Shown one piece after another: positions 1-64,000 of a DNA stretch of 64,000 nucleotides. The stretch is from Mytilus californianus (lineage: Eukaryota): positions 50,964,001-51,028,000 of the forward strand of contig NW_026262604.1 of the NCBI RefSeq assembly GCF_021869535.1. Reading direction: 5' to 3'. The notes beneath the pieces are model-generated. The model saw only the letters and a list, made by a program, of their open reading frames with translations, did not search any database and was not told the DNA's origin. The stretch's first letter is position 1; the number at the start of each line of letters is the position of its first letter. The position numbers and the translations under genes were made by a program.

Positions 1-141
1 AAATATAACGCAATAATTCCCCCCTACCGATTGGTCAGTTACATGTACTAAACAATTATCATCAATTGTGTATATATAACCAAGATATCTCATAACTAGG
101 CAAGGTATATTCACTAGATTTGAACCAACGACGACTTTATT

Positions 142-264
142 ATGAAGAACTACTTGGTTTCCACAATATTTTTCGTTATTTCTGTCTCTTTGGCAACCTG
201 TCAGGTACCACGATGGGGAAGATGCCCGGATATTCCAGTAAAACAGAACTTTGATGCAGACAGG
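142..264 (+). CDS. ApoD: Apolipoprotein D-like lipocalin, exon 1 of 5 (signal peptide, first Cys)
   Basis: MKNYLVSTIFFVISVSLATC-QVPRWGRCPDIPVKQNFDADR; phase-0 donor GTAAGT at 265. The five exons total 579 nt = 192 aa + stop in one frame. Confidence 0.93.
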
Positions 265-1560
265 GTAAGTGAAAGCTTTTGTATCCAATGTCACAGACAG
301 TTTTATTTGTACAGAAAAAAATCACATAAAAAATTCAATTATTTTTTATTTCTTTTTATACTGGTAATTTTTGAAAATGATATATTCAGTCGCAAAATAA
401 AATTGAATTGTCGCTATCGTTTTTTTAAATCTTGGTTGACTTGTCTATTCAGGTTTTAAATTTACTAGAGAACTTTGGTTTAGGTGTCTCATATATGGTC
501 GCTTAAATTTAAGTTGAATTTGACATTTTTCATACGGTGAACATTTGTAGAATTTGTCGATATAAAAATAAGGAGGTGAGGTATGGTTGCCAATGCGAAA
601 ACTATCCACCAAAGTTAAAATGAAGTGGATGTAAGAAAATATAGGCCTTCAACAATGATAAATAAAAGTACAAAGTTGTAAACAACTACACGATATGGTT
701 TTGAACAACACTGTGCAATTAAAACCAATCTCGTATAGTAAGCTATATACTTATGTATAAAAAGTTGAGATAAAAGTTTCATTAAATTATATATTATATA
801 TATCTAGCGGTTGCGTGATTTAGAGTTTGACGCATGTATGTTTCAAATAAGCATTTTCGTAAATATCCTTGGACTTTCTGATGTTCACATCGCATATCCT
901 TATATTCATTGTATGTATGTGTGTCGTATAACTCTCCACTGCTGACATGAATATTTAAGGAATGACTACTATGTTTTCTGTCTATGAAGAAATAACATAA
1001 AAATGTAGTGCACACTGAATAAAATTATGTCTATGAGCTGATAGACAAAATAATTTCAGCCAATCAAAAGACGTGTTACATCCAAAATTAAATTATTAGT
1101 ATATAATTAATGCAGTCGTTTTTAGTAAAGCTAGTGTTCATGAAATGTTAATATAGTTTGAAACACTGGCCTTAGCCTCATTTGTCACAACATTTTGGAG
1201 TTAAGGGTTTTCATTGGCCCTCAACTATAAAAAAAAACTGTTTGATTCAAACAATGCCTGTGAGTCTTGTGTACAGCAATTCGTGTTTTGCGTATTGAGT
1301 TATAATACTGATATTTTTTATGACGTTTTACCCTGTTGGACACCTACACATGGAAGGAGAATACACACGATTAATCACATTGTCATATTGAAAATTTGCT
1401 TGTGTCGTTGGTTTGCTGCCTTCTTGATACAATTTTAAATTCTCCATTTTTACATTTTTGATTTAATATAAACTTTTCTCTCAACAAATCTAAACAATGT
1501 GACATACTTGAAGTTAGAGAAGAGAAAAACTATTAGACGCAAATGTTTGTTTATTTTCAG

Positions 1561-1691
1561 TATTTAGGTAAATGGTACGAAAATGAGAAATTTTTCTTTC
1601 TTGCTGAACTTGGTCTCAAATGTATTAGTGCTAATTACAGCTTAAACAACGATGGTAGCATTAAAGTTCTTAACGCGGGAGTTAACACGAG
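1561..1691 (+). CDS. ApoD: ApoD-like lipocalin, exon 2
   Basis: Acceptor TTATTTTCAG; YLGKWYENEK (lipocalin SCR1 GxW motif) ...KCISANYSLNNDGSIKVLNAGVNT; donor GTATGT at 1692 (phase 2). Confidence 0.93.
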
Positions 1692-2139
1692 GTATGTTTA
1701 TTTTAAGAAAAAAACATGTTTAGGCTGGTTCTCTACCTTGCAACATACGGGTATCTGAGTCACCTTTGTTTTTTTCTTATATCTGTCGGGGTAAGCAACT
1801 AAAGGACAGGGAACCAGTCTACATTTTGTATTTAAATTAATTTTTTTCCACGTATGCATTACAAAACAAGTCCGGGAAATCAAACATTTTGAACATTATT
1901 TCTAATTAACACAGAACAATTCAATTCTTTTAAACATTTGGATGGCGATTTCTCCCCTCATTTTTATTTATCAAAACTCTTACAGGTCCGTTATTGGTAA
2001 AAATGGAATAATACCATATCTACAAAGTATAAAGTAATTGTATCCTACCATTTTGGTATTACAAGTTAAAATAATTCTATTACAACTGTCAATTCGAATA
2101 TCGTTTCAACATTCATACATTGTTTTTTTTTTTTCATAG

Positions 2140-2222
2140 AACTGGTCGTCCAAGTGAAGCTGTTGGTAGAGCAACATTAGGAGAGACTGAACCAGCAAAA
2201 TTATCTGTCAAGTTTTCTAGAT
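2140..2222 (+). CDS. ApoD: ApoD-like lipocalin, exon 3
   Basis: Poly-T CATAG acceptor; (R)TGRPSEAVGRATLGETEPAKLSVKFSR; donor GTAAGT at 2223 (phase 1). Confidence 0.9.
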
Positions 2223-2414
2223 GTAAGTATATATTAAAATTGATTTTCTTAAAAACATACAATAAATAGACATAAAATTGAGAATGGGAACAAGGAATGC
2301 GTCAAAGAGACAAAAAATCGACCAAAGAGCAGAAAACAGCCCAAGACCACCAATGGGTCTTCAACACAGCGAGAAAATCCCGCACCCGGAGGCGGGCCTT
2401 AGCTGGCCCCTTAA

Positions 2415-3034
2415 GGGCATACGATACAGTTACAGGGGAGGCAATGACGTTGCTAACGTAAAATGTTATTTTCGCGACGTCGAACTGCGACATACCGGGA
2501 AAAGATGCATTTTTCGACTGATTTTAATCATTCAGACTGATTTAACTTGAAAACGAGTTCATGGACCCCTCTTTTTTAAAATGACATTAGGTTTGATTAC
2601 GTATGAAGATTATTTGTACAAATTTTTATGAAAAAGTCAATAATGGAATTTTTTTAAATTAGATAAATAGACAGCAAAAAATACCGTTTTTTTCCTAAAC
2701 CCTTGGAACTTTGATAAAAATTAATTATTTCCAAAGAATTTTTATCCAAAATTAGAGCATACTTATGTAAAGAAGATTTTCTAGATGTTTTTACAAAAAA
2801 TCGCGTGTGTTTATCTTTTGAAACAAAAGAGTAAGGCATGTCTATCCAAAGGATAAAAATATAAAAAAAAAAAATTTTGGTAAATGTCTAAAATTTTGAC
2901 CCCCATTTATCTCCGAAATTAGCACATGAAGGTATATTTTATATTACATATTTGAATTGACTGGGTGAAAAATAGCTTGTAAGCAAATTTTCGTAAAAAA
3001 ATCAATATGGGATCAAAACTGTATCGTATGCTTT
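2415..3034. mobile_element. TTAA-flanked MITE (Kolobok-like) in ApoD intron 3
   Basis: TIRs GGGCATACGATACAGTT / AACTGTATCGTATGCTT; TTAA at 2411-2414 and 3035-3038; purine-purine terminus. It interrupts another repeat whose uninterrupted homolog lies on the - strand near 25560-25650. Confidence 0.8.
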
Positions 3035-3726
3035 TAACAATAAGGTATACTAGGTTTGCGAAAATGAACGTCACACTAAACTCCGAAACATATAATTAAT
3101 GAACCAAAATTGAAAAAAAACAACACACAAGACTAACAAAGGCCAGAGGTTTCTGACTTGGGACAGGCGTAAAAATGCGGCGGGGTTAAACTTGTAGACA
3201 TGATAACTTATAGTCTGTTTGGTGTACAATGTATTGCTAAATATAACTGTCACAGACATCTCTTTAACACCGACCCCCCTTTTTCGCCCTATAGTAAATG
3301 ATGTTCTATTGATTTTGGTGCAGAGTTGTGGGTCTTGATAAAAAGGTCATATGAAGGAGGACACACTTTTTGTTCTTTTAGGGAACGAATGAATTTTGTT
3401 GAATAAATATTCATATAATGTAACTATAAACTTACAAATGTGTTGACTGCAGGCGTAAATAATTCAAATGAAATTAAACGGCGGAATTGTACAAGATGAA
3501 ATTTAATAAAACGTTTTGAAAACTTCAATGCGAATCTTAAATAATGATAATATACAAGCTTTTGTTTTGCTAATAGATTGAGTCAACAAGATTATGCATA
3601 CGTCCTATACGTGTGTTATACTGTTGTTTAGTCTGGTACAAAGTGAATGCTATTTCCCTGATTATCATTCAAACAATTGTTTTTAATTTGAAATATAAAA
3701 CCATCAAATGAAATACAGACTTAATG

Positions 3727-4019
3727 AGGGTCTGGATGGGGTTTACAAAATAGATTGATTGATTGTGATTACTTAATACCCAGTGTCAAATGTTTCATGC
3801 ATTTTCAGGACGATTACAGAATTTAGAATAGTGGACGAAAAAAAAAACAGAATAAAGGATTAAAAAATTATGCAAAGAGAAAAATAGGCCCAAAAAATCA
3901 GGAATAGAGAATATAAGGGTGAAATAAGGAGTAAAGAATAATGGGCAACATGAATAAAGAATAGAGATAATGGTATAAAAAACAAAGAATAAAAAATGAA
4001 AGACCCACATCCAGACCCT
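3727..4019. mobile_element. Small MITE-like element
   Basis: Inverted termini AGGGTCTGGATG / CATCCAGACCCT around AGAATA-rich filler; related fragment near 46746-46915; no clear TSD. Confidence 0.5.
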
Positions 4020-4102
4020 TAAATTATTACTGTACTCAACGTTGTAAAAAACTATTCCCACATATATGTTGATGATGTTAGACATTTGATATTTTTTTAC
4101 AG

Positions 4103-4195
4103 TCCAACCAGCAGGTGCCTATTGGGTTTTAGACACAGACTATGACACATACTCCTTGGTTTGGTCATGTAGCGACTTCTATTTTGCAAGAACAG
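4103..4195 (+). CDS. ApoD: ApoD-like lipocalin, exon 4
   Basis: Acceptor TTTTTACAG; (F)QPAGAYWVLDTDYDTYSLVWSCSDFYFART (SCR2 TDY motif); donor GTATTA at 4196. Confidence 0.93.
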
Positions 4196-6698
4196 GTATT
4201 ATACATTGTTGTCAGTCATTCATTATAATCTAAGGAATTTTTTGTAAGGAGTAAATCACGAGAAAAAGTTAATAACGTCACGGTCACATGACAAAATTAT
4301 GTCTATGAGTTGATAGACAAAAGACTTTAACCCAATCAGAAGACGTGTTACATCCAAAATTAAATTATTAGGCTATGTAAGAAAACAGGTGAAATCTTTG
4401 TATAAAAATCATGCTTATAGATAGACATAGCCGTTTTGTATAGTGCGCATGCGGATGTAGAATGACATTTTTTGTAGATTTCGGAAGAAGGCGTTTATTT
4501 AACATTCATTGTGAAATAACTCGAGCAATCACTTACCACATTCTCTTCCCATGTGTAAAAAGTATAACAAAAATATCGAACTCTACGGTAAATTCTAGCA
4601 GGGAGAAGTCCATAAAAACTGACAAAATCAAACGTTATCAACCAACGGAACGAGCGGAAAACAACTGTCATATTACTGACTTGGTACAGACATTTTCCGA
4701 AGAACATGGTGGATTAAACCTGGATGTATAAGCTAAGCATCCCACTTGTATAAGGTCAGGACTTTAATATTAAACTAAATTTTGATTGGAAAGACCACAA
4801 AACAAATCTTAACTTAAATTTCCAATGTTTTTATTTTATAGGGTTGAGTGTCATAACTCCGATTAAAGTTTTAACTTTATGAAAACGAATTCCAATTCCT
4901 ATCTCTATGACACACAGTTTCAAATGGAATTAGCAAACGCCTACTAACGGTTTATAGCTCTGCTAGTCGACAATTTCTTAGCGTTTTATTCTCCAATTCA
5001 ATTTTTCTCTATCAACATATTTTTCATTTTTAGATTATGGTAATAAATTATTCCATAACATTTCTAATTGTAAAATAAATGTCCTCCTTAAAGTTTACTA
5101 TATAAATGCAACACAATTGATTTATTAGTACCGATTAAAAAAAATATTGTATTTATTTTGGTTTCTGATATGTTCCTCAATCGAATATCTTCATAATTTA
5201 AATTCAAGTTAGCGAAATATCCAATTAAGACAAATTAGAAATTAATGTTGATTTGAACATCAACAAAAAAAAAAAAAAAAAAAACACACATGGAAGATAT
5301 ACACGTGTGTTAGATACATGTAACAGAAGAGTATTGTTTATTACTGCACTGACAATTTTAGTTGTTTTTACAGTACATTTTGTACTAATCTTTTAGTATG
5401 TCAGAATCTCAATACTATAATTTTTTTAATATTGACAATTTATTTTTACAAAAGACTGATATTAGGAAAAGTTGAGCGCTCACAAACTTGTTGAATTCCG
5501 CCACTTTCTGTATCTTCCTGTTTCAATAAGTCGTAATTCAGTGATTGTCGTTGATTGCTTTCGTCATATATGATTTTGGTTGATTGTTTTGTCATAATTC
5601 AAGCCATCTGTTTTCTCGTTTGAATTGTTTCCAATTTTGTCATGTCAAGGCTTTTAATAGTGGAGGTTTTGTTCGTTTTTAAAGGCCCTACTGCGACCTA
5701 TAGTTGCTAACAAACACGTTATTTGAACTCTGGTGGAAAAATGGTCCCATCGGCAATCATACCACATTCTGAGGCCTCGTTGTATTATCGTGTGTATTAG
5801 TTTTACACCATCTAAAGATTATTATCTGATTAAAAATCAGCACAAATAAGTTATATTCTAAAGTCCTAGAGAACTATCGAGACGCATTTAGTTGGGCTCA
5901 ATGAATTACAAAGAAAACATGGATAAGTATTTGCTTTACATCCAGTAGCAAACATTTCACGCATATTCAGGACAAACAACCACAATAAACACGTGTAATC
6001 ATATTACGATAATAGGTGTTGAGAACCAGAAGTTCATGAGAGTATCTATAATTAGATACTCAAAAATCGAGGGTATTTTGAAAAAGTTTCATTTGGAATT
6101 AAAATATTTCTCTTTTTTAAACGACATATCGATATATCTATGATACGTATTTAGTTTAAGTCAAGCTATAGATAATTAGATTCGTTTATGCATGAATCGT
6201 AATAATGGACAGTCCATAGAACTAGGAAACATATTTGAAAATAGTGTTCTTAAGTGCCAATCTGCCTAAGAATCAGGCAGTGGTGAAAACATGACAAACA
6301 AAAACCCACCCAAGCTGACATTATATTATGTTAAAATTGTATAATGGTGCATGAATATAACATTCATTTCCTTTTCCTGTTCTGGTAACTCAAGATATAA
6401 TTTGGTTGAAATGCACTAGAAATTAAAAATTAAGGGGAGCTAACTCCGTAATTTGCTATCATTCTAACCAAAAGTTATTTAGAGATATCTCGATTTACCA
6501 GACACGCACAATCAAAAGACCTTCTATTTCTAACTCAGGATGAGATTAACTTCAAAATAGGATGGTTAGGTAGGTGGGTTTTTTTGGCCATGTTTTGAAA
6601 TTTTTCTTAATTGTCTTATTCTTACAAAGACTGGCACTTAATTTACTACATCTTTTTTTAATTTTTTACATTCCTTGATTTCACATATTAGGGTTTGG

Positions 6699-6740
6699 GC
6701 GTTCCTTATGAAGATAAATCTAGAGAATTACTACGGACGC
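6699..6740 (+). ncRNA. Degenerate hammerhead-like motif (same repeat family as 38880-38921)
   Basis: GCGTTC-CTTATGA-AGATAAATCTA-GAGA...GGACGC; helix I arms retained, catalytic core mutated. Confidence 0.3.
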
Positions 6741-6886
6741 ATGAAAGTTATAAGGTGTTAGTTTCATTTTGCATAAAATATAGATATACATTTGTACTAC
6801 TGAAACTGTATTTGCCTTCAAAACTGCTATGATTTCGAAGTATATAATTATTGAAACACCTCCACTTTTACAATTTGTTTCTTCAG

Positions 6887-7035
6887 AAATTGCTTGGATT
6901 CTGACAAGAGACCGTGATGGTGTAGACGAAGCAACAACAAACAGATTAAAGAACATTCTACAAACGTATCACGTTGATACAACTTCGTTTAGAAAAACCG
7001 ATCAAATTGGTTGTACGAAAAACATTGGATATTAA
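6887..7035 (+). CDS. ApoD: ApoD-like lipocalin, exon 5 (terminal)
   Basis: Acceptor TTTCTTCAG; (E)IAWILTRDRDG...KTDQIGCTKNIGY* (SCR3 WILxR and the C-terminal Cys of the ApoD 4-Cys pattern). Confidence 0.92.
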
Positions 7036-7149
7036 ACATAATTGTAACATTCATATCACTTGGATAAGTATATCCGACCAAAATGGATGTATGTAAAACA
7101 TGAGACATAATTAAATAACATATTAAGAAATAATTTGGATTTTGTCATA

Positions 7150-7155
7150 AATAAA
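7150..7155 (+). terminator. Candidate polyadenylation signal of the ApoD-like gene
   Basis: AATAAA 115 nt after the stop; weak evidence on its own in AT-rich DNA. Confidence 0.4.
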
Positions 7156-7639
7156 ATATTACTGACTTGGTGAAATTTGTTTTATTTCCTTATTCGTTAA
7201 TTATGGCACTATCAACTGTTTTAATGTGACCGTTTGTTATTCTACGTTTCTTTTCTTCTTATTATTATTATTGCACCCTCAACGTAGTTGGGGTGACATA
7301 TTGTTATTCTACGCTTCGATTTTTTCTTACCGACCGTGCGAGACGCTCATTGGTAGTCAAGGTCGTTAAGCACCCCTTGATAGTAGTTTTGTTCTTATTT
7401 TTTTATATTCTTCCACTCATTTTGTCTACGGTAGTTCTCAGAATTGAATAGACCAATGATGAAGGAGATTCTACTATACCATAATGTGGGCCACAATGTG
7501 AAGTTGTGTACCTGACTTGGGAATGGTTCAAGATGGCAATGGTTACCATGGAAACCAAAATGATCCAAGGATAATGAAACTTCACACAAATATTAGTTGG
7601 CATATGTAGATGTATCAATTGACTTTTGAATTTTCAAAT

Positions 7640-9345
7640 TGGCCGCCGTTACCATTTCAACCCTCCCCATTGTTTCCTCCATTCCAACCGTTCTAATGAA
7701 CACCGCGTCCTCCGTTACCACCATTTCCACCATTCCCATCGCCTCCTTCAATCCCATTATTCCAATAACCACCATTTCCTCCATTACCACCAGTTCCGCC
7801 ATTCCCATCGCTTCCTTCACTCCTACCGTTCCAATGACCGCCACTTCCTCCATTCCCACAATTTTTACCATTCCAAACTCTTCCTCCATTCCCCCCGTTC
7901 CAATGACAACCATTTCAATGACGACAATTTCCTCCATTCCCATCGCTTCCTCCATTCCCATCGTCCCAATGACCACCGCTTCCTATTCCTACCATTTCTA
8001 TCATTCCAATCGCTTTCGTCACACCATCCATTCCAATGACCACCATTTTCTCTATTCCCACCATTTTCACCGTTTCCATCGCTTCCTTCACCCCCACCAT
8101 TCCAATGACCACCATTTTCTCTATTTCCACCAGTTTCAGCATTCATATTGCTTCCTCCATCCCCACCGTTCCATTGAACATCATTATCTTCATTCCCATC
8201 ATTTCCACAATTCCCATTGCTAATCAATTCCTATCATTCCAATGAACACTGTTTCCTCCATTTCCAACATTCCCATTGCTTCCTTCACTCCCAACATTTC
8301 AATAACCACAATTTCCTCCCATTCTAACTATTTCCACAGTTCCTATTGCTTCCTCCTTTCCCACCGTTTCAATGAACACCATTTCCTCCATTCCCATCAT
8401 TTCTTACATTCCAATTGTTTTCTCCATTCCCACCGTTCCAATGAACAGCATTTGCTCCTATTCCATCATTTCTAACATTTGTATTGCTTCAATCATTCCA
8501 ACCGTTCCAGTGACCTCGTTCCAACATTCCTACAATTTTCACCATTCCTACCATTTCCAACATTCCAATGACCATTATTTTTGTCTATTCCCATCATTAC
8601 CATTATTCCTATTGCTTCCTCTATTCCCACTGTTCCATTGAACACAATTTCCTCCAATTCCATCATTTCCAAAATTCCTATTGCTCCCTTCATTTCTACC
8701 ATTCTAATGACCATCGATTTCTCCATTCCCATCATTTTCACCATTCCCATCGCTTCCTTTCCTCCCACCAATGTTCACCATATTCTCTATTCCCACCATA
8801 TCCACCTTTCCTATTGTTTCCTCCATTCCCCTTATTCCAATAAACACCGTTTCCGCCATTCCCACCATTTCCACCATTCATTTTGCTCCCTCCAATCCCA
8901 CCGTTCTCATGACCATCACTTCCTCTATTTTCACTATTCCCCTTGCCTTTTCGCTACATTCGTTCTAATGACCACCGCGTCCATTCCTACCATTTTTACC
9001 ATTCCCATCGCTTCTTTCACTCCCACCATTCCCATGACCAGCATGTTCTGTATTCCCACCATTTCCACCATTCCTATTGTTTCCTCCATTGCCATTATTT
9101 CAATGAACACTATTTCCTCCATTCCCACCATTTCCACCATTCCTATTGTTTCCTCCATTCCCGTCAGTACAAAAAACATTATCACCATTTCTACCATTTT
9201 GTCATTTATCACAATTTAAACACCCCCGCTTCCTAAGATTCCACAGATTGAATTTATGTTGTATGTCTGGTGTTATAACCTTCACCTTCATCCATATTTA
9301 TTGTTGTCTGTTCTGCGCAATTCCCTTTGTAGTTTATCCTTGATG
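7640..9345 (-). pseudogene. Decayed, expanded Gly/Asn-rich terminal exon of the secreted family (psi-G)
   Basis: ~1.6 kb of ~20-23-codon units such as GHWNGGSEGSDGNGGNGGNGG, broken by many Trp/Gly-to-stop changes and frameshifts. The 5' part (QTTINMDEGEGYNTRHTT; GSGGV) resembles the K1 and K2 tail starts. Confidence 0.8.
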
Positions 9346-10756
9346 ATTTAATAAAACAAATGATACATGTTTTAGCACTTTCTTAAAGCTTAGTACAATG
9401 AGCATGGTGTTAACATTTGAATTCATACACATTTATGTCTCTCAATGATTCTAGAGAATGCATATTTTATAGGTTAGACTGAATATTGTTAATTGCTTAC
9501 GGTTAATCAGTAATATCAAATTCGTAATGCATTCCACTAGCTACATATAACAGTAAGACATGCTTGGTAGAACAGCGAAAGGGTTCAATATAGTTGACAA
9601 GGATTCAAAAGGAAATGTACTTATTCCTTTCCCAAATATTATATACAATCACGAATAAAAAAGAAACACATCACATAAAACTTCAATTAATACACTGATA
9701 TAAACAACTAAAGTTAAGCCCTTTAGAAGTATCAAACAACTGTCAATAAAGAATGAATCATTCCATTTGAAATGAAGCGTTCAGGTTTTATTTGTATTCA
9801 AAATGTTGAAGATTAAAAAAAACTGTTATGCAAAAAATGTCTGTTGAGAGAAGAGATAAACAACGGTGTTCGTTTTTGACTTAAACATGTTGCTAAGTAC
9901 TAAAAAAAATATTTTGGTGCGTAAAAGTAAATGTCGCTTCCCGCTGAATCGAAAAATCTACCCGTTTAGGTTGAAAAGACTCACCCTCGGTCTTATTCCT
10001 TTGTTATATCATAAACAACAACAATTCCATCCCGTGATAGCAATTGAGTTAATGCAAATCTCAATTTCGATGTAGACATATCATAAGCATTAGAACCAAC
10101 GTGTAATACTATATTTCGGGAATACAAGTTTACTCTTCAAAAAAACTGCAGGAACTCAGATTTAGTTTAAACACATTATATGTGATATGTGATATATTGC
10201 AATTCAATTAACTATTCAACTAAACATATTTATTAAATTGTTACTTCCATTATGTCTACAGTAAAATATGACATTATCAATTGCAAGTAGTGTGATGAGG
10301 TATACTCAACCAGCTGTGTCCATCTGATTAGGATTCTTAAGTATTCTAACGATCTACTTCAAAACTTTTAATCATACCATTACAATTTTGCAGTTATATT
10401 AAAACGATTTCTATAATAGTTAACCCGTATTGACCGTATTATTATTGTATTCATTTTTAAATACACAAGAATCTTCAGCAGATTATTGTATTCAAAACAG
10501 GATGCTTTCGCTTACAAATACAATATTTTTTCATAAAGTGCACCAATCATAAAATATACGAAGAAATAAATACAGATGGTAAATCATATGTATACCGAAG
10601 AAAAAAAAAAAACCAACCAATTTTTGTTAATTCCATGTGCTAGATCTGCACAAGGAATACTACCAAATGAGAGCATCATATTTTAAAATACTTATAAAAT
10701 ATTACTTCTAAGATCATGGGAACCACATGAATATCATTCATAATTGATATAGGTTC

Positions 10757-10811
10757 GCAATTTTCAATGTCCCGAAACTGTTACAACAACTAAGATAAAA
10801 TAAAGGTTCAT
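10757..10811 (-). pseudogene. Dead signal-peptide exon 1 of psi-G
   Basis: ATG AAC CTT TAT TTT ATC TTA GTT GTT GTA ACA GTT TCG GGA CAT TGA = MNLYFILVVVTVSGH*; premature TGA at the conserved Trp; donor decayed to GAACCT, followed by the family intron motif ATATCAATT. Confidence 0.75.
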
Positions 10812-10854
10812 TCTCCCGTAAGCCTTTTACTTGAAAGAGAGAGAGAAATACATG

Positions 10855-10861
10855 TTTTATA
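10855..10861 (-). promoter_or_regulatory. TATA box of psi-G
   Basis: TATAAAA at the family-conserved position, with conserved upstream motifs. Confidence 0.6.
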
Positions 10862-13800
10862 GTTTGCGCGGAGCTGTAATAATACGGATATTGATAAACT
10901 GATGGGATGTGTTTAAATTGATTTGAGTATTTAACAGCATGTGCAGATTTCCGAAACTTCAGAGCTGTTTATAATGGGTTTTTGTTATACATAAAGGCAT
11001 AATTAGTCGCTGAAACGGAAAAGGTTAAATGTTAATCAAGGTTTAGGGGTATATTAAAAAATAAACTTAGTCCGAAAAAAGCCGAAACAGACAAGTTGAT
11101 AAAATGAAAAGTTATTCCATAAACGTCGATGTGTTATAAAGTCATTTAAATAAGGCAAAATTTAAAATTCAAATTCAAAATGTGTTAGGTTTACTATGTA
11201 ATTTTTTCCATTTGTCCTGAATGGTTATCGGTTATATTTCATGCATGTTCAGGGTTATATATGATTTATGCACGTAACCTGATATTAGCGGGGATCGTTG
11301 ATGTACTATAATTCCGTAATTAGAAATAAACAATAAAATGAGATAAAGCTACATGTATATGGAAGGTAGCATAATATTTCCGACAACTTGTATGTCTACG
11401 TATTATAACATGTCTTTTTCTATATTAGCCATGTAATTACCCCGAGATTCCAAAATAAGCCAAAGGCGCAAGCCGAGTTCTCATATTGGCCGGGGGATGA
11501 TACCAGGGCAGATTTAGGAAAGGACGAGGAAGATACTCGTACTGTAACAATCAAGCAAAATGACATCGAAGTTTGTTAATGAAATCTTACTCAAAATATC
11601 ACAATCGGCAATACATTTTAAATTAATTAACATATAAACTAAATTACACAAAACATGGTTCGTTTTCGCCATCAATTGAGCAAGTAATGCCATTCTAAAT
11701 CATCCATCAATTTCATATTTCACATACATTATTTGATAATAGTTTCAAGTCATAAGTCTTAGGGTGATGATAAAAGAACTTGCGCATATCGCACATAACG
11801 TGAACTCATGCTAACTCGGCATAGTCATGGATTATGCAGAAGGTTGTATTCCTAATCATGCACTGGCCATATTTGAGATTTTTTCACACAGTAAACCCAT
11901 TATTTCATTTCAACAATTTATCCAATAAGAAAAATCTGATCTTTTTCAATTAGCAAATGCAATAGATTCAAACAAACTTAATTTGTCACATGATTGTTTA
12001 AGTGTTGGTATTTTTCTATATTTCACTATAAGATTTTTTGGTTCGGTATGTAGTATTTTCTTTGACAGAATAAACTATATAAAAATAAGGAGATGTGGTA
12101 TGATAAAAAAAAGTTTAACAAAAATACTGAACTCTAAGGCAAATTCAAAATGAGAAAATCTATAACAACAGACAAAATCAAACGCTATTAATCAACGGAA
12201 CAAGTGAACAACAACTGCCATATTCCTGACTTGGTACAGGCAATTTCCGAAGAAAATGGTGGATTAAACCTGGTTTTATAACTAGCTAAACCGCCCACTT
12301 GTATGACAGTTGCGTTATATTGACAAAATGTGGGTTAGCAACCCAGACAGACATAGAAGGTTAATGTGACAATAATTGGGATCCAGCAGTCAAAACTGTG
12401 TAAATATACATCACAGACGTACAACAAAACTGACTTAAAAACACACCAAAAACAGTTGTAGTAAATAGTAATATTTCAATATATGTGGCAAGACCAAAAT
12501 TTTGCACGCCGGACGCACGCCTCGTCTTGATTGCCAATAAGACAAATATCCAGCAATAATCAAATAAAGTTGATGCAAGCAATTATAGGCAAACATACAG
12601 CTTTCAACAATGAGAAAAGCACATATCGTATAGTCGGCCATAAAGGCCCTACATGTACATGACAAAATATAAAACAAGTCAATTAAAAAACTAACGGCAT
12701 AATTTTTTACAAACCAATTAACGAAAAACAAAGATGCTAGACATGAGCCAATGACAACCACTGAACTACACGCTATTGGCTTGGGACTATGTTGATGTTA
12801 CCCTCAATTTGTCCGTGCAAATATTTGACAGTATATCTATGTTGATTTAACCCACAATTCTTCCATGCATATATTTGATTTTAACCACATCTCCTCCATT
12901 CATATATTTTATTTTACCCACAATTCTTCCTTGCATATATTTGAAATAATCGACATCTTACCAAGGACGTTATTGAGATAATAGTTAGTGGTAAACTTTG
13001 CGTGCACTAATCCTCTATAGCGAAGAACCTCAACAAAAGCACTGTTCATGTACATGTTTTATGGGTTTTCACAGGATCAAATCAATGCAGCTTATCCTTT
13101 TTATATACAAAAAATATAAAAACATTGAAATACAGCCAAATGTAAGGACGTGTGGCTAGGAACATAACCGTACAAAAACGTTACACAATAACTTGAGTGC
13201 ATGCAATAGGATGCCGAAAAAACAATAGATCTGTTGTATTATTACAAAGATTCTAGACTTTAAACAGGTCGTCTACATTTTACTTTAACAAGTGTTAAGT
13301 AAAGTTCTGAAGGACATCATCAATCTGTATACGTACATAAAGGTATAAAACATGAGCGTCAGTGAAAAGACAGTAATTGTCGAAATGCGCATTATTACAA
13401 TGAAATGGGCACTGCTAAAGTCATTGTGTACATAAACTTGATGTTATAAGCCATGGGCCAGTCAATTTACATTCCCAAACAAATTTGACAATGTCAGGCG
13501 AATTCAAACTTTTAATATCTAAAGTAGATATTTGCTTTTTCTCGTGTTCGAACACGTATTTTTATCGTAAAATAACAGAATCAAACATTGTTATACAAGT
13601 ATGGCAAAATTTTTTTCAATTCAGTACACACTGTAGTCATTTCCAAAAGTTTTCTAATTTCAACATGCTTAACTTAAAGTAACAATGCGACAGCTGTGTG
13701 CAATATCAAGTTCAAACAATGATTTGGTGTATTTATCAATATTGAGCCTAATTTCAATGGAAGTAAAGAAAGGCGAAAGATACCAAATGAACATTCAAAC

Positions 13801-14480
13801 TCATCAGTTGAAATTGGAAGGAATACATTACTGGGTAATGTTGTCCCTTAATGCACAATTTTACATAAACATATAAAATGTGCGATATTGTATCAAATAG
13901 TCTTCAAAAACAAAGTGATTAACATTTCAATTGTATGGATAAGTGAAAATAATTTAAACTCAGTTAAATGTGTGTTTTTTTTAGACTCATTGGTGTACAA
14001 ATTCCTGAAAGTGTCAATGACCTCTGGAATAGATCGTGCTATATGAAGGAATTCAGGAGGAGGGGGGGTACATTTTAATTGGCGTTTACTCTTTTGAAGA
14101 TGTGAATAAATCTCATAACTAAGCATCCTGTTTTATCAACAAGATTTGAAAATACCAAACTGAAAATTGTAAACAGACATATGATCATAGATGTTTTGTC
14201 GCTAGGTTTCCGTCTCATTGTCGTTTATACAACATCTTTTTTATATACATCGACAGAAAAGACCATTAGACAAAACCAGACTGTAACAAATGAAAAACGA
14301 CAAATTTGAGATTTCCAAAAAAGATTAGCTAAACCTTTACAAATTAATGTGTCATTTCTTTCAGTTTTTATTAATTAATTGTAAGTTTGATGGCAGATTT
14401 TTTATAGTTTCTGTGAAATTTTTGGACAACTTGTTTACAATACGGGATGATTTACAGTTTGATATAGTGTATATATATAT

Positions 14481-15625
14481 AAATATATACTTTTTACATC
14501 ATGTCATCCAAAACATACTAGAGTCAATATACCATATAACCTAGCTAAACGTATATGTACTATCTTTTCAAATCCAGAATTAAGGAATAGAAGATTAAAT
14601 GAATTAAGATACATGCTCTTGGACCGAAAATATCCGAAGATAATAATTGATGACGGAATAACTAGAGCCAAATCTTTTAGCTTACAGGAATTACAGAAAA
14701 CTAAATCACATTCAAAAGAAAACGTTTTATCGTACATTTCTACTCACAACCCCAGAAATAATGAAGCTTTCAACACTATACATAACAATTTACCATTTTT
14801 ACAGAGCGACCAGAGGATGTTGAAATTATTTAATTCACACAAAGTAATTAAAAGCAAACGGCAACCGAAATCATTAAAAAAATTGTTGCCCCGCGCAACA
14901 TTCAAAACTGAAAATAGTCAACCAAAGGTACAAAAATGTGGACGACCAAACTGTGAATCTTGTTTATACTTATCCGAAGGAACAGAATTCGTTTTTAAAT
15001 CAGGACACATTTTTAAAATCAAGAACAGTTTTACATGTGTATCGGAAAATCTTCTATACATCATCACTTGCAGTGGTTGTCAAGAAAATTATATTGGACA
15101 AACCGGCAATACCATTAGAAAACGAATGACAGTACGTAGACAGCAAAATCGAGTCCCGAGCACAAGAAAAATCCCACTTAGCAAACATATTGATAGATGC
15201 GCTGGATCAAATCGTCCAAATTTCTCCATTTTTCCATTTTATCAGTGTTCAGATAATACAACGGAACCAATGAAAATTAATAAAGAAAATTATTTTATTA
15301 AGAAATACCGTCCTAAATTAAATAGATGAAATGAGAATCTGTAAGGCATTTCTTTATAATTATGTACTTCCACTTTCGTTTTAAGTACCTACGTTGTGCT
15401 ATATTATTACGTTCAGGACTAAATAATAATGTCGCTAATAGACGTTACCCCTGACGACGTCGCCAGCAACCATATCCTTGAAGATCTGTTAAACAGTGAA
15501 ACCGGTAGGATACTATGGAGAACATGTTTGAACAATTTGTTGTTGTAATAGACAAAATGTGAATATTCATATTGAATATAAAAATTTGGTGCATTTTCAG
15601 CCTTATTTTTTTCTCTTTTTTTTTC
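14481..15625 (+). mobile_element. 5'-truncated Penelope-like retroelement (RT thumb + GIY-YIG endonuclease + 3' tail)
   Basis: Stop-free frame 14481-15329: KYILFTSCHPKHTRVNIPYNLAKRICTIFS (PLE RT C-terminus), CxxC, NLLYIITCSGCQENYIGQT (GIY-YIG), ENYFIKKYRPKLN. Begins inside a TA tract; absent at paralogous Y1/Y2 ends. Confidence 0.9.
15473..15512 (+). ncRNA. Minimal type I hammerhead ribozyme-like motif in the PLE 3' tail
   Basis: Helix I TATCC/GGATA; core TTGAAGA (U at C3); helix II CTG-TTAAA-CAG; GAAA; palindromic helix III ACCGGT; GUA cleavage triplet at 15505-15507. Confidence 0.65.
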
Positions 15626-15879
15626 TTATATTTGAAGACGATATATTAACCTTTAAATGTCTTTTTGTTAATTGGTGTTGTCAGGTTTCAGTCTTATTGG
15701 TGTATATCAAAAACTCCAATTTTCAATTAAACATGCTAGAGCATTAAACAATAAAACACATGCGAACAAAGTTTAATCTTTATTTTTGTGACATAAAAAA
15801 TAAATAAATCATAAGGAAAATTAGAACAATTTTATCAAATGTTCATTTTTAAATAGTCCGGAACTCGGTCAGTTATGTT

Positions 15880-16157
15880 TTAGCGTTTTCCACCATGTCC
15901 GCCATTCCCACCATCCCAACGACCACCATTTCCTCCTCTCCCTCCATACCGACCGCTTCCTCCGTTCCAACCATCCCAACGACCACCGTTTCCTCCTCTC
16001 CTTCTATACCAACCGCTTCCTCCATTCCCACCATTCCATGTACCACCATTTCCACCTGTCCCATCATTTCCACCATTTCCTCCATTCCCACCATTCCAAG
16101 TACCACCGTTTCCACCATTTCCAGGTCTGGAGTTCCAATCAGGTTTTGGTTTTGGTC
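15880..16157 (-). CDS. A1 secreted Gly/Asn/Trp/Arg-rich peptide, exon 2 (terminal)
   Basis: Acceptor TTTTATTTTCAAG; (R)PKPKPDWNSRPGNGGNGGTWNGG...GWYRRRGGNGGRWDG...GGHGGKR*; 278 nt, phase 1, no internal stop. Confidence 0.9.
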
Positions 16158-16267
16158 CTTGAAAATAAAATGCATGATAATGTATTTAAGTAATGAGTCA
16201 AAAGAAATCAATTCGTAGGAAATTAGAATTGTTAATTAAATTACAATATATATGCTAGTGATGTCAA

Positions 16268-16737
16268 GTATTTATATGAAGCAAAATTCTTACAAAACCT
16301 TCTCAAAGACAAAAGGAATTCTTTGATTTACGTTCAGATATAGTGGTGAAGTCCTGAAAAAAAATCTTGCATTTCAAGGAGTTGTTCTATAAAATTTATT
16401 CCGAGTTAACTTTACTGACATTAAGGATACTACTGATAATAGTAGGTCATATCTTGAAATATTTTTAAAAATAAACACAGAGGGACGACTTCAAACTGAA
16501 TCTATGACAAAATTCAATTCAGTTACTTATTTCAAATGTCCATCTATAAGTAGTAACATATATTAATCTCAATCGTGAGAAAAAATTTTGATATCTCAAT
16601 TGGTGCTTTATGTACGTGCATGTTAAAAAATACTAACTATATTATTATCATTATGGTACTGTGAAAGCTTTTGCATAATTCCTAGAGGCTTCTACAAAAC
16701 TGATATGTTATAGCCATAAAAAGAGCTTTTAAAAAGA
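16268..16737 (+). mobile_element. Fossil Penelope-like RT fragment in the A1 intron
   Basis: Frameshifted motifs YLYEAKFLQNLLKD, FRYSGEVL (decayed RYIDDVL), IKDTTD, SYLEIFLKI, GRLQT..YDK, ISQLV.YVRAC. Copies at ~23086-23545, ~26715-27182, ~33475-33935, ~37115-37580. Confidence 0.75.
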
Positions 16738-17043
16738 TAATTAATGTACATAGACTTTAGTTTGAAACGCGCAAGGCTACATCAAAAAAGTATTACAAAA
16801 ACATCGAAATCCAAAGCAAATTCAAAACGGGGAAGTCCATAACAACTACCAAAATCAAACGCTATCAATCATCGCAATAAGTCAAAAAGTTAAATTCAAA
16901 CGTCGTTTTATCTCATCAACTCCAAATCTGTACATATAATAATGTTAAATATAAGCTCCTCAATATAATAAAATAAATATGAGATACGACTTCTAAAATA
17001 ATTTGAACCTCATTTAAGATACTAATTGATATGATTTACTTAC

Positions 17044-17107
17044 GCCTATACCAAGTTCCAGAAACTGATACAACCAGACATACGACTAAGATGATAGAAA
17101 GCTTCAT
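17044..17107 (-). CDS. A1 exon 1 (signal peptide)
   Basis: MKLSIILVVCLVVSVSG-TWYR + C | GTAAGT; C + GA = Arg, giving a 113-aa precursor. Confidence 0.9.
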
Positions 17108-17145
17108 TTTCTTCAATTTTCTACCTTTAGAGAGGAGTACAGATG

Positions 17146-17152
17146 TTTTATA
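17146..17152 (-). promoter_or_regulatory. TATA box of A1
   Basis: TATAAAA ending 39 nt upstream of the ATG; same position in the paralogs that retain a promoter. Confidence 0.7.
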
Positions 17153-17790
17153 GTCTTGATGAGGACATACAAACACGGATATAAGTAAGACAACGGGATG
17201 TGTTTTGATTTATATGAATAGTTTATGTCTATCATAGCAAGATTTCCGATACTTGAGCACAATGATTGTTTTGTAGGTTGTACAATAAGAAGAAATGATT
17301 GGTAAATGGGTACAAGCTTTTATTATATTTTATTACGTATAAGGAAAAAAGTAAAATAAACAGAATAGGAAGTTCATAATTGGCAAGGATTCGTGGTGTC
17401 TTATAGCTTTATATAATTGCAAACCTCTACAAAAACAATCTGAACATATATACCAGGCTTACATTTTGTACGTCAGACGCGACTTTAGTAAATTTGATTT
17501 AATAAAGATTTCGAGTTACGTTTTTTTCAATTTTTCTCACAACCATTTCAGACAAGATGTCATAAAAAAATAAGGCACTATCTCAAATAAAAGAAATTAT
17601 AAAACAAAATATTATCGATAAGTTTTATTTTGCTAACTTATTTTATTGTTTTACGATAGACAATTATGACAATAGTAAAAAAAAAAAAAAATAAATGAAT
17701 GTGGTTATTACGACATAGGATGTTGTTTTAACTATATATAAATGTTGTAATTGTAATGCTTAAATAATAGAATTGTTTACCATTTAAATA

Positions 17791-18122
17791 CTCTGCTGGT
17801 GGACTATCAGTCCCCGAGGGTATCACCAGCCCAGTAGTCAGTCCTTCAGTACTAACATGATTTATAACAAACCTTTATAAAATAGTCCGTTAATAAATTT
17901 TGAAATTATTAGAAACTAAAGGTTTCAACTCCCGCAGGCAAAGTTAACTTTAGATGGATTTGGCTATTTTTATGTCCTTTTCTGGTAATATAGCTCTTCA
18001 ACTGTTTCGGTTCTGATAAATCCTTGGCTTTCAAATATTCGGCTTTGAGCGTTCTTGATGAAGGTAGATCCAGAAAAGCGCCTCGGACGCATGTGATGTA
18101 TAAGTGTTGTTTTCATTTTTTA
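17791..18122 (+). mobile_element. ~330-bp non-autonomous repeat carrying a hammerhead-like motif (copy 1)
   Basis: Inserted after CCATTTAAATAC upstream of A genes; the homologous B-gene flank (~24720-24745) lacks it. Motif at 18049-18090 has C3U and a helix III mismatch. Confidence 0.65.
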
Positions 18123-19483
18123 TTAGATAAGTAACTGTATTAATGAATTAATATGTCATTATAGATTTTTACGTTGAAAATCTTCTCAAAGATAACATAA
18201 TTTTAATTTTGTTTGCGAGAAGCGCGTTTCAACTGAAATCAGTGGCGCTGATTCAAATAAGTTAGAATGCAAAATATGTTTTTTTAATTTTATTAATTTA
18301 ATCCTCTGAACATTTAAAGGTTCACATTTTGTATTTTGTGTACCTTAACTACTCAGAGTCGGTCAAATATAGTTTCATTCTTGCTTCTAGAAAGTGTTAC
18401 AAAATTTAAGTAAAATTCAATGTTTGACTAGGTAATAATCGTAAACGTGTGTGGCAAGGCATAGCGAAAAAGGAATAAATTTTTCACTAAGTGTAAACTA
18501 TTCTTTGGATTATTAAGATACATAAGGTGTGTTTGATGGTCATTTCAATTTGCTTTTCCTCTTTCTACACTCCATTTCCACAGAACATCAGTTAGAAATA
18601 GTGTTCGTATTTAATTAAAGACTTTTGAAACATCGCTTGTAAAATGTTTGCTGCAACTTACATAAATATAAAAATAAGAAGATGTGGTATGATTGCCAAT
18701 GAGACAACTCTCCACAAGAGACCAAAAGACACAGAAATTAACAACTATAGGACAAAGCCTTTTTTCGAAAGTAAATATGCTATATGACTATTTACAAATG
18801 ACACTGTCAGAGAACAAATTTAGTGAATATCTTTATAGACCACCAAAAAAATTTTCAGAAAAAATATTAATAATTCGTTTAAAGTCTTTAATTAAACGTG
18901 AATTTTTGGTTGAGTTTTTGTTTTCATTTTATCCGTCTGTCTGCCCGTCGGTCAGTTGAAAATTTAAAGACTATTCGTTCTATTCAGATATACAATGATA
19001 TCTTCTTTAAATTTAATTTCCACGTTAGGCTTGGTAAACGCTTTAAAATTAGTCAATAAAAAATGGGGTCACCGACCTCGAATACGATTTAATACGTCAT
19101 CTTTTTCATAAAATTTGAAATCGGGACTTGTTGATATCAACAGTGTTATATTTCATAAGAAGTCTTGTGAAATGATTTTTATTGATGTGCATTCGTCTGT
19201 TATTCGTCGTTCAAATACTGAAGATGAAAGTTTGTTAACCGATACATTAAAATTGTGCTCCAGATACCTGAAAATTTGGTCGCCATTTCACAAGCGTTCT
19301 AATTGAAAAAAAACCCGGAATTTAAGTAAAAAAAAGCACATTGTGTTTTCAAAGATCGTTTATTTATCTATATAGATTTTACATGTTTGTGTCGTTGGCT
19401 TACTGTAATGTTGGCGTTAATTCGAAATTTATTATTTTATACGTGTAGAAATGTAGGCGCCATACACTTACAATACTTCTGTA

Positions 19484-19680
19484 GTTTATTTCTGTCCGCA
19501 CTTTACACACTGGTGCCATGTGATCGTTCACTACAAGTGTATGTAGCATGTTTCTGTCCTCACTTTACAACCTTGTACCATGTGATCGTTCACTACAAGT
19601 GTATGTAACATATTTCTGTCCACACTTTTACTCACTGGTACCATTTGATCGTTCACTACAAGTGCATGTAGCATGTTTCA
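19484..19680. repeat. 62-bp minisatellite, 3 copies
   Basis: Unit CATGTTTCTGTCCACACTTTACACACTGGTACCATGTGATCGTTCACTACAAGTGTATGTAG. Confidence 0.85.
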
Positions 19681-22284
19681 TTGGTTTTCAAATGGCAAAT
19701 GCAATAGATTCAAACAAGCTTAATTTGTGACATAATTATTTAAGTGTTAGTATTTTTCTGTATTTTACTATGGGATTTTTGGTTCGGTATGTAGTATTTT
19801 CTTTGACTGTATAAACAATATATAAATAAGGAGATGTGGTATGATAAAAAAAGTATAACAAAAATACTGAACTCCAAGGCAAATTCAAAAAGAGAAAATA
19901 TATAACAACAGAAAAAATCAAACGCAATCAATCAACGGAACAAGTGAACAACAACTCTGCCATATTCCTGACTTGGTACAGGCAATTTCCGAAGAAAATG
20001 GTGAATTAAACCTGGTTTTATAACTAGCTAAACCGCCCACTTGTATGACAGTTGCGTTATATTGGCAAAATGTGGGTTAGCAACTCAGACAGACATAGAA
20101 GGTTAATGTGAGAATAATTGGGATCCAGCAGTCAAAACTGTGTAAATATACATCACAAACGTACAACACAACTGACTTAAAAAGACGCCATAAAAAAGTT
20201 GTAGTAAATAGTAATATTTCTATATATGTGGCAAGACCAAAAGTTTGCACGCCAGACGCGCGCCTCGTCAAGATTGAATCAGTTCATCTACTTTATACTG
20301 TAATACGTGTAAGTAAAGTTCTGAAGGACATCATCAATCTGTATACGTACATAAAGGTATAAAACATGAGCGTCAGTGAAAAGACAGTAATTGTCGAAAT
20401 GCACATTATTACAATGAAATGGGCACTGCTAATGTCATCGTGTACATAAACGTGATGTGATAAGCCATGGGCCAGTCAATTTACATTCCCAAACAGATTT
20501 GCCAATGTCAGGCGAAGTCAAACTTTTAATATTTAAAGTAGATATTTGCTTTTCGTCGAGTTCGAACACGTATTTTTATCGTAAAATAACAGATTTAAAC
20601 ATTGTTGTACACGTATGGCTAAATTGTATTCAATTCAGTTCACAATGCAGCCATTTCCAAAAGTTTTCCAATTTCAACATGTTTAACTTAAAGTAACAAT
20701 GCGACAGCTGTGTGCAATATCAGGTTCAAACAATGATTTGGTGTATTTATCAATATTGAGCCAAATTTCATTAGAAATAAAGCTTTGTTTTAAAAGAGAG
20801 GCGAAAAACAGCAAATGAACATTCAAACTCATAAGTCGAAATAGGAAGAAATACATTACTGGATAATGTTGGCCTTTAATGCAAAATTTTATAAATAGTG
20901 CGATATTGTATCAAAATAGTCTTCACTAACAAAGTAGAGCGGTGAGTAACATTTCGATTGTATGAATAAGTGAAAATAATTCAAACTCAGTTGAATGTGT
21001 GTTTTTTAGACTCATTGGCATACAAGTTCCTGAAAGTCTATGAATAGACCGTGCTACGTGAAGGAATTCAGTGTTACATTTTAATTGGCGTTTACTCTTT
21101 CGAAGATTTGAATAAATCTCATAACTAAGCATCCTGTTTTATCAACAAGATTTGAAAATACCAAACAGAAAAGTGTAAACAGACATATGATCATACATGT
21201 TTTGTCACTAGGTTTTCATCTCATTGATGTACATACCACATCTTTTGTATATCAACAGAAAAGACCAGTAGACTAAACCAGACTGTAACAAATGAAAAAC
21301 GACAAATTTGAGATTTCGAAAAAGATTAGCTAAACCTTAACAAATTATTTTGTCATTTCTTTCAGTTTTTATTGGTTAATTGTAAGTTGATGGCAGACGT
21401 TTTTTAGTTTCTGTGAAATTTGTGGACAATTTTTTTACAATAAGGGTAGATTTACAGTTTGAAGTAGTGTATACATATATATATAAATATAAACAAGTCT
21501 ACATTGAAAACAACGTTCACACCTATGCTTGCGTTGGATAAAAACCACAATTTTTATACGTGTGCATGCAAAACAAATTTCTTGATAGAGGAGTCTAAAT
21601 ACAGCACAAACAAAATTTTCCAAAAGACCAAAAAGTAAAAAAGTATATTTTAACAAAACGCATTTGACTAACAGGTCGAACAACAGATGTTCTTAAACCC
21701 TGCTGACTGCCAATGGCGATTGCCAAATAAACGGATCACAAGATGTTACAAAATGGATCTTTTAAAATTATTAATTAATACCAAACAGAAAACAATAAAC
21801 TTGCGGAAAAGATGGTATACCGCAAACAAAAGGTGCAAAAATTAGTACACCATATCCGGATTTCGACAATTAATGTCTTTTCAGTGATAATAGGGATCAA
21901 AACGGTATTTGGAAGGCCATATATTTCCCTCAATTTAGGATAGACTCTTGGATTTTGAAGAATCGAAATATTACAAATAGGATGAACGGATCATATAAAC
22001 CCGAAGGAAAATATAATACAAGCCCAAACGAAAAAATATAAACAAGTCTAAATTGAAAACAACGTTCAAACCTATGATTGCGTTGGATAAAAACCGCAAT
22101 TTTTATACGTGTGCATGCAAAACAAATTTCTTGGTAGAGGAGTCTAAATACAGCAAAAACAACATTTTCCAAAAGACCAAAAAAGTGAGAAAGTATATTT
22201 TAACAAAACGCATTTGACTAACAGGTCGAACAACAGATGTTATATATAAATATATATAAGTCTAAATTGAAAACAACGTTCAAA

Positions 22285-22286
<2 letters not shown>

Positions 22287-22329
<43 letters not shown>
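22287..22329. repeat. (TA)n microsatellite
   Basis: ~21 TA units; shorter at the paralogous site near 32685. Confidence 0.95.
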
Positions 22330-22333
<4 letters not shown>

Positions 22334-22708
22334 TTTGTTAAAATATACTTTTTCACTTTTGGTCTGTAGGAAAATGTTGTTTGTGCTGTATTTAACCCCT
22401 GTAGCAAGAAATTTGTTATAAAAATTGCGGTTTCTATCCAACGCAATCATAGGTTTGAACATTGTTTTCAATTCAGACTTGTTTATATATATTTATATTG
22501 TTGAAGACGCTATATTAACCTTTAAATGTATTTTTGTTCATTGGTGTTGTCAGGTTTTGTCTTATTGGTATATATCTCTAACTCTAATTTTCAATAAAAC
22601 ATGTTAGAGCATTAAACAATAAAAACACATGCGAACAAAGTTTAATCTATATTTTTGTGACAGAAGAATTTTGTCACATGTTCATATCGGACCTCGGTAA
22701 GTTATATT

Positions 22709-24077
22709 TTAGCGTTTTCCACCATGTCTGCCATTCCCACCATTCCAACGACCACCGTTTCCACCTCTCCCATAATTCCAACCGTTTCCACCATTTCCAC
22801 CTTTCCAATTACCACCATTTCCACCACTCCCATAATTCCAACCGTTTCCTCCATTCCCCTCCTCCAAGTACCACCATTTCCACCTGTCCCACCATTTCCT
22901 CCATTCCCCCCATTCCAAGTACCACCGTTTCCACCATTTCCAGGTCTAGTGTTTCAAGTAGGTTGAGGTTTTGGTCCTTGAAAATAAAACGCATGACAAT
23001 GTATTTAGGTGATGAGTCCAAAGTAATTGATTTTTCGGAAATTAAAATTGTTATATAATTACAATAAATATGCTAGCTGTATCAAGTATTTATATGAAGC
23101 AACATTCTTACAAAACCTTCTCAAAGACAAAAGGAATTTTTTAATTTACGTTCAGATATAGTGGTGAAGTCCTGAAAAAAATAAACAGCATTTAAAGGAG
23201 TTGTTCCATAAAATCTATTCCGAGTTAACTTTACTGACATTAAGGATACTACTGATAATAGTAGGTCATATCTTGAAATATTTTTAGAAATAAACACAGA
23301 GGGATGACTTCAAACTGAATCTATGACAAAATTGAATTCAGTTTCTTACTTCAATCTTTTAGTAGTAACATATCTTAGTCCCAATCGTGCGAAATTTTTA
23401 TATCTCAATTAGTGCTTTGCGCACGTGCATGTGAAACAATACGAACTATATTATTATCATTATCGTACTGGGAAAGCTTTTGCAACATTCGGAGAGGTTT
23501 CTTCAACACTGATCATTTAGAGTCATAAAGAAAGCTTTCAAAAATTAATAAGATATGAGTACATCTTATCACAAGAAATACCATTTAATCTGAAAAAGCT
23601 ACATTGTGACGATGTCATCATATGTATCGTGCCGTCTTCAAAGTTGATTTCAAACATCGTTATATCTCATCAACACCAAAATATAATCATATTCATTAAC
23701 AGATTTTATCGACAAAAAGTAAAATTGTTTATGTTATATTTTTTGTATTTTAAGCTTTTGATACATCGGAATTCAAAATAGTACGCTTAATTGGCAAATA
23801 AATAAGAATAAGAATAATATAAACTGCATTTAGAATAAAACACATGAAGAAATAAATACTGATGGCTATATATTAATTAAATCGAAATGCCATCTACCAG
23901 ATCTGTTCATGGAATATTTTGAAATAAAAACTCCTCAGTATAATGAAATACATAAGAAATAGGACTTCTGAAATCATGTGAACAACATAAATAATAATTG
24001 ATATGCGTACGCCTATTCCAAGTTCTAGAAACTGATACAACCAGACAGACCGCCGATAAGATGATAGAAAGCTTCAT
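22709..24077 (-). pseudogene. B1 pseudogene of the Kunitz-less Gly/Asn/Trp family
   Basis: Exon 1 24077-24011 MKLSIILSAVCLVVSVSRTWNR|GTACGC; exon 2 22976-22709 PKPQPT*(TGA 22956-22954)NTRPGNGG..., then a 1-nt frameshift, ending GRHGGKR*. TATA at 24117-24123. Confidence 0.88.
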
Positions 24078-24791
24078 TTTCTTCTAAATTTCTACCTTGA
24101 GAGAGGGGTATAGATGTTTTATAGTCTTGATGTGGACATACAAACACGGATATAAGTAAGGCAACGGGATGTGTTTCAATTGATATGAATAGTTTACGTC
24201 AGTCATGTGCAGATGTCCGATACTTGAGCACACAATGATTGTTTTGTAGGTTGTAAAATAAGACGAAATGATCGCTGAATGGGTACAAGTTTTTATTATA
24301 CTTTGTTATGTATGAGGAAAAAGTAAAATAAACAGTAAAGGAAATTCATAATTGTCAAGGATTCGGAGTGACTTATAGCTTTATTATACTTGAAAATCTA
24401 TACAGGAAACAAACTCAATATAACTACCTGGCTTAACATTTTGTACGTCAGACTCGCCTTTAGTAAAATAAAGAGTTGCTTTTTTTTTCACTTTTTCTCA
24501 CAACCATTTCAGATGTCATAATTAAATAAGGCATTATCAAATAAAACAAGTTATAGCAAAATCTTATCGATAACTTTTATTATGTTAACTTTTTTTATTA
24601 TTTTACGGTAGACAATTAGGACAGTAGTGAAAAAAAATTTATGTGGTTAATGCGATATAGGATGGTGTGTTAACGATATATAAATCAGGTATTTATAATG
24701 CTTAAATAAGGAATTGTTTGCCATTTAAATACACATGTTAATAAATAAGTTATTATATAAAAGTCATAAGAAACTTCAAATTTAAAAAAAA

Positions 24792-24845
24792 AGTTCCAGA
24801 AACTGATACAACCAGACAGACCGCTCAGATGATAGAAAGCTTTAT
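24792..24845 (-). pseudogene. Orphan dead signal-peptide exon
   Basis: ATA AAG CTT TCT ATC ATC TGA GCG GTC TGT CTG GTT GTA TCA GTT TCT GGA ACT: ATG>ATA, TTA>TGA, no donor. Confidence 0.8.
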
Positions 24846-26327
24846 TTTCCTCTAAATTTCTAAATTTAAATCTATTTTTTTCAACTGTCCACCGAAGTTC
24901 AAATGAAGTGGATGTAAGCAATTATAGGCAACCGTACGGACTTCAACACTGAGAAAAATCCATACCGTATAGTCATCAGAAATATTTGTAAGGAAGGTCA
25001 TCATCAACATTAACCAATTTATATTGGAAGTACCTATATACACGATATACATAAAGTATTTTTTTCATTTAATACTGTCTTCAATAGCAAACATGGAGCA
25101 ATGAATAGCTTTTTGACTTAATGGATATGTGAAATTGTTGAGAAAAAAAAATGTTTTAAAATGTATTACATAGACTCTTCAACATCTGAATTCGAGTTAG
25201 TTTTAACAACTTTCTAATGTTGTCTATGTGAGTTCAACAAACTTGCATTGGGAAAACTGGTGTTATCTCTCTCGGGGGGAAACTGGTATCACCTCTTTGG
25301 TGAAAATAATTACCCATTAAGTCCCATTTACCAGGCATAAACCGATTCCGACTTTGTCCGCCTTTGCCAGTTGTTACAATAGTAAAGGACCGGAAACTCA
25401 AAAATGGTACATAGTTTTCATATATGTATCATCATTTTGGCAAACAACAAGAGTGTAATATCAAACCCCACTCCCATACGAAGTTAAGAACATCTAGCTT
25501 TTGTTAGCGTTGTGTGGTTCATTTATGTGTTTTGGAGTTTTGTGTGGCGTCCATTTCGCTTAACCAGTATACTTTATTGTTTATGGGCCAGCAGAATCCC
25601 GCCTGCGGGTGGGGGAATTTCTCGCTGCGTTGAAGACCCATTGGTGGCTTTGGGCCGTTTTCTGCTCTTAGTATTATTGTTATATAAAGGAATGTCACTG
25701 TAAATGTTATTTTATACTTGAAGCAAGAAACAAGTGGATGACTTAATTTTTTTCTTTTTTCGTTTTTAAAGCATATTATAAAACCTATCTACTCATATCT
25801 TATTTCAAAATTCTATCTCATAGATTTATTTTTATTCACAAAAAAGTGATGCTCGACTTGTAGCTTGAAAAATAGCACGGTGACCCATACTTTTTATTGT
25901 ATTTAAAAAAAACCTTGATAAATCTACATTTTGGCAATGTATAAGAAACGTCTATTTAAGGAAATATAAAGTGATGATCCACCTTAATTTGGAATATAAA
26001 ATCATCACATCAAATAAGACATTACTGTACTAAAAATTGTAAAAAATAATTCCCACATAAACTGATATATATAAATTGTTGAAGACGATATATTAACCTT
26101 TAAATGTCTTTTTGTTCATTGGTGTAGTCAGGTTTCTGTCTTATTGGTGTATATCCCATATTCCACTTTTCAATAAAACATGTTAGAGCATTAAACAATA
26201 TAAACACATAAGAACAAAGTTTTATCTATATTTTAAATATATATAAGATAGATAAATCATCATGAAAATTAGCATAATTTTGTCACATGTTCATTATTCC
26301 TTAGTCCGGATCTCGGTCATTTATATT

Positions 26328-26605
26328 TTAGCGTTTTCCACCATGTCCGCCATTCCCACCATTCCAATGACCACCGTTTCCTCCTCTCCCTCCATATCGA
26401 CTGTTTCCTCCATTCCCACCATTCCAACGACCACCGTTTCCTCCTCTCCCTCCATATCGACTGTTTCCTCCATTCCCACCATTCCAACGACCACCATTTC
26501 CACCTGTCCCATCATTTCCACCGTTTCCTCCATTCCCACCTTTCCAAGTACCACCATGTCCACCATTACCAGGTCTGGAGTTCCAATCAGGTTTTGGTTT
26601 TGGTC
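26328..26605 (-). CDS. A2 secreted Gly/Asn/Trp/Arg-rich peptide, exon 2
   Basis: (R)PKPKPDWNSRPGNGGHGGTWKGG...RWNGGNGGNSRYGGRGG...GGHGGKR*; 278 nt, intact. Confidence 0.9.
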
Positions 26606-27489
26606 CTTGAAAATAAAATGCATGATAATGTAATTAAGTGATGAGTCAAAAGTAATCGATTCGTAGGAAATTGAAATTGTTAATTAATTACAATATATAT
26701 GCTAGTGATGTGAAGTATTTATATGAAGCAACATTCTTACAAAACCTTCTCAAAGACAAAAGGAATTTTTTAATTTACGTTCAGATATAGTGGTGAAGTC
26801 CTCAAAAAACCCTTGCATTTCAAGGAGTTGCTCTATAAAATTTATTCCGAGTTAACTTTACTGACATTAAGGATACTACTGATAATAGTAGGTTATATCT
26901 TAAAATATTTTTAAAAATAAACACAGAGGGACGACTTCAACCTGAATCTATGACAAAATTCAATTCAGTTACTTATTTCAACTTTCCATCTATAAGTAGT
27001 AACATATCTTAGTCTCAATCGTGAGAAAAAATTTTGATATCTCAATTTGTGCTTTATGTACGTGCATGTTTAAAAATACGAACTATATTATTATCATTAT
27101 GGTACTGTGAAAGCTTTTGCATCATTCCTAGAGGCTTCTACAAAACTGATATGTTATAGCCATAAAAAGAGCTTTTAAAAAGATAATTAATGTGCATAGA
27201 CTTTAGTTTGAAACGCGCAAGGCTACATCAAAAAAGTATTACAAAAACATCGAAATTCAAAGCAAATTCAAAACGGGGAAGTCCATAACAACTACCAAAA
27301 TCAAACGCTATCAATCATCGCAATAAGTCAAAAAGTTAAATTCAAACGTCGTTTTATCTCATCAACACCAAATCTGTACATATAATATTATTAAATATAA
27401 GCTCCTCAATATAATAAAATAGATTTGAGATACGACTTCTAAAATAATGTGAACCTCATTTAAGATACTAATTGATATGATTTACTTAC

Positions 27490-27553
27490 GCCTATACAAA
27501 GTTCCAGAAACTGATACAACTAGACATACGACTAAGATGATAGAAAGCTTCAT
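27490..27553 (-). CDS. A2 exon 1 (signal peptide)
   Basis: MKLSIILVVCLVVSVSGTLYR + C | GTAAGT; TATAAAA at 27591-27597. Confidence 0.9.
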
Positions 27554-28251
27554 TTTCTTCAAATTTCTACCTTGAGAGAGGGGTACGATGTTTTATAGTC
27601 TTGATGAGGACATAAAAACACGGATATTAGTAAGGCAACGGGATGTGTTGTGATTTATATGAATAGTTTATGTCAGTCATGGCAAGATTTCCGATACTTG
27701 AGCACAATGATTGTTTTGTAGGTTGTACATGTTGTACAATAAGAAGAAATGATTGGTAAATGGTTACAAGCTTTTATTATATTTTGCAACGTATAAGGAA
27801 AAAAGTTAAATAAACGGAATAGGAAGTTCATAATTGGCAAGTATTCAGTATGTCTTATAACTTTAATATAATTACAAACCTATACAGAAACAATCTGAAC
27901 ATATATACCAGGCTAACATTTTGTACGTGAGACGCGACTTTAGTAAATTTGACTTAATAAAGATCTCGAGTTACTTTTTTTCACTTTTTCTAACAACCAT
28001 TTCAGACAAGATGTCAAAAAAAATAAGGCACTATCTCAAATAAAAGAAGTTATAAAACAAAATCTTTTCGATAAGTTTTATTATGCTAACTTATTTTATT
28101 GTTTTACGATAGACAATTATGACAATAGTAAAGAAAAAAAAATAAATGAATGAATGCGGTTATTACATGTACGACATAGGATGTTGTTTTAACTATATAT
28201 AAATGTTGTAATTGTAATGTTTAAATAATAGAATTGTTTGCCATTTAAATA

Positions 28252-28581
28252 CTCTGCTGGTGGACTATCAGTCCCCGAGGGCATCATCAGCCTAGTAGTC
28301 AGTCCTTTAGTACTGACATGATTTATAACAAACCTTTCTAAAATTGTTCGTTCATAAATTTTGAAATTATTAGAAACAAAGGTTTGAACTCCCTCAGGCA
28401 AAGTTGACCTTAGATGGATTTGGTTATTGTAGGTCCTTTTTGGTAATATTGCTCTTCAAATGTTTCGGTTCTTATAAATCCTTGGCTTTCAAATATTCGG
28501 CTTTGAGCGTTCTTGATGAGGGTAGATCCAGAAAAGCGCCTCGGACGCATGTGATGTATAAGTGTTGTTTTCATTTTTTAA
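28252..28581 (+). mobile_element. ~330-bp hammerhead-bearing repeat (copy 2)
   Basis: Paralog of 17791-18122; motif at 28507-28548. Confidence 0.6.
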
Positions 28582-29956
28582 TAGATAAGTAACTGTATTA
28601 ATGAATTAATTGGTCATTATAGATTTTTACGTTGAAAATCTTCTCAAAGATAACATAATTTTAATTTTGTTTGCGAGAAGCGCGTTTAAACTGAAATCAG
28701 TGGCGCTTATTCAAATAAGTTAGAAAGCAAAATATGTTTTTTTAATTTTATTAATTTAATCCTCTGAACATTTAAAGGTTCACATTTTGTATTTTGTGTA
28801 CCTTAACTACACACAGTCGGTCAAATATAGTTTCATTCTTGCTTCTAGAAAGTGTTACAAAATTTAAGTAAAATTCAATGTTTAACTAGGTAATAATCGT
28901 AAACGTGTGTGGCAAGGCATAGCGAAAAAGGAATAAATTGTTCACTGAGTGTAAACTATTCTTTGGATTATTAAGATACATAAGGTATGTTTGATTGTCA
29001 TTTCAATTTGATTTTCCTCTTTCTACACTCCATTTCCACAGAACCTCAATTAGAAAAAGTGTTCGTATTTAATTAAAGACTTTTGAAACATCGCTTGTAA
29101 AATGTTTGCTGCAACTTACACAAATATAAAAATATGATTGCCAATGAGACAACTCTCCACAAGAGACCAAATGACACAGAAATTAACAACTATAGGACAA
29201 AGCCTTTTTACGAAAGTAAATATGCTATATGACTATTTACAAATGACACTGTCAGAGAACAAATTTAGTGATTATCTTTATAGACCACCAAAAACGTTTT
29301 TAGAAAAAATATTATTAATTCGTTTAAAGTCTTTAATTAACCGTGAATTCTTGGTTGAGTTTTTGTTTTCATTTTATCCATCTGTCTGCCCGTCGGTCAG
29401 TTGAAAATTTATAAACTATTCGTTCTATTCAGATATACAATGATATCTTCTTTAAATTTAATTTCCACTTTAGGCTTGGTAAACGCTTTAAAATTAGTCA
29501 ATAAAAAATGGGGTCACCGACCTCGAATACGATTTAATACGTCATCTTTTTCATAAAATTTGAAATCGGGACTTGTTGATATCAACAGTGTTATATTTTA
29601 TAAGAAGTCTTGTGAAATGATTTTTATTGATGTGCATTCGTCTGTTATTCCTCATTCCGACAAATACTGAATATGAAAGTTTTTTAACCGATACATTAAA
29701 ATTGTGCACCAGATACCTGAAAATTGGATGTCGAACGTCTATCGTCGCCATTTCACAAGCGTTCTTATTGAAAAAAAACCGGAATTTAAGTTAAAAAAAA
29801 AGCACACTGTGTTTTCGAAGATCGTTTATTTATCTATATAGATGTACATAGATTTTACATGTTTGTGTCGTTGGCTTACTGTAATGTTGGCGTTAATTCG
29901 AAATTTATTATTTTATACGTGTAGAAATGTAGGCGCCATACATATACAATACTTCT

Positions 29957-30155
29957 GTAATTTATTTCTGTCCACACTTTACACACTGGTGCCAATGTGA
30001 TCGTTCACTACAAGTGTATGTAGCATGTTTCTTTCCTCACTTTACAACCTTGTACTATGTGATCGTTCACTACAAGTGTATGTAGCGTGTTTCTGTCCAC
30101 ACTTTACACACAGATACCATTTGATCGTTCACTACAAGTACATGTAGCATGTTTC
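29957..30155. repeat. 62-bp minisatellite, 3 copies
   Basis: Paralog of 19484-19680. Confidence 0.85.
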
Positions 30156-33096
30156 ATTGGTTTTCAAATGGCAAATGCAATAGATTCAAACAAACTTAAT
30201 CTGTCACATGATTATTTAAGTGTTAGTATTTTTCTGTATTTTACTATGAGATTTTTGGTTCGGTATGTAGTATTTTCTTTGACTGTATAAACTATATATA
30301 AATAAGGAGATATGGTTTGATAAAAAAGTATAACAAAAATACTGAACTCTAAGGCAAATTCAAAAAGAGAAAATCTATATCAATCAACGGAACAAATGGA
30401 CAACAACTCTGCCATATTCCTGACTTGGTACAGGCAATTTCCGAAGAAAATGGTGGATTAAACCTGGTTTTATAGCTAGGTAAACCACCCACTTGTATGA
30501 CAGTTGCGTTATATTGGCAAAATGTGGGTTAGCAACTCAGACGACATAGTAGATTAATTTGACAATAATTGGGACCCAGCGGCCAAAACTGTGTAAATAT
30601 ACATCACAAACGTACAACACAACTCACTTAAAAAGACGCCAAAAAAAAAGTTGTAGTAAATAGTAATATTTTTATATATGTGGCAAGACCAAAAGTTTGC
30701 ACTCCAGACGCGCGCCTCGTCTTGATTGCCATTTAGACATCTACGCACCATACATCAAATGAAGTGAATGTAAGCAATTATAGGCAAACTTACAGCCTTC
30801 AACAATGAGAAAAACACATACTGTATAGTCAGACATGAAAGGCCCTACATGAAAAATATAAAACTAGTCAATTAAGAAAACTAACGGCATAATTTGTAAC
30901 AAAACCATTAACGAAAAACAAATATGATAGACATGAGACAATGACAACCACTGAACTACACGCTACTGACTTGGGACTATGTTGATGTTACCCTTAATTC
31001 GTCCTTGCAAATATTTGAAAGTATATCTATGTTGATTTTACCCACAATTCTTCCCATGCATATATTTGATTTTAACCACAACTCTTCCATGCATATATTT
31101 GAAATAATCGACATCTACCCAAGAACGTTATTGAGGTAATAGTTAGGGGTAAACTTTGCGTGCAAAAAAATCCTGAATGACGAAGAACCTCAACACAAAC
31201 ACTGTTCATGTACATATCATATGGGTTTTGGAGCAAATCAATGCAGCTTATCCTTCTTATATACAAAAAAAAAATTAAAAACATTGAAATACAGCCAAAT
31301 GTAAGGACGTGTGGCTAGAAACATAACCATACAAAAACGTTACACAATAACTTGAGTGCATGCAATATGTCGCCGGAAAAGCAAAAGATCTGTTGTATCA
31401 TTACAAAGATTCTTGACTTTAAAAAGTTCATCTACATTTCACTGTAATAAGTGTGAGTAAAGTTCTGAAGGACATCATCAATCTGTATACGTACATAAAG
31501 GTATAAAACATGAGCGTCAGTGAAAAGACATTAATTGTCGAAATGCGCATTATTGCAATGAAATGGGCACTGCTAATGTCATCGTGTACATAAACTTGAT
31601 GTGATAAGCCATGGGCCAGTCAATTTATATTCCCAAACAGATTTGCCAATGTCAGGCGAAGTCAAACTTTTTTAAATATCTAAAGTAGATATTTGCTTTT
31701 TGTCGTGTTCGAACACGCATTTTTATCGTAAAATATCAGATTTAAACATTTGTTGAAGACGTATGGCTAATTTTTATTCAATTCAGTTCGCACTTTAGCC
31801 ATTTTCAAAAGTTTTCCAATTTTAACATGCTTAACTTAAAGTAACAATGCGACAGCTCTGTGTGCAATAGCAGGTTCAAGTAATGATTTGGCGAATTTAT
31901 CAATATTGAGCCAAATTTCATTGGAAGTAAAGCTTTGTTTTAAGAGAGGCGAAAGATACCAAATGAACATTCAAACTCATAAGTCGAAATAGGAAGAAAT
32001 ACAATACTGGATAATGTTGGCCCTTAATTGAAAATTTTACATAAGCATATAAATTGTGCGATATTGTATCAAAATAGTCTTCATTAACAAAGTAGAGCGG
32101 TGAGTAACATTTCGATTGTATGGATAAGTGAAAATAATTCAAACTCAGTTTAATGTGTGTTTTGTAGACTCATTGGCATACAAGTTCCTGAAAGTCTATG
32201 AATAGACCGTGCTATATGAAGGAATTCAGGGTTACATTTTAATTGGCGTTTACTCTTTCGAAGACTTGAATAAATCTTATTACTAAGCATCCGGTTTTAT
32301 CAGCAAGATTTAAAAATACCAAACAGAAAATTGTAAACAGACATATAATCATATATGTTTTGTCGTCAGGTTTCCGTCTCATTGACGTACATACCACATC
32401 TTTTGTTTTGTATATCGACAGAAAAAACCAGTAGACGAAACCAGACTGTAACAAATGAAAAACGACAAATTTGAGATTTCGAAAAAAATTAGCTAAACCT
32501 TAACAAATTAATGTGTCATTTCTTTCAGTTTTAATTGGTTACTTGTAAGTTGATGGCAGATGTTTTATAGTTTCTGTGAATTTTTTGACAATTTGTTTAC
32601 AATACGGGATGATTTACAGTTTGAAGTAGTGTATACATATATATAAATATATGTAAGTCTAAATTGAAAACAACGTTCAAACCTATATATATATATATGC
32701 GTTTTGTTAAAATATACTTTTTTACTTTTTTGGCCTGTCAGAAAATATTGTTTGTGATGTATTTAGACCCCCTGTAACAAGACATTTGCGGTTTTTATCC
32801 AACGCAATCATAGGTTTGAACATTGTTTTCAATTTAGACTTGTATATATGTATTTATATATATATATATATATATTGTTGAAGACGCTATATTAACCTTT
32901 AAATGTCTTTTTGTTCATTGGTGTTGTCAGGTTTCTGTCTTATTGGTATATATCTCTAACTCCAATTTTCAATAAAACATGTTAGAGCGTTAAACAATAA
33001 AAACACATGCGAACAAAGTTTAATCTATATTTTTGTGACAGAAGAATTTTGTCCCATGTTCATATTTCCTTAGTCCGGACCTCGGTAAGTTATATT

Positions 33097-34467
33097 TTAG
33101 CGTGTTCCACCATGTCCGCCATTCCCACCTTTCCAACGACCACCGTTTCCGCCTCTTCCATAATTCCAACCGTTTCCTCCATTTCCACCTTTCCAATTAC
33201 CTAAATTTCAAACTCTCCCATAATTCCAACCGTTTCCCTCATTCCCACCTCTCCAAGTACCACCATGTTCACCATTCCCACCATTTCCTCCATTCCCCCC
33301 ATTCCAATTACTACTGTTTCCACCATTTCCAGGTCTGGTGTTTCAAGCAGGTTGATGTTTTGGTCCTTGAAAATAAAACGCATGATAATGTATTTAGGTG
33401 ATAAGTCCAAAGTAATTGATTCTTCGGAAATTAAAATTGTTATATAATTACAATAAATATGCTAGCTGTATCAAGTATTTATATGAAGCAACATTCTTAC
33501 AAAACCTTCTAAAAGACAAAAGGATTTTTTTTTAATTTACGTTCAGATATAGTGGTGAAGTCCTGAAAAAATAAACAGCATTTCAAGGAGTTGTTCCATA
33601 AAATCTATTCCGAGTTAACTTTACTGACATTAAGGATACTACTGATAATAGTAGGTCATATCTTGAAATATTTTTAGAAATAAACACAGAGGGATGACTT
33701 CAAACTGAATCTATGACAAAATTGAATTCAGTTTCTTACTTCAATCTTTTAGTAGTAACATATCTTAGTACCAATCGTGTGAAATTTTTATATCTCAATT
33801 AGTGCTTTGCGCACGTGCATGTGAAACAATACGAACTATATTATTATCATTATCGTACTGGGAAAGCTTTTGCAACATTCGGAGAGGTTTCTTCCACACT
33901 GATCATTTAGAGTCATAAAGAAAGCTTTCAAAAATTAATAAGACATGAGTACATCTTATCACAGGAAATACCATTTAATCTGAAAAAGCTACATTGTGAC
34001 GATGTCATCATATGTATCGTGCCGTCTTCAAAGTTGATTTCAAACATCGTTGTATCTCATCAACACCGAAATATAATCATATTCATTAACAGATTTTATC
34101 GACATGAAGTAAAATTGTTTATTTTATACTTTTTGTATTTTAAGCTTTTGATACATCGGAATTCAAAATAGTACGCTTAATTGGCAAATAAATAAGAATA
34201 AGAATAATATAAACTGCATTTAGAATAAAACACATGAAGAAATAAATACTGATGGCTATATATTATTTAAATCGAAATGCCATCTACCAGATCTGTTCAT
34301 GGAATACTTTAAAATAAAAACTCCTCAGTATAATGAAATACATAAGAAATAGGACTTCTGAAATCATGTGAACAACATAAATAATAATTGATATACGTAC
34401 GCCTATTCCAATTTCTAGAAACTGATACAACCAGACAGACCGCCGGTAAGATGATAGAAAGCTTCAT
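33097..34467 (-). pseudogene. B2 pseudogene of the Kunitz-less Gly/Asn/Trp family
   Basis: Exon 1 34467-34401 MKLSIILPAVCLVVSVSRNWNR|GTACGT; exon 2 33365-33097 with the same TGA as B1 (33345-33343) plus a second TGA (33210-33208); ends GGHGGTR*. TATA at 34507-34513. Confidence 0.88.
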
Positions 34468-35187
34468 TTTCTTCTAAATTTCTACCTTGAGAGAGGGGTA
34501 TAGATGTTTTATAGTCTTGATGTGGACATACAAACACGAATATAAGTAAGGCAACGGGATGTGTTTCAATTGATATGCATAGTTTACGTCAGTCATGTGC
34601 AGATGTCCGATACTTGAGCACACAATGATTGTTTTGTAGGTTGTAAAATAAGACGAAATGATCGCTGAATGGGTACAAGTTTTTATTATATTTTGTTACG
34701 TATAAGGAAAAAGTAAAATAAACAGTAAAGGAAGTTCATAATTGTCAAGTGTTCGGGGTGACTTATAGCTTTATTATACTTGAAAATCTATACAGGAAAC
34801 AAACTCAACATAACTACCTGGCTTAACATTTTGTACGTCAGACTCGCCTTTAGTAAAATAAAGAATTACTTTTTTTTTCACTTTTTCTCACAACCATGTC
34901 AGACAAGATGTCATAATTAAATAAGGCATAATCAAATAAAACAAGTTATAGCAAAATCTTATCGATAACTTTTATTATGTTAACTTTTTTTAATTATTTT
35001 ACGGTAGACAATTAGGACAGTAGTGAAAAAAAATGTATGTGGTTAATGCGATATAGGATGGTGTGTTAACGATATATAAATCAGGTATTTATAATGCTTA
35101 AATAAAAGAATTGTTTGCCATTTAAATACACATGTTAATAAATAAGTTATTATATAAAAGTCATAAGAAACTTCAAATTTAAAAAAA

Positions 35188-35242
35188 AAGTTCCAGAAAC
35201 TGATACAACCAGACAGACCGCTCAGATGATAGAAAGCTTTAT
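35188..35242 (-). pseudogene. Orphan dead signal-peptide exon (duplicate of 24792-24845)
   Basis: Same ATA start and TGA lesion. Confidence 0.8.
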
Positions 35243-36727
35243 TTTCCTCTAAATTTCTAAATTTAAATCTTTTTTTTTTCAACTGTCCACCGAAGTTCAA
35301 ATGAAGTGGATGTAAGCAATTATAGGCAACCGTACGGACTTCAACACTGAGAAAAATCCATACCGTATAGTCATCAGAAATATTTGTAAGGAAGGTCATC
35401 ATCAACAAAAACCAATTTATATTGGAAGTACCTATATACACGATATACATAAAGTATTTTTTTCATTTAATACTGTCTTCAATAGCAAACATGGAGCAAA
35501 GAATAGCTTTTTGACTTAATGGATATGTGAAATTGTTGAGAAAAAAAAATGTTTTAAAATGTATTACATAGACTCTTCAACATCTGAATTCGAGTTAGTT
35601 TTAACAACTTTCTAATGTTGTCTATGTGAGTTCAACAAACTTTCATGGGGAAAACTGGTGTTATCTCTCTCGGGGGGAAACTGGTATCACCTCTTTGGTG
35701 AAAATAATTACCCATTTAGTCCCATTTACCAGGCATAAACCGATTCCGACTTTGTCAGCCTTTGCCAGTTGTTACAATAGTAAAGGACCGGAAACTCAAA
35801 AATGGTACATAGTTTTCATATATGTATCATCATTTTGGCAAACAACAAGAGTGTAATATCAAACCCCACTCCCATACGAAGTTAGGAACACCTAGCTTTT
35901 GTTAGCGTTGTGTGGTTCATTTATGTGTTTTGGAGTTTTGTGTGGCGTCCATTTCGCTTAACCAGTATACTTTATTGTTTATGGGCCAGCAGAATCCCGC
36001 CTGCGGGTGGGGGAATTTCTCGCTGCGTTGAAGACCCATTGGTGGCTTTGAGCCGTTTTCTGCTCTTAGTATTATTTTTATATAAAGGAATGTCACTGTA
36101 ACTGTTATTTTATACTTGAAGCAAGAAACAAGTCGGGTGACTTAATTTTTTTCTTTTTTCGTTTTTAAAGCATATTATAAAACCTATCTACTCATATCTT
36201 ATTTCAAAATTATATCTCATAGATTTATTTTTATTCACAAAAAAGTGATGCTCGACTTGTAGCTTGAAAAATAGCACGGTGACCCATACTTTTTATTGTA
36301 TTAAAAAAAAAACCCTTGATAAATCTACATTTTGGCAATGTATAAGAAACGTCTATTTAAGGAAATATAAAGTGATGATCCACCTTAATTTGGAATATAA
36401 AATCATCACATCAAATAAGACATTACTGTACTAAAAATTGTAAAAAATAATTCCCACATAAACTGATATATATAAATTGTTGAAGACGATATATTAACCT
36501 TTAAATGTCTTTTGTTCATTGGTGTAGTCAGATTTCTGTCTTATTGGTGTATATCCAATATTCCACTTTTCAATAAAACATGTTAGAGCATTAAACAATA
36601 TAAACACATAAGAACAAAGTTTTATCTATATTTTAAATATATATAAGATAGATAAATCATCATGAAAATTAGCATAATTTTGTCACATGTTCATTTTTCC
36701 TTAGTCCGGATCTCGGTCATTTATATT

Positions 36728-37005
36728 TTAGCGTTTTCCACCATGTCCGCCATTCCCACCATTCCAATGACCACCGTTTCCTCCTCTCCCTCCATATCGA
36801 CTGTTTCCTCCATTCCCACCATTCCAACGACCACCGTTTCCTCCTCTCCCTCCATATCGACTATTTCCTCCATTCCCACCATTCCATGTACCACCATTTC
36901 CACCTCTCCCATCATTTCCACCATTTCCTCCATTCCCACCTTTCCAAGTACCACCATGTCCACCATTACCAGGTCTGGAGTTCCAATCAGGTTTTGGTTT
37001 TGGTC
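36728..37005 (-). CDS. A3 secreted Gly/Asn/Trp/Arg-rich peptide, exon 2
   Basis: (R)PKPKPDWNSRPGNGGHGGTWKGGNGGNGGNDGRGG...GGHGGKR*; 278 nt, intact. Confidence 0.9.
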
Positions 37006-37887
37006 CTTGAAAATAAAATGCATGATAATGTATTTAAGTGATGAGTCAAAAGTAATCGATTGGTAGGAAATTGAAATAGTTAATTTATTACAATATATAT
37101 GCTAGTGATGTGAAGTATTTATATGAAGCAAAATTCTTACGAAACCTTCTCAAAGACAAAAGGAATTCTTTAATTTACGTTCAGATATAGTGGTGAAGTC
37201 CTGAAAAAAAATCTAGCATTTCAAGAAGTTGTTCCATAAAATCTATTTCGAGTTAACTTTACTGACATTAAGGATACTACTAATAATAGGAGGTCATATC
37301 TTGAAATAGTTTTTGAATATAAACACAGAGGGACGACTTCAAACTGAATCTATGACAAAATTTAATTCAGTTACTTATTTCAACTTTCCATCTATTAGTA
37401 GTAACATACCTTAGTCTCAATCGTGTGAAATTTTGATATCTCAATTGGTGCTTTATGTACGTGCATGTTAAAAGATACGAAATATATTATTATCATAATG
37501 GTACTTTGAAAGTTTTTGCATAATTCCTAGAGGCTTGTACAAAACTGATATGTTATAGCCATAAAACAGCTTTTAAAAAGATAATTAATATGTATAGACT
37601 TTAGTTTAAAACGCGCAAGGCTACCTCAAAAAAGTATTACAAAAACATCGAAATCCAAAGGAAAATCAAAACGAAGAAGTCCATAACAACCGCCAAAATC
37701 AAACGCTATCAATCATCGCAATAAGTCAAAAATTTAAATTCAAACGTCGTTATATCTCATCAACACCAAATCTGTACATATAATACGATTAAATACAAAC
37801 TCCTCAATATAATGGAATAAATATGAAATAAGACTTCTAAAATAATGTTAATCTCATTTAAGATACTAATTGATATGATTTACTTAC

Positions 37888-37951
37888 GCCTATGCCAAGT
37901 TCCAGAAACTAATACAACCAGACAAACGACTAAGATGATAGAAAGCTTCAT
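37888..37951 (-). CDS. A3 exon 1 (signal peptide)
   Basis: MKLSIILVVCLVVLVSGTWHR + C | GTAAGT; TATAAAG at 37990-37996. Confidence 0.9.
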
Positions 37952-38639
37952 TTCCTTCAAATTTCTACCTTGAGAGAGGAGTACAGATGCTTTATAGTCT
38001 TGATGAGGACATACAAACACGGATATTAGTAAGACAACGGGATGTGTTTTGATTTATATGAATAGTTTATGTCTGTCATGGGCAGATTTCCGATACTTGA
38101 GCACAATGATTGTTTTGTAGGTTGTGCATGTTGTACAATAAGAAGAAATGATTGGTAAATGGTTACTAGCTTTTATTGTATTTTGTTACGTATAAGGAAA
38201 AAAGTTAAATAAACAATAGGAAGTTCATAATTGGCAAGGTGTTCAGTATGTCTTATAACTTTAATATAATTACAAACCTATACAGAAACATTCTGAACAT
38301 ATATACCAGGCTTACATTTTGTACGTGAGACGCGACTTTAGTAAATTTGATTTAATAAAGATCTCGAGTTACTTTTTTTCACTTTTTCTAACAACCATTT
38401 CAGACAAGATGTCATAAAAAACTAAGGCACTATCTCAAATAAAGAAGTTATAAAACAAAATATTATCGATAAGTTTTATTATTCTGACTTATTTTATTGT
38501 TTTACGATAGACAATTATGACAATGGTAAAGAAAAAAAAATAAATGAATGTGGTTATTACGACATAGGATGTTGTTTTAACTATATATAAATGTTGTAAT
38601 TGTAATGCTTAAATAATAGAATTGTTTGCCATTTAAATA

Positions 38640-38953
38640 CTCTGCTGGTGTACAATCAGTCCCCGAAGGCATCATCAGCTCAGTAGTCAGTCCTTTAGTA
38701 CTGACATGATTTATAACAAACCTTTCTAAAATTGTCCGTTAATAAATTTTGAAATTATTAGAAACAAAGGTTTCAACTCCCTTAGTCAAAGTTTACCTTA
38801 GATGGATTTGGCTATTGTAGGTCCTTTTTGGTAATATAGCTCCTTAACTGTTTTGGTTCTTATAAATCATTGGCTTTGAGTGTTCCTGATGAAGGTAGAT
38901 CCAGAAAAGCGCTTCGGACGCATGGAATTTATAATATGTTGTTTTCGTTTTTT
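38640..38953 (+). mobile_element. ~315-bp hammerhead-bearing repeat (copy 3)
   Basis: Paralog of 17791-18122. Confidence 0.6.
38880..38921 (+). ncRNA. Minimal type I hammerhead ribozyme-like motif with intact core
   Basis: Helix I GTGTTC/GGACGC (two GU pairs); CTGATGA; short helix II GG-TAGAT-CC; GAAA; palindromic helix III AAGCGCTT; UUC triplet at 38913-38915. Confidence 0.7.
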
Positions 38954-40372
38954 AATAGATAAGTAATTGCATTAATGAATTAATATGTTATTAATGATTT
39001 TTACGTTGAAAATCTTCTCAAAGATAACGAATTTTAATTTTGTTCCGAGACGAGCGTTTCAACTGAAAAAAAATTCTCAGTGGCGCTGATTCAAGTCAGT
39101 TAGAAAGCAAAATATGTTTTTTTATTTTATTTATATAATCCTCTGAACATTTAAAGGTTCATATTTTGTATTTTGTACCTTAACTACACAGAGTCCGTCA
39201 AATATCGTTTCATTCTGACTTCTAGAAAGTGTTACAAAATGTAAGTAACATTCAGTGACTTTAACAAGGTAATAATCGTAAACGTGTGTGTCAAGGCATA
39301 TGGAAAAATGAATTAATTTTTCACTGAGTGTAAACTATTCTTTGGATTATTAAGATACATTAAGTGTTTTTGATTGTCATTCCAATTTGCTTTTCCTCTT
39401 TCTACACTCCATTTTCACAGAATCTCAATAAGAAAAAGAGTACGTATTTAATTAAGGACTTTTGAAACATCGCTTGTAAAATGTTTGCTGCAACTTACAC
39501 AAATATAAAAATAAGAAGATATGGTATGATTGCCAATGAGACAAATCGCCATAAGAGATCACATGACACAGACATTAACAACTATAGGACAAAGCTTTTT
39601 TCGTAAGTAAATATGCTATATGACAATTAACAAATGACACTGTCAGAGAACAAATTTAGTGACTATCTTTATAGACCACCAAAAAATAATTTCTTTGTTT
39701 TCAGAAAAAATAGTATTAATTCGTATAAAGTCTTTAATTAACCGTGAATTCTTGCTTGAGGTTTTGTTTTCATTTTATCCGTCTGTCTGCCCGTCGGTCA
39801 GTTGACAATTTAAAGACTGTTCGTTCTATTCAGATATATACAATGATATCTTCTTTAAATTTTATTTACTCTTTAGACTTGGTAAAAGTTTAAAGATTAG
39901 TCAATTAAAAATGGGGTCAGGGACCTCATATATGATTTAATACGTCATCTTTTTCATAAAATTTGAAATCGGGACTTGTTGTTATCAACAGTGTTATATT
40001 TCATAAAAAGTCTTGTGAAATGATTTTTATTGATGTGCATTCGTCTGGTATTCGTCATTCCGACAAATACTGAACACGACAGTTTTTTAACCTATAAATT
40101 AAAATTGTGCACCAGATACCTGAAAATACGATGTCGAACGTCTATCGTCGCCATTTAACAAGCGTTCTAAATGACAAAAAAACGGAACAAAATGATTTAA
40201 TCAAAAAAAGCACACCGTGTTTTCAAAGATCGTATATTTACCTATATAGATGTACATAGATTTTACATGTTTGTGTCGTTGGCTTACTGTATTGTTGGCG
40301 TTAATTCGAAATTTATTATTTTATACTTGTAGAACTATAGGCGCCATACACATTCAAAATACTTCTGTGTTT

Positions 40373-41230
40373 TATTTCTGTCCACACTTTACACACTGGT
40401 GCCATGTGATCGTTCACTACAAGTGTATGTAGCGTGTTTCTGTCCACACTTTACACACTTGATCGTTCACTACAAGTGCATATAGCATGTTTCTGTCCAC
40501 ACTTTACACACTGGTACCATATGATCATTCGCTACAAGTGTATTAGCTTGTTTCTTTCCTCATTTTACATACTGGTATCTTGTGATTGTTCAGTACAAGT
40601 GAATGTATCATGTTTCTGTCCACACTTAACACACTGGTACCATGTGATTGTTCACTACAAGTGTATGTATCATGTTCCTGTTCTCACTGTACGCACTGTT
40701 TCTGTCCACATTATACACACTGTTACGTTATAATTGATTACTACAAGTGTATGTGACTTGTTTCTGTCCACACTTTATATACTGGTTCCATGTTATCGTT
40801 CACCGCAAGTGTATTTATCATGTTTCTGTCCTCATTGTACACCCTGATACCATGTGATCGCTTACTGCAAGTGTATGTAGAATGCTTCTGTCAACAGCTT
40901 ATACACTAGTACCATATGATCGTTCACTACAAGTGTATGTAGGATGTTTTTTATTACACTTGTTACACCCTGGTTCTATGTGATTGTTCACTACAAGTGT
41001 ATTTAGCAAGTTTTTGTTCTCACTATACACACTGCTATCACGTGAACGTTCAACAAAAGTATGTGTAGCATGTTTCTGTCTTCACTTTACACATCCTACA
41101 TACTGGTTCCATGTGGTTGTTTACTAGAAAAGTATGTAGCATGTTTCTGTCCATATTTTACACACTCGTACCATGTGATCGTTCACTACAGTTATTTGTA
41201 GCAGATTTCTGTTTTCACTTTAAATACAAG
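40373..41230. repeat. 62-bp minisatellite, expanded to ~13-14 degenerate copies
   Basis: CAAGTG anchors spaced about 62 bp (40535, 40597, 40659...). Confidence 0.88.
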
Positions 41231-41261
41231 TATTTAACTTTGAACGTTTTTTTTTTTTTTT

Positions 41262-41975
41262 TTCAACATTTGTTTTCAACATTCAACATCCGTTTTCAAC
41301 ATTCGATTTTCAATATTCAACATTCGTTTTCAACATTTGATGTTCAATATTCAACATTCGTTTTCAACATTCAACATTCAATTTTTTTTTTGGTAAAACA
41401 TTCTTATTTTTTTTTCAACATTCGTTTTCAACATTCAACATTCGATTTTCAATATTCAAAATTCGTTTTCAACATTCAACATTCGTTTTCAACATTCATT
41501 TTTCCACATTCAACTTTCGTTTTCAACATTCAACAATCGTTTTCAACATTCGATTTTCAACTTTCAACATTCGTTTTCAACATTCAACATTTGTTTTCAA
41601 CATTCAACATTCGTTTTCAACATTCAACATTCGTTTTCAACATTCAACATTCAAAATGTTTTGTTTGTAAAACTTTTTTTTCAATTTTCTTTTCTTTTTT
41701 TTTCAACATTCGTTTTCAACATTCAACATTTGTTTTCAACATTCAACATTCGTTTTCAACATTCAACATTCGTTTTCAACATTCTATTTTCAACATTCAA
41801 CATTTGTTTTCAACATTCAATATTCGTTTTCAACATTCAACATTCGTTTGCAACATTCAATATTCGTTTTAAACATTCAGCATTCTATTTTCAACATTCA
41901 ACATTCGTTTTCAACATTCAATATTCGTTTTCAACATTCAACATTCAAAAGTTTTTTTTTTTCAACATTCGTTTT
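41262..41975. repeat. (TTCAACA)n/TTCGTT simple satellite (~13-20 bp higher-order units)
   Basis: Continuous TTCAACATTCAACATTCGTT-type repeats; source of spurious F/Q/H/S/T/N/I ORFs. Confidence 0.93.
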
Positions 41976-44014
41976 AAATGCCATGACTAAAAACAAAATA
42001 CTGATCAATAGACAAACAACACTATACAAAACTTATCATAGAAAACTAAAGACTGAGCAACACGACCTCCACCAAAAACTGGGAAGGATCTCAAGTTCTC
42101 TAATTTCGCAAAAAACGGTACTTAATCAATCTACAAATTTAAGAATAAACTTAAAAACGTGAACATCTTCTTTTTTGCACATATTTGTAAAGAATTTGAA
42201 CTGTTGCTGAACTATATGAACTTATCAAACGTACACACAAGAAATGTATAACGTTAAAACCCCTTATCTGTAAGATAACCGAAAAGATAAAAGATAAGTT
42301 ATAGAAAATACATGTTGCATTCCAATATTTTCACTTTACAGATCCTTATCAGAAATCAAAAAAATAATAAGATCACATATGAACAGTAGAAAACTTTAAA
42401 GGTCCAAATATTGTCTGTCTGTGAGCTTTTTTTCTTCTCTTTTCACGTGTTGACCATTTGAATGTTATCGTTGTTCCTTTCACAGGTTCTTCATTTTTTA
42501 TTTCCATTCTTTTGGCTTATCGGGACGGGCAATTCCCGCCCCGTCCGTCTTCTTATCCCTTAGTCCTACTGTTCTACTTGTGTATCTTTATATGCTACTG
42601 AATTCCTTTACATAGTTTAATCTAACTATCACAGAATCGTAATAACATGATTTCCTTTTCTACTTTTTGTTTTGTATCTTCTTTTGAATAATTGCTCATG
42701 TTAGTTTTGTCATCACATAGACTTTGTCAAATCATACAGATTGACACATATGTTTGTCTGCCTTCCCTTCTAAAGCTTAAATCAGACTATTGACCATATA
42801 ATGCCAATGTGCATCTCCTGTTTTGGTTTTGTAATCTGCTTTTTGTCATGTTTCTCAAAGAAAGTCATAAATCTCCATTGCTTTAATTGGAAGGGGGTAA
42901 ACATGGGTTTTGCAAGGCGTACTGGTATCGTTTTATAGCTTTCCTTGTCTCCGTCTTTGAGTATTCAACTGCTATTGTAATTACCTCTTTGCGATTACAA
43001 TATGATAACAATGGAAATTTTAAAGACAAACAGTTCACAGAATAGTAAACAGAAAACTAAAAAATTAGTAAAACGAAACCCTCAAAAATTGGGGTGAAGT
43101 AATTTTAAGCTGCTTTGTAAAGGTCTGTTTATCCTATGGAAGTATTGGCACTCGCCGTGATATATAATTGAATAAAAATCAGACTTACAGCTATAAAATA
43201 TATAACGATTATTATTTAGATTGATTGTATGATGTACATGACAATCTAAAAGGCTTTCTCATTTACCTGTCAAGTGCAAAACATCATAAGCAAATGATAT
43301 TAATAAATTTCATAATCAAAACCCAATTAACTGTTCTAAACTATTTATGTGAGTGTACTTATTATTGGAATAATTGTTGAAAAAGGATACGAAATGTAAG
43401 AGGCCTAATTATTTTTCGTAGATCTATAATTGTTTGTATTCACCTTAGCTACATGTATACTTTTGCAGTAATGACCACATTATATGTATGAGCTTTCTTT
43501 AATTATGTCCATTTTACGTGTATAGTCATCCTATGCAGGGGTTATACTTAACACTATAAACATAAGAGTATAGGCATGATTAGCAATGAGTAATCCTATA
43601 CCGTCACAGGTGGGACAAGTTTTAACCGTGATCAGTTGGATTAGTGGAGCAAGAAATGTTTATCCTTCAGAAGAACGAACAGCTGGGATGCGTTTCTTAG
43701 AATATTGCCAGACGTCAGGAGAACTTAAACAGTCTATAGACTGTTATCCTGGCATCTTCCGGAAAGACGCGGTTCTACACTAGAATAGCCGTAGAGAATT
43801 TTAACCTAGAACAGTTTTAGACACTTCTAAACTACAACAGTTTTCGACAGACTTTTTATCCTATTGGAACTCACGCTGTTCCCTTAGTTTTTGTTTGTTA
43901 CCTTGATTTGGCTACTTTATCGATATATGAGATTTAAATATTGGCAAACTCATGTTGTCTTATGAATAGTTTTAACCAACACCAGAACATATTATGACGA
44001 TCTTTAACAGTTGG

Positions 44015-44215
44015 GTCAGTTCTACCCTATGACAGTTTTGACCCGTTCGACCCTATAACAATTTTGAACAGTTCTCTCCTGGAACAGTTTTGGACAGTTC
44101 CATCCTAAACAGTATGCGCAGAGTTATATCCTAGAACAGAATTTAACTGTTCGACCTGATAACAGAGTCTATCATTGTTTTCTAGAACAGGTTTTGACAG
44201 CTCAGTCTATCTAGA
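44015..44215. repeat. Degenerate ~26-bp tandem repeat
   Basis: Units like CAGTTCTACCCTATGACAGTTTTGAC, about 8 copies; related motif near 43805-43850. Confidence 0.6.
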
Positions 44216-47200
44216 TATTCAATGAATTATATTTTATTCATTTCATTATTCTATTATTTATTTTCTTATTTTATTTATTTATTCTCTTGTTCTATATATA
44301 CTTATATCGTGGTTTAAATCATTAATTTATTCATTGGTTAATTGATTGATTGATTTATTTACTTTCTTTCTTTCTTTCTTTCTTTCTTTTCTATCTCATT
44401 CATCTATACATTTAAATGTATTATGTCAGGTTAACGAGGATATAAAAACACTCTCATGAAAATTATATGGTCACTGTGCAATCCACATATTTTATCAGTA
44501 ATAAACACCAAAAGGTCCTCCTGGCCTTGTATAATAGTCTTTCTAACGAAAACATTTGAATAGTATTCTTAATAATGATAACGGATATATTAGAAGTATA
44601 TTTCCTCACTGTTTTATTATATAAAAATATAAAACATTTTTGATTAAATCTAATTATAAACTAGGACAAAACAGAGCTGGAGCAAACATCCAAGTGTTGT
44701 ACATCAAAACAAATGACAGACTGAAATAGGCAGTTTTCTTTATTTAACGCTTTATGTTTGCAACAAATGGTTTTGATAGGCATAAAGGTAGGTCTTGACA
44801 CCCATGACACATGTCATTTGATGACTATACCAAGTTAGACTATATAGCAAATGTGTTGTTCTTTTGTTTGTCTTTTCATTTTCATTTTTTCCTCGGACAA
44901 GTTATTAGTTTGAATGGTGCAGTTTATTCTTTAAAAGTTTTATTTATTCTTTAAAGCTGTGGTGCTTCCTGTTAGCATTGTAAATTGGTAAAAATATATG
45001 TCTATGTCAATGCTTGTGGTTGTTTCATCTAAGAGTATGTCTATGCCAATAGTTGTGGTTGTTTCGTCCCCCAGCGCACCATTAGCACAGTAGTCAGCAT
45101 TCCTGTGCAGACATGAATAGTCACCGATTCTTTAATGTTGTTAGTTCACTGTACTGTATTTCAATGCTTAATTTTAAACGTTTTTATTTGGAGCATATTG
45201 AGTTCTACGGTTTATTGAAAAAGACGCTGAGTTTAGTTCTGACCATCTAACAAACTTTCAAATTCATGAAAAAGCCATTTTCAAACATGCACATATGTGT
45301 GAAAAGACACTCAGATTGACTAAATTTGATTCTCACCGCATCTTTGGTCCTTTAAGCCAGATCATACATACAATACACACCGAATGTGACGAAAGAAACC
45401 GTTAAATAGATCTGATAATCTCTAGGCTAGAAGGATGTATATAAACACTATGCATTTACTTGAACGGATACCATTATCTACTTTGTTCTCATCTGACTTC
45501 TGTTCATTTTCAACACTTAAAATCTACAGAAAAACTTATAAATTAGTGTAAGCGTCTTTAACAAATTTTCGGAAGACCTTTGCATCGATCCCGGTACCTC
45601 TCGCATGCTTTTCAAACGCTCTATCATGTGAGCTAGTCTCCCTCTTGGCCAGTGAAACAGAGGTAAAATATACCAAAGTGATATTCAAACTCATTAGCAA
45701 AAAACGAAAAAAGAACAAAAGATGAAGAACCAGTACACAAAACACAACATAGAAAACTAAAGGCTGAGCAACACAAACTCCACCAAAAATCGGGTTTGAT
45801 CTCAGTTGCCCAGGTAGGATATCAACAAATGATACCTTTAAGCGTACACTACACATGCTACAGTATCCGACTAGTCTTGGGCATTTTATTTGTAGACAAC
45901 AAGAATTAAGTGATAAAACAAAATGATACAAATGCATTTACAATATTTTAATATTCAGGCCAATTTCGTGGTATGCTTACTCCGATGATCGATCAACAAT
46001 GCAAAACTGTTAAATGTTGTACATTCATATAAGCTCATATTGTGCACTCGCTAAAAATCTTTTTCAACATTTTAAAATTTGAAAGTAAAATGAGAAACAA
46101 TATCCCACAAGACTGATTCTAACCACCGATCTAAAGATATCTTATTCCACTACAGGCCTCCGCTCTATCAATTCAGCTATCACGGGGTTTGTATGTAAAT
46201 TGTTAACATTTATGTTATATGCGTATTTTCGTTTATATGTTTCAATGATTGTGGGTTGCTTAACGTCCAGTGGCAAATATTTCATGCATGATCAGGACGA
46301 TCGTTTATAGGATGACTGGTAAATAATTGTGCTATCAATAGGATAAGATATAAGGAGATGGATAGGGACATTTCATTAAAATTTATGTAAAAAACATTAG
46401 AAATGTTCGTCTTGCGTACACAGCTGAAGTTTGCTATCTTTAATTATATTTTTGCGAAAAATTAGTAATGCTTATTAATTAATGAAACAATTATTTAATT
46501 ATAGTTATCCATTTATTTAACTGACAGAAGCATATTCCATTTCTATATAGTATGTCCGTTATTGATACATAGGCTTTTATAACAACACAGTTTGTGCTCA
46601 CATGACCGACTTTCGTATTATTTCCCGTCATGTTATCTAACAAATATCTAAATGTAACCCATGATTGTTCGAATTTATTTGTTTTGTATTTTACCATGAC
46701 GTTGTTTGGTAAGGTATGACAGTACTGGTTAGATTCATTTATCAGTCTGGATGGGGATCCTTAATTTCTCTATTCTTTATATTTTTTGCCCGTCATTCTC
46801 TATTCTCTATATTTTAGCACCTCATTATTCTCTATTTAGTTTTTGATCCATTTGTTCTCTATTCTTTATATTCTTTGCCCATTATTCTCTATTCTGTTAA
46901 CTCCCAACCACACCCTTATGTAACGATATCTAATAAACATTTTAATTAAATCGGTGCTATCATGGCTATAATCGTTTTGAACGTGCAGTTAGGAGAGAGC
47001 TTTTCTATGTTGTGACTTCACTGAAACATTTAGAATAAAGCCCACAACGAAAGCGAAGATCTTTTGTTTTGGGTTTTCCGTTTTGACAGATGCAACTTCA
47101 TACACGCTTATTGTCAGTAAATAAATATTGATAGACAAACGAGTATAAGAACGTGTGGTAAAGTTCCATTTGGAACAATATATGCCGGCAATAAGTATGA

Positions 47201-47996
47201 ATATGTATTACTCTTATGTAACTTAAGTAAACTGGTCTTACACCTTGGTCACTAATCACTGATGTCTTTCAATGCTCTCTTTTGTAAACAAAAAATACTT
47301 AAATTTCAAATTAAATCATTAATTTTCATCAACAAAATTTGAATATAACAAACAGAAATAATAAACAGACGTATGAGTTTACTGTCGTTCGGTTTCCTTT
47401 TTCAATCTAGTTTCGGACATTAGTCAGTAAGGATGATTATCCATCACAGGTGCATAAATCACATACATGTGTTTCCTTTACATTGAAATTAAATACCAAA
47501 ATAGAATGAAACATATTAAAATTACAACAGATTTTAGATTAGTTTCACCCTCAACAAGTTCATGTTCCTGTCAAAAGTATTTCATGTGTCATATTTTAAC
47601 ATTTTGTTCATAATGTTGGGTTTATAGCATATATTTCATCTATTAGGTCTTGTTAAACTTGATGACAACTTTTCCAACACGGGATGATTTGGAACTTGAC
47701 GTTAAGACATCTATCCATTGTTGGAGACTGTTATGTTGACCTCTGAATGTATTTTGGTTATCTATGTTGCCGAGTTTCTGTCTTGTTGGTGTTTACCCCA
47801 CACTTTAATTTTTTTATTAGATATCCAAAAACACCAACAAATAAAGACGCATGTGAATAGAAGTATTTGTATATTTTTGTTTTACATTGAATAAAATATG
47901 AATGCAAATAAACGAATATGATCCTGTCCTATGTTCAAACGTCCATAGTCCGGAACCTGGTCAGTGGTTATATCATGATTTTTACAGTTTCCTCCA

Positions 47997-48232
47997 TTAC
48001 CCATTACCATTTCTACCATTCCAAAAACCACCGCTTCTGCCATTTCCGCCATTCCCACCATTCCAAACACCACCGCTTCCGCCATTTCCACCATTCAAAC
48101 CGCTTCCCCCATTCCCACCATTCCAAACACCACCGCTTCCGCCATTTCCACCATTCAAACTGCTTCCCCCATTCCCACCATTCCAAACACCGCCGCTTCC
48201 GCCATTTCCACCACTATTTCCTTGATGACAGC
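47997..48232 (-). CDS. K2 exon 3: Gly/Asn-rich tail
   Basis: Acceptor TTTTTAATTTAG; T + GC = 6th Kunitz Cys, then CHQGNSGGNGGSGGVWNGG (x3)...GFWNGRNGNG*; downstream sequence is homologous to the A-gene 3' UTR (ACTGACC..GTTCCGGACTAT). Confidence 0.85.
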
Positions 48233-48721
48233 CTAAATTAAAAAGATGTATGGTCTAGTGCTTTCAAAACGTTTAGTCCAATGGGCAGAACGTTAACATT
48301 TTAAAATTTTATTTAATTCAACACGCCAAAGAGTTGCAAAAAACAATTTCAACTGTTATTCATCAATAGGTCAAATGCATTTTTATAATAAACCAATATT
48401 CACTTTTAAGGATAGTCATCGATATGAGATTGAGTTGATCTTCCAAAACATATTGTGATAAAATATTGAAAGGTAGGAAGTTCCTTCTCCAACACTGTTA
48501 CCTTGTGAATCTCATGTAAAATATATTGTTGAAGATACTGTCGGGCATAAGTTTGTAGATACACTTATCAAAAACATTTGTATTCATATAGTTACAATAT
48601 TGTAGGTTATGAAATTGTTGTGCCAACCTTACTGTTTATTTTGCAACCACGTATTTCGTGACAACAGAAGATAAAACGAAAGAAGTAACTTAAAGGAATT
48701 TGATATAAAACTTTTACTCAC

Positions 48722-48892
48722 ATGTGTCACTACATTCTCTGAAAGTTTTGAAACGATTTGTGTTCCCCTTACAACCTTTGTAGTGGAATTCCTCGCACCT
48801 TCCGGTTGCCGTGTTATAGTAGAAACGTCTTAACCAGAAGGAACACTTTCCTGAATCTGGTGGTAAGGTACAACTAGGTTTAGGTTTTGGTC
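48722..48892 (-). CDS. K2 exon 2: Kunitz/BPTI protease-inhibitor domain
   Basis: (R)PKPKPSCTLPPDSGKCSFWLRRFYYNTATGRCEEFHYKGCKGNTNRFKTFRECSDT(C); Kunitz Cys spacing, GCxGN.NRF motif; 171 nt, phase 1-1; donor GTGAGT. Confidence 0.95.
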
Positions 48893-50116
48893 CTGGCAAA
48901 AAAAAAATCTGATGGTAAGAAACAATTAGGTTCAGGTTTTGTTCCTGGAAAAACATAAAATCAGATGGTAAGGAACAATTAGGTTCAGGTTTTGGTCATG
49001 GAAAAACATAAAATCAGATGGTAAGAAACAATTAGGTTCAGGATTTGTTCCTGGAAAAACATAAAATCTGATGGTAAGAAACAATTAGGTTCAGGTTTTG
49101 GTCCTAGAAAAACATAAAATCTGATGGTAAGGTACAATTAGGTTCAGGTTTTGGTCCTAGAAAAACATACAATCAGATGGTAAGGAACAATTAGGCTCAG
49201 GTTTTGGTCCTGGAAAAAACATACAATCAGATGGTAAGGAACAATTAGGCTCAGGTTTTGGTCCTGGAAAAACATAAAATCAGATGGTAAGGAACAATTG
49301 GGTTCGGGTTTTGTTCCTGGAAAAACATAAAATCAGATGGTAAGGAACAATTAGGTTCAGGTTTTGTTCCTGGAAAAACATAAAATCTGATGGTAAGGTA
49401 CAATTGGGTTCGGGTTTTGGTCCTGGAAAAAAATAAAATCTGATGGTAAGGTACAATTAGGTTCAGGTTTTGTTCCTGGAAAAACATAAAATATGATGGT
49501 AAGGTACAATTGGGTTCGGGTTTTGTTCCTGGAAAAACATAAAATCAGATGGTAAGGAACAATTGGGTTCGGTTTTTGTTCCTGGAAAAACATAAAATCA
49601 GATGGTAAGGTACAATTGGGTTCGGGTTTTGTTCCTGGAAAAACATAAAATATGATGGTAAGGTACAATTGGGTTCGGGTTTTGTTCCTGGAAAAACATA
49701 AAATCTGATGGTAAGGAACAATTGGGTTCGGGTTTTGTTCCTGGAAAAACATTAAATCAGATGGTAAGGTACAATTGGGTTCGGATTTTGTTCCTGGAAA
49801 AACATAAAATCAGATGGTAAGGAACAATTGGGTTTAGGTTTTGTTCCTGGAAAAACATAAAATCTGATGGTAAGGAACAATTGGGTTCGGGTTTTGTTCC
49901 TGGAAAAACATAAAATTAGATGGTAAGGAACAATTGGGCTCGGGTTTTGTTCCTGGAAAAACATAAAATCAGATGGTAAGGAACAATTGGGTTCGGGTTT
50001 TGTTCCTGGAAAAACATAAAATCTAATGGTAAGGAACAATTGGGTTCAGGAGTTGTTCCTGGAAAGACATGATAGCTGGTGGTAATGAACAGTTAGGTTA
50101 AAAGTTTTGGTCCTGG
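48860..50116 (-). repeat. 53-bp minisatellite made of the Kunitz exon's splice acceptor + first 13 codons
   Basis: Unit (- strand) TTTTATGTTTTTCCAG|GAACAAAACCCGAACCCAATTGTTCCTTACCATCTGA = acceptor + (G)TKPEPNCSLPSD; 24 acceptor-like sites from 48892 to 50112. Confidence 0.93.
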
Positions 50117-50464
50117 AAACATATTTTATTGTTAAAGTAACCTATTCCCCACTGATATTCAATAAACCATGAGACACAAAACATATCAAGTTTTTCCTAA
50201 TTATAAGCTTTTTAAAATATAGTACCCATAGTGTTAATGATCAAATGTATGTGTATTTAAAAGACAGCTAAATATAGCCAAATTCAAGCCTAATCAACGC
50301 CCGAACTGATTAAACTTAAAAAAAACACAACCGTTTATGCAAAATCAATGAGACGGACCGTTTAAAGTTAAATTTGTAGTCTTAGGATAATAAATTAATA
50401 TAGTATAAGACTTCTGAAAAATAATGTGAACCACATAATTATCCTTTAAAATTGATATACTTAC

Positions 50465-50528
50465 GCCAATTCCAGGTTCCAGAAACTGATACAACCAGAT
50501 AGACAGCTAAGATGATAGAAAGCTTCAT
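50465..50528 (-). CDS. K2 exon 1 (signal peptide)
   Basis: MKLSIILAVYLVVSVSGTWNW + C | GTAAGT; spliced product is 156 aa. Confidence 0.9.
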
Positions 50529-50567
50529 TTTCCTCTAAGCCTCTAACGTGAAAGACTGTTATAGGTG

Positions 50568-50574
50568 TTTTATA
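50568..50574 (-). promoter_or_regulatory. TATA box of K2
   Basis: TATAAAA ending 40 nt upstream of the ATG, matching the A/B paralogs. Confidence 0.7.
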
Positions 50575-51282
50575 GTCTGGTTGGATATGAAATATTACGG
50601 ATATTGGTAAAGCGACGATATGCGTTTCTGATGAATTAACTATCTAACGTCATTGACAGATTTCCCACACTTAAGCTCTGAGTATGACTGTTTTATTGTA
50701 CAATGATACTTAAAATGATTGCTGATTGGGTACAGACTTATATAATCTTTTGATACGTTTACGGAAAAAGGAAATGTAAAAAAAATTACCGAGGTTCATG
50801 GGTTACTTATAACTATTTTAAATCAAAAGCTCATACTCATAACTGAGAAGTTAATATTGAATAATTTATCTTATTCTTATAACTTTTTAAAAAATTAATA
50901 CATTAATTCGTGTCACGTTATCTAACACGAATCCTGATGTGACCATGGTTGTTTCAATGTGTATATTTTTCAATGAGATTGTCATGGTAAGGTATGACAC
51001 TTGTCAATTTGATTTAGTTGACGGTCTGTACATTGTGTACTTTACTCAGCAGCTGAGTTCTTAAATGTTGAATATAGCGTAATCGATATCAACCAAATAT
51101 TTCAAATTAAACTGATGTCAACAATCAACATTGGCGTGGTATATACCTCAATGTGTTTTAAGATGAAGAACCACAACAAAAACATTGCTCCTTTGATTCT
51201 GGTTTTGACAGATGAAAATTGATAATTAATTCCCCGTCTTGTAGCCTCATTGAACAAATTGACACACAGACGAATATAAAAA

Positions 51283-52112
51283 AACTAGACAAAGTGATGT
51301 ACCCGCACTCCACTCTGACGTAACTGTATTATAACAAAGTCAATGTAGGACTTTCTTTGAGAATTTATTGAATCTGGGAGACACAAATGATCCACCCGCA
51401 TATGCAAAGAGTTATTTTAAAATACACAAAGTTGAGCATGGGAGCACATAGGTCTATGATTCACTGTAGGAGGAGTTATCCGGAAACGCTATGCACCTCT
51501 GACACTCCAAAAATGACAAAGTTCAACTATTTCCCAAAAGAACAAATATTAATAAAAATCAAATCCCTGACCACATGAACACCTTCAATGTATGTAAAAA
51601 TAGCCACCAAAGTGAAAACTTCCTACTAGAGTATTCAAACTGTAGGAGGAGTTATCCGAAAACGCTATGCACCTCTTATGCAAGTATATACTCCAAAAAA
51701 GACAAAGTTCAACTATCACCCAAAAGAGCAGGTATTAATTAAAATCAAAACCCTAACCACATGCACACTTTCGATATATGTACAAACAGCCAGCAAAGTA
51801 AAAACTTCCTAGCATTTAAACCGTAGGAGGAGTTATCCGGAAACGCTATACACCTCGCATGCAGGTATATACTCCAAAAATGACAAAGTTCAACTATCTC
51901 CTAAAAGAGCAGATATTAATAAAAATCAAAACCCTGACCACATGCACACCTTCAATATATAATGTACAAACAGCCAGCAAAGTGAAAACTTCCTAGCATT
52001 CAAACTGTAGGAGGAGTTGTCTGGAATAACTATAAACCCATAATCGGACGAACGGACGGACGGACAGGGGTAAAACAATATTTCCCCAAATTTTCAGTTG
52101 CGGGGGCATAAA
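51283..52112. mobile_element. Non-autonomous Helentron-like (HINE/pearl-type) element with ~180-bp internal tandem repeats
   Basis: Repeats start at 51464, 51640, 51821, 52005; (GGAC)n microsatellite ~52045-52066; terminal CCCC...GGGG hairpin; subterminal similarity ATGTACCCGC / GCGGGGGCAT. Confidence 0.6.
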
Positions 52113-53284
52113 AATATTATACAGAAAATTTAGTGCATGGAGCTTTATATTGCGATCACAAATGTGACGTCGGATTGACAACAGACCCCGTGTTTTCAAT
52201 ACAATGATACTTGACAATAAACAGTACATCACAATTTACCACGAACACAACAAGCAAAGTGTATACATCCTGTAAAGTTCTGCATGGCGGTATACATTTA
52301 ACTAATCAGTATTTAAACATACATGTAGTTTTGACAAATATTGTGTAAAAAAGATAATAGCTTTTAGCAATTCAATTTACATTCAGAACTACAGAGTATC
52401 CAATACCCGCTGAAATCAATTAAGTAATATCTAAAATAGTCAATTTGGTTATTGCGTCTACACATACGTCTTGTGTGTACCATTATGACGCACTTAGTCT
52501 CGTTCTAAAGGTGGATAAAAACTGCAATGTTGGTAAATTTGGCACATAACCCCACTCCATCAAACAAAGAATAACAGAAGCAAACAAACAAAAAGCCATG
52601 ACAACAAGCACATAACCTTAACCAAAATTATATTGAAAGAAAAAGCTACGTGTTTACTTACACATGTAAATTATGGGATAGTTAATGATGTTCTTTATCA
52701 ATGAAAAACTGTACATAAAAATAAAAATGTGCATTGTTGTATTTACAGTAGCATTTGGATTAATACATGGATATATGCAAACAACAATGTAAACTCCTTA
52801 ATATAAAAATAAAAAAGATGTGAAATAGTTGCCAATGAGACAACTCTTAATTAGAGACCAAACGACATAGAAGTTAACAACTATAGGTCATCGTACGACC
52901 TTCAACATTAAAAAAAAAACCCATACCACATAATCAGCTATAAAAGACCCAGAAATGAAAAATGTAGAACAATTCAAACGAGAAACTTAAAGCCTGATTT
53001 ATGTAAAATGAAAAACAATGAACGAAAACCAATATGATATACAGCAACGATCGAAATCCACTGAATACAGTCTCCTGACTTTGGACAGGCACACATACAG
53101 AATGTGGCGGGGTTAAACATGTTAGCGGGCGACCAACCCTCTTTATATATTTTACCTAAACCATTCAATATTCAAACTCAGGAGGGTTTTATCAACCTTG
53201 GGATTTTGAATATGCATGTGTTTGTCCTTTACCGTATTTTTGTTTATGGCAAATCTTCTGTAGTCCCACTTATATTTATATAGA

Positions 53285-53770
53285 TATAAGAAGATGTGGT
53301 ATGAGTGCCAATGAGACAACTCTCCATCCAAGTCAAAATTTATAAAAGTAAACCATTATAGGTCACAGTACGGTCTTCAACACGGAGCCTTGGCTCACAC
53401 CGAACAGTAAGCTATAAAGGGCCCCAAAATTTACTAGTGTAAAACCATTCAAACGGGAAAACCAACGGTCTAATCTATATAAAAAACGAGAAACGAGAAA
53501 CACTTATGAACCACATCAACAAACGACAACTACTGAACATCAGATTCCTGACTTAGGACAGGTGCAAACAAATGCAGCGGGTTTAAACGTTTTAATGGTA
53601 CCAAACCTTCACCCTTTTTCTGAAACAATAGTGTAACATCACAACATAGAAAGACACACTATAAAATATCAACTGAAATAGCTTAACTCAATCAAAGGAC
53701 ATATTAACACCAGTGAACAAACACTGAACAAAGAAATTTGACCTATGATACAATGTAAATACAAAATAAA
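53285..53770 (+). repeat. Abundant dispersed repeat (AAGATGTGGTATGA.TGCCAATGAGACAACTCTCC family)
   Basis: Long copy here; shorter copies near 570, 18675, 39515, 52815, 54805, 56105, 60112 and reverse near 63625-63655. Family name not assigned. Confidence 0.75.
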
Positions 53771-54022
53771 TAAACTAAGGGAAGAATAATAAAAGTAACA
53801 TGTTATATCGGTATGAAATGTTACAATTTAAGAAAAACAATATGCTCGAACAAAAATATCAGCCATTTATACACATTTTCTTATAAATAAAAATTACACA
53901 CTTTTATATATTTTGTGCGAAAGCTTTTATGGATTTACCTTTATCATAAACGCTTAAACCAAACATTTGAAGGTCAGAGATTGATATATATATGACCAAA
54001 TGGGACCGAAAAAGAATAGTTA

Positions 54023-54755
54023 CAGCACATTGACTTGAGTTTGTAGGTAAAAAAATGAAATCATCTTTAGCTAAGGTACTACCTTCTTTTGGGCGAAGTC
54101 AATAGTTAAGCCAAGAATCAATCAAAATTAGGAATAATATAATATTGTGAAACCAGTTTTACAAGTTAGTTCAAAAATATGTTATCAAGTTGTACATGTT
54201 GTAGGTGTGTTTGATTTGTCAATTTTATTTCAATCAATTACATCTGTTCATTGATAATTATAGATTGTTTACATGTGTAATTTTATATAACATAGTGATT
54301 TAATCAATTAAAAAAAACTTTTCATATCCTTATTATTTATGTAAGGATATCATAATCTTTTATTATTATGTGTATTTTTGGGGGAAGTGCTACAGAAGGT
54401 GTAAAAATAAACTTAGTCGGGTCATCTTTGAGATGTCACCGTTCCTCTCACCATGCTGTTGTAAAAATGGTATTGTATTGTTTCGATTTGAATGAAATTT
54501 ACAAATCAAACACACCTACAACATGTTTGTGAGTTAGCTTATAATTGAAAATTAAGATTGAATACATATTTCTAAACTGGTTTCACACTGTTAATGCACT
54601 GTCCTTACTTTTGATTGGTTCTCTACTAAACTATACTAATTGACTCTGCCCAAAAAGAAGGTAGTACCTTAACTTATAATGATTTCAAGGTTCAGCTAGC
54701 AAAGCAAGCTTACCGAAGATATTACCTTTACCTATACACTCAAGTCATTGTGCTG
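54023..54755. mobile_element. Tc1/mariner-type MITE (foldback)
   Basis: TA-CAGCACATTGACTTGAGT...ACTCAAGTCATTGTGCTG-TA; imperfect inverted arms extend about 220 bp; TA on both sides. Confidence 0.72.
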
Positions 54756-54968
54756 TAAAGCTGTCTAAGCTTGACATATGTGATATGATACCTTTTATAA
54801 AAATAAGAAGATGTGGTATGATTGCCAATGAGAAAATTCTCCATAAGAGACCAAATGACACCTATATTAACAACTATATGTCACCGTACGGCCTTCCACA
54901 ACTTTTGTTCACTAAACACACATTAATTATAACATTAATAAATTGATGATTACACCATGTTTGTTTAA

Positions 54969-57900
54969 CACTGTGTATCATCGCCACCGGAAATTGGGTA
55001 CTAACGAAGCTGAGAGAAATGGAAAAAAAAAGTAAACAAGTAAGAATTCATTCAATTTAAAGCATTTCTACTGATTTGACGAGGGTACCGCTTAAGAAAT
55101 GATTTTCTGATATATAATTCTTTAAATTATTAGGCCGATAAGTACAAAATTAAGACAAGATTTTGTGTTATACTCCAAAGCTTGCCACTTAGTACCTGAA
55201 AATTTCGAGGTCGATTGTCCTCTGTCGCCCCATTGGCAAGATATTCAACTGTTTTTCATTATTTTTCCAGACACGTTTTTAGATTACGATAGTGTGACAT
55301 CATATTGACTGAGATCTGTCATAAAGGTGTTTTTAAAGAATATGGACCAAAACATTGTTTGTTTATTGTACGGCGAATTGCAGGACGTTGTACGGCGAAT
55401 TGCAAAATAACAACTTTTGTCTGTACGGCGTCTTGCAATATATTGTAATTTAAAGATGAAATTAATTACTGTTTAGATAATATCAAGTGACGAAATTTTG
55501 GCTGTATCAAAGCTTTACCGGCTTACAAATATACAAAATAAACTACTTATCAAATATTATAAAATATATGCCGTTAATTTCGTTCAGAAGTCGTCGTTGC
55601 GTACTTCTATTTGACTTTTTGTTTTTAAAGATAAAAAGTTTTTTTTTTCAACCATATTATCCTAAATACATTCATATATCGTTAAAATACTAACGACTGT
55701 TGTCTTATTTGTTGTCAGGGTGAAATTTTGTAAGTTCAATAAAAAAAAAACGACCATTCATCTTTTGTTGGCGCTGTTCTTTTTTTTTTAAATATAAACA
55801 GTGGAGATGTTGTATGATTGCAAATAAGATAACTATCCACCAGGGTCAAATAAAGTGTATGTAAGCAATTATATGCTATCGTTTGGCCTTCAACAACGAA
55901 AAATCGTACCTTACAGTCGGCTATAAAAAGCCCCGACATGAAAATTGTGGAAGGATTCAACAAGAAAACTAACGGCCTAACTCATAACAAAACAATTAAC
56001 GAAAAATAACAAATATGATAGAGATGAACCAACGACAACCACCAAACTACAGGCTCGTGGCTTCGGACAGACACATAAAGAATGTGCTGGGTTAAATAGA
56101 TATAGGAAGATGTGGTATGAGTGCCAATGAGACAACTCTCCATCCAAGTCACAATTTATAAAAGTAAACCATTATAGGTCAAGGTACGGTCTTCAACATT
56201 GTTTATTGTTTATTTTTTAAATTTCTGAAATGAATAATTTATTAAAAGAAAAGTGAAGAAAATACTTTGTTTTCATTGAAAATTAGGAGAAATAAATCAT
56301 GAATTGTGTTTCGAATTAATTTTCTTGTTTCTTATTGAAAATAAGATTGTATTTTTTTTTTTAGTTTAAGTAAATTCAATCAATCTTTTTATTTACAGGG
56401 GAAAAAAAATAAAAAGCTGTTGCTAACTAAAGGCTGTTTGGCCTAAACTTAAATGAGTAGATGGAGGGGTAGTGAAAAGGCGTGTATTCGTCCGAATTTT
56501 CATTGTTACAGTCGTACATTTTCATGATTACTATGTATAATATTACTCAGTAAATTATAATGTGAATATTGTGCCAATTAAAATTATGTAATTAATACAA
56601 GTAAGACTTGCATTTGCCTTAAAAGATATAGCAGTACGTGATTATTTGTTTTCAAACACACCTTCTCTGTTTTGAAACTTATAAAGGTATGGATCTCGGC
56701 CTATCTGTTTGGTTGAATATAAATGTGAATTCATAGAGTTTCAAAATCAACAGTAAGCCCTATTTTTGTGTGTGTGTAAATAATCTAATCTTTAGATAAA
56801 TGCTAAAATTAAAATCATTTTTCTTAATAAGAAGAAAAAAGTGCAACTTAAGCACGCCTGAATGTAAAAAGGTGTACCCGACTTATTCGTTCACGACAAG
56901 AATTTACCGATTTCGGTATTTTAACAAAACTGTTTACGAGGGCAAATAAATAAATGAATGCTATCAAATCAACATTTAAATTTACGTGGATTTTTCCAAA
57001 AGAATTTATGAGTATGCACCATCAGGATTCAAAAATATTTCAAACTGTCCTTATTAGATGTTATTTCATTATGATTCTTTAAACTTACAAGTCGAAGATG
57101 CTAGCTTTTGTGAATTGTATTAATAAGTATATAATTTTAAGATGACAACCAAAATAAACCTCATACAAGGTCATCTTTATTCTCAAGTAGAAAGTTTATA
57201 TAAATAGTTTATGTCGTAGCCATAGCCGGATTTGTATCCCTTGTATCGGATTCTTCTTTCATTCTTTCCAAAAAAGATTAATCTGAGGTTAATATTTTTT
57301 TTAAATTTAAACAGTGTTAGCCACCGAGCTTGTTCATTTCTTACTATATAGAGATGAAGTATTTTTTTAGATATTGGCTGTATCTGCCTTTTACAAATAA
57401 GAAAATAACATTAATTGAAAAAGGAGACGTGGAATGGTTTTCACTGAGAGGACTTTCAAACAAAGACCAAATGAAATAGATTTGACCAACTATTGGTTAC
57501 TATACACTTCACAATGAACAAAACCCATACCGTATCAAAATTGCCTGATTTATGACAAAATCATAAACAAATATGTCAGGCAGCAACTTACGACAGCCGC
57601 TATATGACATGTTCCTAACCAGGGACAAACACATATATATTGAGGCGGGCTTTAACATGTTTGTGAGCACTCAAACCTCCCTTAACATGGTGCCGTGGTG
57701 TAGCAATACAACATTTTTTTTTTTTTTACAGAGAATGATAATTCATTTATATTTCATTTTATCTGAAAGTTGAAAGAGAATTCTTTCACTTAATGGTTCT
57801 AAATATTCAATGCGGAAAAATTCTCCTGCCATTACCTCCTTCCTTCCCTCCACCCACAACCCATCCCCGAAATGTTCATCACTTATATGCAAATGCTGAC

Positions 57901-58898
57901 TAATGTTGTATGGTTAAAACATTTAGTTGAGGCAATATAAAGTTTGAGAACAGAAACGAAAGCTTTAGCTTGTTTTCATTTATAAAAGGGCATAACTCAA
58001 GAACGGTAACAGTGACGCTACCCAGTTTATAACTTGATCTGTGTTTTGTGGCGATAAGCATTTAGTGTAAGTTTTAAAACATTTGTTTAAGGCATACGAA
58101 AGTTAGAGAACGGAAACCAATTATTGGGACTTTCTGGACGGACGGGCATGGGTAACATTTAACGCTACGTCAGGGCAGAACAACAGGTCAATAAAACAGT
58201 GACATGCCTTTCCGAAAGTTACAACATTTGCCAGCTTTTGTATATGCCGTATTCATATTGTATACATCAGGTATGTAAAAGATGTAATAGGACTGTGTTC
58301 AAGCCTTATATTGTGTATACATCTTAAATGGTGTCAAGCGAATTGTATTTTTATCAAATGCATATTCAGATATTTGAACCTAATACTTTTCTTTAAAAAG
58401 ACGGCAAATAAATATTTTGAAATTAGCAAGTTGCCATACAGTTGAAAACAAGTTGCCAAACAGTAAATTTGTCAACATGAGCAAGTTGCCGTACCCTAGA
58501 CTTTATTTTTTATGGTCTATATTCTTTAAAAACGTTCATTTTGACAACATATTTCAGTAAATATGATGCCAAACTATAATAATCTAAAAAAGTGTCTGGA
58601 AAAATAATGAAAAACAGTTGAATATCTTGCCAATGGGGCGACAGAGGACGATCGACATCGAAATTTTCAGGTACTAAGTGGCAAGTTCTTGAGTATAACA
58701 CAAAATCTTGTCTTAATTTTGTACTTATCGGCCTAATAATTTAAAGAATTATATATCAGAAAATCATTTCTTAAGCGGTACCCTCGTCAAATCAGTGGAA
58801 ATGCTTTAAATTGAATGAATTCTTACCTTGTTTACTTTTTTTTTCCATTTCTCTCAGCTTCGTTAGTACCCAATTTCCGGTGGCGATGATACACAGTG
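54969..58898. mobile_element. Non-autonomous DNA transposon with CACTGTG termini and 5-bp TSD (Transib/RAG-like superfamily candidate)
   Basis: Near-identical inverted arms over ~340 bp, weaker to ~420 bp; TTTAA at 54964-54968 and 58899-58903; three subterminal GTACGGC(G/A)A.TTGC motifs per arm; no transposase ORF. Confidence 0.8.
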
Positions 58899-61216
58899 TT
58901 TAAGTAAGAAACAGTAAATCAATTTAGCAAGCGACAATTAATCATTATTGTACATCATGTGCCAAACTATTACGCGAGCCGGATTGATATTCGCGGAACG
59001 GTTGTACAGGTCGTGTTAACAGAGTTCTGTATCACACCTTATTGTTTGCTTATTTACTGATGTTCTTGAACTGTCGGTTCCTGAGGTACCACTAGCTTTG
59101 TAACCAATGTATCGGTATGTGTGAATGGAATACATCATGTACTAAATTGAGCTAAAATATCGTTGCTGAAATTTTCGTTGGTAGCTTAGAATTTTTCGAT
59201 GAAATGTCCAACGCCCTTAAAGATTTAGTGTGAGATTCCCTGTTCATAAATTCTTGCATTTTACTAACACAGCTCACGGTTACTAATTCCTTATGCAAAG
59301 TCGGTCTTACCGGTTGCGTATGATCTATTTGTAACTTACATTGTATGCTCTCAAATTTTGTTTATATTAGGTATTATAGTAGGATCACCTATTTGTTTGT
59401 CCCTGATGTAAATTATTGTAGAAACACGTGACATGCGCATTAAACCATTCAATTAAAAGCAAAATATGACTAAAAGGTGGAAAAAATGCTTTATATATCA
59501 ATATATATGTTATTCTCATTGAGATATGTAATGTATTTTTTTAACAGTTCTCCCAACATTTCTATATTTGCTTTTAGACACATACTATACGTACTAATGG
59601 GACAGGTCGAGAAGAGTCTTTTATTTCGTTTGGGTAAATAAAGGTATTATACAGTGTTATACAACATAAAAATAACAATGTATGTAATAATAACTCTTGT
59701 TATAGACGACCATTTGTAAAATTTGCCATGATATTACATGAACGTACAATTATGTATTCATTTTTAAATTATGGTCTATTTTGTGGCAAAAAGGGGTTTG
59801 TTCATTGTATAAAACTACTTCTAGCATCACTGAAAACACATTATGTGTCGAAATCTGATGAAAACAAATGGTATCGTTTAATATTATCATAGTGAACATT
59901 TCCCGTTCCACTAGTTGTACCCGTCTTTAGACCCTTTGTTACCAAAAAAAAGATCAAGCGTTCAGCATAATGAAAAAAAATGTTCATGTAGGCGGTAATA
60001 CACTGCATAGCTTCATAGGCGTTGACTTATTTAAAAAAAAACACACACACACACACACAAAAAAAAAAGACAGACACTTACCCTATTAGTTAGGTATTTA
60101 TAAAAATAATAAAATGTGGTATGATTTCCAATGAGACAACTATCCACAGGAGACCAAAATGACATTGTTCTTTTATTATTAACTTGATACTAAACTGTTA
60201 GAAATCCAATATAAACCTAAGGTGCCATTGTGAAAAGGAGTTTCGTGCTTTTTTTTGTTTGTTATATGCATAGTATTGTCTGTTGTTCTTCAAATTCTTA
60301 TTTTTGATAGGATAACTGTTCATATCTTTTTCCCTCTTTTCTCCCCTATGCCGTTTTGTATCGGTACCAAATGACCGAGAAAGGTGTTTTTGCCAAGTCT
60401 AATGATCATATGAAAACAACGATTAACAATGCGAGTGGGGGAGCTATTCAATGATGATCATGTTTGTTCGTTTTGGCGTTCGTATTTAAAATCTGTTATT
60501 CTTCTAAACCTATGGCGGGATTATCTTCGAACTTGCAGAAAATCTTAAGTACCTAATGGTAATAGTTATACATCTCTCCTTGAATTATTTTGCAGCTAAA
60601 TTACTTGGTATTTTATACCCCAAAAAGTGGGCGTGACCATTACTGCATACATAAATTTTTTTTGAGTAGACATTTTATTACAACTAGTCCTATAAAACAA
60701 CTGAGTGATCTTCGTTGAATGGAATAACTTTTTAATCTAACATGAACCTAGTATTTTGATATCGTTTCCATCCTAAATATCAATCGAGGTAAAAGAACAT
60801 TGCTTTTTCCATGCAAATGATATTGCAAGTCAACAGTCTGTAAATATTAAAGGTGATGGTATTTTGACACAAGGTTTATTTTTGAAAAGCATTGAGGTAA
60901 ATTTGGTTTAAAAAAATTTGATGGGCAGTTCATGTTTATATTGTGAAATGCCAAGCAAATCCGTTCGACAGGCTATCACATATTGTGCGAAAAAGATACA
61001 TTTGAACGATGCAAAAATGTTGCATTGATTTAATTCAATAAATTTTATACGACAAAAAGCACACATATAATGGTAATGAAAATGTTTGGCAGTCAAATTA
61101 TCCATCTTAAGTATGCACATCATATTGTTTATATGAATTATTACACAATTTCTTTTCATTACACGAATACTTAAGAAATTGCCGAAAATCTGATATTAAT
61201 AGTCAAGGCCATATAA

Positions 61217-61614
61217 TCACGCTGGTGATGGTGTTTGGCCATTAGGCATCTCATCCATACCACCACCGTTTCCGCCATCTCCTCCACCACCACCATTTCC
61301 TCCACCATTTCCACCATTTCCACCATTACCTCCGTTTCCACCGTTTCCACCACCATCACTGCCACCACCATTTCCGCCATTTCCACCGCCTCCCCCATCA
61401 CCACCGTTACCAAAACCGCCATCTCCACCGTTTCCACCGCTTCCACCATTACCTCCGTCACCAGAACCACTATCTCCGCCGTTCCCGCCATTCCCTCCAT
61501 TTCCTCCGTTTCCGCCAGATGGCATCATTGTAGAAGTTTTTGTGTACCAGCCACCTCCTCCACCCATATTTGGTGTCATGCGTCCATTACTACTCATGTC
61601 GGTTTGTCCATCAC
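61217..61614 (-). CDS. K1 terminal exon: acidic Gly/Asn/Asp-rich tail
   Basis: Acceptor TTTTATTGTTCAG; T + GT = 6th Kunitz Cys, then DGQTDMSSNGRMTPNMGGGGGWYTKTST...(GGN)n...GMDEMPNGQTPSPA*; 398 nt. Confidence 0.9.
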
Positions 61615-62109
61615 CTGAACAATAAAAACTAATTGTTAAATACATGTACTGTTTTTCAAATAATAGTCAGGTAAACCATTTATAACGTTTCAAACAATAC
61701 TGGTATAAGTGTTTGAAAATGAGAGGCAAACGATACTTTAGGGATAAACTCATAAATTGAAAATAAACTGACAACGCAATGGCAAAAAAACGAAAAAATA
61801 CCAATGAAAAACAGTGTACAAAACACACCATAGAAAACTTTAGATGGAGCAACACGAGCCACAACACAAACCGGGGATGACTTCATGTGCTCTGGAAGGG
61901 TAAGCAGATCCTGTTCCCCTTGTGAGACCCGACGTGTTGAGTTAGTTAGTGGTTGTCATTGTCAGGAGTAAGACGTAAGGCATCGCCTTGTTCAAACAAT
62001 AAAACAGCGGGTTAATAAGTAAAAGCAAAGAAACGTATTTTAAATTGTCCTTAGATTAATGAGTAAAATACTTTGTCTATTAGACAAATTATGAGAGGTT
62101 GTCTTAATT

Positions 62110-62111
<2 letters not shown>

Positions 62112-62140
<29 letters not shown>
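62112..62140. repeat. (GA)n microsatellite
   Basis: About 14 GA units. Confidence 0.9.
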
Positions 62141-62145
<5 letters not shown>

Positions 62146-63160
62146 AATATACCAAAGGGACATTCAAACTTATAAGTTGACAATAAACTGACAACGCCAT
62201 GAAAAAAAAAACCGAAATAGACCAAAAGACAAACAACAGAACACAAAACACAACATAGAAGAATAAAGACTGAGTTGGAACCTGTGTCGTACTATCATGT
62301 TTCAAGAAATAATGAGAAAGTAATGTATTGGTATATCTATGAGAGAAATTAGGGATAATAAGGAGTCAAAGGACGGTGTAAGGCGAAGTAATGTTTCTGA
62401 AGATCTCGTTCTACTAGTGATGTCGGAGAATTAAAAAGTTTACTTCAATGTTTACAGACAGTTTAAAGATGAACTAAGCAAATAATACCATTCGAAAATC
62501 ATCTGTATGTCCAGAACAAATAATATGTACTCTCACAATAAAGCTTAAGATAATATAATGCCAAAAAGACAAAATTACAAGTCACTCGGAAACGTGAACG
62601 GCAGCAGACAACATTCAAATTCATTTTTGTTAATATAAAAAACGGAATCGAAATCAAGTGCTCCAAGCTGAAAATTTAAATTCCTTTTTTCTTTTTCATC
62701 CTTGATATAGTATTTTAATACAAATCTGCCTCTACATACTTGTCATAAGTTATTCACATTGAACGTGTTTATATATAATCATATATTGATATGCCAAATC
62801 ATTTTAGTAAATAATTCAATGTTGAGTTATTCAGTATACATCTAAAACTTCCTGTTTCATTGTGTTTATAAGAAAAGAAATAATAGTATTAATTTCAGCA
62901 CCCACCTTCTTCCCCAATTCTCTCACCTTCTACAAAAAACATATATAATAAATAAAGGCAACAGTAGTATACCGCTGTTCAAAAGTCATAAATCGATTGA
63001 GAGAAAAAAAATCCGGGTTACAAACTAAAACTGAGGGAAACACGTCAACTATAAGAGGAAAACAACGGAACAACAGAAACAATGAACTGCAACAAAACCA
63101 AACGCCAACATACATAGAAATGGACCATAATGTGAAAAAAAAACCATATCTGTTACTTAC

Positions 63161-63331
63161 ATGTATCTCTGCATTGTTGTAAAGATTTGAATCGATTTGA
63201 GTTTCCACGGCATCCTTTATACCGGAATCTCTCGCATGTTCCGGTTTCAGTATTAAAGAACCAACGTCTCATCCAGAAGAAACATTTGCCTGAGTCTACT
63301 GGTAAAGTACAATCAGGTTTCGGTTTTGGTC
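63161..63331 (-). CDS. K1 Kunitz/BPTI exon (signal exon presumably beyond the window end)
   Basis: Acceptor TACTTTTCCAG; PKPKPDCTLPVDSGKCFFWMRRWFFNTETGTCERFRYKGCRGNSNRFKSLQQCRDT(C); 171 nt, phase 1-1; donor GTAAGT. No family signal exon found in 63332-64000. Confidence 0.95.
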
Positions 63332-64000
63332 CTGGAAAAGTACATTTACCTTGTATTATCATGAAGGGCGAAGTGTTCGATATTGATTTAAAGCAAACCT
63401 TCATACGTTTGTTCATTGTTTGTTGTCTGTGATATCAGTTTTTCGCATTTTGTTTTGTCATAAATCAGACCGTTGGAACTTTTGTTTGATTTTTTCTTTT
63501 ATTTTGTGATGTCGAAACCTTTTATAGCTTACTTTACGGTATTGGTTTTGCTCATTGTTGAAGGTCGTACGGTGATCTACGTTAATTGCTTATATCGATT
63601 AGTTGGACTCTGTTAGAAAATTGTCTCATTGGCAATCATATCACATCTCCTTATTTTATAATGCTACCAATGTCCTTAAAGGCATAATATAAAAATAAGA
63701 TGTGATAGAATTACCAATGAGACAACTATCCATTAGAGTGGTCAGATCTTTGAAATCTACGCACACAATCTATGACTATAAATTAATGTAAATGAATTAA
63801 AAAGAAAAAAAACCCATAAAATTGCTGTTTTAGATAAATGACTAGGCTGTTGTTTGATGTTTCCATGGGACATATTAGGCAGTTTAGGAAAAAACATGTA
63901 CCCATCTAGATTTGAGTAAAAATATTCTTGTCAAAAGTTATCGTGAACTCAAGTGCTTAGTACAATTCTTCCTATTAAACAGAAGCCTCGATAATTTCAA

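What the first reader, a model, noticed from the sequence alone, without database searches (positions are those of the whole stretch)
15880..37951. Three intact 113-aa precursors of a Cys-free, cationic Gly/Asn/Trp/Arg peptide ending in a possible amidation signal
Seen: the A1 mature region (96 aa if cleaved after VSG) has 41 Gly, 14 Asn, 8 Trp, 11 Arg, 3 Lys, 4 Asp (about +10), no Cys, and ends HGGKR*. A1-A3 keep identical length while exchanging repeat content (WYRRR/RWDG in A1 vs NSRYGGR in A2/A3). Established: C-terminal Gly-Lys-Arg is the carboxypeptidase/PAM amidation signal; Arg+Trp/Tyr in Gly/Asn spacers drives cation-pi coacervation and is also typical of membrane-active antimicrobial peptides. 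Inference: an amidated AMP or a coacervate-forming adhesive/coating peptide, compositionally reminiscent of mussel foot protein 3 but much poorer in Tyr.
Basis: partly seen in the sequence, partly recalled or inferred. Interest (0 to 1): 0.7.

Follow-up and report, generated by a model that had tools for sequence, protein, structure and literature searches.

The report
Mussel-only secreted glycine-rich cationic peptide genes
Three neighbouring, unannotated mussel genes each encode a small secreted, floppy, strongly positive peptide rich in glycine, asparagine, tryptophan and arginine. They arose from a protease-inhibitor gene that lost its inhibitor domain, and they look most like the glycine-rich germ-killing peptides of arthropods, but neither expression nor activity could be tested here.

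Summary
A1, A2 and A3 are intact two-exon genes on the minus strand. Each has a TATA box, a 64-nt signal exon ending at a GTAAGT donor, a phase-1 intron and a terminal exon. Each encodes 113 aa, and A1's 96-aa mature part has the exact composition reported.

They sit in a 10.4-kb tandem repeat, next to two dead copies (B1, B2) and two intact paralogues (K1, K2). K1 and K2 carry a Kunitz domain between the same signal/RPKPKP head and a Gly/Asn tail. The A exon 2 is the first ~20 nt of the Kunitz exon joined to the tail exon.

A profile search of 1.84 billion protein representatives found three relatives, all in Mytilus. No Pfam, NCBIfam, PDB or ESM Atlas match was found, and AlphaFold2 gives no fold (pLDDT 39).

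My best reading (about 0.4) is a glycine-rich, membrane-active host-defence peptide. A matrix or adhesive role (about 0.3) and a young, barely selected gene (about 0.2) remain open. The GKR amidation end is present here, but the M. edulis relative ends WKR. The mfp-3 likeness fails on tyrosine.

The scan has noted this locus before (s1-330633, s1-330697) and other, apparently different glycine-rich cationic candidates elsewhere in this genome.

The parts
17044..17107 (-). A1 exon 1: ATG, 17-aa signal peptide, then TWYR plus the first base of a split Arg codon. It ends at a GTAAGT donor (phase 1).
17147..17152 (-). A1 TATA box, 45 nt upstream of the ATG. It is conserved in A2 (27592-27597), A3 (37991-37996), B1, B2, K2 and K1.
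15880..16157 (-). A1 exon 2: RPKPKPDW head, 3.8 copies of a 20-aa Gly/Asn/Trp/Arg repeat, HGGKR, stop TAA at 15882-15880.
15779..15784 (-). A1 AATAAA, 95 nt after the stop. A2 and A3 have AATATA at the homologous site.
27490..27553 (-). A2 exon 1 (signal peptide, TLYR).
26328..26605 (-). A2 exon 2 with stop.
37888..37951 (-). A3 exon 1 (signal peptide, TWHR).
36728..37005 (-). A3 exon 2 with stop. It is 99% identical to A2 over exon 2 and the 3' flank.
22709..24077 (-). B1 pseudogene: exon 1 at 24077-24011 (67 nt), exon 2 from 22976. TGG became TGA at 22956-22954 (7th codon of exon 2). A 9-nt and a 1-nt deletion lie further on.
33097..34467 (-). B2 pseudogene: exon 1 at 34467-34401, exon 2 from 33365. 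It has the same TGA at 33345-33343 and a second stop further on.
47997..50528 (-). K2, an intact paralogue: signal exon 50528-50465, Kunitz exon 48892-48722, Gly/Asn/Ser/Val/Trp tail exon 48232-47997. The tail and 3' UTR are 80% identical to A1 exon 2 and its 3' UTR.
61217..63331 (-). K1, an intact paralogue: Kunitz exon 63331-63161 and acidic Gly/Asn/Asp tail exon 61614-61217. Its signal exon lies about 800 nt beyond the window end (L007:837-776).

Best explanation
A1-A3 are real, young, Mytilus-restricted genes. Each makes a secreted, intrinsically disordered peptide of about 9.5 kDa, built as signal peptide, a short Trp/Tyr/Arg-Pro-Lys head, and four 20-aa Gly/Asn repeats that each carry Trp or Tyr and Arg (net +10 to +12, pI about 12). 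They descend from a gene for a secreted Kunitz protease inhibitor with a Gly/Asn tail, through a deletion that removed the Kunitz domain and the intron behind it (shown). The tail then became arginine-rich (inferred from comparison with the neutral K2 and acidic K1 tails). The most likely function is host defence of the glycine-rich antimicrobial-peptide type: the cationic Arg/Trp stickers bind and disturb microbial envelopes while the Gly/Asn spacers keep the chain flexible (inferred). The C-terminal GKR may be trimmed and amidated, which is possible but not conserved. Tandem triplication with gene conversion supplies sequence variants.
For: Gene anatomy: TATA box, ATG, (-3,-1)-type signal cleavage site, conserved GTAAGT donor, AG acceptor and stop are present in all three copies. 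A canonical AATAAA is present in A1 only; A2 and A3 have the variant AATATA. The reading frame is fixed by homology with K1/K2 and with XP_071139162.1.

Origin: A1 16170-16136 matches the Kunitz exon start at 28/30, and 16123-15747 matches the K2 tail and 3' UTR at 277/347.

Retention: there are no indels in the slippage-prone coding sequence, where 1.6-3.1 per pair are expected from the flanks. dN/dS is 0.3-0.6, while the B copies decayed. An intact relative in M. edulis shares 19 of 22 signal-exon residues and the repeat design.

Class features: 43-44% Gly, pI 11.6-12.0, 8-11 aromatic residues and 10-11 Arg, no N-glycosylation sequons, and no predicted fold. This is the same design as armadillidin and other proven glycine-rich antimicrobial peptides (PMC5031766). 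Low Tyr and no Cys argue against DOPA- or disulfide-cross-linked materials.
Against: The genes are absent from public protein sets, so they may be silent.

The coding sequence diverges about as fast as non-coding DNA (A1-A2: 0.074 against 0.057). Substitutions are not concentrated at third codon positions, and dN/dS is not significantly below 1.

The K1 and K2 tails are not cationic, so the ancestral tail function was not AMP-like. Kunitz proteins with low-complexity tails are also typical of byssus and shell secretomes. GKR is not conserved in M. edulis. The class of glycine-rich antimicrobial peptides is compositional rather than homologous, so resemblance is weak evidence.
Confidence: 0.4

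Rival explanations
1. The peptide is a structural, adhesive or coating component of byssus, periostracum or shell matrix. It would condense by Arg-Trp/Tyr cation-pi contacts between Gly/Asn spacers and be co-deposited with its Kunitz-bearing paralogues, which protect the material from proteases.
For: The paralogues K1 and K2 join a protease-inhibitor domain to Gly/Asn tails of very different charge, a pattern typical of secreted matrix proteins. Proteinase inhibitors are among the highly expressed foot genes of mussels (PMC7971044, PMC5549309). The composition (Gly, Asn, Arg, Trp) overlaps mfp-3 and thread matrix proteins (from memory). Twelve Asn-Gly pairs per peptide recall the deamidation-prone thread matrix proteins. 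The peptide is predicted to be disordered.
Against: Only 2-3 Tyr and no Cys in the mature part, so there is almost no capacity for DOPA or cysteinyl-DOPA cross-linking. There is no sequence relation to any named foot or shell protein. The family motifs were not found in the searched paper library.
Confidence: 0.3
2. The genes are young by-products of a deletion in a Kunitz-tail gene, multiplied by a recent 10.4-kb tandem duplication. They have little or no selected function and are possibly not expressed.
For: The copies differ by only 3-8%, so three intact reading frames are only weak proof of selection. The coding substitution rate is about equal to the non-coding rate. Sister copies B1 and B2 are already dead. 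A canonical AATAAA is present only in A1. No public gene model covers them.
Against: No indel is found in a 60-nt repeat array in any of three copies, against 1.6-3.1 expected per pair. Promoter, splice sites and signal peptide are all kept. M. edulis keeps an intact Kunitz-less relative with the same signal peptide and a near-identical C-terminal end.
Confidence: 0.2
3. It is a neuropeptide or hormone precursor, or an RNA-binding hnRNP-like protein as the RefSeq name of the M. edulis relative suggests.
For: The C-terminal GKR is the classical neuropeptide amidation signal. The Gly/Arg/aromatic composition resembles RGG domains, which is why NCBI named XP_071139162.1 'hnRNP 87F-like'.
Against: A2 and A3 have no internal dibasic cleavage site apart from an RR followed by Pro. 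There is no RRM or any other Pfam domain. A signal peptide sends the product out of the cell.
Confidence: 0.03

Closest known systems
Arthropod glycine-rich antimicrobial peptides (armadillidin, acanthoscurrin, ctenidin)
   Same: They are secreted, linear and Cys-free, with 45-70% Gly, pI 10-12 and short repeated Gly-aromatic-basic motifs. They have no defined structure and several are C-terminally amidated. The size range of 53-132 aa covers the 96-aa A peptides (PMC5031766).
   Different: There is no sequence homology. Here the aromatic residue is mainly Trp, Asn is the second most common residue, and the repeat unit is 20 aa. Activity and haemocyte or immune expression are unknown. The origin from a Kunitz gene is unique.
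Nematode NLP-29/CNC (caenacin) clusters of Gly/Tyr/Trp peptides (from memory)
   Same: They are tandem clusters of tiny few-exon genes for secreted Gly-aromatic repeat peptides.
   Different: They are unrelated in sequence and much shorter. Their induction by infection is documented, whereas nothing is known here.
Type II crustins of decapods: Gly-rich region plus WAP inhibitor-type domain (from memory; crustins are named as chimeric AMPs in PMC7017220)
   Same: The K1 and K2 paralogues have the same logic: a protease-inhibitor fold joined to a glycine-rich low-complexity region in one secreted protein.
   Different: The domain is Kunitz rather than WAP, and the Gly-rich part is C-terminal. 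The A genes have lost the folded domain altogether.
Mussel foot protein 3 and thread matrix proteins (from memory)
   Same: They are small, basic, disordered proteins rich in Gly, Asn, Arg and Trp, with many Asn-Gly pairs.
   Different: Tyr is 2-3% here rather than about 20%. The peptide is larger than mfp-3, no sequence similarity was found, and the signal peptide is different.
Myticalins, the Cys-free linear AMPs of Mytilus gills (PMC12294457)
   Same: They are Mytilus-restricted, tandemly expanded with many pseudogenes, cationic, sometimes Trp-rich, have a phase-1 intron in the coding sequence, and carry Gly plus a basic end read as an amidation signal.
   Different: Myticalins are Pro/Arg-rich peptides of 17-47 aa, followed by a C-terminal extension, and have three exons. 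The A genes have two exons, stop right after KR, and are Gly-rich. No similarity was retrieved in any search.
XP_071139162.1, 'hnRNP 87F-like', Mytilus edulis (85 aa)
   Same: It is a true family member: 19 of 22 identical signal-exon residues, the same Gly/Asn/Trp/Arg repeats, and an end that differs from the A end (GGNGGHGGKR) only by W for the last G.
   Different: It lacks the PKPKPDWNSRP head, has three rather than four repeats, and ends WKR rather than GKR. Its name is an artefact of composition.

Membership tests
Glycine-rich cationic antimicrobial peptides (a compositional class) | Signal peptide and a small secreted precursor | tested here: met
   17-aa hydrophobic leader ending VSG (LVSG in A3), from a canonical two-exon model. 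No signal-peptide predictor was available, so this was judged by eye.
Glycine-rich cationic antimicrobial peptides (a compositional class) | High Gly content, net positive charge, repeated Gly-aromatic-basic motifs, no Cys | tested here: met
   43-44% Gly, +10 to +12, pI 11.6-12.0, 3.8 copies of a 20-aa repeat.
Glycine-rich cationic antimicrobial peptides (a compositional class) | C-terminal amidation (many members) | tested here: inconclusive
   GKR-stop in A1-A3 and B1, TR in B2, WKR in the M. edulis relative, NGNG in K2. The chemistry is not testable here.
Glycine-rich cationic antimicrobial peptides (a compositional class) | Antimicrobial activity and immune-tissue or inducible expression | not testable with these tools
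Mussel foot protein 3 | Tyr/DOPA richness (about one residue in five, from memory) | tested here: not met
   2-3 Tyr in 96 residues.
Mussel foot protein 3 | Sequence similarity to known mfp-3 variants | tested here: not met
   The word search and the profile search of 1.84 billion representatives returned only three unnamed or misnamed Mytilus proteins.
Kunitz/BPTI inhibitors (PF00014) | Six-Cys Kunitz domain | tested here: not met
   No Pfam hit and no Cys in the A mature part. K1 and K2 exons hit PF00014 at 1.6e-19 and 9.4e-19. The A genes are descendants of the family, not members.
hnRNP 87F / RGG RNA-binding proteins | RRM domains and intracellular location | tested here: not met
   No Pfam domain and an N-terminal signal peptide.
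Myticalins | Three exons, with signal peptide, cationic peptide, dibasic site and C-terminal extension (PMC12294457) | tested here: not met
   The TATA box lies 45 nt before the ATG, so there is no separate 5' UTR exon. The stop follows KR directly.

The most novel reading that the evidence does not exclude
These are the first glycine-rich antimicrobial peptides of any bivalve, a class that a 2025 review of mussel AMPs (PMC12294457) states has never been found in the group. They were created recently, and in traceable steps, when a secreted Kunitz protease inhibitor lost its folded domain and its disordered Gly/Asn tail became an Arg/Trp-rich effector. A more speculative addition: the twelve Asn-Gly pairs would deamidate with time and erase the positive charge, giving a self-limiting peptide.
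Probability: 0.33. Interest if true: 0.7.

Novelty: new variant of a known kind. Interest (0 to 1): 0.5.

Why it matters
If the peptides are made and active, they would fill a recognised gap, because glycine-rich AMPs are common in arthropods but unreported in bivalves. The locus also holds the parent form (Kunitz plus tail), the derived form (tail only) and dead copies side by side. It could therefore show, step by step, how a new effector arises from the low-complexity tail of an older protein. If the peptides instead go into byssus or periostracum, they would be a Trp/Arg-based, nearly DOPA-free member of the mussel materials toolkit, of interest for cation-pi adhesion. In either case the three genes are missing from public annotation and should be added.

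Tried and rejected
- Alternative reading frames: a Glu/Met/Val frame on the same strand, and Pro/Phe, Ile/Pro/Thr and His/Ser frames on the other strand, are open by repeat arithmetic. I rejected them because only the Gly frame follows from the conserved GTAAGT donor, and K1/K2 fix that phase.
- Family scans: Pfam and NCBIfam gave nothing for the A exon. PDB sequences gave one chance hit at E = 1.6. ESM Atlas gave no usable hit.
- Fold: I considered a polyglycine-II bundle (snow-flea antifreeze type). AlphaFold2 gave pLDDT 39 and no such fold, so I did not pursue it.
- Literature: a motif search for family-specific strings gave zero papers. NGGNGG gave only unrelated hits. 'hnRNP 87F' with Mytilus led to an unrelated proteomics table. 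The gill 'glycine-rich secreted protein' of Mytilisepta (PMC5549309) is only a lead, and its identity with this family is untested.
- Wider locus: 40 kb on each side holds no further family member or informative neighbour. Own-genome searches found the family only at this locus.
- Not done: the third word search (for K-type orthologues) was not spent. The joined 113-aa protein was not sent to any search tool.
Full report
WHAT IS THERE. The window is AT-rich animal DNA (about 32% GC). It lies on a 66-Mb contig of a 1.65-Gb assembly with 175 contigs. The only public relatives are Mytilus proteins. Earlier notes of this scan call the genome the California mussel. That matches my memory of the M. 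californianus assembly statistics, but I did not verify it.

Three near-identical 64-nt first exons start with ATG and encode a 17-aa hydrophobic leader ending in Ser-Gly. They continue with four codons and one extra base, and end at a GTAAGT donor that is invariant in A1-A3. About 0.9 kb downstream, a ttttcaag acceptor opens a 278-nt terminal exon. Joined in phase 1, each pair gives 113 codons and a stop.

A TATA box sits 44-45 nt before each ATG. A1 has AATAAA 95 nt after its stop, while A2 and A3 carry AATATA at the homologous place. The A1 composition, charge and HGGKR end are exactly as reported, and A2 and A3 have the same length with different repeat content. Exon 2 is 3.8 copies of a 60-nt unit.

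WHY THIS FRAME. All six frames are open across the repeat, so an open frame alone proves nothing. The frame is fixed by paralogy. K2 (signal exon 50528-50465) and K1 (signal exon just outside the window) have the same exon-1 end. Their second exon starts with the same GACCAAAACC and then encodes a Pfam Kunitz domain (E = 9.4e-19 and 1.6e-19). Phase 1 therefore gives Arg-Pro-Lys-Pro-Lys-Pro in all family members. The K tail exons, again in phase 1, read in the Gly/Asn frame. The RefSeq model of the M. edulis relative uses that frame too.

LOCUS AND ORIGIN. The A genes lie in a 10.4-kb tandem repeat, present as two full units and a truncated third. Each full unit also holds a B gene with its own promoter and a 67-nt first exon. 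B1 and B2 share a TGG-to-TGA change in the seventh codon of exon 2 and carry further deletions or stops, so they died before the unit was duplicated.

Identity along the units is mosaic. A1 resembles A2 in the intron and upstream region (95-99% through the intron, 97-98% in the distal upstream blocks), whereas A2 resembles A3 in exon 2 and the 3' flank (96-100%). This points to exchange between copies.

A1 16170-16136 matches the acceptor and first bases of the K1 Kunitz exon at 28/30. A1 16123-15747 matches the K2 tail exon and 3' UTR at 277/347. The first Kunitz Cys codon reads Trp in the A genes. So the A/B exon 2 is a Kunitz exon start fused to a tail exon, as the scan's note s1-330697 proposed. 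The whole family, including a degenerate array at 7.6-9.2 kb, is confined to this locus in the genome.

RELATIVES. The word search with exon 2 found one protein, XP_071139162.1 of M. edulis (85 aa, misnamed 'hnRNP 87F-like'). Searching with that protein found only itself. A profile of A1-A3, that protein and the K2 tail, run against 1.84 billion cluster representatives, found three proteins. All were Mytilus, and two were evidently mispredicted fragments of tail arrays.

Pfam, NCBIfam, PDB sequences and the ESM Atlas gave nothing. The window's own A proteins are not in the public collection, so they are unannotated. The M. edulis protein shares 19 of 22 signal-exon residues, the repeat design, and a C-terminal end that differs only by W for the last G. 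It lacks the PKPKP head and ends WKR.

IS IT UNDER SELECTION? Only weakly demonstrable. Pairwise dN/dS is 0.3-0.6 on 11-25 substitutions. The coding substitution rate is about the same as the non-coding rate. The best internal sign is that a slippage-prone repeat has no indel in any copy, where the flanks predict 1.6-3.1 per pair (P(0) = 0.04-0.2 per pair, and the pairs are not independent). The second sign is the intact Kunitz-less relative in another species.

HOW IT PROBABLY WORKS. The product is secreted, about 9.5 kDa, pI 11.6-12.0, without Cys or N-glycosylation sequons, with 10-11 Arg and 8-11 aromatic residues spaced by Gly/Asn. AlphaFold2 gives no fold (pLDDT 39). This is the design of proven glycine-rich antimicrobial peptides. 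Armadillidin has 47% Gly, pI 12, a repeated Gly-Phe-His/Asn-Arg/Ser motif, no defined structure and rapid membranolytic killing (PMC5031766).

The K1 and K2 tails are acidic and neutral. The arginines of the A tails are therefore a derived feature, which fits a new, charge-dependent role. I commit to a host-defence peptide at about 0.4.

A material role (cation-pi coacervate, co-deposited with the Kunitz paralogues) is nearly as defensible at about 0.3. Glycine-rich proteins serve as glues as well as antimicrobials (PMC11772090), and protease inhibitors are prominent in mussel foot secretomes (PMC7971044, PMC5549309). The near absence of Tyr and Cys argues against the usual mussel cross-linking chemistry. 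A barely functional young gene remains possible at about 0.2.

AMIDATION. It is not a family constant, given WKR in M. edulis, TR in B2 and NGNG in K2.

NOVELTY. A 2025 paper from the main mussel-AMP group states that no glycine-rich peptides are known from mussels or any bivalve (PMC12294457). The family's motifs occur in none of the searched papers. The kind, a secreted glycine-rich cationic repeat peptide, is known. The family, its restriction to Mytilus and its traceable birth from a Kunitz gene are new. This scan has flagged other, apparently different glycine-rich cationic candidates elsewhere in the same genome, so this is not the only such lead.

LIMITS. There was no RNA, proteomic or functional evidence. 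The joined spliced protein was translated only locally and was never searched as one piece. Statements about mfp-3, thread matrix proteins, nematode NLP/CNC peptides and crustins rest on my own knowledge unless a paper is cited.

Noticed in passing
window 24770-24880 and 35165-35275 (minus strand): Each repeat unit holds an extra relic of the signal exon (87% identical over about 78 nt) with ATG changed to ATA and no donor site. It lies about 0.7 kb upstream of the B exon 1.
   Followed up: partly
window 48775-50188: A minisatellite of about 27 copies of a 53-nt unit fills intron 1 of K2. The units repeat the acceptor and PKP-coding start of the Kunitz exon. The scan has already noted this as s1-330664.
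   Followed up: no
window 63331-63161 and 48892-48722: The residue after the second Cys (the inhibitor's P1 position, by alignment with BPTI from memory) is Phe in K1 and Ser in K2. The two inhibitors therefore probably differ in target protease.
   Followed up: no
window 7600-9220 and 10770-10811 (minus strand): A 1.6-kb degenerate Gly/Asn/Trp array drifts between reading frames. It lies downstream of a signal-like exon whose GTAAGT donor is lost, so it is probably a decayed long-tailed family member.
   Followed up: partly
window 14613-15329 (plus strand): A 238-aa ORF carries a GIY-YIG nuclease domain (Pfam E = 2.3e-6). It lies just outside the end of the tandem array and may be a fragment of a mobile element.
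   Followed up: partly
window 15880-16157, 26328-26605, 36728-37005: All six reading frames stay open for about 100 codons across the repeat. This is a trap for ORF-based gene callers, and two of the three database 'relatives' are such misreadings.
   Followed up: yes
window 40500-41100 (minus strand): A short tandem repeat with strong GC skew lies between A3 and K2. It gives repeated open-frame segments and has no evident relation to the family.
   Followed up: no
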